From: Alteromonas ponticola
Lineage (GTDB): Bacteria > Pseudomonadota > Gammaproteobacteria > Enterobacterales > Alteromonadaceae
Assembly (NCBI RefSeq): GCF_012911815.1
Contig: NZ_JAATNW010000003.1
Location: 327,078 to 359,077, forward strand
Direction: 5' to 3'
Length of the DNA: 32,000 bases
Positions 1 to 32,000 of this stretch are shown piece by piece. A program made the translations under genes and the position numbers. Each line of letters begins with the position of its first letter. Positions within the stretch are counted from its first letter, which is position 1. The notes under the pieces were generated by a model. The model was given only the letters and a program-made list of their open reading frames with translations, had not been told where the DNA came from and ran no database searches.

Positions 1-843
1 CTCGTGTCAAACCACTCTATGTTTGAGCACAAGCGAAAATCAATCAACTTTTCGTTAGGCGTAATGCAAGTCCGATTTATGTATGCTTTAGGCAAAGCTA
101 AACATAACTTTTCGAGCTGGAACAATGACTACGATCTTATTTTGTGCTTCGGTCCTTACCAAGCAGAAAGGCTGAAACAATGTTGTTCAGCCACCATTTT
201 TCAAATGGGATATCCTCGTTATGACGGGTACTTTACAGATATGCTCAATAAGGATGAGATAAAGCGAGAATTGGGCCTTGATGAAAGAAGGAAAACAATC
301 GTCTGGCTACCGACCTGGAAAGAGTTGTCTTCAATTGACAAATTTGCGCCTGCTATGTCGTTATTATCAACAAAATATAACGTAATTGTGAAAACCCATC
401 CCTTAGCAGCAGAAGAAGAACCTGAGCGAGTAAATAAACTAAAAGAATTTAAGTTTACCAAAGTTATTACTGAAATTTACGACAACTTGAACTTATATAC
501 GGTCTCAGACTGGGTAGTTGCAGATTATGGTGGGCCTGCTTTTGGTGCTATATACTTAGACAAGCCCTTGCTATTACTCAATATGCCAAACGCTGAGGAC
601 GACGCATTGACAGGAGAAGATTCACCCGACATTCTATTACGCAATCAAATTGTCAATATTGATGCTCAGCATTCTTGGCAGATTGAAAAGATTCTTTCAC
701 AAGAACAGGTTTGGCAAAAACAGGCCACAAGTCGCCAGGCTTTAAGACGACAACACTTCTATCCTAGTTATGGATTTAGTGCTGACCTTGCTGCTGTAGC
801 GATACAAAATGTTCAGCAGATATTAACCATGACGAAGGGGTGA
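1..843 (+). CDS. CDP-glycerol glycerophosphotransferase (TagB/TagF, Glyphos_transf) family protein, 5'-truncated by the window edge
   Basis: The frame is open to base 1, so the GTG at 4 is probably not the real start. Motifs typical of the TagF C-terminal half: GYPRYD, VWLPTWKE, KTHP and SDWVVADYGGPAFGAIYLDKPLLLL. The stop TGA at 841-843 overlaps the next ORF's GTG at 840. Confidence 0.55.
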   Translation, partial: LVSNHSMFEHKRKSINFSLGVMQVRFMYALGKAKHNFSSWNNDYDLILCFGPYQAERLKQCCSATIFQMGYPRYDGYFTDMLNKDEIKRELGLDERRKTIVWLPTWKELSSIDKFAPAMSLLSTKYNVIVKTHPLAAEEEPERVNKLKEFKFTKVITEIYDNLNLYTVSDWVVADYGGPAFGAIYLDKPLLLLNMPNAEDDALTGEDSPDILLRNQIVNIDAQHSWQIEKILSQEQVWQKQATSRQALRRQHFYPSYGFSADLAAVAIQNVQQILTMTKG

Positions 844-1376
844 TAATGGTAATTTGGTTAGTAGGTTTGTCTGGAGCAGGAAAAACAACAATCGGCCGAA
901 GGTTGTATCACTCCATGAAGACTATGCATCAACATACAGTGTTTATTGATGGTGACGAAATTAGAAGTATCTTTCGCCATGACAAGGGGGACAATGCTTA
1001 CAGCTTAGAGGGCAGAAAACTTAATGCTGAGCGTATCCAAGCGATGTGTGCCTGGTTAGAAAGTCAGGAAATAAATGTTGTATGCTGTATTTTGTCGGTG
1101 TTCAGTGAAATAACGCAACAGAATAGGCAAAAGTTTAAACAATACTTTGAGGTTTTTGTTGATACGCCCTTGCCTCTCCTAATTGAACAGGACAACAAGG
1201 GTTTATACAAGTCAGCCCTTAAAGGTGAAATCAATAATGTCGTAGGGGTAGATATAGAGTATAACCCACCTTGCGCCCCTGATTTAATTATAAAAAACAG
1301 CATGCAAAAGACAGATTTAAGTAATTATGTCGCCTCCATAATCAACGCCTTGAAAGAAACGTATGACTATAAGTAG
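840..1376 (+). CDS. Adenylylsulfate (APS) kinase-fold kinase; candidate CDP-amidate 3'-kinase (Cj1415-like)
   Basis: N-terminal P-loop VGLSGAGKTT followed by FIDGDEIR, the pattern and spacing of APS kinases, at about 178 aa. The start is either GTG 840 (GTGA overlap) or ATG 846, which lies 7 nt after a GAAGGGG Shine-Dalgarno. Confidence 0.75.
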   Translation: MIMVIWLVGLSGAGKTTIGRRLYHSMKTMHQHTVFIDGDEIRSIFRHDKGDNAYSLEGRKLNAERIQAMCAWLESQEINVVCCILSVFSEITQQNRQKFKQYFEVFVDTPLPLLIEQDNKGLYKSALKGEINNVVGVDIEYNPPCAPDLIIKNSMQKTDLSNYVASIINALKETYDYK

Positions 1377-1944
1377 TTACCCTTATGCAGCCGGAAACTT
1401 ATTAGAAAAGCCTCAAAACTATAGCTACAGTGGCTATTTTGCTCATTCATTTGTCCATGCATGGCGCAATCATAGGCTTAGTCAACTTGCTTTATTACCA
1501 GAAGCTAAGCAAATTGCACAATCGAATGGAAACTCTTTGACTACCACAGATACGCTAAGTCTACTGAATGCGATTTGCGAATTCGTTAAACACACTGATA
1601 ATTTTATCGAAGGCCCTCATAGAGAATGGTTAGCGCGTTTATTGAAAAAATTTGAAGTGACAAAGCGTGTTTATAGTGGTTATGACCTTTTTGCGCCTCA
1701 TAGACCAGTTCAGAATAGCTTGTACACCGATCTGGATTTATATATAAAACTAGCAGAATGTTTTATTTTAACCTTTAACAAATATGGTAAGCTTCAGTAC
1801 CTAAACGCTTTTTTAAAACTTCAAGATACCATTCTATCCCAATCTCAAAAACTTACCGAGATCCAACAATCGAACCTAGCTTGGCTTATAGAGAATGAAT
1901 TGGCAGTGTTGGAAGAATTAATGAAAAGTAAGGACTTGATATGA
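1363..1944 (+). CDS. Hypothetical protein (193 aa), no family recognised
   Basis: The ORF fits exactly between its neighbours, with a 14-nt overlap upstream and an ATGA overlap downstream at 1941-1944. Its composition looks helical. I could find no diagnostic motif. Confidence 0.5.
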   Translation: MTISSYPYAAGNLLEKPQNYSYSGYFAHSFVHAWRNHRLSQLALLPEAKQIAQSNGNSLTTTDTLSLLNAICEFVKHTDNFIEGPHREWLARLLKKFEVTKRVYSGYDLFAPHRPVQNSLYTDLDLYIKLAECFILTFNKYGKLQYLNAFLKLQDTILSQSQKLTEIQQSNLAWLIENELAVLEELMKSKDLI

Positions 1945-2675
1945 CGAAAAAGATGGTCCTACTCCTCGCCCACTCAGCCCGTTCAGTCGCCTACGTGCAG
2001 GCTTTGTCTAATGCGAAAATCAGCCCTTCTGCCGTGGTAGTATACGGAAACAATGACATTAAGCTAAGCACGAAGCGGGAACTGCAACATAACGATGGAG
2101 ATATCTTTTGCCCAGATTTATCCTTAAATCTTACGCAAAGCCTTGCTCTAACAGAATGGCCTGTATGGCACTGCGACTTGAGATCGCTGGATAACCCAGC
2201 ACTTTTAACAAAGTTAAAAGAATTAGCTCCGGACATCATTGTTTATTCTGGCTATGGCGGGCAAATTGTACCAAAGAGATTGCTTGATATTGCACCAACT
2301 TTGCACATCCACTCAGGTCTATTACCTGACTTTCCCGGAAGTACAACCATTTACTACCAAATGTTATCTCAAAAATGTTGTGGTGCCAGCGCGATTTTAC
2401 TAGACGAAACTATAGATACGGGGCCTGTAATAGCAAAGAAAACTTATCCTTCGCCTCCCAAACAACTGGACATCGATTATTTATATGACACGATGATCAG
2501 AGCTGACCTGTTGGTAGAAGTGCTAAGAAAACGTGACATATCGAATTTACATGATGACGCAATGATACAGTCATCGAATAGGACACCTTACTATATTATT
2601 CATCCTCTGCTAAAACATCTTGCGATTCTTTGGTCAGATCATGAAGCTGTAAAAGAAGGAAGTAAGGTTGACTGA
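1941..2675 (+). CDS. Formyltransferase-fold protein (Formyl_trans_N-like) with a non-canonical active-site motif
   Basis: LHIHSGLLPDFPG...LLDETIDTGPVI aligns to the FMT/GART motif INVHGSLLPRWRG...LDTGD. His124 and Asp159 are kept. The catalytic Asn position is His122 (cac, 2304-2306), and the Arg of PRWRG is Pro. Confidence 0.6.
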   Translation: MTKKMVLLLAHSARSVAYVQALSNAKISPSAVVVYGNNDIKLSTKRELQHNDGDIFCPDLSLNLTQSLALTEWPVWHCDLRSLDNPALLTKLKELAPDIIVYSGYGGQIVPKRLLDIAPTLHIHSGLLPDFPGSTTIYYQMLSQKCCGASAILLDETIDTGPVIAKKTYPSPPKQLDIDYLYDTMIRADLLVEVLRKRDISNLHDDAMIQSSNRTPYYIIHPLLKHLAILWSDHEAVKEGSKVD

Positions 2676-5052
2676 CATTCTATTTAAATTTGGTACTAAA
2701 GCTGAAACATTAGCCCGCTTACGCTCTAAATTGAAGATGTCCAGCGTACTCCCCTCTTATTTCTTTACCATTGATGAATGGAATGTAAAAAAAGAACAGA
2801 TCTTACAAGAAATTGTTGATTTTGGTGCCGCGCAGCCTCTAATTATTCGAAGCAGCTCACAGTATGAAGATGGCAAACAAGAATCGATGGCTGGCGCGTT
2901 TGAGAGTTGTTTAAATATCCCTTCTCAAGATAAAGCGCTACTCCTTAAGTCAATTGAAAATGTAATCTCCTCATATGGTGAGAATGGCCGAAGTAATGAC
3001 CAAGTGCTCATACAACCTATGTTAGACAATGTCGATATTTCTGGTGTTATCATGACCCATGATATGGAGCTAGGCGCGCCATATTATGTTGTAAACTATG
3101 ATGATGAAAGCGGCCTCACCGATACAATAACCGGAGGGGTGGGTATTCAAAAGACCGTCTTAATTTACCGTAAAACAGAATTAGAGTACATCCGTTCAAA
3201 ACGTATAAAAAAAGTGATTGAAGCTACCAAAGAACTCGAATCATTCTGCGGTAACCTTCCCTTAGATATAGAATTTGTTCTTAGTCAAGGCGGCACGGTT
3301 TATATTCTTCAAGTGCGTCAAATTAGCTTAGCTAACACTTGGCATCCAGTCACCGAGAGAAGAGTTGCAAGGAAGCTAGGCTACATACGCGAATTTATTG
3401 CACAAAGAAATAAACCCCGCTTAGGTATATATGGGCGTAAAACGTTACTGGGGGTCATGCCCGATTGGAACCCGGCAGAAATCATTGGTACAAGTCCTTC
3501 GCCTTTGGCAGCGTCATTATATCGTTTTCTCATCACTCGTGATGTGTGGCGCGAAGCGCGTCAACAAATGGGCTATTACAATCCACAAAATGAAGAGTTG
3601 ATGACCCTTATTGATCATCACCCATATATTGATGTGCGTAATAGTTTTAATTCTTTCCTTCCTGCCAAATTACCTGAGAAGATCAAGCATAAGTTGGTTA
3701 ATGCCTGGATTGATCGCTTAACCGCGAATCCCGAATTACATGATAAAGTTGAGTTTGCTGTTGCGCAAACCTGTGTAGATTTCGCCTTTGACCTCGATTA
3801 TGAGGAACGCTATTCCGGATTACTGGATAAAGTTGAGCTAGCAGAGTTTAGAATGCACCTTTGGCAACTTACAAAAGACTGCTTGCAACCTGGAGAGGGC
3901 AATAATTCTTTAACAAGCGCATTGGCTATGATTAATAAGTTAGAATCACTCGATGGCAGGCAGATGCTAAATGGTGAAACCGATAATCTTGAACGAGCTA
4001 CCCAGCTTTTATATCAGTGCCGTCAATTAGGAACCAAAGCGTTTTCAATTATCGCGCGTCATGCTTTTATTGCGGAAAGTTTCCTACACTCAGCTTCCAA
4101 ACTTAATGTTTTATCCAGCGCAAGAATACAAGAATTTAAAAGCTCGCTACAAACCATTACCTCTAATTTAACCAGTGATTATAATGCAGTTTGTACCGGC
4201 GAGCTCCCCGCTTCAACGTTTTTGCATCAATTCGGACATCTGCGACCAGGGACATATGACATCACTTCGTTGCGTTATGATGAATGGGTCGACTTGTTTA
4301 GTACCGTTTCCGGTGAATTGAAACCTATTTCCGAAAGCCGAGAGTTTCAGCTTACTCCAGAGGAAAAAAACGGTTTAAATAATTTACTGTCAAAAAACTT
4401 ATACGAAATTGATGCAGAACAACTTATCCAATATGCACGCACAGCTATAGTCAATAGAGAACATAGTAAATTTGTATTTACCAGAAGCTTATCAAACGCG
4501 CTGAGTGAACTCACGTTATGGGGAGCTGATGTTGGATTGGCGAAGGAAGATATTGCTTTTCTTGATATTGAGTCCATTCTCAACCTTAGGCTGAGCCCAG
4601 CGTTAGAAGATTTAGATCGAATAATGCTTGACCAGGCTGCGGAAACAAAGCGTAGTCTACAGGCGGCTAGATCACTAAAACTTAGCCATATAATTAGTGG
4701 AGTTGATGATGTATATGTAGTTCCTATACATCGAAGCATGCCAAATTTTATCACTCAATTCAGAGTCGAAGGTATGGTAATTTTGCTTAAACAGGATACG
4801 CCGGTTCATACAGATCTGGCTGGCTGCATCGTTTGTATCGAGAATGCCGATCCCGGCTATGACTGGATTTTCACTAAAAATATTGCCGCCTTGGTAACGA
4901 AGTTTGGCGGAGTAAACTCGCATATGGCAATAAGATGTGCTGAATTTGCTATTCCAGCCGCTATTGGATGTGGAGAGCAAGTTTTTAATCGTATCATCAG
5001 TAATGGACGCGCAATTCTAAATTGCGCAGAAAAAACCATAAAAAGTCTATAG
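2668..5052 (+). CDS. PEP-utilising / PPDK-like ATP-grasp enzyme with a C-terminal phosphohistidine swivel domain; candidate L-glutamine kinase (Cj1418-like)
   Basis: TTG start at 2668, preceded by AAGGAAGTAAGG. The N-terminal FGTKAETLARL and RSSSQYEDGKQESMAGAFESCLNI match the PPDK_N pattern (GGKA.nL, VRSSA.ED..SFAGQ.ET.LNV). The C-terminal GGVNSH752MAIRC is the PEP-utilizers phospho-His motif (His codon cat at 4921-4923). Confidence 0.75.
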   Translation: MTDILFKFGTKAETLARLRSKLKMSSVLPSYFFTIDEWNVKKEQILQEIVDFGAAQPLIIRSSSQYEDGKQESMAGAFESCLNIPSQDKALLLKSIENVISSYGENGRSNDQVLIQPMLDNVDISGVIMTHDMELGAPYYVVNYDDESGLTDTITGGVGIQKTVLIYRKTELEYIRSKRIKKVIEATKELESFCGNLPLDIEFVLSQGGTVYILQVRQISLANTWHPVTERRVARKLGYIREFIAQRNKPRLGIYGRKTLLGVMPDWNPAEIIGTSPSPLAASLYRFLITRDVWREARQQMGYYNPQNEELMTLIDHHPYIDVRNSFNSFLPAKLPEKIKHKLVNAWIDRLTANPELHDKVEFAVAQTCVDFAFDLDYEERYSGLLDKVELAEFRMHLWQLTKDCLQPGEGNNSLTSALAMINKLESLDGRQMLNGETDNLERATQLLYQCRQLGTKAFSIIARHAFIAESFLHSASKLNVLSSARIQEFKSSLQTITSNLTSDYNAVCTGELPASTFLHQFGHLRPGTYDITSLRYDEWVDLFSTVSGELKPISESREFQLTPEEKNGLNNLLSKNLYEIDAEQLIQYARTAIVNREHSKFVFTRSLSNALSELTLWGADVGLAKEDIAFLDIESILNLRLSPALEDLDRIMLDQAAETKRSLQAARSLKLSHIISGVDDVYVVPIHRSMPNFITQFRVEGMVILLKQDTPVHTDLAGCIVCIENADPGYDWIFTKNIAALVTKFGGVNSHMAIRCAEFAIPAAIGCGEQVFNRIISNGRAILNCAEKTIKSL

Positions 5053-5061
5053 GGATAAGCT

Positions 5062-5691
5062 GTGAGGAAAATTGGCATTACCCTCAGATCAAGCAATTCA
5101 ACGAAATATATCGAGTATAGAGATGCATTAGCTATAGATTGGTATACTTATCTTAAGAAATTGGGCTTTACCCATAATTGGATATTGTTACCTAATTTAG
5201 GAGCCGAGACTGTTGAATATGCCAGACTCCATAATGTCGAAGGATTGATCTTTAGTGGAGGCGAAAGCCTAGGCATGAATCCTCGGCGTGATAATTCAGA
5301 AATAACTCTGTTAAATTTCGCTATTGAACAGCAACTTCCCATTCTGGGTATTTGTCGAGGTCTGCAATTAATATATTCACAGCTAGGCGGAAAGCTAGTA
5401 GAAGGTAATACAAGTACAAAGCACGTTGCAACAAGACACTTAGTACAACTTTCGTCAGACCTACCTTTTGCATTCGGCGGTGAACGCTCCTTAGAAGTTA
5501 ACTCTTTTCATAGCCATTTACTCCCTCCATCGGATGCTCTCGTACAAGTAATGGCACAAGATGATGAAGGTTTCGTCGAAGGAATCATCGACGTACATAA
5601 AAAAATAGTAGGCATAATGTGGCACCCAGAAAGAGAATCTAATTGCTCTGACTTCGATAGAGCAATATTTAATTGGTTATTTAACGAATGA
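5062..5691 (+). CDS. Class I glutamine amidotransferase / peptidase C26-like hydrolase; candidate gamma-glutamyl-CDP-amidate hydrolase (Cj1417-like)
   Basis: GTG start. The nucleophile elbow is LGIC98RGLQL (tgt at 5353-5355), and the His/Glu pair sits in IMWHPERE, as in PuuD-type C26 hydrolases. The stop overlaps the next start (ATGA, 5688-5691). Confidence 0.75.
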   Translation: MRKIGITLRSSNSTKYIEYRDALAIDWYTYLKKLGFTHNWILLPNLGAETVEYARLHNVEGLIFSGGESLGMNPRRDNSEITLLNFAIEQQLPILGICRGLQLIYSQLGGKLVEGNTSTKHVATRHLVQLSSDLPFAFGGERSLEVNSFHSHLLPPSDALVQVMAQDDEGFVEGIIDVHKKIVGIMWHPERESNCSDFDRAIFNWLFNE

Positions 5692-6449
5692 GTAAAATGA
5701 AAGCTGTAATTTTAGTAGCAGGACGTGGCTCCCGTTTAGGCGAATTCACCGCTAATAAACCAAAACCCATGACGATTTTAGCTGGCACCCCCCTAATTGA
5801 ATGGCAGTTGCAAGCATTAAAACAAGCTGGAATTGAAGATATTCATTTAGTAGCTGGGTATCAAGCCGAAGCATTTAACAAATATCAATTGCCCACTTTC
5901 GTAAACGACAATTGGTTTAGTAGTAATATGGTGAGTAGTCTGCTTTGTGCCGATCCACTATTATCTGAACACGACACTATCGTAAGCTATGGGGATATTG
6001 CATATCATTCATCTATCATAGCAAAATTAAAAGCATCACCGTCAGGGCTAAGTATTACCAATGACAAATCATGGCTAGATTTGTGGAATTTGCGCTTTGA
6101 AAACCCATTAGATGATGCAGAGGAATTTAAATGTATTAATGGCCATCTACAAGCAATAGGTAAAAAGGCGACGAATTTGTCAGAAATTGAAGGTCAATAT
6201 ATGGGTTTGCTAAAAATTTCTGCCGAAAGCTGGAGAGAGATTAAAACGCATCTGTTATCCCTACCTTCTAAAGAACTGCAATCTAAAGACATGACATCTT
6301 TATTAAATGACTTAATAACGTCCGGTCATAATATAGCTACTGTTGACGTTAATGGTGGTTGGGTTGAAGTTGACCTCCCCAGTGACATTATCTGTTACGA
6401 AACTCAACTGAAGCTTCAATCAGATTGGGCTCACGATTGGCGAGAATAG
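5688..6449 (+). CDS. Nucleotidyltransferase (NTP_transferase, LicC-like); candidate CTP:phosphoglutamine cytidylyltransferase (Cj1416-like)
   Basis: The N-terminal KAVILVAGRGSRLGEFTANKPKPM is the G-x-G-x-R-L ... K-P-K signature of sugar/phospho-headgroup nucleotidyltransferases. Length is 253 aa. Confidence 0.75.
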   Translation: MSKMKAVILVAGRGSRLGEFTANKPKPMTILAGTPLIEWQLQALKQAGIEDIHLVAGYQAEAFNKYQLPTFVNDNWFSSNMVSSLLCADPLLSEHDTIVSYGDIAYHSSIIAKLKASPSGLSITNDKSWLDLWNLRFENPLDDAEEFKCINGHLQAIGKKATNLSEIEGQYMGLLKISAESWREIKTHLLSLPSKELQSKDMTSLLNDLITSGHNIATVDVNGGWVEVDLPSDIICYETQLKLQSDWAHDWRE

Positions 6450-6906
6450 ATGTAATTTAATAAATCAACACTCATTCGTTTATTTTTACACTTATTTTAA
6501 GTCACAACCGTTTCACCTCCACTATTCGGTCTCATTCATTTAGTGAAAAAGATTATTCGTTAGTTAGATGAAGAGACCACTATTTCATAATTTGGGCTAA
6601 TCAAATGCAAGTATGTATGGGAAACTCAGCACCTGATCTTTCTTTTCTTATTCCAAAGCATGTAATCTTGAATATGGCAACAGAAAGATGATAATAGTAG
6701 ATTATAACCGCAAGCTAAGTAGAAATTTAGATTTAAAGTCGGTATTTAGTCAGTAAATTGCGAAGACTTTAAATGGAATAGTTTTAAAATAATAAAATGG
6801 AGCAAAAAATATTATCCGTTAACTTATTTAAACTTCTATACTAAACTAGTAAGAAATTAAGGTTAATTTTTTTAGCCTTAACAGTGTTGTTAGTAGGAAA
6901 ATGTAG
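6450..6906. other. 457-bp AT-rich non-coding spacer; probable promoter region for the following gene
   Basis: No ORF of 60 aa or more on either strand. It is very AT-rich and separates the plus-strand operon from the GNAT gene. I could not read a convincing terminator or consensus promoter. Confidence 0.4.
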
Positions 6907-7653
6907 ATGACCAAAAAAAAATTTAAAGAACTTTTTCGAAAAGCGGGTGATCCCGGGACTGACACTCACGAGCTAGACGAAATTATTGAATTGGGAAATA
7001 ATGAATTATGCGCTGTTGTTGCTTTGAATCCCAGTTGTGACAAATATCTTCTCGATAAACTTGCCTTAGTTAATTCAACTCACGTGAAAAATAATTTGGC
7101 TAAGCGATATTCAAGCTATCCAGATTTATATTCAATTAACGTTCGTGAAGTTGAAATAAGTGATGCTGAGTACATTTTTACGCTTCGTATGGATGATGTT
7201 TTTAACAGGTATATTTCAAAGGTCACCAATGATGTTAGAGCTCAAGAGGAGTATATCGAAAAATATTTACTTAATAATGCAGTCGAACGCACATCATTCT
7301 ATTTCATTCTGGAAAACAGATTGACTGGTGTTCGTTGTGGGACGGTAAGAATTTATAATTTCGACGGTGATGTATTTGAATGGGGAAGCTGGATATTAGA
7401 TGGTAATAAGACACGCTTTGCTGCAATGGAAACGGCCATATTAATTTATGAATTTGCCTTCAATGTCTTAGGTTTTAGTAGAAGTGAATTCGAGGTTAAT
7501 AAAGACAATAAAAAGGTAATTAGTTACCATCAAAAAAGTGGAGCAGAAATTATTGGAGAAGATGACGTAAACTTATATTTTCGTGTTTCAAAAGTAGTTG
7601 GATTAAATTTTGCTAAAAAACTTAGGGAAAAACTTGAGACAAAGCATTCATAA
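6907..7653 (+). CDS. GNAT-family N-acetyltransferase (RimJ/RimL-like) with a roughly 75-aa N-terminal extension
   Basis: AGGAAA Shine-Dalgarno upstream of the ATG. The C-terminal 170 aa have a GNAT layout: INVREVEISDAEYIFTLR..., ...GTVRIYNF..., ...RFAAMETAILIYEFAFNVLGFSRSEFEV..., ...YHQKSGAEIIGE. The N-terminus has an LRV/HEAT-like NP....LL.KLA motif. Confidence 0.6.
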   Translation: MTKKKFKELFRKAGDPGTDTHELDEIIELGNNELCAVVALNPSCDKYLLDKLALVNSTHVKNNLAKRYSSYPDLYSINVREVEISDAEYIFTLRMDDVFNRYISKVTNDVRAQEEYIEKYLLNNAVERTSFYFILENRLTGVRCGTVRIYNFDGDVFEWGSWILDGNKTRFAAMETAILIYEFAFNVLGFSRSEFEVNKDNKKVISYHQKSGAEIIGEDDVNLYFRVSKVVGLNFAKKLREKLETKHS

Positions 7654-7898
7654 CTTTTTCCACTTAATTTTAAAGAATATCCGGCCTCATTAGTTAATTA
7701 AAGTGAACGAGTTCGAATGATTCCACAGAGCGAACTTGATCGAATTGAAATGTATTTAAATCTGAGCCACTCCTAAGGTTAATACATTAATATCTGTTGG
7801 CTAGAGAGCAATCATAACATTCAGAGCAATGATCCTCCGTCTAATCGTTTGGAAAGATAATTACATTCAACAATCACTCATCGAAACAATAATAAATT

Positions 7899-8303
7899 TT
7901 AATTTTCCTCAACCATTTTCAAAAAATCATCATAACTTCTAATATAGTCAGATTCGTCATAGATTTGGTCTGCCAAAACCATTAATACGCAATCTTCAGT
8001 AAAATCAAACATTTCACGCCAAATAAAAGACTCAATAAGCAGCCCCTGTGCAGGATGGTTCAGGGTAATTTCTATTTTTTCCTTACCATCATCCAGTAAG
8101 AACTTGCATGAACCGCGAACAGCTATAGCGACCTGTTTGAGCGCTTTGTGAGCATGATAGCCTCTACGAACACCTTTTCCAGTATTAAACATGTAATAAA
8201 CCCGCTTAATGTTAAATGGTACATTCGCATTTTCTTCTAGAGCAATTAAAGATCCACGGTCATCACCACAACTTTTTAGCTGTACCAGTTTAATGTCCAT
8301 CAT
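7899..8303 (-). CDS. WxcM/FdtA-like sugar 3,4-ketoisomerase (cupin)
   Basis: DDRGSLIALEE...VPFNIKRVYYMFN...RRGYHAHKALKQVAIAVRGSC...LLDDG...ESFIWREM...DCVLMVLADQIYDESDYIRSYDDF matches the FdtA family pattern (D.RG.L..E..iPF.ikRvyy...RG.HAH+.l.Q...G...W...vllvlaS..Yd..DYI.dy). Confidence 0.75.
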   Translation of the reverse strand: MMDIKLVQLKSCGDDRGSLIALEENANVPFNIKRVYYMFNTGKGVRRGYHAHKALKQVAIAVRGSCKFLLDDGKEKIEITLNHPAQGLLIESFIWREMFDFTEDCVLMVLADQIYDESDYIRSYDDFLKMVEEN

Positions 8304-9855
8304 CTTTCTCCGTGGTAAGATTAAGTGAATCTCTTAGCCACAAATTCACATCATCGATATTAAGTTCGTAACTTTTACTATAAAGGTTCTCATGATCGCT
8401 TACTCCGGCTCTATATGTGATATAAATAAGTTGAACTCCTACAATATATGCCAGATTCGAAAACGTTGATGCGTTCCCCCACTCCTCTGCCATCCAGCAT
8501 AAGGCCTTAGCGCCTTTCTTTGCGAATAAAATGTTTGTCCAAGCTGCTCCTGTCGGTCCAACGATGATGTCGGCATTACTAAAAACAGTCGCCTGCTCAA
8601 TGATGGTCATATTTTCAGGATTAACTTTCTTAAAACCATAACGGCTCAGGTTTTCAAAAACTTCATCTTGGTTATAACATCGATGTTTCATTGAAGGGGC
8701 TAAAAAAACTCGTTTGATTTTTGGTACATCACTCCTGGGCAAAGAATTCAATACGAGATTTCTTAAATAGTTTAAACTGTCATCTCGGTAATAAATATAT
8801 TCAGGTGGTGACCAAGCCGCCCCCTTTATACGAGGACAACACCTATTTGGAGAATTAAGTATAATTAAATCTTTTACTTTTACTGTTTCTGTCGACGAAA
8901 TTTTAATAAATTCATTTGGCAAATTAAACAATGAGATTAACTCTTTAATTGACTCGTACTTAAATGCCATTTTCGAAATGATTAACGGGTAAGAAGCAAA
9001 TTTTTCATTTAGTTCTTTCAAGTATTCTAACTGAGATAAAATCTCGATTATCCAGTGATAATAATTGGAGTCATAATAGCCATTAATGAGAATGCCTCTT
9101 TCAAAAATGCGCTGATGGCCCGTCTTAATTAGAGCTTGTTTATCTTCAAAGTGGTGAAGTACATGCCCTTTATTGTACTTCGCAAACTTCATGCTAATTG
9201 TATGCATTTTTTCGATGACGAGTGATTTATTACCTATTGCAAAGGCTCTGGAAATCGCACAAATCTGGGCATCGCTAAATTGGTAAGCTGCAACTTCAGG
9301 TATCGTTATTTCTACAAATTTTTGTGAGCGATCAATAAAGTTGGGGCCGGCTATGTGGTGCTGTTTAGCTTGACGAAATATTTGGATTTTATTTGACTGA
9401 CAATCGTCAAGATTTTCTGTAGGAATTATATCGTAACCAAAAAATTGGAAAAACGGACGATATAGTTTAGAGATACTTTGGGGTAATCTACAGATTAGAT
9501 TACGACTGAAATTCTGACAAGATTTGCGCCACTGTTTTAAGAGTGGTTTTTTACTGACAACTGAACGATAGTAGATAATGGGAATAGTTTTAAAATGCTT
9601 ATTCGTTTTAAGATTGTGGTAGATTTCTTCAAAAAAATCACTTGCAATAAGAATAAGGTCGATATCAAGTGTTGAGATAGCTGACGGTGCTAATACGGGA
9701 GTTGTACCTATGAAAGTCCCTTGTTTCGTTGTATCGTTATCCATATAAGCGACAATTTCATACTTTGACCTCACAGTTGGCACGAAATTTCTAGCCGCAG
9801 ATCCAGTTCCAAAGATCACCACTCTTTCTTTTCTGCCACGTTTCAAAATTTTCAT
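8290..9855 (-). CDS. Glycosyltransferase family 61 (DUF563)-like protein with an N-terminal Rossmann-like module
   Basis: Central DSNYYHWIIEILSQLEYLKE (the DUF563 hallmark yyH..E.l..L) and C-terminal ADIIVGPTGAAWTNILFAKKGAKALCW (the HGAgltN.lF equivalent). The N-terminus VVIFGTGSAARNF...MDNDTTKQGTFIGTTPVL resembles PglD/NeuD-type N-terminal nucleotide-binding modules. There is a 14-nt overlap with the downstream FdtA-like gene. Confidence 0.6.
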   Translation of the reverse strand: MKILKRGRKERVVIFGTGSAARNFVPTVRSKYEIVAYMDNDTTKQGTFIGTTPVLAPSAISTLDIDLILIASDFFEEIYHNLKTNKHFKTIPIIYYRSVVSKKPLLKQWRKSCQNFSRNLICRLPQSISKLYRPFFQFFGYDIIPTENLDDCQSNKIQIFRQAKQHHIAGPNFIDRSQKFVEITIPEVAAYQFSDAQICAISRAFAIGNKSLVIEKMHTISMKFAKYNKGHVLHHFEDKQALIKTGHQRIFERGILINGYYDSNYYHWIIEILSQLEYLKELNEKFASYPLIISKMAFKYESIKELISLFNLPNEFIKISSTETVKVKDLIILNSPNRCCPRIKGAAWSPPEYIYYRDDSLNYLRNLVLNSLPRSDVPKIKRVFLAPSMKHRCYNQDEVFENLSRYGFKKVNPENMTIIEQATVFSNADIIVGPTGAAWTNILFAKKGAKALCWMAEEWGNASTFSNLAYIVGVQLIYITYRAGVSDHENLYSKSYELNIDDVNLWLRDSLNLTTEKDDGH

Positions 9856-10096
9856 ACTACTTACTGCATTTCACTAGTTAGGCTTAGCCATCCTAAAATT
9901 TACAATGGCAGCTAAATTATCATGATACTATAGAAGTTCTTCTCTTTTCAGTAAATAACACAAACTGTAAAGTTTAATCTATAAGTAAAAAGTTCAATCA
10001 GATTCAGTCAGTTCGATACTAAATTGGCGGTGCTTATAATCCCAAAAAAGGCTGTTACTGCAAATTGTATCGGATATTTACGAGGAAACATTAGTA
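9856..10096. promoter_or_regulatory. Divergent intergenic region (241 bp) between the GT61-like (-) and aminotransferase (+) genes
   Basis: Position only: it is AT-rich and flanked by two divergently oriented start codons. A GAGGAAA Shine-Dalgarno lies 8 nt before the ATG at 10097. I did not identify -10/-35 elements with any confidence. Confidence 0.3.
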
Positions 10097-11224
10097 ATGA
10101 AGGTTCCTTTTTTAAATTTAAGAGCGATTAATGCAAGGGATGAGCATGCGATAATCAGTGCGTGCGAAAGAGTTATAAAAAGTGGCTGGTATGTGAACAG
10201 TGAAGAGGTGTCCAATTTTGAAAGTAAATTTTCTAACTATTGCGGCACAAAATATTGCATCGGTGTAGCCAATGGGTTGGACGCTCTGAAATTGACACTG
10301 GCCGCATGGAAAATTCTCGGGAAATTAAAGGATGGTGATGAAGTGCTTGTGCCCGGAAATACATTTATAGCCACCGTCCTCGCCGTAATCGATACGGGTT
10401 TAAATCCAGTATTTGTTGAACCGGATCCTGAAACATTCCTTATTTCAAATTCGTCACTTGAAAGTGCCATAACCAGTAGATGCAAAGCGATTATTCCAGT
10501 TCATTTGTATGGGCAATTAGTAGATTTATCAGCTTTACGAGGTGTGATTGAGAAGCACGAATTATTGGTACTCGAAGATTCTGCACAAGCCCATGGCGCT
10601 TCTTTGATGGGAAAGCGCGCGGGCAACCTGGGGCATGCAGCTGCATTTAGTTTTTACCCTGGCAAAAACCTTGGCGCATTAGGCGATGGCGGCGCAGTGA
10701 CAACTAACGATGCTGAGCTGGCTAGTTTAATAAAAGCATTAGCAAACTATGGTTCGGAAGATAAGTACGTACATTCATTTGTGGGGTACAATAGTCGACT
10801 AGACGCCATTCAAGCCGCAATTCTCAACGTGAAACTAACTCGTCTGGATAATGATATCGAATTGCGCCGAAAGATAGTGCACAGATATCTTAACGAAATC
10901 AGTAACCCTCATATTAGTTTACCTTCTATAAATGATACACAGAGTCACGTCTGGCATTTATTTGTTGTTAAAACGGAATTCAGAAAAGCTCTGCAAGCGT
11001 GGCTAACTGCTCATGATGTCCAAACGTTGGTTCATTATCCAATCGCTCCTCATAAACAGGAGGCTTTGTCACAATTCAGCCACACGATACTACCAGTGAC
11101 GGAAAATTTACAGTCAGTAGTTCTCAGTTTGCCGGTTGATCCCACATTAGATAATGAGCAGGTTAGCTACGTTATCGATGTGTGTAATAAGTTTAAACTG
11201 AATGCCGAAAACCACCCACTTTAG
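10097..11224 (+). CDS. DegT/DnrJ/EryC1-family PLP-dependent sugar aminotransferase (FdtB/QdtB/WecE-like)
   Basis: The N-terminus [48 protein letters not shown] is the classic family opening. Also present: EDSAQAHGA and [17 protein letters not shown] (PLP-lysine motif). Confidence 0.85.
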
Positions 11225-11300
11225 GATACCGATTTTGATGACATTAATTCGACCTGAAAAGCCTACCAAATTTCGCACGAAAAATTAAAATTGATAGTGA

Positions 11301-12218
11301 TTAGTCCAAAGGATAAGTTTTTGGACTCGCTTCTTTTATGTCATTGAATTCAACTTTGTTCAAGTTTGCGTAGTCTGTCAGCTGCATATTTTGTTTAGGC
11401 GTTTTCCAATCACCATACTGATATGTCAGGTAAGCCTCGTATTCAAAAGGAACGGTGATTTTACTACCATTCCAATTGAGTTTCTCACATGATAAAAAGT
11501 GCTTTTCAGGGCTGTGCCACATTCCTAAGCTCGGCATATGATGTGCGATACCATCCTTAAACTCTCTTAAGGCAAATGAAGTAGAAAAATTAGCAATCTC
11601 ACCCGTTTGATCTGTGAACAAAAGTAGTAGCCCTAAAGTCTCGCCCATTCTATTTTTGAGCTCATCAATACGCCATTCAATGTTATATTCTGAGTGTGCA
11701 ATGAAATCCTTTAACACACTAACAAGTTCAGGTACGCAATCTTTGTCAATTGTAAAATCAATATCGTCGTCCCACGGGATAATATCACCATCGCGGACGA
11801 TGCCAAGTAGAGTACCGAAGTCGACCATTAAAGGAATTTCTTTACTCGCTGACAATTGGCAAAGCAATGTGATGATATGCCGGCCGAGAATTAATGTGTT
11901 TGCATCCCTAAATGGTTCAACCTTGAGCGCTTTTAACGTTTTCTTTTTGGGAATTAGTACTTTGGTCTTATCGATACCCAAACTTTCCGTGAGTTGCGTA
12001 TACACTTCCATAGACCATTGGGTAGTGATAACGATTTGATCAAATTCAAGTTTTAACACTGACTCTGGTCCCATTACGTTTAAATCTCGAATGGTCGTGC
12101 CAACTTTCGTCGGATCATTATCCAGAATACCGATAAATTCCCGCTCGTTATCTTGAACACTATCAAGGTATTGGCATGCGCCAGCACTTGCTCCGAATAA
12201 GAGCGTTTTAATGGTCAT
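11301..12218 (-). CDS. LicD-family phospho-headgroup transferase with an N-terminal Rossmann-like module
   Basis: DFGTLLGIVRDGDIIPWDDDIDFTI is the LicD/fukutin nucleotidyltransferase-fold signature (LLG.vR.g..IPWDDDiD). The N-terminus LLFGASAGACQYL...LDNDPTKVGTTIRDLNVMGP is homologous to the N-terminus of the 8290-9855 protein. Confidence 0.7.
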   Translation of the reverse strand: MTIKTLLFGASAGACQYLDSVQDNEREFIGILDNDPTKVGTTIRDLNVMGPESVLKLEFDQIVITTQWSMEVYTQLTESLGIDKTKVLIPKKKTLKALKVEPFRDANTLILGRHIITLLCQLSASKEIPLMVDFGTLLGIVRDGDIIPWDDDIDFTIDKDCVPELVSVLKDFIAHSEYNIEWRIDELKNRMGETLGLLLLFTDQTGEIANFSTSFALREFKDGIAHHMPSLGMWHSPEKHFLSCEKLNWNGSKITVPFEYEAYLTYQYGDWKTPKQNMQLTDYANLNKVEFNDIKEASPKTYPLD

Positions 12219-12219
12219 A

Positions 12220-13305
12220 TCATGTCCCCTCGTTCAAACTTGATAGCAGGATTTGCTTGATCTGAGCTGAAGTAACAGGCCGAGTAAAGTTTTTTGCTCT
12301 ACTGGGCTCCAAGTCATAATCATACTCACTAATTATTTGCTCTGCTGATGCAAAATGTGTCACCTCATCAACAAGTTTTAGACTGGATAACAAATCTTCA
12401 AGCCCATCTCGTTGCGCTGAGCTAAGCCCCAACTCTTCGTTTTTGAAAAGTGAGAGCAAAGCAGGTAACGTAAAACTACAGGCCAAACCATGCGGAATGC
12501 CATACTTCAAAGTTAGCGAGTAGGACATCGCATGGGCGAGCGCAGTTCGCGTCTCAGTAATTGCCATCCCAGCCAGATTTGCCCCTACCAACATAGTTTT
12601 TCTTGCTTCGAGTGACTGGGGAGTTGCCAGAACCCGGGGCAAACCATCTAACACATGATCAATAGCTGATAAGGCCGCCTTCTGGCTTGAAGGAGTGCGT
12701 TGGTTGTTCCATAACGACTCAAGTGCGTGAGAAAGCGCGTCCAAGCCAGAGTACAAGGTTTCATTTCGCGGGAGTGTCTGTGTTAAGTTCGCGACCAGAA
12801 TAGTTGAGTCTGGTATGCGATCGGAGAACGAGTATTTGGTTTGGGTTCGGCTGTCCCACACCGTGGCAAAAGGAGTGATTTCGGCGCCAGTTCCAGATGA
12901 AGTCGGTATGGTAGTAAGCGGAATCGGTTCGTTATTGGGTAATGCCGTTCTTAAAACAAGATACTCTTCCAGTTTCGCTGAAGATTGACCAAGCATGCGG
13001 CTAAGCACTTTTGCTGAATCCATGACACTTCCACCCCCCAATGCGATGATAGAGGTAAAATCAGTGCGTTGATATTGCTCAAGTATCCGAGCTAAATAAG
13101 CCAATTCAGGATTTGGCGAAACATCTTCGATTACGGTGAATGAACAATTTGGCAGCGAAGCCAGCACTTCATCCACCACACCTCTCTGTCTAAAGCCAGC
13201 ACTGGTTATCAATAATGGTTTACGACCAAGAGACAAGCGACTTAGCGTATCAGTTAATGATTCAGAGATTACTACATTAAACTCCGGCACACTTTCCTTG
13301 ATCAT
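12220..13305 (-). CDS. Group III iron-containing alcohol dehydrogenase; candidate phosphonoacetaldehyde reductase (PhpC/FomC-like)
   Basis: Fe-ADH layout: GGGSVMDSAK, GLDALSHALESLWN, ALAHAMSYSL and GIPHGLACS (metal His ligands). It shares a 4-nt ATGA overlap with the upstream phosphonopyruvate decarboxylase gene. Confidence 0.8.
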   Translation of the reverse strand: MIKESVPEFNVVISESLTDTLSRLSLGRKPLLITSAGFRQRGVVDEVLASLPNCSFTVIEDVSPNPELAYLARILEQYQRTDFTSIIALGGGSVMDSAKVLSRMLGQSSAKLEEYLVLRTALPNNEPIPLTTIPTSSGTGAEITPFATVWDSRTQTKYSFSDRIPDSTILVANLTQTLPRNETLYSGLDALSHALESLWNNQRTPSSQKAALSAIDHVLDGLPRVLATPQSLEARKTMLVGANLAGMAITETRTALAHAMSYSLTLKYGIPHGLACSFTLPALLSLFKNEELGLSSAQRDGLEDLLSSLKLVDEVTHFASAEQIISEYDYDLEPSRAKNFTRPVTSAQIKQILLSSLNEGT

Positions 13306-14444
13306 TTCAAGTGCTCTTGAGCTTTTTGAGTGCTACCAAGATGTTGCATAAACGCTTGCTTATTTTCGATTGGTGTTGATGTGGGACGACCAAGTTCAGC
13401 CCGGGCCCCCTGAGCAATCTGAATTTCGACTAACACGGGCCCCTCACTCTCAGTACAGCGGGTAAAATAATTCTGGATTTCCTTTTCTGATGAAAAGCAC
13501 AGGTAGTCTTTATAGCCACAGGCCTTTGCTAAACCTTTAATATCCACGCTAGTGATCACCGTCGGCTGACCGCCGACAGATTCGTGGCTTTGGTTATTCA
13601 AAACGACGTGAATGAAGTTTGATGGCGCGACTGCCCCTGTTACCGCCAGAGCCCCCATATGCATCAGCATCGAGCCATCTCCATCCAGCGCGACCACCAA
13701 CCTTTTAGGCTGTGCCATGGCTACACCAAGTGAGATTGAGGCGGTGTGTCCCATCCCCCCCACAGTGAGAAAGTCTCGAGTAGGTTGGTTTTTTGCCTTT
13801 CTTAGCTCAAATACCTCGCGTGAAGTTTTCCCTGTGGTCGATACGACCACTGTATCAGGATGCATGCAATCTAAAAGACAAGAGAGTGCACTCTCTCTTT
13901 TCATACTGAATGATTGTAAACCAGGCGAGGACGTCACTGACGCGAAAGTATCTTTTTTCACCACCAATGCCACAGGACGTGACTCTTCATACATTTGTTT
14001 GAGCAACAGCGCAATAGAGTCAAACGTCGATGTACTATCTACAACCAGGTGAGGCACATCGAGTAACTCAAGCTGTTGAAGGGTGATCGCCCCTTGTTTA
14101 ACGTGTTGGGGCTCATCTTTTACGTTCGGTTCACCCCGCCATCCTATTACTAATAGCATGGGAATACTGTATACCTGTCGATCACACAAAGATGTCATTG
14201 GGTTAACGACATTACCTAACCCAGAGTTCTGCATATACACTACAGCTGCATTGCCGGAACCGAGATAGAACCCAGTTGCCATCGCCATTGCATTACCCTC
14301 ATTGGCAGTAATGATATGTTGTTTTTTCTCATAGTGATTATCAATATAAGCACAAAGAGATTTTAACAATGAATCAGGAACACCATAGTATTGAGTTAGC
14401 CCTTTGTGCGCCAGGAACGTACAAAACTCCGCAGGCGAAATCAT
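13302..14444 (-). CDS. ppd: Phosphonopyruvate decarboxylase (ThDP-dependent)
   Basis: The N-terminal GVPDSLLKSL is typical of Ppd/AepY. The ThDP-binding motif is LDGDGSMLMHMGALAV...VVLNNQSHES. Its start overlaps the PEP mutase stop by 1 nt (TAATG at 14444). Confidence 0.85.
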   Translation of the reverse strand: MISPAEFCTFLAHKGLTQYYGVPDSLLKSLCAYIDNHYEKKQHIITANEGNAMAMATGFYLGSGNAAVVYMQNSGLGNVVNPMTSLCDRQVYSIPMLLVIGWRGEPNVKDEPQHVKQGAITLQQLELLDVPHLVVDSTSTFDSIALLLKQMYEESRPVALVVKKDTFASVTSSPGLQSFSMKRESALSCLLDCMHPDTVVVSTTGKTSREVFELRKAKNQPTRDFLTVGGMGHTASISLGVAMAQPKRLVVALDGDGSMLMHMGALAVTGAVAPSNFIHVVLNNQSHESVGGQPTVITSVDIKGLAKACGYKDYLCFSSEKEIQNYFTRCTESEGPVLVEIQIAQGARAELGRPTSTPIENKQAFMQHLGSTQKAQEHLK

Positions 14445-15745
14445 TATTTACCACCCGGAATAAGCTCAAGTATTTGCTTAATTGGCATCATATTTTCGTC
14501 TACTTCAGCCGAGCGCCCATGAGTTAGGATGCTTTGCGCTGTATTCATCATAGCTGGATAAGCGCTACGTAGAAGCTGATTTGCATAAATGACTACATTT
14601 ACGCCTCGTGCCTCTAAATCTTTTTCGTAGACTTGGTTATAACTTGAGGGAACTGCTACGAGCGTTTTTCGATTTGAAAGCTGATTGTAGCGATCACAGA
14701 ATTCGAAAATTTCATCGGGTGATTTCTGCCGACTATGGATCATAATGCCATCAGCACCTGCTTCGAGATAAGCTTGCGCACGCTTCATCGCATCATCGAC
14801 TCCTTGATCAAGAATCAGACTCTCAATACGCGCAATGATCATAAAATCCTGGGTCGCCTGAGCTGTTTTGCCTGCCTGAATTTTATGACAGAAGTTTTCG
14901 ATAGAATCCTGCGTTTGGGCCACGTCGGTACCGAACAAGGAGTTCTTTTTCAAACCTGTCTTGTCTTCAATGATAACCGCCGATACACCGAGGCGCTCCA
15001 GCGTCTTAACTGTAAATACGAAGTGTTCGGTCTTACCACCGGTATCACCATCATAAATAATAGGCTTTGTGGTAACTTCAAGCACTTCGTTCAGTGTAGA
15101 CATGCGCGACGTAACATCGACCGCTTCGATATCGGGCTTTCCCTTGGCAGTAGAGTCTGTCAGGCTGCTTCCCCACATCCCATCAAACTCTCTGGGGCCG
15201 TTCTCTGTCTCTATGCGAGTATTTTCGATAATTAACCCAGAGAGTGCATTATGGATATCCAAAAAACGGACTAAGGGTTTAGCGTTAAGAATTCGACGCA
15301 ATGACTTCAATCGCACCTCTGGGGTGGTGCCAATCTCTTTCATTGCATTATGTATTTGGGTTGAAGAGATGCCGTGGGTATAGGGAACTTCGACTAATTT
15401 TCCATCCCATTGAGCCAGGCAATCGATCACTCGTTGACGGGTTTTCTTTTGAATGCCCGATGTCCAGTCATCACCATGCACAACGAAGTCAGGCTTTAAG
15501 GCCTCTAAGTTTGGCACATAATCCAGCGTTTCCTGAGGGATCACATATTCCACCCCTTTAATATTTTCAATTACCTCTTTGCGTTGCTCAAAAGTCATAA
15601 ATGGAACACGTTTATAGCTGGCAATGGCTTTGTCAGTTAACAAACCCACTGTCACTTCACCTAATTCCGTTGCACGCTTAATAATATTCAGGTGGCCAGG
15701 ATGGACTAAATCAGCGCTCATTCCGAGATATACTTTTTTCGTCAT
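14444..15745 (-). CDS. ppm: Bifunctional cytidylyltransferase (HIGH-type, TagD/ECT-like) / phosphoenolpyruvate mutase fusion
   Basis: Residues 1-135 carry [18 protein letters not shown] (the H-x-G-H cytidylyltransferase motif). Residues about 150-433 are isocitrate-lyase/PEP-mutase fold and carry the Ppm-specific E-D-K-x5-N-S motif. This is [10 protein letters not shown], residues 260-269, nt 14939-14968, checked codon by codon. Confidence 0.9.
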
Positions 15746-15783
15746 TTTCTCTACTTCTAATATGATTTTTGTTGCTCAATATG

Positions 15784-15851
15784 CAATGTAGTGATGTCTG
15801 CGTAAGTTTTTGAATCTGCTTAATTAAGCTTCATTTAATATCACTGCATTG
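15784..15851. repeat. 12-bp inverted repeat (1 mismatch) enclosing a perfect 12-bp palindrome, in the luxC-like/ppm spacer
   Basis: The arms are caatgtagtgat (15784-15795) and atcactgcattg (15840-15851), matching at 11 of 12 positions. GCTTAATTAAGC at 15818-15829 is a perfect palindrome between them. Confidence 0.5.
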
Positions 15852-15925
15852 TCATCTATTCGATAGTTTTAATTTTATATTTACGGCCACAGTGTGAACA
15901 AATACTGTAATGAGTAACTTCACCA

Positions 15926-17101
15926 CTACTCAACACTAATAACTCTTGTGAGCTGATCAACCAGACTATATCCATCCCAGTTAGACGAAAATGATAATGC
16001 TTGTCCTAATGGTATCAGTCGGTCAATACCCTTTATCGACGGGCCGGTTAAAAACTTAACCAGATCCCCTTTATCTATTCCCCAATAACTCAACGTTTGC
16101 ATTTTTTCGTCACAATATTTGGTCAGGTCTTTAATTTCTTCTATCGGTACCACCCAGATTGAAAACTGGCCGTTGTGAAAAGTCAGGTCCAGGGGTGAGC
16201 AAGCCGACATTTTTAAAACCAATAATTTATTATAGATTTGAGCATCTTCGATATTGCCAATTACAGCCATTGATTGCGCCATAATGAACTGCTCGTTTTT
16301 AAGCGTAATTGAATATTTGTCGTTGAATTTATCGCCTAGGGATTTAAAAAATGCAGACTGAAGGGTAGCGTCTCCTTGCCAAAACAAAATTTTTGGAGAA
16401 GAACATGCTTGCTGCTCAAAAGGATGAATATCGCGATAAAATCTTCCCGCTACATCATCAAGGTTTAATTCTGTCAGACTGTTGCCATTTAAAACACTTG
16501 CTGAATAGCGGTCTGAAAAACTTATATCCCGGCATCTTGGTTTGATTGGGAGCTGTCGAATAGCGGAAACACTCTCATCACCTCCCCATAGAATCCGTGC
16601 ATCAGCACTCATACTTACAGTATCTGCTGCTGCATTATTGGACTTATCGAATTGCACAAATAAGTTTGTATTCGAAATAGGTGAAAAGTCTGATTTACTC
16701 AAAACATATTGAATGTTCTCAAGCAGTGTCCTTTGTAAGTCTGATAACAATGAGCTGAGTTTTACAATGTTTTTGTTTCCGCAAATTAAAGAGGTTATCC
16801 AGCTGTAAACAAACATAGTATCGACGTTTGCCGGAGTGTAGTGGACAACTAAACCAACGGGTTTGCGAAGACTGGAAAAATAGGGTTTAAACTCTTTTTC
16901 AAGGCTTCTTTCACGCAACCAAAAACCCAAGGCAACTAACTCAGAAAAATTCTGGTCCGTGTTTTTCAATAACCTGTCAGACAGCTCAGATATAAACGCG
17001 ACAACCAATTTATCATAAGGCCTGAAATTCTCACTTTTAAAAAGATTAAGAGTACTTAAGTCTTGTACATTAGTTACTTGCGTTACCAGGCTTTTATCCA
17101 T
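15926..17101 (-). CDS. LuxC-like acyl-CoA/acyl-protein reductase family protein
   Basis: ALDH-related layout with the candidate catalytic Cys in FEQQACSSPKILFW (LuxC family pattern Q.aCsSP). It has an 8-nt overlap with the upstream LuxE-like gene, the usual LuxC/LuxE pairing. Confidence 0.55.
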   Translation of the reverse strand: MDKSLVTQVTNVQDLSTLNLFKSENFRPYDKLVVAFISELSDRLLKNTDQNFSELVALGFWLRERSLEKEFKPYFSSLRKPVGLVVHYTPANVDTMFVYSWITSLICGNKNIVKLSSLLSDLQRTLLENIQYVLSKSDFSPISNTNLFVQFDKSNNAAADTVSMSADARILWGGDESVSAIRQLPIKPRCRDISFSDRYSASVLNGNSLTELNLDDVAGRFYRDIHPFEQQACSSPKILFWQGDATLQSAFFKSLGDKFNDKYSITLKNEQFIMAQSMAVIGNIEDAQIYNKLLVLKMSACSPLDLTFHNGQFSIWVVPIEEIKDLTKYCDEKMQTLSYWGIDKGDLVKFLTGPSIKGIDRLIPLGQALSFSSNWDGYSLVDQLTRVISVE

Positions 17102-18185
17102 CAGTGGACCTCACTGTATCACTGCACCCTCTTATCTCGGTTTTAGGTAAGCGGCCTTCGACAACAAAATAACGCCCTGCCCTGCCACATTCACAATCAT
17201 CTTCGCCCAGCATTTTACCTATATCTTCCGTAAGTAAACTAAAGCCCGGATAGCTGGTGGGGATGACCGAGAGCACCTGAATAAGTCCTTGTTCACCATT
17301 TGATTGCGGTTCAAGAGTGTAAGGGTTGCGGATGAGAATATCGGCAAACGGCGGAGCGTGCAGGTGGCCTTTTTCACACTCGACAAACACGCTGCCTACC
17401 TGCTCAGCCATACCGTAAAAGTTATGCACTTTTGCTATACAGGTTACCTCTTTTAAGGTTTCTTTGAATACCTGATTACTGACTTGCTGTTCAGTTAATT
17501 TCTTCCAGCCACCGCTATGAATAAGCACACCATCAGTGAATGGCAGTTGCAAATTACGCTGTTGTAAAGCCTGGATAAAGTGCAACCACACCATGAAGGT
17601 AAAACCAAATAACAGTACCGGCTTACCCTGATGCTTTTCAGAAAATTGAGTAATGGCATCCACATTCAGTGACATGTCTACGTTCAGGGCGTAAGTATGA
17701 TCGCGGCCGAAAAATGCCATGCCCTGTATACCGGCCCCCCGCGCCGACAAGGTGGGGTTTTTCAGCACCGCTGGCGAATCAATGATAAGCATTGGTAAGC
17801 GCTGTTTACCGATAAAAGACTGCATGATATTCACCAGCACCTTGCTTTGTCTGGCACTGGTCTGTTTATCCAGAAAAATGCGGGCAGGCGTTTGCCCGGT
17901 GGTACCTGACGAGCTAAGTGTTTTGAACACCTCCGCCTGCGGAACGCTCTTTAATTCGTAAAACTTGAATAGTCTTACGGCCAGGAAAGGCAGGTCTTCG
18001 TAGCGTTCAAACTTTACCTGAGAGAGTGACGTTATGCGCTGATACTCTTCGCAGTTAGCATAATGGTGCTGATGTAAAAACCGAAAGCACTCCAGCAAAA
18101 TGGCAGACTTTTGTGACTGATCAATAGTGTCAGTGCCAGCTTCAAAAAGCGTACCCAGATATTGCTGATAGGAAGATTCTGACAT
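17094..18185 (-). CDS. LuxE-like acyl-protein synthetase (adenylate-forming) family protein
   Basis: It has the SSGTTGQTPARI adenylation P-loop, is 363 aa (LuxE-sized), and is paired with a LuxC-like ORF. Confidence 0.55.
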   Translation of the reverse strand: MSESSYQQYLGTLFEAGTDTIDQSQKSAILLECFRFLHQHHYANCEEYQRITSLSQVKFERYEDLPFLAVRLFKFYELKSVPQAEVFKTLSSSGTTGQTPARIFLDKQTSARQSKVLVNIMQSFIGKQRLPMLIIDSPAVLKNPTLSARGAGIQGMAFFGRDHTYALNVDMSLNVDAITQFSEKHQGKPVLLFGFTFMVWLHFIQALQQRNLQLPFTDGVLIHSGGWKKLTEQQVSNQVFKETLKEVTCIAKVHNFYGMAEQVGSVFVECEKGHLHAPPFADILIRNPYTLEPQSNGEQGLIQVLSVIPTSYPGFSLLTEDIGKMLGEDDCECGRAGRYFVVEGRLPKTEIRGCSDTVRSTDG

Positions 18186-18265
18186 TCATTCACTCTGGTT
18201 TTATCAATCTTTTACGACAGAAATTTGCCTGTTAGTGCTGATTTTGATGAATTAACCTTACAATA

Positions 18266-19654
18266 TCAAGCATTGACAAGGAGTTGGTCATATAACGCGG
18301 TATAATCTGTTTTACCATTTGCCAGTAGCGGCCATTCTTTAATCTGGTAGGTTTTTATCGACTTTGGCGGAACCCGAAGCAACTGAATGGCGCACTGCTT
18401 TATCGCATCGCACTGGCCCGAAGTACAGCAGATAACAAGTTCATCGTCTTTTCCCACGCAGCGCACATCAGAACCTGATTGCATCAAAGCAAATTCAACC
18501 TCATCAAGGCTACACCGCTCTCCGAACAGTTTAATTATCCGCTTCAGCCTGCCAGTAATAAAAAAGTCACCCTCTTCGTCGAAATAGCCGATGTCACCGG
18601 TATGTAGGGTATGTGATGGTGAAAATGAGGCCAGCCCTTCATGTTTATTGACATACCCCAACATCACATTGGGTCCCTGATAGACTAATTCACCTTTTTC
18701 TAGTGCACTCCTTATGGGTTCGCCATCTTCATTTATGATAGCAAGTTGACCATCAGGGAGAGCCTGTCCGATGCTGCCAGGCTTTGCGGCGACCTTGTGG
18801 GCAGGAAGGTATGCCATACGGGCGGTGGCTTCGGTTTGACCGTACATTACGAACAATTGTTTGTTATTGTGATCAGCATAGTCAGCAAGTTTGACCACCA
18901 ATGGTTCAGCTAACTTGCCGCCAGCCTGAGTCAAATAACGCAGATTCGGCAAAACGTTGCGCTCAAACCGCAAACGCAGCAGCATTTCATACCAACTGGG
19001 AACGCCATTTAGCGAAGCGATGTTGGCCTCTTTCAATAGTGTCCAGAAACCTTTATCCATCACGGTCAGATCAGTCAGACGAACACCTGCGCCCATCGCT
19101 AGATGGGTATGCAATACAGACAGCCCATATGAATAGGAAAATGGTAATGAAGCTAATGTTACATCGCTATTTTCAATGGGTAAGAAAGCCAAAATAGAGC
19201 GTGTATTGGCAATCAGATTCTGCATCGACAAAGCGACAAATTGCTGACTGCCTGTAGAGCCTGATGTGGATAACAGGATCGCTAATTCAGCTGCCAGATT
19301 AAGCTGCTGTTGAGATAGTAACCGAAAGCTTCCTTCTTCAATCAGGACATTGGGAGAAAACTGCTGAACAATCGCGGCTACGATTTCGTCCCGCGCATTG
19401 CTGTTAACTACAATGCACGGATAATGAGCTTGCAGACAGGCTAAATAGTTGACGACGCTGTCAATGGTGTTAGCCATTCGCAGTAACATTAACGGTCGCA
19501 GACTGCCCACGCGCAACTGCCATTCATTTATTCGTTGGTCAACGCGTTTTTGCAGCCCGGCATAGGTGATTGAATCGGCGTCACTGATTAACGCGGGGGC
19601 GGCGCCGAATTGATCCAGTGAGCGATTAAACAAGGGAAACGACATTAAGGGCAA
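18266..19654 (-). CDS. AMP-dependent synthetase/ligase (stand-alone adenylation enzyme, DltA-like size)
   Basis: ANL core motifs are present: LLSTSGSTGSQQ (A3), YGQTEAT (A5), GDIGYFDEEGDFFITGRLKRIIKLFGERCSL (A7/A8) and NGKTDY (A10 Lys). Length is 462 aa. Confidence 0.85.
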   Translation of the reverse strand: MPLMSFPLFNRSLDQFGAAPALISDADSITYAGLQKRVDQRINEWQLRVGSLRPLMLLRMANTIDSVVNYLACLQAHYPCIVVNSNARDEIVAAIVQQFSPNVLIEEGSFRLLSQQQLNLAAELAILLSTSGSTGSQQFVALSMQNLIANTRSILAFLPIENSDVTLASLPFSYSYGLSVLHTHLAMGAGVRLTDLTVMDKGFWTLLKEANIASLNGVPSWYEMLLRLRFERNVLPNLRYLTQAGGKLAEPLVVKLADYADHNNKQLFVMYGQTEATARMAYLPAHKVAAKPGSIGQALPDGQLAIINEDGEPIRSALEKGELVYQGPNVMLGYVNKHEGLASFSPSHTLHTGDIGYFDEEGDFFITGRLKRIIKLFGERCSLDEVEFALMQSGSDVRCVGKDDELVICCTSGQCDAIKQCAIQLLRVPPKSIKTYQIKEWPLLANGKTDYTALYDQLLVNA

Positions 19655-20412
19655 AATGCCCCATCCACCGGCAGTATGTGCCCGGTGGTGTAAGCCGATT
19701 GGTTGGATAATAAAAAGCTGACGGCTTTAGCCACATCGGCTGGTGTGCCGGCACGCTTCATAACAATACGCTGCAACACAATGTCGCGCCTTTCCTGGTC
19801 GTAATGTCTGGTCATTGCTGTGTCAATAAAGCCAGGCGCCACACCGTTTACGCGAATACCCACAGGGGCTAATTCTTTGGCCAGCGATACAGTAGCGCCT
19901 TTCAACGCGGCTTTGCTTGATGCATAAGCGCTCATGCCGGAACTACCAAGTTCACCTACTTGAGAGAGAACATTAACAATTGATCCTTTACGTTGCCGCG
20001 CCATCAATCTACAGGCAAGTTGCATATGCTGATAGGGTGCCAGAAAATTAATATTTAATTGCTCTTTAAGCTTATCCATAGAGCTAACAGTTATAGGCGC
20101 TTCAAACATCACACCAGCGTTATTCACTAAACCATGCAAAGGCCCGATATCTGATTGCATCTGCATTTTTTGAATTTGGCGAAATTGTTCTTTTACGGCT
20201 TTTTCATCTGTTACATCGTAGATGAGCGGTACGACTTTCCCTGCCCAACTGTCAAGCAGTGGCGCAAGCTTATCTTCATCACGGGCATTAGCGAAGACCG
20301 AAGCTCCTGACTTGAGACACGCGGCAACAATGGCTTGTCCAATCTCTCCCGTGGCCCCGGTCACTAAAACTGACTTACCCTTGAGGCTATTAGGATCAGA
20401 ATTGGACGTCAT
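19645..20412 (-). CDS. Short-chain dehydrogenase/reductase (FabG-like 3-oxoacyl reductase)
   Basis: VLVTGATGEIGQAI (T-G-x3-G-x-G), NNAG and YASSKAAL (Y-x3-K). It overlaps the downstream ligase gene by 10 nt. Confidence 0.85.
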   Translation of the reverse strand: MTSNSDPNSLKGKSVLVTGATGEIGQAIVAACLKSGASVFANARDEDKLAPLLDSWAGKVVPLIYDVTDEKAVKEQFRQIQKMQMQSDIGPLHGLVNNAGVMFEAPITVSSMDKLKEQLNINFLAPYQHMQLACRLMARQRKGSIVNVLSQVGELGSSGMSAYASSKAALKGATVSLAKELAPVGIRVNGVAPGFIDTAMTRHYDQERRDIVLQRIVMKRAGTPADVAKAVSFLLSNQSAYTTGHILPVDGAFCP

Positions 20413-20635
20413 ACTTTGCCAGAATTTCTTTTGCTTTGCCCACCGTGCTCATATCGATGATGTCATCCGTGTCTAGCATCACATCAAAGCTATCTTCTAA
20501 TTCTGCGACCAGTATCATGTGCGCAGTTGAATCCCATTGTTCGATTGTGTTGTAGGTCAAGTCATCGGTCACCTGCTCTGGTTGAATCCCCAGGGCGTGA
20601 CAGAATACCTGCTTAATTTTTGCGTTGTTATCCAC
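20396..20635 (-). CDS. Acyl/peptidyl carrier protein
   Basis: 79 aa and acidic, with a candidate phosphopantetheine site in EQWDSTAHMILVAELE (D-S-x motif at the start of helix II). It overlaps the SDR gene by 17 nt. Confidence 0.75.
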   Translation of the reverse strand: MDNNAKIKQVFCHALGIQPEQVTDDLTYNTIEQWDSTAHMILVAELEDSFDVMLDTDDIIDMSTVGKAKEILAKYDVQF

Positions 20636-20649
20636 TCTATACGACCTTA

Positions 20650-21231
20650 TTATCCTTTACGCGGCGACCTGGAAAGTAATCGCCTGATTAAACCAGTGTG
20701 CCGCTCAAACTCTTCTTTTTGCAAGCGTAAATCAATTAATTCTGCCTGATTGACGACTTGATAGCCAAGTTGCTGATTATATTTTAACGCCGCTTTATTC
20801 TCCGCTTTAACCACCGCAAAAAAACTTTCTACTGGCAGATCCCTAAAGCAGTAATCATACAATGCCAGGGTGGGCGCAAAAGCAAGTATATTACCCTGGT
20901 ACCCAGGGTGGCCAATATACAACCCGGGCTCCAGCGTTTTTGCTGTAGTTAGTGAGTCGCCATGAAATCGCACTTTAATATTCGTCGCACCGATTGCTTG
21001 CCCTTTATATTCCACAACCCAGTGCTGCTGTGAATCATCACGTTGGATTTTTTTAAACCAGGCGTACTGCTGTTCTTCTGAGATAACATCGGTAGAAAGC
21101 ATCTGCTGTCGCACAGACTCGCTATTGCGCCACTCTCTAAGTTGGCTTAAATCATTTTGCGCAACTGGGCGCAATGTAACTTGAAACCCAGTTATCACAG
21201 GGCCTTGTGAAGAGTGATAAACATTTATCAT
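20650..21231 (-). CDS. pseH: GNAT N-acetyltransferase, PseH-like (UDP-4-amino-4,6-dideoxy-N-acetyl-beta-L-altrosamine N-acetyltransferase)
   Basis: LRPVAQNDLSQLREWRNSESVRQQM is the typical PseH opening (lrp....d...l..WRN...vr..m). It shares a 4-nt overlap with pseG. Confidence 0.7.
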   Translation of the reverse strand: MINVYHSSQGPVITGFQVTLRPVAQNDLSQLREWRNSESVRQQMLSTDVISEEQQYAWFKKIQRDDSQQHWVVEYKGQAIGATNIKVRFHGDSLTTAKTLEPGLYIGHPGYQGNILAFAPTLALYDYCFRDLPVESFFAVVKAENKAALKYNQQLGYQVVNQAELIDLRLQKEEFERHTGLIRRLLSRSPRKG

Positions 21232-22253
21232 ATTTGATGTTCAGCAATTTTTTTCAACAGCCTCATTGCACCTTCAGCATCATAATGCCCTTTGGCATTA
21301 TCTGACAAGGCTTGTAAATCTTCTTTCAAAAGTGCGTCTACGCAGCTTGCGATATCTTCAAATTGCACGCTTTCGGTACAATCAAAACTCCGCACCCAGC
21401 CTTCTTTTGCGGCCCGTTTAGTGGCCTCTCTCTGATTATCTGCAACTATAAGCAAAATCGAAGGCGTTGCACATGTTCCCAACTCGAACTGACTGCCCCC
21501 AGCTGCACTGATGGCCAATTTAGCATTGTTCCAGACGTCACTCATATCCTGGCAGTTATGTAAATGTTGAATGGGGTTTGAGAGCGCAGCGACACATATC
21601 TCCAGATCGGTTAGCCATTGGTATGCCGGGCCCGTTACCACACGGATAGGCAGATTGGGCAACCTTTTCGAAATGGCCATTAACAATGGGATAGTCAAAT
21701 TCTTAGTATCACTCCCACCCAGATTGATGGCTATACCGTTTCGCTGGTGTATTGGTTTTGGTGCAATCTCGGCAAATTCCCTGCGCAGCAGCCTAAATTC
21801 AGGTCCGTAGCAACACAACTGTTGTTCAGAATCATCTTTAGGGTCTGCTGTGGGATCTACAATAATATCCACGAATTGCGTTACCGATGTCATACCATCA
21901 TCCATTAACACCAGCGTACAACTCTCACTGCGGCTCGCTAGGATGGTCTCAGCAGCAAATGTGTATCCGTCAAAAATTATCGCTGCGGCATCCTGCTCTC
22001 TCGCTTGCTGGCTAATCCAGTTACCCTCCTCTTTGGCACAAAGCTCAGAAGGAAAATCAATAATCTGAAAATTCCAGTCGTGCCGTTTAGTTGCAATGGA
22101 TTTAGCGTCTGCATCTAACAAAAATACACTGGGTACACCACATTTTTCTGCAGCCTGAGCCAGCGCAAGACTACGCATAAGGTGGCCCGCACCAGTTTGA
22201 GCCGATGCAAGTACTCTGAATAACAATGATCTCAAGAGACGACCTGCTCCCAC
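21228..22253 (-). CDS. pseG: UDP-2,4-diacetamido-2,4,6-trideoxy-beta-L-altropyranose hydrolase, PseG-like (GT-B fold)
   Basis: The N-terminus LLFRVLASAQTGAGHLMRSLALA matches the PseG pattern (FRaD.s..iG.GH.mRcL.LA). It is about 340 aa and sits between pseI and pseH. The annotated start overlaps pseI by 22 nt, so the exact start is uncertain. Confidence 0.7.
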   Translation of the reverse strand: MGAGRLLRSLLFRVLASAQTGAGHLMRSLALAQAAEKCGVPSVFLLDADAKSIATKRHDWNFQIIDFPSELCAKEEGNWISQQAREQDAAAIIFDGYTFAAETILASRSESCTLVLMDDGMTSVTQFVDIIVDPTADPKDDSEQQLCCYGPEFRLLRREFAEIAPKPIHQRNGIAINLGGSDTKNLTIPLLMAISKRLPNLPIRVVTGPAYQWLTDLEICVAALSNPIQHLHNCQDMSDVWNNAKLAISAAGGSQFELGTCATPSILLIVADNQREATKRAAKEGWVRSFDCTESVQFEDIASCVDALLKEDLQALSDNAKGHYDAEGAMRLLKKIAEHQI

Positions 22254-23287
22254 TTAAGTGCAGTGCCTTTTTTCAATGACGTAGCCGCTCTTTTACCTAT
22301 CACTGACGCAAAATGGCATGGCGCCAGGCCGAATGCGGGACGAACCACTTTTAGATTGTGTTCAGAAAACACCTCGCCAGCGTTCATATCTTGCGATACA
22401 TATATTGAACGCCGGTACTGTTTTGATTTCTCTTCAGCAGCCGTAGCTCCGTAACGCACGTTGCCCAATGCTAACCACGCTCGTTCCGTTTCGGTAACCA
22501 ATTGTGCTAATTCACCAGGCTCTAACGAAAAGGCGGCATCCACCCCACCTGCATGTCGGTCAAGCACAAAATGCTTTTCAATTACCGTCGCACCTAATGC
22601 AACGGAAGCTACCGCTGCGCCGATACCGCCCGTGTGATCGCTAAGCCCCACTTGACAGCCAAAGGCGTCGCGCATATTTGGAATGGTTCTTAAGTTGGTA
22701 TTACCGGGATCTGCAGGATACGTGCTTGTGCATTTAAGCAAGATAATATTGTCGCAGCCGTTTTCCTTAGCACATTTAACAGCCATTTCAATTTCTTGTA
22801 AGCTCGCCATGCCCGTTGACATAATTAAAGGTTTGCCTTTACTGGCGGCATGCGCAATCAACGGAATATCGGTCAATTCAAACGAGGCAATCTTAAAGCA
22901 GGGTACGTTCAGGCTATCAAGAAAATCCACCGCATCGGCATCAAAAGGGGAGCTGAACGCCACCATGCCCAGGTCATTGGCTAATGTGAACAACGGTTCA
23001 TGCCACTCATAAGGTGTCGCCGCTTTCTTATATAACGCATGCAACGATTCACCGTGCCATAAATTATCTTTTTCTTTGATCACAAACTCGTCGTTATCGA
23101 CATCCAGAGTCATTGAATCAGCAGTATAAGTTTGCAATTTTATCGCATGTGCACCCGCTTCTGCCGCAGCCTTGACCATTTTTTTCGCCAGCTCGAAATC
23201 CTGGCTATGGTTGCCACTCAGTTCTGCAATAATAAACGGGGGCTCTGTGGAACCGATAAAGCGTTTACCAATGCGGGTATCATGCAT
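22232..23287 (-). CDS. pseI: Pseudaminic acid synthase (NeuB family)
   Basis: PFIIAELSGNHSQDFELAKKMVKAAAEAGAHAIKLQTY is the NeuB/PseI signature. A C-terminal SAF domain is present (LKVVRPAFGL...KKGTAL). Confidence 0.9.
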   Translation of the reverse strand: MHDTRIGKRFIGSTEPPFIIAELSGNHSQDFELAKKMVKAAAEAGAHAIKLQTYTADSMTLDVDNDEFVIKEKDNLWHGESLHALYKKAATPYEWHEPLFTLANDLGMVAFSSPFDADAVDFLDSLNVPCFKIASFELTDIPLIAHAASKGKPLIMSTGMASLQEIEMAVKCAKENGCDNIILLKCTSTYPADPGNTNLRTIPNMRDAFGCQVGLSDHTGGIGAAVASVALGATVIEKHFVLDRHAGGVDAAFSLEPGELAQLVTETERAWLALGNVRYGATAAEEKSKQYRRSIYVSQDMNAGEVFSEHNLKVVRPAFGLAPCHFASVIGKRAATSLKKGTALKWEQVVS

Positions 23288-24251
23288 TAGCCTTCCCCTC
23301 TATAATTTGAATTATTCCTTCCACTAAACTTTCCACCGATACTGGCTGGTCGCTCATTTCAGTAGCGTAATCAGGCATGATTGTCTGCGGATCGATACGG
23401 CCGCTAATTAGTAAAACTGGCGTGTTGACTGCAGCCGCTAACCACTGTGCACCCGCGGGAATGCTTACCAGAAGATCGCATGCCTTAAGCTTACTAAGCT
23501 TTTCCTGCATTTTTGCCTCATCATCCAGACCTGAATATACTTTAAAGTCCCTCGCCGTAAGCTGGCGCGCAAGCTCATCAGAGAATGGGTAACACTCGGT
23601 AGAAGAGGCACCACTCAAAGCCAGCGCAATGGTTTTTAGTGGCTGACTTTCAATCATTTTTTCGGCATCAACATCAATTGAGATGTCCATATTAATATCG
23701 GCAAATCCACAGCACCTACGTAAATAAAATTCAGGATAGCCACCCTCAGGAGGTTCTCCATGCAGCCACCAATTTTCAAACCAACTGTGCATGCCAGTCC
23801 ATGTGCTCTGCAGGTATTGCTCAGGTGAATTTACGTAATCAGCTGATAGAGACTGGTGTTTGAAGTCATCAATGATATCTTGTACTGAGCGATTCAGCGT
23901 ATTGCCGATAACAGGTTCCCCTGCATCTTTTAAAAACCTTGCCATAAAGCAGGGCATGAACCAAGTATCCAGATTTATGATCTCGGTATAGTTGTAACTG
24001 TTGATAATTTCTGCCAGTTCGAGAAACACTTCCATCGCAGCAACAAAGTCTTCTGGCCAGTCAGCCTGGGCAAGATCCAAAACAGTTACATCGGGTTCTG
24101 CCAGGCGGACTATTTCGCTGCCCTGACCAAAGGTAAGGCAGTGGATATCAGCCTCAGGGAAGCAGCGTTTAAGATGCCTGATGGCAGGTACACCGATAGC
24201 AGCCACATCGAAACTTTCCATCATTCTGATAACGAGAATTTTCTCCGCCAT
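23280..24251 (-). CDS. Glycosyltransferase family 9 (heptosyltransferase-fold)-like protein
   Basis: The N-terminus KILVIRMMESFDVAAIGVPAIRHLKRCFPEADIHCLT follows the GT9 pattern (ILVIR....GD....tPa.r.LK..fP.a.I..L), but the GD is replaced by FD. The C-terminus LKACDLLVSIPAGAQWLAAAVNTPVLLISG resembles the GT9 l..a.l.i.nDSG.mHlAaA.g.P.v.lfG block. Confidence 0.5.
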   Translation of the reverse strand: MAEKILVIRMMESFDVAAIGVPAIRHLKRCFPEADIHCLTFGQGSEIVRLAEPDVTVLDLAQADWPEDFVAAMEVFLELAEIINSYNYTEIINLDTWFMPCFMARFLKDAGEPVIGNTLNRSVQDIIDDFKHQSLSADYVNSPEQYLQSTWTGMHSWFENWWLHGEPPEGGYPEFYLRRCCGFADINMDISIDVDAEKMIESQPLKTIALALSGASSTECYPFSDELARQLTARDFKVYSGLDDEAKMQEKLSKLKACDLLVSIPAGAQWLAAAVNTPVLLISGRIDPQTIMPDYATEMSDQPVSVESLVEGIIQIIEGKANA

Positions 24252-24253
24252 GG

Positions 24254-24943
24254 CTATCCTTCAATATATGCATTATACATGAGTTCAGCGCGCTGCCAGT
24301 CTTCTGGCGTATCGATATCCTGAACAAGATATCTGGGAAGTATGACAGGTATACTGTGATGTGCAAAAGTGGGGGCCCCAGCTAAAAAAGCCTCTTTGCG
24401 GCCCCAGTAAAATTGCCCTGCGTCGTGATAGCACTCTTCTAAGTCTTGCGAACGTTTACCCATTTTGGAGCTATCGATGGGCTCTACCCCGCCGGCTGCT
24501 AACCTGATGGCTCGTTGAATGGGAAAATCAAATGTCGTCACCGAAAAGGCATATTGTTTTTTCTCATCCTGTTTAAGCTGATTTATGCCTTGCAAAAGAT
24601 AGTCTGCACTTAAAAAAGGCGCGGTGGCATAAATACAACACACAAAATCAACTGCCTGATAAAGGCGTTCGTATTCTTTGATTGCGTGCTGTACTACAGG
24701 TGTCGTGCCAGTAAAATCATCGGCCAGATTGGCCGGTCGCTCAATAACTAGCGTTGCGCCGCACTCGCGCGCTATTTTCGCAATGTCTGGAGAATCTGTT
24801 GAAACAATAATTTCATCAAACTGGCGACTATTAATCGCCGCGTCTATGGAATAGGCAATAAGCGGTTTACCCGCAAACGATTTGATATTTTTGTGCTTTA
24901 TACGTTTGCTGCCGCCACGCGCTGGTATTACTGCGATATTCAA
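24254..24943 (-). CDS. pseF: Pseudaminic acid cytidylyltransferase (CMP-NeuAc synthetase family)
   Basis: MNIAVIPARGGSKRIKHKNIKSFAGKPLIAYSI is the acylneuraminate cytidylyltransferase signature. It shares a 4-nt overlap with pseC. Confidence 0.85.
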   Translation of the reverse strand: MNIAVIPARGGSKRIKHKNIKSFAGKPLIAYSIDAAINSRQFDEIIVSTDSPDIAKIARECGATLVIERPANLADDFTGTTPVVQHAIKEYERLYQAVDFVCCIYATAPFLSADYLLQGINQLKQDEKKQYAFSVTTFDFPIQRAIRLAAGGVEPIDSSKMGKRSQDLEECYHDAGQFYWGRKEAFLAGAPTFAHHSIPVILPRYLVQDIDTPEDWQRAELMYNAYIEG

Positions 24944-26085
24944 CTTAACACCTGCTCAAGCTGGGTAATAACATGTTGTTGGTCAGCTTCGCTTAACGTG
25001 GGATACAAGGGAAGGCTCAATGCCCTGTCATAATAGGTTTCTGCGTTAGTAAACTGGCCCTTCCTGAAGCCTAAGTTCTGATAGTAAGGGTGGAGATGGA
25101 TCGGAATATAATGCACATTGACCCCCACACCATTTTTACGCAGGGTATCAAACACATATTGTCGTGAGTGCTCGGTTAATTCGATGGTATACAAATGCCA
25201 GGCACTATTGTCATCCATCAATGGCTTTTTTACTGGCAGCGAGGGCAAAGCGTGATCATACCTTTTAGCCCTTTCACGTCTGGCTGCGATATATCCATCC
25301 AGTCTTTGCAGCTGGCTTTTGCCTAATACAGCATGCAGGTCACTTAACCGATAATTATAACCAAGTTCAAGTTGAGTGTAGAACCAGCCCTGTTGAGCGT
25401 CGCTTGTATTCAACATTGCAGGGTCCCGGGTGATACCATGAGAGGCAAACAGCTTAAGCTTTTGCCTGAAACGCTCAGAATTTGTGGTTACCGCTCCCCC
25501 CTCGGCCGAGGTAATGGATTTGACCGGATGAAAACTTAATACCGTCATATCGGTATAAGTACACTTACCCACATTGTTGTCCTGTGCATCCCGGCCCCCT
25601 AATGCATGCGCCGCATCCTCAATGAGAACGATGCCATAAGGGTTGGTTAACTCGCTAATGGCTTTCATATCACAACTGCTGCCAGCAAAATGTACCACCA
25701 CTATTGCTTTGGGTAAGGTCTTTTGCTTTTTCGCGTGCGCAATTTTCTCCTCTAGCGCACTAATCGACATGTTACGGGTGTCAGGATCGATATCGACAAA
25801 GTCCACCCTGGCACCACAATACAAAGCACAATTTGCCGAGGCTGCAAAAGAGTTTGGCGACGTCCACACCAAGTCACCGGGTCCGATCTCAGCGGCTAAG
25901 CACGCGATATGCAATGCAGAGGTGCCGCTGTTGGCAGCTACCGTATACTTTGCACCGGTGTAGTCACACAAGGCCTGTTCAAAAGCCGGAACCTGTGCGC
26001 CCTGAGTTAAAAATTCATTTTTGAGTACATCAACAACAGCGTCTATATCCGATTCTTGAATATCGTGACAACCATAAGGGATCAT
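24940..26085 (-). CDS. pseC: UDP-4-amino-4,6-dideoxy-N-acetyl-beta-L-altrosamine transaminase (DegT family)
   Basis: MIPYGCHDIQESDIDAV..., EDAAHALGG and SFHPVKSITSAEGGAV (PLP Lys). It lies directly after pseB with a 4-nt overlap. Confidence 0.85.
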   Translation of the reverse strand: MIPYGCHDIQESDIDAVVDVLKNEFLTQGAQVPAFEQALCDYTGAKYTVAANSGTSALHIACLAAEIGPGDLVWTSPNSFAASANCALYCGARVDFVDIDPDTRNMSISALEEKIAHAKKQKTLPKAIVVVHFAGSSCDMKAISELTNPYGIVLIEDAAHALGGRDAQDNNVGKCTYTDMTVLSFHPVKSITSAEGGAVTTNSERFRQKLKLFASHGITRDPAMLNTSDAQQGWFYTQLELGYNYRLSDLHAVLGKSQLQRLDGYIAARRERAKRYDHALPSLPVKKPLMDDNSAWHLYTIELTEHSRQYVFDTLRKNGVGVNVHYIPIHLHPYYQNLGFRKGQFTNAETYYDRALSLPLYPTLSEADQQHVITQLEQVLS

Positions 26086-27089
26086 TCTGTCACCTTGTCC
26101 AGCTCTTTTAACTCATCCACGGTTAAGAAATGGGGGTTGCGACCAGAGTGATATTCAAACTTATCCGGCGCCGCAACACCTGTTTCGCCAGCTTTATTTT
26201 TCAGGTAATTAACATTTTTATCGAAAAACTTAATGGCAGGGGTAATAACGTAATGATCATCAAACTCTACGGTATGGTGGGCCATTTCCTCTGGCACCAT
26301 TAATTCGTGGAGCTTTTCGCCAGGGCGAATGCCAATAAGTTCGTACTCTCGGCTTCCGCTCATCGCTTCAACTAAATCAATGATGCGAATAGACGGGATT
26401 TTTGGGACGAAAATTTCGCCACCTTGCATGCGAGCGAAGTTTTTAACAACGAACTCTACGCCTTCATCTAAAGTAATCCAGAAGCGGGTCATTTCTGCGT
26501 GGGTGACTGGAAGCTTCTTGATCCCCTCTTTAATCATTTTTCTATAAAGCGGTACAACTGAACCTCGCGAGCCGACAACATTGCCGTAGCGTACCACGGA
26601 AAAACGTGTACCATTAGCTCCGGAAATGTTATTAGCGGCTACGAATAACTTATCTGAGGCAAGTTTTGTTGCACCGTATAAATTAACCGGATTGGCTGCT
26701 TTGTCGGTAGATAACGCAATTACCCTTGGGACATTGCACGCTATCGCAGCATCTATAACGTTCTGTGCACCATTGATATTAGTCTTGATACATTCATTAG
26801 GGTTATATTCAGCAGCTGGAACTTGCTTTAATGCAGCAGCATGAATTACGTAATCAACTCCCTTCATGGCAATTTTAAGGCGTTCGTTATCTCTAACATC
26901 TCCGATAAAGTAACGCATACAAGGTTGATCGAAAACCTGATGCATTTCATATTGTTTAAGCTCGTCTCTCGAATAAATAATAATTTTCTTCGGATTCGCA
27001 GTCGCTAAAAGAAATTTGACGAAGCGCTTCCCAAAAGAACCGGTACCGCCAGTGATTAAGATAGAGCTATTATCGAACTTATTTGTCAT
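26082..27089 (-). CDS. pseB: UDP-N-acetylglucosamine 4,6-dehydratase (inverting)
   Basis: ILITGGTGSFGKRFVKFLL...IIIYSRDELKQYEM...FIGDVRD...YGATKLASDKLF is the PseB/FlmA/CapD short-form pattern. Length is 335 aa. Confidence 0.9.
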   Translation of the reverse strand: MTNKFDNSSILITGGTGSFGKRFVKFLLATANPKKIIIYSRDELKQYEMHQVFDQPCMRYFIGDVRDNERLKIAMKGVDYVIHAAALKQVPAAEYNPNECIKTNINGAQNVIDAAIACNVPRVIALSTDKAANPVNLYGATKLASDKLFVAANNISGANGTRFSVVRYGNVVGSRGSVVPLYRKMIKEGIKKLPVTHAEMTRFWITLDEGVEFVVKNFARMQGGEIFVPKIPSIRIIDLVEAMSGSREYELIGIRPGEKLHELMVPEEMAHHTVEFDDHYVITPAIKFFDKNVNYLKNKAGETGVAAPDKFEYHSGRNPHFLTVDELKELDKVTE

Positions 27090-30000
27090 TCGTGACCTCA
27101 GACTTGTATCGCTCTTTTAGAATTGATTTGCCCTCTTTGCTTTCGGCACCAGTGATAACGTGGCTAACAAAGTCAGTTTTCTTCAATTTTCGGGGAATCA
27201 ATTTGGCCCTTGTGCCGTCGGCTAATAGCTGCTCGTCAGCGTTTAAATATTCGTTTGCCAAACCTAACATTGCTGAACCTAGTTCGTAGACTATAAATTC
27301 GCTAAATATATCAATGTCATAAAGACTAGATACATCATCAGTTTCTAGCACATTTAATCGACCTAAAAAGCCAATGAACTTAGCGCTAGCTGTCGATGCA
27401 ATAAAGGAAATCGCAGCTCTTTGAAAGTCGTTGCAAAAAGTTGGCTTACCAGGTTCCTTCCAGTCACCTGGTAATAAAACGCTCACCTTTTTTTCCCGCA
27501 AATTTTTAATGAAAGCAGTTTGAGACCGAAGGACATTAATTTCTTTGTGGCAGGACAAAGGCGGTTCATGATTATCCCAATTTTGATGCAAAATCATTGA
27601 GCTTGTATTAGTAAAGTACAGATCCATTTTCTCTAAGTAGAAATTTATAAAAGGCTGCTTGCTTTCAGGATTAGCCACTACTTTAAATGGATTGTTCTTT
27701 AAGTAGTCCCTCAGAATTATTGGTGCTCTTTCAGCGCCCATATTGGTAATGTAACAGAAATCTCTTGCTGCATTTACCTGCAATGTTTGAATTTGCAACA
27801 AATAATAAGTCCAGATCTCTTGCAACCGACGAATTAACTTTAATGCAGTTTTTGAGTCATCGACATTGACTATTTTCATCATTGCACTGCTAATAAAGTT
27901 AAAGGAGCCATTGAGATAATAAAATAAGAGGCTCTGCTGCCTAAAATAGGAGCCAATCAAAAAACTACGTTGCTCATTCAAATGTGCTTCAGCATTTGAT
28001 ACAGAGTCAATTTTTTTTCGCGCAGTTTTAATTAATTCTTTTATCTCAATACACGTAATATCGTGTCTAAACTTGGAATTAAATGAATTGGTAAAGGTGG
28101 AGGATGCGAGTGAATAAAAACATTTATTTTTTAAGTTAAATAATGTTTGTTGTTTACCTTTTCGTGAACCCGTAATCATAAGGTGATCTTTAACAAGAGG
28201 TATCGAACCACGAATTTTGGCACCATCATTTAAATTATAAACATCTCTTGCTCTTGATAGCGCTTTTTCCAATATTGTTATTGCTAATCTAAACTCATAT
28301 TTAGTTTTAACGAAAGGTCTAAAATTACCTTCGATAGTAAGTGTCGTTTTAATACTTTTCGCAAAATCATAAATCTCCTTACCATCATCAGAATAATAAC
28401 CGGATGATTTAGAGTGGTGATGCTTTACATCTATAAAACCTAGATCAACACCCATCAAATAGAGCTGGGTAAAACCAACCTCGGTAAAAAAATTAGCCAC
28501 AAAGTTGGTCACGGTAGGGTAAGCGTGATGAAGTCTGGTGTAAGGGAATTCGTCAAAAAGTTTTGAAATTGCTACGGTCGCAGACTCGCCTTCCTTAAAC
28601 GCGATATAGACATCTTTGAAAAGGTTACAGGTATCCGGGTGAATGCCATTACAACTTAGCAGGGTTATTTTTTTCAGGTAATCTAAGTCGCCAACCCTTA
28701 CCGTCCAATCGTAAGTGGCACGGTTTGATTCAATTTCAGCGTGGAAATCCGGCGTAATGCCGTGCTTATACAAAGTTTTTAGCGCTGTACCGCATGAGAC
28801 AATTATTGCCTGACCCTGATATTCCTGAATCAGGTCAATCAAATTATCTAGTGAGGGGCCGTTGCCCACTATAAATACTGGCGTATCTTTCTCATCGGCA
28901 CTTAAGTATTGCCGTGCATCAGCTTTTAATACGGGTATTTCGTTCTCCATCCCCCAACGTGTATGAGCGATACAGTATTTAGAGTGGTCAAAGTAGTCAC
29001 CGAGAGAAACGATAACCTGAAGCTGTTCTCTTAAATTTTGGATGGCGCGAGTTAAATAGCGATTGTAATACCCCTGATAGAAAAACGTGCTAGCCAACAG
29101 ATAAGGGCCAACCGTATGGAATTGTGTCAGCAGGTCTTCAATTAAGTGGGTGCCATCATCACCAATATTCAGATAGATCCGTTTATCTTCCTGCTCAATT
29201 TTTTCAAGGATTTGGTGCCAGTCGATAGCAAATAACGATGCATAGAAAAAGTCTCTGTTGGGCTCACAGATAAAGACTTTTTCCAGCCTGTTTTCATTCG
29301 CTAACTGTTCAAACCCATAGCCAGTCCCAATTCCGAATATTATGATAGCTTTAACAGTTTCGGGTAAAGGGCGCTGCTCATCCTCTACTTCCTTTAACAC
29401 TTCATCTACTTCAGCCACCATCTGATAATGCAGATATGATTTAAGTTTTTTACCTGTGAAGTTCAGTACTAATCCATCATTATTTGGGTACTTCTTGAAA
29501 ACCTCGATACTTTTAGTGTGCTCTGCCTGGGGATTGCTGCCATAAAGTGGCGTCATAGTTGCCACATTCAGCAGGTTTACCTGGCCCTCATCATTCGCTA
29601 CCGGAAACCAGAATTCGGGGTAGTAGTGGTTAAACTCGTCGTACAGGTTTGGTATAAATTTTTTAAATGCGTCTAAGTTTTTTCTGAACTTTGCAATATC
29701 TAACTTTGTTCTGGACCACTCTGAATAGTTAATAGGGTAAGTAAATTCTTCTAAAAACTGTTCCGACCTGGCTATCGGTTGGGGCTTTACCGTTTTTTGT
29801 GTAAATTGTTGCCAGGGAAACTCACACAGCCTATTGATAAGTTGGTCAAATACTGGATGGTTGTAGTGTTTAAAGACGGTAAACTCATCGAACTTCGCAA
29901 CACTTGAAAGCTCGGTCAGGTTATCGGCCAGGTTGCTGCCATCCTCACCCAGCATCATATAAATCGCCGTGTTTTTCTCTGCCGCTACGCCCAGCATCTT

Positions 30001-30546
30001 CTGCCAATCAGCCATGGCCAGTGAGCACTTGAAATAGGCTGGTTCTGGTTCGTAAATCACCAAGTGATCAATTTGATACCGTTTTACCAACTCGGGTAAA
30101 TGAAGTGCTCCACCGATGCCTAGCACTACTAATACTGGTATATGCGATGGCGCCGAATTACTGGTATAGAGCTTATTTGCAATCGGGCTATCAATACCTG
30201 CGATATTTTCCTCGCCTGCAGGTTGCTCAAACGTGTCCACACTAAAGGTCAACGCTCGTTGACTAAATTGGTTCACCTGCTCGGTAACTTCAGCGTTGGG
30301 ACTCAGATCATAAAAGGTTCTACCTTCCGCCGTATTGACAATGTTTATTTCACTATGTTTGTTACATAGAATGGAGATGTGATTGCTATGTATTTTAAAA
30401 ATCTGGTCGTACACCGGCGGTATATAGCGCTTAAATGCGGCCAGATTTTTTTGTTCACGTTGGAGAATTAGCGGAGACGCGTGCTGTTCTATCGAATTTT
30501 GGACTTCTTTATCTTCATCGACATGAAGAAAGACATTTTTTAGCAT
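27079..30546 (-). CDS. maf: Motility accessory factor (Maf; MAF_flag10/DUF115 domain), unusually long (1155 aa) with a duplicated N-terminal module
   Basis: The DUF115 core is TPVFIVGNGPSLDNLIDLIQEYQGQAIIVSCGTALKTLYKHGITPDFHAEIE (residues about 555-606). The Maf-type N-terminal opener NL.AFK+.IP..YD occurs twice, at residues 34-47 and 290-303. Its start overlaps the upstream ORF's stop (TAATG at 30546). Confidence 0.75.
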   Translation of the reverse strand: MLKNVFLHVDEDKEVQNSIEQHASPLILQREQKNLAAFKRYIPPVYDQIFKIHSNHISILCNKHSEINIVNTAEGRTFYDLSPNAEVTEQVNQFSQRALTFSVDTFEQPAGEENIAGIDSPIANKLYTSNSAPSHIPVLVVLGIGGALHLPELVKRYQIDHLVIYEPEPAYFKCSLAMADWQKMLGVAAEKNTAIYMMLGEDGSNLADNLTELSSVAKFDEFTVFKHYNHPVFDQLINRLCEFPWQQFTQKTVKPQPIARSEQFLEEFTYPINYSEWSRTKLDIAKFRKNLDAFKKFIPNLYDEFNHYYPEFWFPVANDEGQVNLLNVATMTPLYGSNPQAEHTKSIEVFKKYPNNDGLVLNFTGKKLKSYLHYQMVAEVDEVLKEVEDEQRPLPETVKAIIIFGIGTGYGFEQLANENRLEKVFICEPNRDFFYASLFAIDWHQILEKIEQEDKRIYLNIGDDGTHLIEDLLTQFHTVGPYLLASTFFYQGYYNRYLTRAIQNLREQLQVIVSLGDYFDHSKYCIAHTRWGMENEIPVLKADARQYLSADEKDTPVFIVGNGPSLDNLIDLIQEYQGQAIIVSCGTALKTLYKHGITPDFHAEIESNRATYDWTVRVGDLDYLKKITLLSCNGIHPDTCNLFKDVYIAFKEGESATVAISKLFDEFPYTRLHHAYPTVTNFVANFFTEVGFTQLYLMGVDLGFIDVKHHHSKSSGYYSDDGKEIYDFAKSIKTTLTIEGNFRPFVKTKYEFRLAITILEKALSRARDVYNLNDGAKIRGSIPLVKDHLMITGSRKGKQQTLFNLKNKCFYSLASSTFTNSFNSKFRHDITCIEIKELIKTARKKIDSVSNAEAHLNEQRSFLIGSYFRQQSLLFYYLNGSFNFISSAMMKIVNVDDSKTALKLIRRLQEIWTYYLLQIQTLQVNAARDFCYITNMGAERAPIILRDYLKNNPFKVVANPESKQPFINFYLEKMDLYFTNTSSMILHQNWDNHEPPLSCHKEINVLRSQTAFIKNLREKKVSVLLPGDWKEPGKPTFCNDFQRAAISFIASTASAKFIGFLGRLNVLETDDVSSLYDIDIFSEFIVYELGSAMLGLANEYLNADEQLLADGTRAKLIPRKLKKTDFVSHVITGAESKEGKSILKERYKSEVTNDK

Positions 30547-30863
30547 TATTTTTCGTACTTTTTAACCGCTGATCGACTGCGGACAAAATGCGTAATGTCA
30601 TCTTTAACCGAGGTCAGCATCTGCTGGGCAATTTCCTTTAGTCTATCATTAACCACAATCTCCTGTTTAGCAAATTCCTTAGCATTTTCAGAAGGTAATG
30701 ATTGCAAGTAGGACTGAATAAAGGTATCGCGCTCATCTGCATATTGATTGAGCTTAGTAACTCGATCGTCATCTTCTTCGGCAGATAAAAGCGCTGCAAT
30801 TTTTTCATTAATCTGCTGCAGCGCTGGAGGGGTCAGGGAATGATTAAGTTCGTCTATTTTCAC
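30546..30863 (-). CDS. Small acidic helical protein, possibly a FliT-like flagellar chaperone
   Basis: The position after fliS is where fliT-like genes sit in gammaproteobacterial polar flagellar loci. I moved the start to GTG 30861-30863, which overlaps the fliS TGA (GTGA). The ATG at 30932 would overlap fliS by 73 nt. No diagnostic motif was found. Confidence 0.35.
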   Translation of the reverse strand: MKIDELNHSLTPPALQQINEKIAALLSAEEDDDRVTKLNQYADERDTFIQSYLQSLPSENAKEFAKQEIVVNDRLKEIAQQMLTSVKDDITHFVRSRSAVKKYEK

Positions 30864-31288
30864 ACAGCTTGTCGTTGTTGTTCCATGGCCGCGTACGCCT
30901 CGTCTTTCGCAGACTGAGGAATTTGCACCCATGCATCACGAATTGGTGTTAATAAACTAGTCACTTCGTCAAGGATCTGCAAGTCATTCTTTACTAATGC
31001 ATCGGTTAAGCGATCAATCATGTAATCGTAAAGGGCGTACATATTTTCGGCAACTTCGCCGCCCACTTTCAGATCTAAGGTATCACGCAGGTTAATCAAT
31101 ATCGCTGATACGCGAGATAGATATTCGCTTTTTACCGCATGCTCTTTGCGTTCCATTGCGCCTTTTGCGAAGGCGATGCGATCCAGGGCTCCCTGCATCA
31201 GAAGTAACGTCAATCGATGCGGATCCGCGTTAGCGATATCCTGCTTAACGTTACCTTTTTTGTATGCATTAATACCTTTAAGTGACAT
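30860..31288 (-). CDS. fliS: Flagellar export chaperone FliS
   Basis: AYKKGNVKQDIANADPHRLTLLLMQGALDRIAFAKGAM...ILINLRDTLDLKVGGEVAENMYALYDYM...IRDAW follows the FliS family pattern. A GGAG Shine-Dalgarno lies upstream. Confidence 0.9.
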   Translation of the reverse strand: MSLKGINAYKKGNVKQDIANADPHRLTLLLMQGALDRIAFAKGAMERKEHAVKSEYLSRVSAILINLRDTLDLKVGGEVAENMYALYDYMIDRLTDALVKNDLQILDEVTSLLTPIRDAWVQIPQSAKDEAYAAMEQQRQAV

Positions 31289-31332
31289 ATCTACTCCAAC
31301 ACCTTTTTACTTTTTACTTTTTATTTTTTAAC

Positions 31333-32000
31333 TTAACCCAACATAGCGAACAAAGCAGAACCCGTTTGATTCATCTTTGCAATGGTTTGATCCAGCCCCA
31401 GATAACGGTCACGCAACATTTGTTCGTAACTAATCATTCTCACCTCTAAGCGTTCACGGTCATCGTATACCCGATCCTGGTCCTGCTTAGCCGCTTTCTC
31501 ACGAGTACTTATCAAACCACTCGACGATGTATATTGCTCAATGTAATCATACAGCCTGACTGCAATACCTTCGTTTTCGTCAGTAAACAGTTTGGCAATT
31601 TCATCAAAATTATCTTCCAATGCGTCTTCGAGCCGATCCTCACCGGTACCCAACCCATAGTTAGTGGTACCAATTTCAAGCTCACCGTCTTTGTTAAGTT
31701 CGACGCCGATAGTGAACAACCCCCCTAACGCAGACGCTGAAACGTTGCTGCTCATTATTGAGCCTAAGCCGCCCTGCATACCGCGAATAAGAGAATCACC
31801 TGCCAGTACTCCGTCATCTTCTAATTCTGATGCACCATACTTGGTTAGTTTCTTGATTTCGGAAATGACACCATTATAATTTTCCACCAGGCTTCGAATT
31901 TTCTCTTCCAAACCTTCTTTGTCAAAACCAATTTCCAGCGTGGATGCTACCGGCGTAACGCCGTCAGCGGCCATAGGCGATACATCTTTAGCCGTAAAAG
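31333..32000 (-). CDS. fliD: Flagellar filament cap protein FliD (hook-associated protein 2), C-terminal part; the gene continues beyond the window
   Basis: The frame stays open from 31974 to base 32000 (..FTAKDVSPMAADG..), so the listed Met is internal. The C-terminus ...ISYEQMLRDRYLGLDQTIAKMNQTGSALFAMLG is typical of FliD_C. Confidence 0.85.
   Translation of the reverse strand, partial: FTAKDVSPMAADGVTPVASTLEIGFDKEGLEEKIRSLVENYNGVISEIKKLTKYGASELEDDGVLAGDSLIRGMQGGLGSIMSSNVSASALGGLFTIGVELNKDGELEIGTTNYGLGTGEDRLEDALEDNFDEIAKLFTDENEGIAVRLYDYIEQYTSSSGLISTREKAAKQDQDRVYDDRERLEVRMISYEQMLRDRYLGLDQTIAKMNQTGSALFAMLG

What the first reader, a model, noticed from the sequence alone, without database searches (positions are those of the whole stretch)
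1..6449. Full Campylobacter-type phosphoramidate (P-N) donor pathway without its methyltransferases, beside a flagellar glycosylation island
**Seen in sequence.** One tightly coupled plus-strand operon combines four otherwise unrelated folds:
- A PPDK/PEP-synthase-like enzyme of 794 aa with the phospho-His motif GGVNSH752MAIR.
- A class I GATase/C26 hydrolase with GIC98RG and WHPE.
- A LicC-type nucleotidyltransferase of 253 aa.
- An APS-kinase-fold protein with P-loop GLSGAGKTT.

**Established knowledge** (Raushel-lab work on C. jejuni capsule O-methyl phosphoramidate, recalled from memory). Exactly these four folds are Cj1418 (L-glutamine kinase), Cj1417 (gamma-glutamyl-CDP-amidate hydrolase), Cj1416 (CTP:phosphoglutamine cytidylyltransferase) and Cj1415 (CDP-amidate 3'-kinase). 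Together they make 3'-phospho-CDP-amidate.

**Inference.** This organism makes an activated phosphoramidate.
- The two SAM methyltransferases of the Campylobacter locus (Cj1419/Cj1420) have no counterpart in the window.
- A 193-aa orphan, a non-canonical formyltransferase-fold protein and a TagF-like transferase occupy the operon instead.
- The final group may therefore be an unmethylated or differently tailored phosphoramidate.
- Its target may be the flagellin/Pse glycan rather than a capsule.
Basis: partly seen in the sequence, partly recalled or inferred. Interest (0 to 1): 0.88.

Follow-up and report, generated by a model that had tools for sequence, protein, structure and literature searches.

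The report
Phosphoramidate-donor operon in flagellar glycosylation island
An Alteromonas flagellin-glycosylation island carries a seven-gene operon predicted to make and attach a rare phosphorus-nitrogen (phosphoramidate) sugar decoration so far studied mainly in Campylobacter capsules, and relatives of this operon turn out to be present in hundreds of bacterial species.

Summary

Four genes have the folds of the Campylobacter Cj1418/1417/1416/1415 pathway, which makes 3'-phospho-cytidine diphosphoramidate. They stay together in 44 of 52 related loci from more than ten phyla. The kinase-like proteins fail the curated PEP-synthase and CysC models. The GATase's best curated match is the Cj1417 model, though below its cut-off. 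I could not obtain any C. jejuni sequence, so no direct reciprocal comparison was made.

The other three genes are conserved partners, not fillers:
- The TagF-like gene is the likely phosphoramidate transferase, by analogy with FtaD of C. difficile.
- The 193-aa helical protein and the formyltransferase-fold protein always follow the kinase and are fused to each other in many genomes. The latter has an invariant His-x-His in place of Asn-x-His. Their reaction is unknown.

No methyltransferase lies in the window or in any TagF-type locus. The operon sits inside a flagellin glycosylation island that also encodes a phosphonate pathway.

This is a new variant of a known pathway, and all functions are inferred.

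The parts
1..843 (+). TagF-like phosphotransferase: the C-terminal 279-281 residues, with the 5' end beyond the window. It is the predicted transferase of the P-N group onto a glycan hydroxyl.
   Evidence: - Pfam Glyphos_transf, 56.7 bits against a cut-off of 22.1.
- Full-length relatives are 335 aa.
- Best PDB matches are the TagF-like capsule polymerase Cps3D and TagF. The His of KTHPL aligns with TagF His584, and the GYPRYD motif is conserved.
- Its stop overlaps the kinase start by 4 nt.
840..1376 (+). APS-kinase-fold P-loop kinase, the predicted cytidine diphosphoramidate 3'-kinase (Cj1415-like).
   Evidence: - Pfam APS_kinase, 113.8 bits.
- NF004041 scores 169.5, above its cut-off of 127. 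The CysC models TIGR00455 (120.5 against 138.7) and NF003013 (99.6 against 163) are not reached.
- The P-loop is at residue 9.
- It lies near the glutamine-kinase homologue in 49 of 52 loci.
1363..1944 (+). 193-aa all-helical protein of unknown function, an obligate partner of the formyltransferase-fold protein.
   Evidence: - No Pfam or NCBIfam family.
- 983 cluster representatives at E <= 0.001.
- AF2 model: pLDDT 80.9, six helices. Foldseek against the PDB gave no significant match.
- It always lies between the kinase and the FT gene.
- It is fused to FT in L010, L011, L018, L020 and L073, and to the kinase in L062. Many further fusion proteins turned up.
1941..2675 (+). Formyltransferase-fold protein with a non-canonical His-x-His active-site motif. 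It is predicted to tailor the nucleotide-bound phosphoramidate; the reaction is unknown.
   Evidence: - Pfam Formyl_trans_N, 55.8 bits.
- Alignment to Fmt 3tqq puts His122 where the catalytic Asn sits. His124 and Asp159 are kept.
- H122, H124 and D159 are invariant in 33 family members from many phyla.
- The AF2 model of a natural fusion (pLDDT 92.7, pTM 0.91) is closest to the ArnA N-formyltransferase domain, Fmt, WbkC and FdtF.
2668..5052 (+). 794-aa PPDK/PEP-synthase-like phosphohistidine enzyme, the predicted L-glutamine kinase (Cj1418-like).
   Evidence: - NF004508 scores 937 bits against a cut-off of 501, covering profile positions 9-788 of 789. PEP-synthase models score 58 bits or less.
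- Pfam PPDK_N plus PEP-utilizers.
- His752 is invariant in 20 homologues, and the NSHM motif is at least 95% conserved in 82.
- 100% identical to an Alteromonas sp. MYP5 protein annotated 'pyruvate, phosphate dikinase'.
5062..5691 (+). Class I glutamine amidotransferase / C26-type hydrolase, the predicted gamma-glutamyl-CDP-amidate hydrolase (Cj1417-like).
   Evidence: - Best NCBIfam match is NF045546, 87.1 bits over residues 4-197 against profile positions 3-187 of 198. This is below the cut-off of 250. The next best family scores 52 bits.
- Cys98 and WHPE are present.
- Ten homologues from other loci all have NF045546 as their top hit, at 93-109 bits.
5688..6449 (+). LicC-type nucleotidyltransferase, the predicted CTP:phosphoglutamine cytidylyltransferase (Cj1416-like).
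   Evidence: - Pfam NTP_transf_3 and NTP_transferase.
- Best PDB match is LicC 1jyk, E = 3e-11.
- It lies next to the GATase in 49 of 52 loci.
6907..7653 (+). GNAT acyltransferase with an N-terminal LRV repeat; a possible N-acyltransferase of the 3-amino sugar.
   Evidence: Pfam Acetyltransf_3 and LRV_2. It occupies the place of the hexapeptide acetyltransferase seen in relatives.
7899..8303 (-). FdtA-type 3,4-ketoisomerase, part of the dTDP-3-amino-3,6-dideoxyhexose branch.
   Evidence: Pfam FdtA, 170 bits. In the related loci FdtA is found only where the TagF-like gene is present: 12 loci with FdtA, none of them without TagF.
8290..9855 (-). GT61-family glycosyltransferase, the likely transferase of the Fdt sugar.
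   Evidence: Pfam Glyco_transf_61. Homologues occur in 16 related loci, nearly all of the TagF type.
10097..11224 (+). DegT/PseC-family sugar aminotransferase (FdtB-like).
   Evidence: NCBIfam PseC-like match of 202 bits, below its cut-off. The DegT cluster is present in 33 related loci.
11301..31974 (-). The rest of the flagellin glycosylation island. In order along the window:
- LicD.
- Fe-ADH.
- Phosphonopyruvate decarboxylase.
- Cytidylyltransferase-PEP mutase fusion.
- LuxC, LuxE, acyl ligase, SDR and ACP.
- PseH, PseG and PseI.
- A 323-aa gene with no family (23280-24251).
- PseF, PseC and PseB.
- Maf.
- A 128-aa gene with no family (30546-30932).
- FliS.
- The FliD C-terminus.
   Evidence: NCBIfam and Pfam hits, several above equivalog cut-offs: PseB 551, PseC 522, PseI 499, PseF 322, PEP mutase 410 and Ppd 451 bits.

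Best explanation
Bases 1-6449 are a translationally coupled seven-gene operon inside the polar-flagellin glycosylation island of an Alteromonas (A. ponticola / sp. MYP5). I read it as a donor pathway plus a transferase.

**Donor core (inferred from homology and synteny)**
1. The 794-aa phosphohistidine enzyme phosphorylates the amide N of L-glutamine.
2. The LicC-type enzyme adds CMP from CTP to give CDP-L-glutamine.
3. The GATase-fold hydrolase removes glutamate to leave cytidine diphosphoramidate.
4. The APS-kinase-fold enzyme phosphorylates its 3'-OH.

**Tailoring (inferred, weakest step).** The 193-aa helical protein and the His-x-His formyltransferase-fold protein work as one two-part enzyme on this nucleotide-bound amidate. 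My best guess is a folate-dependent N-formylation or a related modification of the P-NH2 group.

**Transfer (inferred by analogy).** The TagF-like protein moves the P-N-containing phosphoryl group from the CDP-linked donor onto a sugar hydroxyl of the flagellin glycan. The acceptor is most probably the 3-acylamino-3,6-dideoxyhexose made by the neighbouring FdtA, aminotransferase, GNAT and GT61 genes.

With no methyltransferase present, the final group is probably not O-methylated.
For: **Family assignments**
- NF004508, 937 bits (cut-off 501); NF045546 as best hit for the GATase; NF004041, 169.5 bits (cut-off 127); Pfam domains.
- Catalytic His752, Cys98, WHPE and the P-loop are present and conserved.

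**Synteny**
- At least 599 matches in species-representative genomes. The best 80 loci come from more than ten phyla.
- All four core genes are together in 44 of 52 loci with enough flank.
- All ten GATases tested have the Cj1417 model as top hit.

**Pathway chemistry.** Cj1415-Cj1418 make CDP-phosphoramidate 3'-phosphate (PMC11800397).

**Transferase analogy**
- FtaD/CD0244 is TagF-like. It transfers a substituted phosphate from a CDP-linked donor onto flagellin GlcNAc (bioRxiv 10.64898/2026.02.12.704994 and PMC10714395).
- The window protein keeps the His that aligns with TagF His584, and the GYPRYD motif.
- Other lineages place CDP-alcohol phosphotransferases or other phosphotransferases in the same position.

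**Helical protein and FT as part of the module**
- The order kinase, helical protein, FT is invariant.
- Fusions exist between the helical protein and FT, and between the kinase and the helical protein.
- P. chlororaphis carries the seven genes alone, with no sugar genes nearby.
- Separate canonical two-domain formyltransferases sit next to FdtA/DegT in L005, L009 and L011.
- H122, H124 and D159 are invariant.
- The nearest structures are nucleotide-sugar N-formyltransferases.

**Flagellar context**
- Window.
- Relatives with flagellin, Maf or Flg genes.
- FdtA occurs only in TagF-type loci. GT61-like homologues occur almost only in those loci.
Against: - No C. jejuni protein sequence could be obtained, so homology to Cj1415-Cj1418 rests on curated models and synteny.
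- NF045546 is matched at 87 bits, far below its 250-bit equivalog cut-off. NF004508 is an unnamed model whose membership I could not inspect.
- TagF enzymes normally use CDP donors without a 3'-phosphate.
- In A. veronii and S. putrefaciens an unrelated ~315-aa protein replaces the TagF-like gene.
- The canonical catalytic Asn of formyltransferases is missing, so formyl transfer is uncertain.
- No phosphoramidate has been reported on any flagellin in the literature I could search.
- P. chlororaphis has the cassette outside any flagellar locus, so the target need not be flagellin everywhere.
- No experiment supports any step in this organism.
Confidence: 0.72

Rival explanations
1. The pathway is as described, but the P-N group goes onto lipopolysaccharide or a capsule rather than flagellin. 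The operon merely abuts the flagellar island.
For: - Unmethylated phosphoramide is chemically known on the LPS core of Shewanella MR-4 and of Xanthomonas campestris (PMC3210612 and PMC8042644).
- In P. chlororaphis the cassette is not near flagellar genes.
- Only a minority of related loci show flagellar genes within 10 kb.
- Many loci carry nonulosonic-acid genes that could serve either LPS or flagella.
Against: - In the window the operon is contiguous with Maf, Pse, FliS and FliD genes.
- In the closest relatives it lies between flagellin or Maf and the LicD/Ppm genes.
- The S. putrefaciens copy lies beside Maf and the flgT/O/N/M/A genes.
- No kps, wzx/wzy or lipid A-core genes are in the window.
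Confidence: 0.17
2. The formyltransferase-fold protein and its helical partner are an ordinary sugar N-formyltransferase. On this reading they act on the dTDP-3-amino-3,6-dideoxyhexose, or on a nonulosonic acid, and have nothing to do with the phosphoramidate.
For: - The nearest structures are nucleotide-sugar N-formyltransferases: ArnA, WbkC, FdtF and the dTDP-Qui3N enzymes.
- FdtA and an aminotransferase are in the window.
- Many loci with this protein also have amino-sugar genes.
Against: - The protein always follows the kinase, and the helical partner is fused to the kinase in L062.
- It is present in the P. chlororaphis cassette, which has no sugar-nucleotide genes nearby.
- It is also present in L041, which has none of the recurrent amino-sugar gene families next to the module.
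- Separate canonical two-domain formyltransferases sit next to FdtA/DegT in L005, L009 and L011.
- The catalytic Asn is invariably His.
Confidence: 0.2
3. The TagF-like enzyme uses CDP-L-glutamine directly, as FtaD uses CDP-threonine. The glycan would then carry a phospho-glutamine, and the GATase would have another role.
For: FtaD transfers a phospho-amino acid from a CDP-amino acid donor. The first two enzymes would suffice to make CDP-glutamine.
Against: - The GATase with the Cj1417-type best match is kept in 46 of 52 loci, next to the cytidylyltransferase.
- The 3'-kinase is kept in 49 of 52 loci.
- In C. jejuni CDP-glutamine is hydrolysed, not transferred.
Confidence: 0.05
4. The genes are ordinary metabolism: a PEP synthase or PPDK, a CysC APS kinase and a PuuD-type amidase that happen to be neighbours.
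For: Public annotation calls them pyruvate phosphate dikinase or PEP-utilizing enzyme, adenylyl-sulfate kinase, and gamma-glutamyl-GABA hydrolase family.
Against: - PEP-synthase, PPDK and rifampicin-phosphotransferase models score 58 bits or less, against cut-offs of 456 to 1700. CysC models are below their cut-offs. PuuD scores 40 bits against 266.
- No cysDN genes are in the window.
- The four genes are syntenic across phyla.
Confidence: 0.01

Closest known systems
Campylobacter jejuni O-methyl phosphoramidate (MeOPN) donor pathway. It comprises Cj1418 (L-glutamine kinase), Cj1416 (CTP:phosphoglutamine cytidylyltransferase), Cj1417 (gamma-glutamyl-CDP-amidate hydrolase) and Cj1415 (CDP-amidate 3'-kinase).
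   Same: - The same four folds in one operon, with the catalytic His, the Cys-His-Glu-type GATase motifs and the P-loop.
- The GATase's best curated match is the Cj1417 model.
- Many related loci share the gene order kinase-like enzyme, GATase, cytidylyltransferase, kinase. That this is also the C. jejuni order is from memory.
   Different: - It sits in a flagellin glycosylation island, not a kps capsule locus.
- No SAM methyltransferase genes are present.
- There is a TagF-like transferase. The fold of Cj1421/Cj1422 could not be checked here.
- Two extra conserved genes are present, the helical protein and the His-x-His formyltransferase-fold protein. No such genes are described for the Campylobacter locus in the papers read; the locus itself could not be inspected.
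- The GATase scores only 87 of the 250 bits needed for equivalog status.
Clostridioides difficile Type A flagellin post-glycosylation modification, FtaABCD (CD0241-CD0244), and the related P. aeruginosa PA1088-PA1091 cluster.
   Same: - A flagellar-locus operon.
- A LicC-type cytidylyltransferase makes a CDP-linked donor.
- An enzyme tailors that donor.
- A TagF-like phosphotransferase puts the substituted phosphate on a flagellin-linked sugar.
   Different: - The group transferred there is N-methyl-phosphothreonine, a P-O diester. Here a P-N group derived from glutamine is predicted.
- The donor there has no 3'-phosphate.
- Tailoring there is done by a SAM methyltransferase, not a formyltransferase-fold enzyme.
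Nucleotide-sugar N-formyltransferases: ArnA N-domain, WbkC, FdtF, VioF.
   Same: Formyl_trans_N fold, conserved His and Asp, an SLLP-like loop, and substrates that are amines attached to a nucleotide.
   Different: - The catalytic Asn is replaced by an invariant His.
- There is no C-terminal OB-type domain.
- An obligate 190-aa helical partner is present, often fused at the N-terminus.
- The gene is tied to the APS-kinase-fold gene, not to sugar genes.
MeOPN-like gene cluster noted on archaeal Borg elements (bioRxiv 10.1101/2024.11.05.622173).
   Same: Homologues of the glutamine kinase, hydrolase and cytidylyltransferase occur outside Campylobacter, next to a PEP mutase and phosphonate genes.
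   Different: That assignment rests on structure matches only, in an archaeal extrachromosomal element. It has no flagellar context, and no TagF-like or helical-plus-formyltransferase genes are described.

Membership tests
Cj1415-Cj1418-type phosphoramidate donor pathway | A PPDK/PEP-synthase-like enzyme with a swivelling phosphohistidine domain (Cj1418 type). | tested here: met
   PPDK_N plus PEP-utilizers. His752 in GGVNSHMAIR is invariant.
Cj1415-Cj1418-type phosphoramidate donor pathway | Sequence membership in the same family as Cj1418 itself. | tested here: inconclusive
   - NF004508 scores 937 bits against a cut-off of 501. The model is named 'hypothetical protein' and its seed members could not be inspected.
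- No C. jejuni sequence was obtainable.
Cj1415-Cj1418-type phosphoramidate donor pathway | A GATase-fold hydrolase that matches the curated Cj1417 model NF045546. | tested here: inconclusive
   It is the best and a full-length match, at 87 bits, but below the 250-bit equivalog cut-off. Ten co-located homologues behave the same way, at 93-109 bits.
Cj1415-Cj1418-type phosphoramidate donor pathway | A LicC-type cytidylyltransferase and an APS-kinase-fold kinase in the same operon, conserved across taxa. | tested here: met
   All four genes are together in 44 of 52 loci.
Cj1415-Cj1418-type phosphoramidate donor pathway | The enzyme activities: Gln N-phosphorylation, CDP-Gln formation, hydrolysis to CDP-amidate, and 3'-phosphorylation. 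| not testable with these tools
   These need purified proteins with 31P NMR and LC-MS.
Campylobacter MeOPN capsule locus as a whole | SAM methyltransferase genes (Cj1419/Cj1420) next to the donor genes. | tested here: not met
   - No methyltransferase domain is found in any of the 34 window ORFs scanned.
- None is found in the 14 TagF-type loci.
- Sequence upstream of base 1 was not seen.
Campylobacter MeOPN capsule locus as a whole | Location in a kps-type capsule locus. | tested here: not met
   The window is a flagellin glycosylation island with Maf, Pse, FliS and FliD genes.
TagF-like CDP-X:acceptor phosphotransferases (TagF, TarF, FtaD) | A Glyphos_transf catalytic domain with the conserved His (TagF His584) and the GYPR-x-D motif. 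| tested here: met
   - Pfam, 56.7 bits against a cut-off of 22.1.
- Alignment to 3l7j.
- KxHPL and GyPRxD are conserved in 19 family members.
- The His444 equivalent could not be placed with confidence.
TagF-like CDP-X:acceptor phosphotransferases (TagF, TarF, FtaD) | Use of a CDP-linked donor made by a neighbouring cytidylyltransferase. | not testable with these tools
   Gene adjacency only.
N10-formyl-THF-dependent formyltransferases (PurN, Fmt, ArnA) | The Formyl_trans_N fold. | tested here: met
   Pfam, 55.8 bits. Foldseek against ArnA, E = 1e-12.
N10-formyl-THF-dependent formyltransferases (PurN, Fmt, ArnA) | The catalytic Asn-His-Asp triad. | tested here: not met
   The Asn position is His122, invariant in 33 sequences. 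His124 and Asp159 are kept.
APS kinase CysC | Reaches the curated CysC model scores and lies with cysDN or cysH. | tested here: not met
   TIGR00455 scores 120.5, below 138.7, and NF003013 scores 99.6, below 163. No sulfate-assimilation genes are in the window.
PEP synthase / PPDK / rifampicin phosphotransferase | Reaches the curated model scores. | tested here: not met
   The best such model scores 58 bits, and cut-offs for these models range from 456 to 1700. The PDB matches cover only the ~85-residue phosphohistidine domain.

The most novel reading that the evidence does not exclude
- Phosphoramidate decoration of surface glycans is widespread rather than a Campylobacter speciality. The gene family matched at least 599 places in species-representative genomes, and the best 80 loci span more than ten phyla.
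- In Alteromonas and its relatives the group would be placed on flagellin glycans, which would be the first P-N modification of a flagellin.
- The conserved, often fused pair of helical protein and His-x-His formyltransferase-fold protein would be a new enzyme. It would convert nucleotide-bound phosphoramidate into an N-formyl, or otherwise N-modified, phosphoramidate before transfer. No such glycan substituent has been described.
Probability: 0.25. Interest if true: 0.85.

Novelty: new variant of a known kind. Interest (0 to 1): 0.64.

Why it matters
- **Distribution.** Reviews state that the phosphoramidate glycan modification and its glutamine kinase are confined to Campylobacter (PMC6429109 and PMC9561416). 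Here the same four-gene logic matches at least 599 places in species-representative genomes, and the 80 loci examined come from many phyla. Everywhere it is annotated as PEP-utilizing enzyme, APS kinase and the like.
- **Testability.** If the prediction holds, P-N chemistry is a common way to decorate bacterial surfaces. The window offers a tractable case, because flagellin is easy to purify and to analyse by MS and 31P NMR.
- **Unknown steps.** The comparison singles out two conserved proteins of unknown function tied to the pathway. It also shows a set of alternative transferases: TagF-like, CDP-alcohol phosphotransferase, sulfatase-type, and a 315-aa unknown family. These could explain the undefined last steps of the pathway, which are unresolved in Campylobacter too.
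- **Phosphonate neighbour.** The same island also encodes a phosphonate (P-C) branch.
- **Biology.** In Campylobacter this group is a phage receptor (reference title cited in PMC9561416). From memory, it also affects immune recognition, so the modification may matter for both here too.

Tried and rejected
1. **Getting C. jejuni Cj1415-Cj1422 sequences for a reciprocal comparison.**
   - The PDB holds none of the four.
   - The Raushel author manuscripts are not held.
   - The protein search lists only the top 120 hits, all at least 48% identical.
   - Ten GATases from other loci were all equally far from the Cj1417 model, so no stepping-stone query existed.
   - I considered an AT-biased DNA pattern scan of metagenomes and dropped it: the chance of success was low and contig identity could not be verified.
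2. **Looking up the window's own contig.** Exact-protein look-ups for the 791-aa and 253-aa proteins were not on record, so the sequence upstream of base 1 stayed unseen.
3. **Idea that the orphan and formyltransferase-like protein replace the methyltransferases.** Rejected, because they coexist with a methyltransferase in L013, L025, L041, L044, L059 and L067.
4. **Idea that the 408-aa protein alternating with them is a GNAT N-acetyltransferase.** It rested on a weak PDB hit (E = 0.016). I rejected it on reading the sequence, which has GDS..., GVGNYG... and GGHFS motifs and an N-terminal membrane helix, and looks like an SGNH-type protein. Profile comparison showed no relation to the orphan, FT or TagF.
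6. **The apparent 99.9% profile match between the orphan and FT families.** This was an artefact of fused proteins in the FT alignment. Domain tables resolved it.
7. **Literature.** Searches for a phosphoramidate on flagellin or O-polysaccharides found only Campylobacter papers or synthetic chemistry. Searches for the NCBIfam and PRK model names found nothing.

Full report
**What is in the sequence**

Bases 1-6449 carry seven plus-strand genes with overlapping or nearly abutting ends:
- 1-843
- 840-1376
- 1363-1944
- 1941-2675
- 2668-5052
- 5062-5691
- 5688-6449

A consensus scan found no more promoter-like or terminator-like sites than shuffled sequence gives. The first gene runs off the window start; full-length relatives are 335 aa.

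A script confirmed the quoted motifs: GGVNSHMAIR with His752, GICRG with Cys98, WHPE at residue 187, and the P-loop GLSGAGKTT at residue 9.

The 794-aa protein is 100% identical to a protein of Alteromonas sp. MYP5 annotated 'pyruvate, phosphate dikinase'. The 193-aa protein is identical to a hypothetical protein of Alteromonas ponticola.

**Family assignments**

- **794-aa protein.** It has PPDK_N and PEP-utilizers domains.
  - It scores 937 bits over the whole length of NCBIfam NF004508/PRK05849, whose cut-off is 501.
  - Every PEP-synthase, PPDK or rifampicin-phosphotransferase model scores 58 bits or less, against cut-offs of 456 to 1700.
  - PDB sequence matches cover only the ~85-residue phosphohistidine domain.
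- **209-aa GATase.** Its best NCBIfam match is NF045546, the model for gamma-glutamyl-CDP-amidate hydrolase (Cj1417).
  - The score is 87 bits over the full length.
  - GMP synthase subunit A scores 52 bits and PuuD 40 bits.
  - The score is well below the model's 250-bit equivalog cut-off.
- **178-aa kinase.** It passes the subfamily model NF004041 (169.5 bits against 127). It fails the CysC models TIGR00455 and NF003013.
- **253-aa protein.** It is a LicC-type nucleotidyltransferase.
- **Sulfate genes.** The window holds no cysDN or other sulfate-assimilation genes.

Established knowledge, checked in a held paper: Cj1415-Cj1418 together make CDP-phosphoramidate 3'-phosphate from glutamine, ATP and CTP (PMC11800397).

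**Limitation**

I could not obtain any C. jejuni sequence.
- None of the four proteins is in the PDB.
- The relevant manuscripts are not held.
- The single genome scan kept only the best 80 loci.
- The afdb50 library was unavailable.

The link to the Campylobacter enzymes therefore rests on curated models plus synteny, not on a direct reciprocal comparison. Ten GATases taken from unrelated loci all have NF045546 as their top hit, at 93-109 bits. So the model, built on the Campylobacter enzyme, is about equally distant from every member tested.

**Comparative genomics**

The best 80 loci are full-length at 37-53% identity. They come from these groups:
- Pseudomonadota
- Desulfovibrio-type lineages
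- Verrucomicrobiota
- Planctomycetota
- Omnitrophota
- Chloroflexi-type lineages (Dehalococcoidia, Anaerolinea)
- Fibrobacterota
- Peregrinibacteria
- Myxococcota
- Aliifodinibius

I mapped the window's proteins onto 83 loci. Among the 52 loci with at least 4.5 kb on both sides:

| Gene near the glutamine-kinase homologue | Loci (of 52) |
|---|---|
| GATase | 46 |
| Cytidylyltransferase | 49 |
| Kinase | 49 |
| All four together | 44 |

This is far beyond chance adjacency and marks one conserved pathway.

The loci fall into types:

| Type | Gene order | Notes |
|---|---|---|
| Window type | TagF-like, kinase, helical protein, FT, glutamine kinase, GATase, cytidylyltransferase | See the taxa listed below the table |
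| Second type | glutamine kinase, GATase, cytidylyltransferase, methyltransferase, kinase | Desulfovibrio and others |
| Other types | kinase followed by helical protein plus FT, or by a 408-aa membrane protein | Often with a second methyltransferase family, nonulosonic-acid genes, and a CDP-alcohol phosphotransferase or sulfatase-type phosphotransferase |

The window type occurs in:
- Alteromonas relatives
- Pseudomonas
- Aeromonas sanarellii
- a Piscirickettsiaceae MAG
- Methylotenera
- Curvibacter
- Sedimenticola
- Zoogloea
- Castellaniella
- Rubricella
- an Anaerolinea MAG

Further points on methyltransferases and the Fdt genes:
- None of the 14 TagF-type loci has a methyltransferase within 7 kb.
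- FdtA is found in 12 loci, all of them TagF-type.
- GT61-like glycosyltransferases track the same loci.

**The three 'extra' genes**

*TagF-like protein*
- It has the Glyphos_transf domain.
- Its KTHPL His aligns with TagF His584.
- It has a conserved GYPRYD motif.
- The closest functional precedent is FtaD (CD0244) of C. difficile. This TagF-like enzyme has been shown to move N-methyl-phosphothreonine from a CDP-linked donor onto flagellin GlcNAc, after the donor has been tailored by a methyltransferase.
- Different phosphotransferase families take the same position in other lineages. This fits a constant donor pathway combined with acceptor-specific transferases.

*193-aa protein*
- It belongs to a large unnamed family of 983 cluster representatives.
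- It is all-helical (AF2 pLDDT 80.9) and has no informative structural match.

*244-aa protein*
- It has the formyltransferase N-domain fold. The catalytic Asn is replaced by His, while the His and Asp are kept.
- H122, H124 and D159 are invariant in 33 members from many phyla.

*The pair*
- The two genes always follow the kinase.
- They are fused to each other in L010, L011, L018, L020 and L073 and in many proteins found.
- The helical protein is fused to the kinase in L062.
- A natural fusion gives a confident compact model (pLDDT 92.7, pTM 0.91).
- The FT domain of that model is closest to nucleotide-sugar N-formyltransferases such as ArnA, WbkC and FdtF.
- Pseudomonas chlororaphis carries the seven genes alone between housekeeping genes.
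- Canonical two-domain formyltransferases sit separately next to FdtA/DegT in three loci.

I conclude that the pair belongs to the P-N module and probably acts on the nucleotide-bound amidate. Its reaction is unknown. N-formylation is my best guess, at roughly one in four.

**Context in the window**

The rest of the window is a flagellin glycosylation island. It encodes:
- the FliD C-terminus and FliS;
- a 1155-aa Maf;
- PseB, PseC, PseF, PseI, PseG and PseH, most above equivalog cut-offs;
- an acyl module: ACP, SDR, acyl ligase, LuxE and LuxC;
- a phosphonate branch: a cytidylyltransferase-PEP mutase fusion, phosphonopyruvate decarboxylase, an Fe-alcohol dehydrogenase and LicD;
- a 3-amino-3,6-dideoxyhexose branch: FdtA, an aminotransferase, a GNAT and GT61.

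In the closest relatives the operon lies between flagellin or Maf and the LicD/Ppm genes. In Shewanella putrefaciens it lies beside Maf and the flgT/O/N/M/A genes.

**How it compares with what is known**

It works like the Campylobacter MeOPN donor pathway joined to an FtaD-like flagellin post-glycosylation step. It differs in four ways:
- its context;
- the lack of methyltransferases;
- the transferase family;
- the two extra conserved proteins.

Reviews describe the modification and its kinase as Campylobacter-specific. A Borg preprint has already noted a similar cluster in an archaeal element. Unmethylated phosphoramide is chemically known on Shewanella MR-4 and Xanthomonas LPS, and the reviews read name no genes for it. 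Cj1419/Cj1420 have no assigned function.

I therefore file this as a new variant of a known kind. All functions are inferred. The decisive tests are enzymology of the 794-aa protein and MS plus 31P NMR of flagellin.

Noticed in passing
window 11301-15745 (- strand): A complete phosphonate-decoration branch lies in the same island:
- a cytidylyltransferase-PEP mutase fusion (410 bits on TIGR02320);
- phosphonopyruvate decarboxylase (451 bits);
- a PsrA-like Fe-alcohol dehydrogenase;
- a LicD-family transferase.

The island thus encodes both P-C and P-N chemistry.
   Followed up: partly
window 15926-20635 (- strand): An acyl-activation set sits next to PseH. It comprises LuxC-like reductase, LuxE-like acyl-protein synthetase, an AMP-forming ligase, a FabG-like SDR, and a 79-aa ACP-like ORF (20396-20635, with a WDST motif). 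It suggests an acyl or aldehyde-derived substituent on the nonulosonic acid.
   Followed up: no
L010:8637-9977, L011, L018, L020, L073; L062:6702-7784; P0282-P0399: Natural gene fusions exist. The helical protein is fused to the formyltransferase-fold protein (~445 aa) in Methylotenera, Castellaniella, Rubricella, Roseovarius, Halomonas and Paraglaciecola. The kinase is fused to the helical protein (360 aa) in a Magnetococcales MAG.
   Followed up: yes
L085:7228-8172 and L086:7230-8186: In Aeromonas veronii and Shewanella putrefaciens the slot upstream of the kinase holds an unrelated ~315-aa protein. The two copies are 46% identical to each other. They have no Pfam or NCBIfam hit and no match to the TagF-like profile. 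This may be another transferase family.
   Followed up: partly
L048:9051-9830, L054:16357-17133, L063:5201-6958, L044:16480-17712, L001:15525-16508: In other lineages the module is followed by CDP-alcohol phosphotransferases, a sulfatase/EptA-like protein or sulfotransferase-fold proteins. These are candidate alternative transferases for a 3'-phospho-CDP-linked donor.
   Followed up: partly
L084:7120-13788 (Pseudomonas chlororaphis CP027718): The same seven genes form a stand-alone cassette between the amtB/P-II genes and a Mg-chelatase/ComM-like gene. No glycan or flagellar genes are nearby.
   Followed up: no
L087 (Vibrio alfacsensis plasmid NZ_CP140104.1): This plasmid-borne variant has a 995-aa protein with an extra N-terminal nucleotidyltransferase-like domain fused to the glutamine-kinase homologue. 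It is followed by the GATase, the cytidylyltransferase and a different TagF-family gene. There is no APS-kinase-fold gene, and the set lies next to cysD-cysN and a SLC13 permease. Family members occur on 14 plasmids in PLSDB.
   Followed up: partly
L074:13345-14571 and eight other loci: A 403-431-aa membrane-anchored protein with SGNH-like motifs (GDS, GVGNYG, GGHFS) alternates with the helical-plus-formyltransferase pair after the kinase. It is usually followed by a methyltransferase, and it has no family hit.
   Followed up: partly
window 6001-10000: G+C content drops to 0.33-0.37 across the GNAT, FdtA and GT61 genes. The operon is at about 0.40 and the Pse region at 0.45-0.48, which suggests a mosaic origin for the island.
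   Followed up: no
window 27079-30546, 23280-24251 and 30546-30932 (- strand): - The Maf protein is unusually long (1155 aa), with two matched stretches of the Maf N-domain.
- The 323-aa gene between PseF and PseI has no convincing family, only a weak heptosyltransferase-like hit.
- The 128-aa gene next to FliS also has no family.
   Followed up: no
window 8290-9855 and 11301-12218; L001-L003, L085, L086: In relatives, an N-terminal domain recorded as C2185-like_N (PF22674) is shared by the island's GT61, LicD, a methyltransferase and a GT2. It may be a common module of flagellin-glycan-modifying enzymes.
   Followed up: no

Follow-up and report, generated by a model that had tools for sequence, protein, structure and literature searches.

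On balance, we favour reading four adjoining genes of Alteromonas ponticola as a self-contained unit for the synthesis and transfer of 2-hydroxyethylphosphonate (HEP) within the flagellar late-gene programme, with a pseudaminic-acid-based flagellin glycan or its precursor as the most likely acceptor. The genes lie in the analysed stretch of 32,000 nt (assembly GCF_012911815.1, contig NZ_JAATNW010000003.1, positions 327,078-359,077, forward strand), hereafter the window, where they occupy positions 11301-15745 of the minus strand. Since the cassette arrangement recurs in three phyla, flagella probably bear a phosphonate decoration, for which the genes were previously undescribed. The first-pass annotation was not aware of any description of a phosphonate-decorated flagellin glycan; this has to be softened, because mass spectrometry had revealed 2-aminoethylphosphonate (2-AEP) on a minor portion of the FliC glycan of Clostridioides difficile, although no genes were identified there and the genome holds no pepM (PMC8861647).

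Organization of the phosphonate cassette

The coordinates and junction letters of the four minus-strand ORFs agree with the tight packing reported by the first-pass annotation: ppm and ppd overlap by 1 nt (TAATG), ppd and the reductase gene overlap by 4 nt (ATGA), and the reductase gene and licD are separated by a gap of 1 nt (TGA-T-ATG). The motifs it quoted, namely the 10-residue PEP mutase motif, GVPDSLL, GDGS...NN and IPWDDDIDF, are all present in the ORFs. Upstream of ppm, an AT-rich spacer of 180 nt (15746..15925, minus strand), with no terminator-like hairpin predicted on the minus strand, leads to luxC; the corresponding spacer spans about 20-139 nt in luxC-containing relatives (L001, 19; L166, 41; L168, 138).

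Predicted enzymes for the synthesis and activation of HEP

The first gene (14444..15745, minus strand) encodes a bifunctional cytidylyltransferase-PEP mutase (CT-Ppm) with Fom1-like architecture, consisting of a PF01467 cytidylyltransferase (CyTase) domain (~15332-15733) with HPGH at residues 15-18, and a PF13714 Ppm domain (~14453-15301) with the 10-residue PEP mutase motif at residues 260-269, the latter matching TIGR02320 of NCBIfam with 410 bits (cutoff, 319). The CyTase domain aligns to Fom1 (PDB 5x3d) with an E-value of 1.4e-61 and 89 of 134 residues identical (66%). Fom1 itself produces CMP-HEP, a finding of Cho (2017) cited in PMC6697681, and the resemblance to this characterised HEP cytidylyltransferase is consistent with the earlier proposal that the Ppm-fused domain would perform the cytidylylation. 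However, PF01467-Ppm fusions are also known from AEP clusters (PMC8942020), so that the specificity of the CyTase falls short of proof. The second gene (13302..14444, minus strand) encodes a ThDP-dependent phosphonopyruvate decarboxylase (Ppd) with the GDGS...NN motif, matching TIGR03297 with 451 bits (NCBIfam cutoff, 312).

The third gene (12220..13305, minus strand) encodes a group III alcohol dehydrogenase (PF00465 and PF25137) of the PhpC phosphonoacetaldehyde reductase type. Its best NCBIfam model, TIGR03405, scores 295 bits, under the cutoff of 424, and an identical protein is annotated as phosphonoacetaldehyde reductase by NCBI. Eight residues (K157, D189, H193, T254, H258, Y262, H272 and R336), which correspond to the metal and HEP-binding positions of PhpC listed in PMC13576164, are all kept and do not vary in 30 homologues; among them is the Tyr whose position is occupied by Phe in sulfoacetaldehyde reductases. 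Among 53 related loci, defined by a CT-Ppm at least 66% identical and enough sequence to view the neighbourhood, 52 carry an Fe-ADH immediately 3′ of Ppd, while 78 of 80 generic Fe-ADH loci taken as a negative control have no Ppm nearby. The PhpC signature residues and this linkage both point to 2-HEP as the likely product, as previously suggested. As had also been claimed, no PF00266 (PhnW-type) aminotransferase, HEPD or MpnS was found in the window among the ORFs scanned, which comprised every non-nested ORF of 80 aa or more except one, together with a 79-aa ACP-like ORF. Of the two DegT-type aminotransferases in the window, one is PseC and the other an FdtB-like sugar enzyme.

A two-domain LicD transferase

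The last gene (11301..12218, minus strand) encodes a LicD-family phosphotransferase of two domains, a small Rossmann-like N-domain (~11883-12218) and a LicD/FKRP catalytic domain (~11304-11861). The match to PF04991 (51 bits; cutoff, 22.6) is confined to residues 126-173 and covers 47 profile positions, and the motif W149-DDD-x-D154 is unchanged in 44 homologues. The top Foldseek matches of its AF2 model (pLDDT 93) are structures of FKRP, a CDP-ribitol phosphotransferase, with E-values of about 1e-7. Directly after the reductase gene, 13 of 42 loci carry a TagF-type phosphotransferase and 12 a LicD, in total 25 CDP-X phosphotransferases; together with the FKRP-like fold of the model, this supports the suggestion that LicD may be the transferase. 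The LicD subfamily of the cassette comprises about 150 proteins in the database, and in all loci examined, across three phyla, its neighbours include pse or flagellar genes. The N-terminal domain is shared with a GT61-family glycosyltransferase of the same island (PF04577; 8290..9855, minus strand), where residues 4-96 of LicD align to residues 11-107 of the GT61 protein with an E-value of 7.6e-10.

Flagellar context and a sigma-28 promoter motif

The genes of the surrounding island for which coordinates are given are also on the minus strand. Directly upstream of the cassette lies an acyl-handling block (15926..20635) composed of the 79-aa ACP-like protein (20396-20635) and, by Pfam, an SDR (19645-20412), an AMP-ligase (18266-19654), a LuxE-like protein (17094-18185) and a LuxC-like protein (15926-17101), and the order of this block before CT-Ppm is kept in L001, L086, L166 and L168. 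It is preceded by a pseudaminic acid pathway (20650..27089) encoding a PseH-like GNAT, PseG, PseI, a conserved 323-aa protein, PseF, PseC and PseB. Five of these exceed the cutoffs of their NCBIfam equivalogs (PseB, 551 bits; PseC, 522; PseF, 322; PseI, 499; PseG, 167), and the PseH-like GNAT scores 71.5 bits, under the cutoff of 93.1. A Maf-family flagellin glycosyltransferase of 1155 aa (27079..30546; PF20157, E-value 8e-108, and PF01973) follows further upstream, and fliS (30860-31288; PF02561) and the 3′ part of fliD (31333-31974; PF07195) tie the island to the flagellar locus. The island also holds TagF-like and Fdt genes.

The cassette, or its Ppm-Ppd-reductase core, was found amid pse, maf, flagellin or flagellar (flg) genes in 12 further loci (L001, L002, L083, L086, L087, L122, L166, L167, L168, L169 of Shewanella, L170 of Aliarcobacter and L171 of Sporosarcina), which cover Alteromonadales, Shewanella, Aliarcobacter and Sporosarcina, and thus three bacterial phyla. 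The Ppm-Ppd-ADH trio is nevertheless commoner in loci for polysaccharide or LPS, among them those of Marinobacter (L084), Desulfofustis (L085) and the majority of the metagenome loci, so location alone cannot decide the target.

A sigma-28 (FliA)-type promoter motif, TTAAGTTT-N11-GTCGATAA, was found at 16033..16059 on the minus strand, 288 nt 5′ of the ppm start codon and within the 3′ end of luxC. It is the sole match with at most two mismatches in the 32-kb window, where 0.027 are expected per shuffled window. At the same threshold the motif is found 66-195 nt 5′ of CT-Ppm in L001, L086, L087, L166 and L169; no such motif precedes the cassette in L168, L170 or L171. In 264 kb of flagellar loci the remaining matches stand only before a flagellin gene and flgO, and 2.17 Mb of other loci gave five matches, two of them flanking a flagellin-like gene; the motif upstream of ppm is therefore otherwise almost limited to flagellar genes. 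Its position in the luxC 3′ end suggests that the cassette is a late-flagellar transcription unit of its own, in which case the co-transcription with pse and maf assumed by the first-pass annotation is probably unneeded. The first-pass choice of the flagellin glycan as target appears sound in the light of this promoter motif and of the shared neighbourhood of pse, maf and flagellin genes across phyla.

Proposed pathway and alternative explanations

Taken together, the gene identities, key residues, synteny, promoter motif and predicted LicD fold lead us to infer the following chemistry, product and donor included, and the acceptor. The Ppm domain would convert PEP to phosphonopyruvate, Ppd would decarboxylate it to phosphonoacetaldehyde, and the PhpC-type reductase would yield HEP, which the Fom1-like domain fused to Ppm would join with CTP to give CMP-HEP. 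The LicD/FKRP-fold enzyme may then attach the 2-hydroxyethylphosphonyl moiety to a hydroxyl of a sugar, releasing CMP and forming a phosphonate monoester. The acceptor would be the pseudaminic-acid-based flagellin glycan or a nucleotide-linked precursor, and Maf would then place the glycan on flagellin.

It is rather unlikely, in our estimate, that CMP-HEP is made for a different surface glycan (LPS, capsule or exopolysaccharide) and that the island is only a hotspot of glycan genes. The trio does occur in LPS-core/O-antigen and polysaccharide loci of Marinobacter and Desulfofustis, most of the 80 metagenome loci show neither pse nor maf, the HEP glycoconjugates known so far are exopolysaccharides (PMC8942020), and the GT61, TagF-like and Fdt genes could serve another glycan. 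However, non-flagellar loci use other transferases, and both the restriction of the LicD subfamily, among the loci examined, to pse or flagellar surroundings and the sigma-28 motif argue for flagellin. A headgroup other than plain HEP seems unlikely, whether AEP through a transaminase encoded elsewhere or HEP that an enzyme such as MpnS or HEPD methylates, oxidises or otherwise converts, either before transfer or afterwards. AEP is the commonest bacterial phosphonate (PMC8942020) and the sole one reported on flagellin, methyltransferases follow LicD in L001, L002, L166 and L168, and our view of the genome is 32 kb, beyond which PhnW, MpnS or HEPD could be encoded; yet translation of the reductase gene is coupled to that of ppd and its place after Ppd is conserved, the window ORFs scanned lack PF00266, HEPD and MpnS, the CyTase is nearest to HEP-specific Fom1, and no methyltransferase adjoins the cassette. 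Very improbable is a cassette that decorates no glycan and instead yields a free small-molecule phosphonate, through first reactions resembling those of the fosfomycin or phosphinothricin pathways, or degrades environmental HEP. Although Fom1, Fom2 and FomC perform the same opening steps and PhpC-type enzymes can act catabolically (PMC13576164), Ppm and Ppd are biosynthetic, LicD is coupled through the 1-nt gap, CDP-X phosphotransferases recur after the reductase, and genes for Fom3, Fom4, HEPD, ATP-grasp, PhnX, PhnA or a transporter were not found among the window ORFs scanned.

Comparison with known systems

The type A flagellin glycan of C. difficile (Hensbergen et al., 2022, PMC8861647) likewise has a C-P compound esterified to a flagellin O-glycan, as proposed here. 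There it is AEP, as a minor species on a GlcNAc-phospho-N-methylthreonine glycan with no pepM and no dedicated genes identified, whereas A. ponticola has a complete and conserved set of predicted pathway genes. The early fosfomycin pathway of Streptomyces wedmorensis (Fom1, Fom2 and FomC) shares the N-terminal PF01467-Ppm fusion, with the 66% identical domain, the succession of Ppd and an Fe-ADH reductase, and CMP-HEP as the activated intermediate, which is predicted here; in that pathway Fom3 methylates CMP-HEP towards the antibiotic, while A. ponticola has no Fom3 or Fom4 in the window and LicD comes next, in a flagellar glycosylation island. With the phosphonyl tailoring (Pnt) pathway (Ppm-Ppd-AEPT, PntC and LicD-like transferases; Rice et al., 2019, PMC6697681) the cassette shares its predicted logic, in which a phosphonate is synthesised, converted to a CMP conjugate and passed to a cell-surface glycan by a LicD-like enzyme. 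However, Pnt uses AEP, PF12804 cytidylyltransferases in the characterised cases and cell-wall glycans as suggested targets (PMC6697681), in contrast to the predicted HEP, the PF01467 domain, the distinct two-domain LicD subfamily, the flagellin context and the FliA-type promoter motif of A. ponticola. In known HEP glycoconjugates, HEP is esterified to carbohydrate as proposed for A. ponticola, but these are actinomycete exopolysaccharides or material of unknown origin and were never linked to flagella or Maf. Finally, in the Lic1 phosphocholine pathway (LicA, LicB, LicC and LicD) a LicD-family enzyme likewise moves a CDP/CMP-activated headgroup to a glycan; there the cell takes up a phosphate-ester headgroup from the medium and LicC activates it, whereas the A. 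ponticola headgroup is predicted to be a C-P compound made de novo, and its LicD carries an additional N-terminal Rossmann-like domain.

Phosphonate Cassette and Its Enzymes

The cassette occupies 11301-15745 on the minus strand and consists of four genes, whose motifs and junctions are as the first-pass annotation had stated, every quoted motif being found again in the ORFs. CT-Ppm, a cytidylyltransferase (CyTase) fused to PEP mutase (14444-15745, minus; PF01467 and TIGR02320), is followed by the phosphonopyruvate decarboxylase Ppd (13302-14444, minus; TIGR03297), a group III iron alcohol dehydrogenase (Fe-ADH) of the PhpC phosphonoacetaldehyde reductase type (12220-13305, minus) and a LicD-family protein (11301-12218, minus; partial match to PF04991), joined in this order by TAATG (1-nt overlap), ATGA (4-nt overlap) and TGA-T-ATG (1-nt gap). 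The Ppm domain scores 410 bits against TIGR02320 (cutoff 319.55) and carries the active-site motif EDKxxxxxNS at residues 260-269, and Ppd scores 451 bits against TIGR03297 (cutoff 312.5) with the ThDP-binding motif GDGS(255-258)...NN(283-284). N-terminal to Ppm, PF01467 spans residues 10-132 and includes HPGH at 15-18, an HxGH motif. Residues 5-138 of this CyTase match the sequence in the Fom1 CyTase crystal structure (PDB 5x3d) with an E-value of 1.4e-61 and 89 of 134 positions identical (66%). According to the summary in PMC6697681, Fom1 was shown to convert 2-hydroxyethylphosphonate (HEP) and CTP into CMP-HEP (Cho, 2017).

The reductase was typed by published signature residues. A 2026 study of PhpC-type enzymes reported the metal ligands Asp191, His195, His260 and His274 and a HEP clamp of Lys157, Arg349, Thr256 and Tyr264, in which the tyrosine is strictly conserved in PhpC and replaced by phenylalanine in sulfoacetaldehyde reductases (PMC13576164). 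The corresponding residues here, D189, H193, H258 and H272 for the metal and K157, R336, T254 and Y262 for the clamp, are all invariant in an alignment of 30 homologues. The protein falls below the curated cutoff of TIGR03405 (295 bits vs 423.7), which is still its best NCBIfam model; this phosphonate-associated model now carries the name of Burkholderia PsrA, and an identical protein is named phosphonoacetaldehyde reductase at NCBI. The reductase and the LicD protein each match an NCBI protein from Alteromonas ponticola at 100% identity.

A metagenome scan with the CT-Ppm protein as query returned 80 loci at 66-83% identity. Together with five loci fetched through reductase homologues, these gave 53 loci with at least 900 nt past ppd, and an Fe-ADH lies directly downstream of ppd in 52 of them. 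As a negative control, a contig scan with the Fe-ADH alignment was dominated by generic Fe-ADH motifs, and 78 of the 80 loci so recovered had no ppm nearby. Given the Fom1 match, the PhpC residues, the 52/53 arrangement and this control, the CyTase-Ppm/Ppd/PhpC trio is, at the level of sequence, a tightly conserved module. We also considered a catabolic role for the alcohol dehydrogenase and rejected it as implausible in this setting, since the gene overlaps ppd by 4 nt and sits in a conserved ppm-ppd module.

LicD Transferase and Its N-Terminal Domain

Across 42 loci, the gene right after the reductase encodes a homologue of the TagF-type CDP-glycerol phosphotransferases in 13 and a LicD protein in 12; both families take CDP- or CMP-activated phospho-donors. 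The LicD protein of the window scores 51.3 bits against PF04991 (cutoff 22.6), with the match limited to profile positions 4-50, and its W149-DDD-x-D154 motif (D150, D151, D152 and D154) is invariant among 44 homologues. In a structure model built from these 44 homologues (mean pLDDT 93), the C-terminal domain, which bears this motif, is predicted to resemble FKRP: FKRP structures take the first 13 places in a Foldseek comparison with the PDB, with E-values of 1e-7 to 2e-6 over about 180 columns. FKRP is a CDP-ribitol ribitol-phosphate transferase. The use of CMP-HEP as donor and the acceptor glycan are predictions for this LicD, the acceptor being read from gene context only.

The N-terminal ~110 residues are modeled as a small Rossmann-like module with 3nkl as the nearest structure. 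A domain of this kind (~100 residues), recorded as PF22674 'C2185-like_N' in precomputed annotations, is common to the LicD (11883-12218, minus) and to a GT61 glycosyltransferase at 8290-9855 (minus), and in related flagellar islands it is the N-terminal part of GT2 enzymes and hexapeptide acyltransferases. Enzymes that tailor flagellin glycans may share it as a module for docking or for binding the acceptor. Few proteins belong to the two-domain LicD subfamily: a search of 5.8 billion clusters gave 150 of them at E <= 1e-5.

Flagellar Island Around the Cassette

Upstream of the cassette and likewise on the minus strand lie, in order, genes for a LuxC-like reductase, a LuxE-like synthetase, an AMP-ligase, an SDR and a 79-aa ACP-like ORF, beyond which come a PseH-like GNAT, PseG, PseI, a conserved 323-aa protein, PseF, PseC and PseB, then a 1155-aa Maf (flagellin glycosyltransferase), and finally FliS and FliD. 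PseB, PseC, PseF, PseI and PseG all exceed their NCBIfam equivalog cutoffs, the PseH-like GNAT stays below the PseH cutoff (71.5 vs 93.1), and Maf matches PF20157 with an E-value of 8e-108 next to fliS and fliD. With its PseH-like member below cutoff, the window holds a complete set for pseudaminic acid (Pse) together with Maf beside flagellar structural genes, that is, a Maf/Pse island.

Several further features of the island deserve mention. The acyl block (ACP-like, SDR, AMP-ligase, LuxE-like, LuxC-like) and the PseH-like GNAT (15926-21231, minus) directly precede the cassette, as they also do in a Logan contig (L001), a metagenome contig (L086), Bowmanella denitrificans (L166) and Planctobacterium marinum (L168), and its ACP, ligase and SDR members are found with the Aliarcobacter and Sporosarcina cassettes too. 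This suggests an unusual N-acyl substituent on Pse, possibly hydroxyacyl or aldehyde-derived, which could supply the hydroxyl that accepts HEP. The 323-aa protein (23280-24251, minus), between pseF and pseI, has no Pfam match, shares 43-44% identity with counterparts in Paraglaciecola aquimarina (L002) and a metagenome contig (L087), and probably acts as an auxiliary, so far uncharacterised, in Pse synthesis here.

Preceded by a truncated TagF-like phosphotransferase (4-843), the plus strand at 840-6449 encodes an APS-kinase-like protein that exceeds the PRK05541 cutoff and a 794-aa PPDK-like protein with 937 bits against NF004508/PRK05849. It further encodes an NTP_transf_3 protein and a C26 amidotransferase, for which gamma-glutamyl-CDP-amidate hydrolase is the top NCBIfam match at 87 bits, short of the cutoff. 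We take this set to mirror the phosphoramidate (MeOPN) donor pathway of Campylobacter jejuni Cj1415-Cj1418, and the island may encode a second unusual phosphorus decoration. FdtA (7899-8303) and a DegT-type aminotransferase (10097-11224), of the 3-amino-3,6-dideoxyhexose pathway, adjoin the CT-Ppm cassette also in several unrelated loci (L090, L134, L142, L158, L160, L167 and L169), and this recurrence hints at a second possible acceptor sugar. The DegT enzyme was weighed as a transaminase for 2-aminoethylphosphonate (AEP) and rejected, being a sugar aminotransferase on the opposite strand to the cassette that pairs with FdtA.

A Candidate FliA Promoter

The whole window was searched for the sigma-28 (FliA) consensus TAAAGTTT-N11-GCCGATAA with up to two mismatches, and a single match was obtained, TTAAGTTT-N11-GTCGATAA at 16033-16059 on the cassette strand, with two mismatches; the ppm ATG follows 288 nt downstream. 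Shuffling gave a mean of 0.027 matches per window. Within the same limit the motif lies 66-195 nt upstream of CT-Ppm in L001, L086, L087, L166 and Shewanella baltica (L169); it has three mismatches in L002 and four in Alteromonas lipotrueae (L083) and an Idiomarina MAG (L167). No such motif precedes the cassettes of L168, Aliarcobacter thereius (L170) and Sporosarcina (L171), nor the non-flagellar ones of L084 and L085. The hexamers upstream of ppm are kept across relatives and the spacers diverge. Flagellar-context loci totalling 264 kb contain eight matches, six before ppm, one before a flagellin gene and one before flgO, and other loci, 2.17 Mb in all, contain five, two of which flank the flagellin-like gene of a 7-kb metagenome contig (L122), both being near-consensus. 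A weaker sigma-28-like motif (three mismatches) stands at 10067-10093 (minus), between the divergent DegT gene and GT61-FdtA operon and 212 nt before the latter.

This predicted FliA promoter motif is the strongest new argument for placing the cassette in the late flagellar regulon, and with it co-transcription with pse/maf is not needed. Read-through is possible, since L001 and L166 have an equivalent luxC-ppm gap of only ~20 to 40 nt; in the 180-nt gap of the window no terminator-like hairpin is predicted. Generic sigma-70 and terminator scanning of 10000-21500 stayed at chance level, and a search for sigma-54 promoters returned fewer hits than expected at random.

Related Loci

Further loci were gathered by the genomic context of reductase homologues. 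L001, B. denitrificans and P. marinum keep the gene order of the window, with the cassette amid pse, ACP, SDR and ligase genes, and the metagenome contigs L086 and L087 repeat the pse-cassette-LicD order. Maf lies downstream of the cassette in P. aquimarina, the A. lipotrueae cassette has Maf on one side and flagellin and fleQ genes on the other, and that of the Idiomarina MAG adjoins three flagellin genes. In L122, CT-Ppm, Ppd, reductase and then the flagellin-like gene occupy 605-6679. Three of the most distant named members of the LicD subfamily were also sampled, and all three occur in flagellar settings with the Ppm-Ppd-ADH set: the S. baltica cassette adjoins flgT, flgO and flgP; that of A. 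thereius lies within a pseB-C-F-I cluster; and that of Sporosarcina has flagellin, PseB and Maf on one flank and PseF, PseG and GNAT on the other. In this Gram-positive cassette (11029-15584) the logic is the same as in the window but the parts differ, for the N-terminal PF01467 is replaced by a PF12804 nucleotidyltransferase fused to the C-terminus of Ppm, along with a separate NTP transferase.

Alternative Headgroups and Targets

The headgroup could be something other than plain HEP, AEP being the expected product where a PF00266 class-V aminotransferase sits beside ppd. Here the gene after ppd is the Fe-ADH, and the first-pass annotation's claim that the window holds no AEP-type transaminase, HEPD or MpnS agrees with our scan, in which none was found; it covered the ACP-like ORF and, with one exception, every non-nested ORF of 80 aa or more. 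That 52 of the 53 close CT-Ppm loci carry a reductase and not a transaminase gives indirect support for a CyTase preferring HEP. We consider it very probable that the cassette makes HEP and CMP-HEP, and a different headgroup quite unlikely.

The target raises a separate question. In Marinobacter (L084) and Desulfofustis (L085) the trio belongs to LPS or polysaccharide loci that have no two-domain LicD, so the HEP module is evidently generic and serves several glycans, and what is flagella-specific, judging from these sequences, is the LicD subfamily and the location. A non-flagellar glycan would fit the first of these points; the second favors the flagellin glycan, which we regard as the probable target, with a non-flagellar one improbable.

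Proposed Mechanism and Significance

The mechanism that we find most likely, and hold with somewhat more belief than doubt, would run from PEP through phosphonopyruvate and phosphonoacetaldehyde to HEP and CMP-HEP, and from there to a 2-hydroxyethylphosphonyl ester on a Pse-based flagellin glycan or its nucleotide-linked precursor, with expression of the cassette from a FliA-type promoter. More tentatively, and a little short of an even bet, the filaments of many motile bacteria (Alteromonadales, Shewanella, Aliarcobacter, Sporosarcina) may bear a genetically programmed HEP ester on Pse glycans, installed by the two-domain LicD and, in gammaproteobacteria, expressed from a FliA promoter alongside flagellin.

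If this is true, the chemistry known for flagellin glycans would be extended by a C-P ester whose complete pathway can be knocked out. To our knowledge, antibiotic pathways and exopolysaccharides are so far the only settings in which the widespread CyTase-Ppm/Ppd/PhpC module has been characterised; the module would gain a first biological role and a regulatory context, the flagellar late-gene regulon. HEP esters accumulate in marine dissolved organic matter and fuel C-P lyase-driven methane production, and a culturable source for them would be at hand. Phosphonate esters are not readily cleaved by phosphatases, and the decoration could therefore alter how flagella are recognized by phages, grazers or the immune system.

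Comparison With Known Systems

Our full-text literature search, which paired flagellin glycosylation with phosphonate, PEP mutase, Ppd or Maf, found no paper describing ppm genes in a flagellin glycosylation island. An inventory of phosphonate branch points assigns 8.5% of neighbourhoods to HEP clusters, including those of C. jejuni and H. cinaedi, with flagella unmentioned (PMC8942020), and Acker et al. suggested that marine bacteria make phosphonylated glycoproteins by PglL-type O-glycosylation and not by way of flagellin. A 2025 review speaks of 'phosphonate moieties' in flagellin glycans (PMC12645811), which we traced mostly to phosphate-containing glycans, true phosphonate being found only in its reference to Hensbergen (2022), where 2-AEP is reported on a minor fraction of the Clostridioides difficile FliC type A glycan from a genome without pepM (PMC8861647). 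The remark of the first-pass annotation that it knew of no description of a phosphonate-decorated flagellin glycan therefore needs qualifying: AEP on FliC precedes it, and it is the dedicated genes and the HEP chemistry that appear new. Every component and the overall logic are already known, from Fom1, Fom2 and FomC, from Pnt and LicD, and from Maf and Pse. C. difficile FliC, the one published case, carries AEP without known genes, whereas the A. ponticola window holds a full predicted genetic pathway, and for HEP.

Follow-up and report, generated by a model that had tools for sequence, protein, structure and literature searches.

A five-gene carrier-protein and LuxE/LuxC-like cassette beside the pseudaminic acid genes of Alteromonas ponticola, predicted to supply a short hydroxylated acyl group for amino-sugar N-acylation

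Our analysis of 32,000 nucleotides of Alteromonas ponticola DNA (the window) leads us to propose, with moderate confidence, that five adjacent genes form a portable module predicted to assemble a short, hydroxylated acyl group on a carrier protein of its own; this group would replace acetyl in amino-sugar N-acylation. The genes are a predicted co-transcribed unit of a flagellar sugar-decoration island. The acceptor here would be the pseudaminic acid (Pse) precursor UDP-4-amino-4,6-dideoxy-beta-L-AltNAc and the product to be expected Pse5Ac7(acyl), with hydroxy- or dihydroxy-butyryl as the most likely class of acyl group. The cassette is already known from Aeromonas and enterobacterial islands.

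Results

Layout of the cassette

The carrier, FabG-like SDR, ANL ligase, LuxE-like and LuxC-like genes run along the minus strand between a PseH-like acetyltransferase gene and phosphonate genes (Table 1). All five reading frames lie where the original prediction had placed them, and its motifs were found again: WDST in the carrier, TGATGEIG and YASSK in the SDR, SSGTTG in LuxE and QQACSSP in LuxC. Its choice of starts also reproduces the 80-nt gap and the three overlaps (17, 10 and 8 nt). The true ligase start is more likely the ATG at 19645, three codons past the TTG, which makes the 10-nt overlap uncertain; in the context TAATG this start gives a 1-nt overlap and a 459-aa protein, as long as the one called in the closest named relative (L002).

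Upstream, 14 nt from the carrier gene, is the gene for the sole PseH-like protein of the window, a GNAT distant from C. jejuni PseH (4xpk, E 7e-6). The five Pse enzymes PseB, C, F, G and I pass their NCBIfam equivalog cut-offs, PseH alone falling below. In our proposal, the PseH-like GNAT takes the acyl group from the carrier and attaches it to the 4-amino group of the Pse precursor, the nitrogen that ends up as N7 in Pse.

Table 1. The cassette and other island genes considered in the analysis
Feature	Coordinates	Strand	Size, family match or remark
Carrier protein	20635-20396	-	79 aa; PP-binding PF00550, E 4e-5
FabG-like SDR	20412-19645	-	255 aa; adh_short_C2, E 1e-49
ANL ligase	19654-18266	-	462 aa; AMP-binding PF00501, E 3e-41
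LuxE-like synthetase	18185-17094	-	363 aa; LuxE PF04443, E 8e-47
LuxC-like reductase	17101-15926	-	391 aa; LuxC PF05893, E 5e-31
Divergent PseH-like GNAT	20650..21231	-	PseH TIGR03585, 71.5 bits vs 93.1 cut-off
Pse pathway region	21228..27089	-	same transcription direction as cassette; Pfam hits
PseG	21228-22253	-	
PseI	22232-23287	-	
323-aa protein	23280-24251	-	
PseF	24254-24943	-	
PseC	24940-26085	-	
PseB	26082-27089	-	
GNAT248	6907-7653		candidate 3-amino-3,6-dideoxyhexose gene
FdtA	7899-8303		candidate 3-amino-3,6-dideoxyhexose gene
DegT aminotransferase	10097-11224		candidate 3-amino-3,6-dideoxyhexose gene

The five proteins and the nature of the acyl group

Catalytic residues are intact in all five proteins and invariant over 60-75 orthologues. 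The first gene product is predicted to be a dedicated acyl carrier protein with a putative phosphopantetheine site at Ser36 (W34-D35-S36...H39-M40); W34, D35, S36, H39 and M40 are invariant in 63/63 orthologues, and the protein reaches none of the AcpP cut-offs of NCBIfam (best 33 bits vs 66). The second is a predicted FabG-like, NADPH-type SDR, below the FabG equivalog cut-off (191.5 vs 297.75), in which S150, Y163 and K167 are invariant (64/64 orthologues) and R44 is found in 62/64. We propose that it reduces an aldehyde (or 3-oxo group) to a hydroxyl.

The third product, a predicted stand-alone ANL adenylating ligase, would charge the carrier protein with a small non-amino acid. Its best relatives of solved structure are oxalate-CoA ligase (5ie0, E 3e-32) and DltA (3e7w, E 4e-30). 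The original prediction credited the ligase with all ANL core motifs, which is nearly right: in the A4 motif Y-S-Y-G-L-S, S179 is invariant and Y174 and G177 occur in 70/71 orthologues, and Lys448 of A10 is invariant (71/71), but the A3 P-loop deviates, with Gln138 (GSQQF) at a position that is Lys in 70/71 orthologues (G[SA]PK). This atypical A3 motif might lower activity. The suggested analogy to amino-acid loading by DltA/DltC is not supported, the alpha-amino-binding Asp197 of DltA being aligned with Ser175 here and with Ser or Thr in 66/71 orthologues. The kinship with oxalate-CoA ligase and DltA, together with the change from Asp to Ser, argues for a substrate that is small and polar and not an amino acid.

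The fourth product is a LuxE-like acyl-protein synthetase by sequence, predicted to adenylate a carboxylate and then to carry the acyl group on its C-terminal Cys354. It aligns with P. phosphoreum LuxE (7xc6_E, E 5e-20), its C-terminal RGCS falling on KGCS, and the roles of the matching residues K238, R355 and C364 have been described (PMC9157457). All 60 orthologues compared keep C354, K228 and the SSGT motif, and R345 is invariant in all 18 sequences of alignment A1, while the score is below the LuxE equivalog cut-off (79.8 vs 550). The fifth is a predicted LuxC-like thioester reductase that would form an aldehyde at catalytic Cys233, a residue invariant in 75/75 orthologues; its QQACSS aligns with QQACFS of LuxC (7xc6_A). 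It scores 36 against the LuxC equivalog cut-off of 750 and covers only positions 141-445 of the 478 of the LuxC HMM, a partial match indicating that the C-terminal segment closing the C14 cleft in LuxC is missing here. The absence of this element, which builds a 40 A hydrophobic cleft for myristate, also points to a small polar substrate.

These observations bear on the 'liposugar' proposal, in which the flagellin glycan would be lipidated by a fatty aldehyde or acyl chain made from a long-chain fatty acid. The Aeromonas and enterobacterial papers, which label the genes as fatty-acid synthesis, suggest such a liposugar in their annotations, and the sole biochemically characterised LuxC/LuxE pair does reduce myristate. 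We nevertheless regard this as very unlikely: the carrier and SDR fall below the AcpP and FabG cut-offs, the closest solved ligase relatives are small-acid enzymes, LuxC is without the segment that forms the long hydrophobic cleft, and neither the cassette genes nor the identified recurrent neighbour families include a ketosynthase, a dehydratase or an enoyl reductase. Moreover, glycans of cassette-bearing Aeromonas show no lipid-sized mass, their Pse being only 60 Da above Pse5Ac7Ac.

Proposed pathway and match to a glycan mass

Two adenylating enzymes, one carrier and one thioester reductase suggest two carboxyl activations with different fates. In the pathway that we favor, the ligase would adenylate a small non-amino acid, in the simplest case a C4 di-acid such as malate or succinate, at one carboxyl and thioesterify it to the Ser36-phosphopantetheine of the carrier. 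LuxE would then adenylate the other carboxyl and pass the acyl group from Cys354 to Cys233 of LuxC, which with NADPH would reduce it to the aldehyde, and the SDR would convert the aldehyde (or 3-oxo group) to the alcohol. Finally, the upstream PseH-like GNAT would take the acyl-carrier protein in place of acetyl-CoA, a donor use that we assume. The ligase, LuxE/LuxC and SDR reactions could equally well precede loading and act on the free acid, which is what has been put forward for V. cholerae tetronate. Cassettes that enclose a split transketolase, a family recognised by eye from the sequences, and one with a second LuxE-LuxC pair (L076, L077) suggest an aldehyde intermediate that is elaborated further.

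On Aeromonas strains with the orthologous cassette, the Pse derivative weighs 376.14 Da (oxonium 377.16), never 316 Da, in nominal low-resolution ion-trap data, and this sugar persists after deletion of downstream glycosyltransferase genes. Exchange of one acetyl of Pse5Ac7Ac for C4H6O3 (dihydroxybutyryl) gives a computed mass of 376.148 Da (oxonium 377.155), and hydroxybutyryl, homoseryl, malyl and succinyl groups fail to fit; C4H6O3 has isomers such as O-methylglyceroyl, and the additional 60 Da could have other causes. N-acyl sugars with 4-hydroxybutyryl and 4-malyl groups are known from related marine genera.

A different source of a hydroxylated acyl group would be acetoacetate loaded by the ligase, or the cell's own acetoacetyl-ACP, reduced by the SDR to 3-hydroxybutyryl-carrier protein, from which PseH would make the well-known Pse5Ac7(3-hydroxybutyryl), with LuxE and LuxC unrelated. 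The best NCBIfam matches of the SDR are indeed 3-oxoacyl-ACP and acetoacetyl-CoA reductases, and in marine bacteria the non-acetyl N-acyl group met most often on bacillosamine and nonulosonates is 3-hydroxybutyryl. We consider this route very unlikely, since it predicts 360.15 against the 376.14 of Aeromonas, leaves the most tightly linked and best conserved genes, LuxE and LuxC, without a role, and relies on the SDR, the one dispensable gene.

Distribution and genomic context of the cassette

At least 599 species genomes encode LuxE relatives, and the best 80 loci formed our comparison set, the best named relative having a LuxE 75% identical to that of the window. A search for the five-gene order found all five genes together in 71/80 loci and in the order of the window in 61/80, a recurrence that places the grouping far beyond chance. 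Cassette loci are found in Gammaproteobacteria, Alpha- and Betaproteobacteria, Campylobacterota, Desulfuromonadales, Firmicutes, Bacteroidota and Zixibacteria. LuxE is 52-76% identical across phyla, and LuxE and LuxC are each present in at least 78/80 loci.

In 48/80 loci the carrier gene is directly preceded by a PseH-like homologue, and most of the remainder have another amino-sugar N-acyltransferase there (PglD_N plus hexapeptide, plain hexapeptide, or another GNAT), the fold varying with locus context. A non-acetyl N-acyl group for the nonulosonate, one of the roles first suggested, thus remains the most plausible. The position after an amino-sugar N-acyltransferase is near-constant, and the assignment of the cassette to glycan modification as opposed to lipid metabolism is supported.

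The other suggestion, a linker to phosphorus headgroups, does not hold as a general role, because PEP-mutase/phosphonate genes follow LuxC in only 9/80 loci. It belongs to a broader alternative in which the aldehyde itself is the functional product, an oxo-acyl handle that would be cyclised, transaminated to an omega-amino acyl group, or joined to phosphonate or phosphoramidate head groups. Phosphonate genes come directly after LuxC in the window as in the nine loci, DegT aminotransferases are frequent cassette neighbours, and five loci (L014, L018, L022, L024, L030) have an otherwise intact cassette without the SDR gene, so the alcohol step is not universal. In addition, the transketolase-containing variants would use aldehyde chemistry. 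We still find an aldehyde end product unlikely: 73/80 loci keep the SDR with its catalytic triad intact, 71/80 have no phosphonate genes, the Fe-ADH adjoining the phosphonate genes of the window fits the phosphonate-type PsrA family, and the Aeromonas mass is that of the alcohol and not of the aldehyde (374.133) or amine.

Finally, the cassette could serve another amino sugar of the island, the candidate being the 3-amino-3,6-dideoxyhexose implied by FdtA, the DegT aminotransferase and GNAT248, or both sugars. In Duganella (L079) it lies beside GNAT248, aminotransferase and FdtA homologues with no pse genes, and 3,6-dideoxy-3-(4-hydroxybutyramido)-galactose is known from Pseudoalteromonas. In the window, four phosphonate and LicD genes separate the cassette from the FdtA/DegT/GNAT248 genes, with FdtA and GT61 farther off, past an aminotransferase gene of divergent transcription, whereas the PseH-like gene is a mere 14 nt away; across loci, GNAT248 adjacency is limited to one against 48 for PseH-like genes. 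We therefore assign this possibility a low probability and retain the Pse precursor as the favored acceptor.

Discussion

The closest gene-for-gene counterparts are in Aeromonas, where the same five genes follow pseH in the same order in 98 "Group II" flagellar glycosylation islands (PMC7874193); the original prediction was correct in naming Aeromonas for LuxC/LuxE-like pairs. They are orf1-orf3, luxE and luxC in A. piscicola AH-3 and AHA_4172-4176 in A. hydrophila ATCC 7966, and enterobacterial flagellin glycosylation islands have matching Acp/FabG/CaiC/LuxE/LuxC genes; the papers found report no assay of the cassette enzymes and no deletion of the five genes alone. The parallel statement for Shewanella holds only loosely: one Shewanella genome (L054) carries the cassette, but the sfmABCDE cluster studied in S. 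oneidensis consists of other genes. Aeromonas and the Alteromonas-like host of the window share gene families, order, the upstream pseH and a pse/maf-containing island near flagellar genes. In Aeromonas, however, pseFGI are divergently transcribed and a conserved GT-2 gene (fgi-1) follows luxC, in place of the PEP mutase gene. Full-length identities to seven Aeromonas species loci are 62-66% for the carrier, 55-56% for LuxE, 40-43% for the SDR, 36-43% for the ligase and 28-31% for LuxC; the ligase and LuxC values suggest that the acyl group may differ between Aeromonas and the window.

With DltA/DltC the cassette shares a stand-alone ANL enzyme and a small carrier of ~80 aa, but it differs in the amino-binding residue, in having no DltB or DltD and in its reductase pair. 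With LuxC-LuxE of P. phosphoreum (PDB 7XC6) it shares the Pfam families, the LuxE Lys/Arg pair and C-terminal acyl-Cys motif, and the LuxC Cys, conservation which suggests that the relay from acyl-AMP through acyl-S-LuxE and acyl-S-LuxC to the aldehyde is probably retained. Unlike the bioluminescence system, it has no luxA, luxB or luxD, sits in a glycan-synthesis context and encodes a LuxC ~85 aa shorter, without the C-terminal element that forms the C14 cleft.

The closest product-linked system is the V. cholerae O1 tetronate genes (rfbK-L-M-N-O/wbeK-O, VC0248-VC0252), whose pathway is itself a sequence-based proposal: carrier RfbK, ligase RfbL (2,4-dihydroxybutanoate), Fe-ADH WbeM and the LuxC/LuxE fusion WbeN. 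Tetronate there is 3-deoxy-L-glycero-tetronate, i.e. 2,4-dihydroxybutyryl, and the product is an N-(2,4-dihydroxybutyryl) amino sugar. RfbO was reportedly described as the acyltransferase of this pathway by Morona and colleagues in 1995. Compared by parts list, both systems have a dedicated carrier, a ~470-aa ANL ligase, LuxC and LuxE functions, an alcohol-forming dehydrogenase and an N-acyltransferase. They differ in that WbeN (2478 nt) joins LuxC and LuxE in one protein and the window has them as two, that the alcohol dehydrogenase is iron-type in V. cholerae and an SDR here, that the V. cholerae transferase, which we take to be a hexapeptide-repeat enzyme, corresponds to a GNAT, and that the acceptor is GDP-perosamine in V. 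cholerae and would be a UDP-linked Pse precursor in A. ponticola.

Genomic setting of the cassette

The right half of the window is a single co-directional flagellar glycosylation island. Along transcription it runs from a partial FliD through FliS, a 128-aa ORF, a 1155-aa Maf, PseB, PseC, PseF, a 323-aa protein, PseI, PseG and a PseH-like GNAT to the cassette, downstream of which lie a cytidylyltransferase-PEP mutase fusion, a phosphonopyruvate decarboxylase, a phosphonate-type Fe-ADH and LicD. PseB, C, F, G, I, Maf, FliS and FliD share a strand with the cassette. The five ORFs claimed in the original prediction were confirmed on the minus strand by ORF positions and by Pfam (E-values of 4e-5 to 1e-49 for the five families), and its junctions (three overlaps, of 17, 10 and 8 nt, and an 80-nt gap) were reproduced with the starts given in the table below. 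The true start of the ligase is probably an ATG three codons inside, which would leave a 1-nt overlap (TAATG junction) and a protein of 459 aa, as long as the one annotated in locus L002, the closest relative with a name. A promoter and terminator scan of 15500-21400 gave sites no more numerous than in shuffled sequence and informs no further than the tight gene spacing does.

PseB, C, F, G and I each score above their own NCBIfam equivalog cut-off. Alone among the Pse enzymes, the PseH-like GNAT falls below (71.5 bits versus 93.1 for TIGR03585); the window contains no other PseH candidate, and the GNAT stop codon lies 14 nt from the start of the carrier gene. The 323-aa protein between PseF and PseI is conserved and has no Pfam family; its sole match, to heptosyltransferase III, is very weak (E 5e-6). 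In 26 loci, apparently all of Alteromonadaceae-type genomes, it stands at the equivalent position, and it was not found in the Aeromonas loci or other lineages checked.

Features of the window, with their best family assignments
Feature	Position	Strand	Assignment or remark
Partial Glyphos_transf ORF	4-843		alongside the 840-6449 (+) set
APS-kinase-like protein	840-1376	+	
Formyltransferase-like ORF	1941-2675		alongside the 840-6449 (+) set
PPDK-like protein, 794 aa	2668-5052	+	PRK05849, 937 bits
C26 amidotransferase	5062-5691	+	gamma-glutamyl-CDP-amidate hydrolase, 87 bits, below cut-off
MobA-like NTP transferase	5688-6449	+	
GNAT with LRV domain	6907-7653		second amino-sugar set
FdtA-like isomerase	7899-8303		second amino-sugar set
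GT61	8290-9855		second amino-sugar set
DegT aminotransferase	10097-11224		second amino-sugar set
LicD	11301-12218	-	
Fe-ADH	12220-13305	-	nearest phosphonate-type PsrA model, 295 bits, below cut-off
Phosphonopyruvate decarboxylase	13302-14444	-	
Cytidylyltransferase-PEP mutase fusion	14444-15745	-	directly after LuxC
LuxC-like, 391 aa	17101-15926	-	Pfam LuxC
LuxE-like, 363 aa	18185-17094	-	Pfam LuxE
ANL ligase, 462 aa	19654-18266	-	Pfam AMP-binding
SDR, 255 aa	20412-19645	-	Pfam adh_short_C2
Carrier protein, 79 aa	20635-20396	-	Pfam PP-binding
323-aa protein	23280-24251	-	between PseF and PseI
Maf, 1155 aa	27079-30546	-	unusually long; two Maf_flag10_N stretches and an MptE-like domain

Distribution and acyltransferase partners

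The LuxE-like protein has more than 7900 homologue clusters, the closest named one among the matches listed being from Alteromonas (75% identity). A scan of one genome per species gave at least 599 loci encoding LuxE relatives, of which the best 80 (L-numbered here) were analysed; in high-GC loci the counts come from tblastn and targeted upstream ORFs, as a simple greedy ORF caller misbehaves there. All five cassette genes were detected by tblastn with the window proteins in 71 of the 80 loci, the exceptions being short contigs or variants that lack the SDR. The hosts include Alteromonadaceae, Aeromonas, Marinobacter, Rheinheimera, Shewanella and Idiomarina, and extend to Sphingomonadales, Roseateles and other Burkholderiales, Sulfurimonadaceae, Desulfuromonadales, Zixibacteria, Marinilabiliales and Firmicutes. 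Across the 80 loci, LuxE is 52-76% identical to the window protein, the ligase (33-61%) and LuxC (28-53%) being more variable. Identities to the nearest relatives are 56-61% for the ligase, 52-53% for LuxC and 75-88% for the carrier, SDR and LuxE.

The five-gene order beside pse genes, for which the original prediction had proposed a comparative search, does recur. The window order is found in 61/80 loci, seven Aeromonas species included, and most others differ only by a swap of SDR and carrier; PseI lies within 10 kb in 54/80, and a PseH-like GNAT directly upstream of the carrier gene in 48/80. Where pse genes are missing, the upstream gene still encodes an amino-sugar N-acyltransferase, of a different fold: Pfam-confirmed partners are a PglD_N plus hexapeptide protein, a plain hexapeptide protein and a different GNAT, and in five further loci the upstream proteins look, by eye, like hexapeptide acyltransferases. 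This change of partner fold with context is the strongest argument that the cassette output is an acyl donor for N-acylation. In a Duganella locus (L079, 1600-10600), homologues of the LRV-domain GNAT, the aminotransferase and FdtA of the second amino-sugar set lie beside the cassette and there are no pse genes, so that the acyl donor may serve more than one sugar.

The variants also say something of how the cassette is built. Five loci (L014, L018, L022, L024 and L030, at about 8200-12300 in each) carry a carrier-ligase-LuxE-LuxC version that lacks the SDR, which leaves a core of four genes and makes the SDR a tailoring step. In seven Alteromonas-group loci (L020, L023, L026-L029 and L037) a maf gene (~1166 aa) sits exactly at the ligase/LuxE junction, which in the window is the 80-nt gap and the sole non-overlapping cassette junction, and which marks two sub-modules. 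Two loci (L076, 5900-13200; L077, 8500-19800) have a two-gene insert within the cassette that reads, by eye, as a split transketolase, and L077 has an additional second LuxE-LuxC pair and a second SDR. Since transketolase adds a C2 unit to an aldehyde, these variants suggest that the aldehyde is an intermediate that is elaborated into longer polyhydroxy acyl chains.

The original prediction also considered a linker to phosphorus headgroups. The phosphonate block (11301-15745, minus strand) suggests that a CMP-activated hydroxyethyl- or similar phosphonate may be put onto the glycan. Phosphonate genes follow LuxC in only 9/80 loci, the same four genes being present in at least seven of these nine PEP mutase loci (e.g. 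L011, L013, L014, L015, L036, L045 and L059); the cassette therefore does not depend on them, and the linker idea is not supported. The plus-strand genes at 840-6449 form a set that resembles the Campylobacter phosphoramidate (MeOPN) pathway Cj1415-1418, known from Raushel-lab work; the same block also follows the cassette in Aeromonas sanarellii (L042) and Rheinheimera (L062 and L067).

Probable Lux-type chemistry on a small acid

The published label for these genes is fatty acid synthesis. LuxE and LuxC share catalytic residues with the bioluminescence fatty acid reductase. In Photobacterium phosphoreum LuxE, adenylation and thioesterification depend on Lys238 and Arg355, and the acyl group sits on Cys364 (PMC9157457). 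In the cassette protein K228 and C354 are invariant in 60/60 orthologues, R345 is invariant in all 18 sequences of our LuxE alignment, and the C-terminal RGCS aligns with the KGCS of P. phosphoreum LuxE; LuxC C233 (in QQACSS), invariant in 75/75, aligns with the catalytic Cys of LuxC. The adenylation Lys/Arg pair, the C-terminal acyl-Cys motif and the LuxC catalytic Cys of the lux operon are thus all kept, and because of this conservation the relay from acyl-AMP through acyl-S-LuxE and acyl-S-LuxC to aldehyde is probably retained. Both proteins fall below the NCBIfam equivalog cut-offs (LuxE-like, 79.8 versus 550 bits; LuxC-like, 36 versus 750 bits), and the LuxC-like protein matches positions 141-445 of a 478-position model, the match stopping three residues before the protein end. 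In the cryo-EM structure of LuxC a C-terminal segment closes a >40 A hydrophobic cleft for myristate (PMC9157457); this oligomerisation segment, which forms the long acyl cleft, is absent from the cassette protein. There are no luxD or luxAB neighbours among the window ORFs.

W34-D35-S36 and H39-M40 of the carrier are invariant in 63/63 orthologues, and S150, Y163 and K167 of the SDR are invariant in the orthologue alignment. Compared with type II fatty acid synthesis, the carrier reaches a top score of 33 bits against AcpP equivalog cut-offs of 66-146, and the SDR 191.5 bits against 297.75 for FabG. No ketosynthase, dehydratase or enoyl reductase was found among the window ORFs or the identified gene families of related loci. 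R44 of the SDR points to NADPH as the cofactor.

The nearest solved relatives of the ligase are oxalate-CoA ligase and DltA, and the original prediction cited DltA/DltC-like pairs, which load small acids or amino acids onto a carrier. DltA uses an Asp in the A4 motif to bind the alpha-amino group. However, its FSFD aligns with FSYS of the ligase, so that this Asp is replaced by Ser175, a position that is Ser in 62/71 and Thr in 4/71 orthologues and lies within the well-conserved stretch Y-S-Y-G-L-S; the DltA-like reading is therefore not supported. Together, a LuxC without the cleft-closing segment, the two relatives and Ser175 argue for a small, polar, non-amino acid as the substrate and not a C14 chain. 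The motifs quoted for the cassette in the original prediction are all there, but the ligase P-loop departs from its family, with Gln138 (GSQQF) in place of the A3 Lys (G[SA]PK) of 70/71 orthologues.

A proposed route and the Aeromonas flagellin sugar

That the cassette has two adenylating enzymes for a single carrier and a single thioester reductase implies that two carboxyls are activated and then treated differently; the simplest substrate would be a C4 di-acid. One carboxyl would be loaded on the carrier as a thioester and later become the amide, the other would be reduced by LuxE and LuxC to an aldehyde, and the SDR would convert this aldehyde to an alcohol. The divergent PseH would then acylate the 4-amino group of the Pse precursor, which is the later N7 of Pse.

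Aeromonas offers masses against which this route can be set, taken from later papers by the groups behind the original AH-3 glycan paper. According to these, a Pse derivative of 376.14 Da (oxonium 377.16) occurs in strains with an orthologous cassette, strains without it carry sugars of 316 or 403 Da, no glycopeptide spectrum of A. hydrophila ATCC 7966 has the 316 Da Pse signal, and the 376 Da sugar stays when the downstream glycosyltransferase gene fgi-1 is deleted. Replacing one acetyl of Pse5Ac7Ac (316.127) by C4H6O3 gives a computed 376.148 and an oxonium of 377.155; hydroxybutyryl (360.15), homoseryl (375.16), malyl (390.13) and succinyl or oxo-hydroxybutanoyl (374.13) do not fit. The terminal unit of the AH-3 glycan is 102 Da, and C4H6O3 is 102.03 Da. 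This match is suggestive only, as the data are of low resolution, isomers exist and the window ligase is 36-43% identical to the Aeromonas ligases. The major linking sugar of ATCC 7966 is 422 Da (oxonium 423.15-423.17), which equals the Pse core with one dihydroxybutyryl and one glyceroyl (422.154), so far only an arithmetic coincidence. N-(4-hydroxybutyryl) and N-(4-malyl) amino sugars occur in Pseudoalteromonas and relatives, and chemistry of this kind is therefore present in related marine genera; a literature search linking dihydroxybutyryl-type groups with pseudaminic acid found no paper.

Discussion

Nonulosonate decorations of flagellin influence immune recognition, motility and the assembly of the filament, and much of their diversity comes from their N-acyl groups. 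The cassette is best read along the central idea of the original prediction, as supplying a non-acetyl N-substituent for the nonulosonate, and its pairing with N-acyltransferases supports this. We tentatively extend this reading, with more doubt than confidence in the whole, to a cross-phylum 'tetronate-type' module in which a C4 di-acid (malate) would be half-reduced to a dihydroxybutyryl-carrier, from which a retuned PseH would make Pse5Ac7(dihydroxybutyryl). The cassette is widespread, LuxE relatives being encoded in the genomes of at least 599 species, and the fatty-acid synthesis label that it consistently receives is wrong. If the dihydroxybutyryl proposal is true, the flagellin sugar of 376 Da in Aeromonas, unsolved since 2012, would be identified, and possibly the 102 Da cap as well, and thousands of LuxC/LuxE homologues annotated as fatty-acid enzymes would gain a defined role outside bioluminescence; its confirmation would set right how a large protein family is annotated. 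The prediction that a PseH variant uses a (di)hydroxybutyryl donor bound to the carrier can be addressed directly in Aeromonas, for which mutants and glycopeptide MS already exist.

The window cassette is one more instance of a documented, biochemically uncharacterised gene set. Ninety-eight Aeromonas 'Group II' islands have five ORFs downstream of pseH, encoding an acyl carrier protein, a 3-oxoacyl-ACP reductase, an AMP-dependent synthetase, luxE and luxC, read as channelling fatty acids to a fatty aldehyde and possibly a 'liposugar' (Forn-Cuni et al., 2021; PMC7874193). De Maayer and Cowan (2016) described Acp, FabG, CaiC, LuxE and LuxC in some 70-80 strains of enterobacteria, and a 2024 preprint again labels AHA_4172-4176 'fatty acid synthesis'. 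A literature search for functional studies of LuxC/LuxE in O-antigen, capsule or flagellin contexts gave genomic descriptions only, and lux genes go unmentioned in the flagellin papers on Plesiomonas and Clostridium. The sfmABCDE genes of S. oneidensis were rejected as this cassette, being a different gene set that includes a PseI-like protein, a FabG-like reductase, a SAM methyltransferase and an ATP-grasp protein (PMC3765264). New in this analysis are the cross-phylum survey, the N-acyltransferase pairing, the arguments against the 'fatty acid' label, the tetronate parallel and a specific, mass-consistent prediction for Aeromonas.

The window matches the Aeromonas-type cassette (orf1-3, luxE, luxC) in its families, in the order ACP, SDR, synthetase, LuxE, LuxC and in its site directly downstream of a pseH-like gene in a pse/maf flagellar island. 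It differs in what follows luxC, a GT-2 (fgi-1) in Aeromonas and the cytidylyltransferase-PEP mutase fusion in the window; in the closest relatives, L001 and L002, a GT-2-like protein (by eye) follows LuxC. The other counterpart is the Vibrio cholerae O1 tetronate set VC0248-0252, whose logic the cassette route would, by analogy, follow. It comprises the carrier RfbK, the 2,4-dihydroxybutanoate ligase RfbL, the iron alcohol dehydrogenase WbeM and the LuxC/LuxE fusion WbeN, and its product is N-(2,4-dihydroxybutyryl)-perosamine, the pathway itself being a sequence-based proposal only. The Fe-ADH of the window was rejected as a counterpart of WbeM, since it matches the phosphonate-associated PsrA model best and accompanies PEP mutase and Ppd in each of the nine loci with those genes. 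V. cholerae has an Fe-ADH and a LuxC-LuxE fusion, whereas the window has an SDR and separate LuxC and LuxE genes. Set against the RfbK/L/M/N/O list in the literature, the window nevertheless matches the parts list of functions: a carrier, an ANL ligase, LuxC and LuxE functions, an aldehyde-to-alcohol dehydrogenase and an N-acyltransferase by amino-sugar genes.
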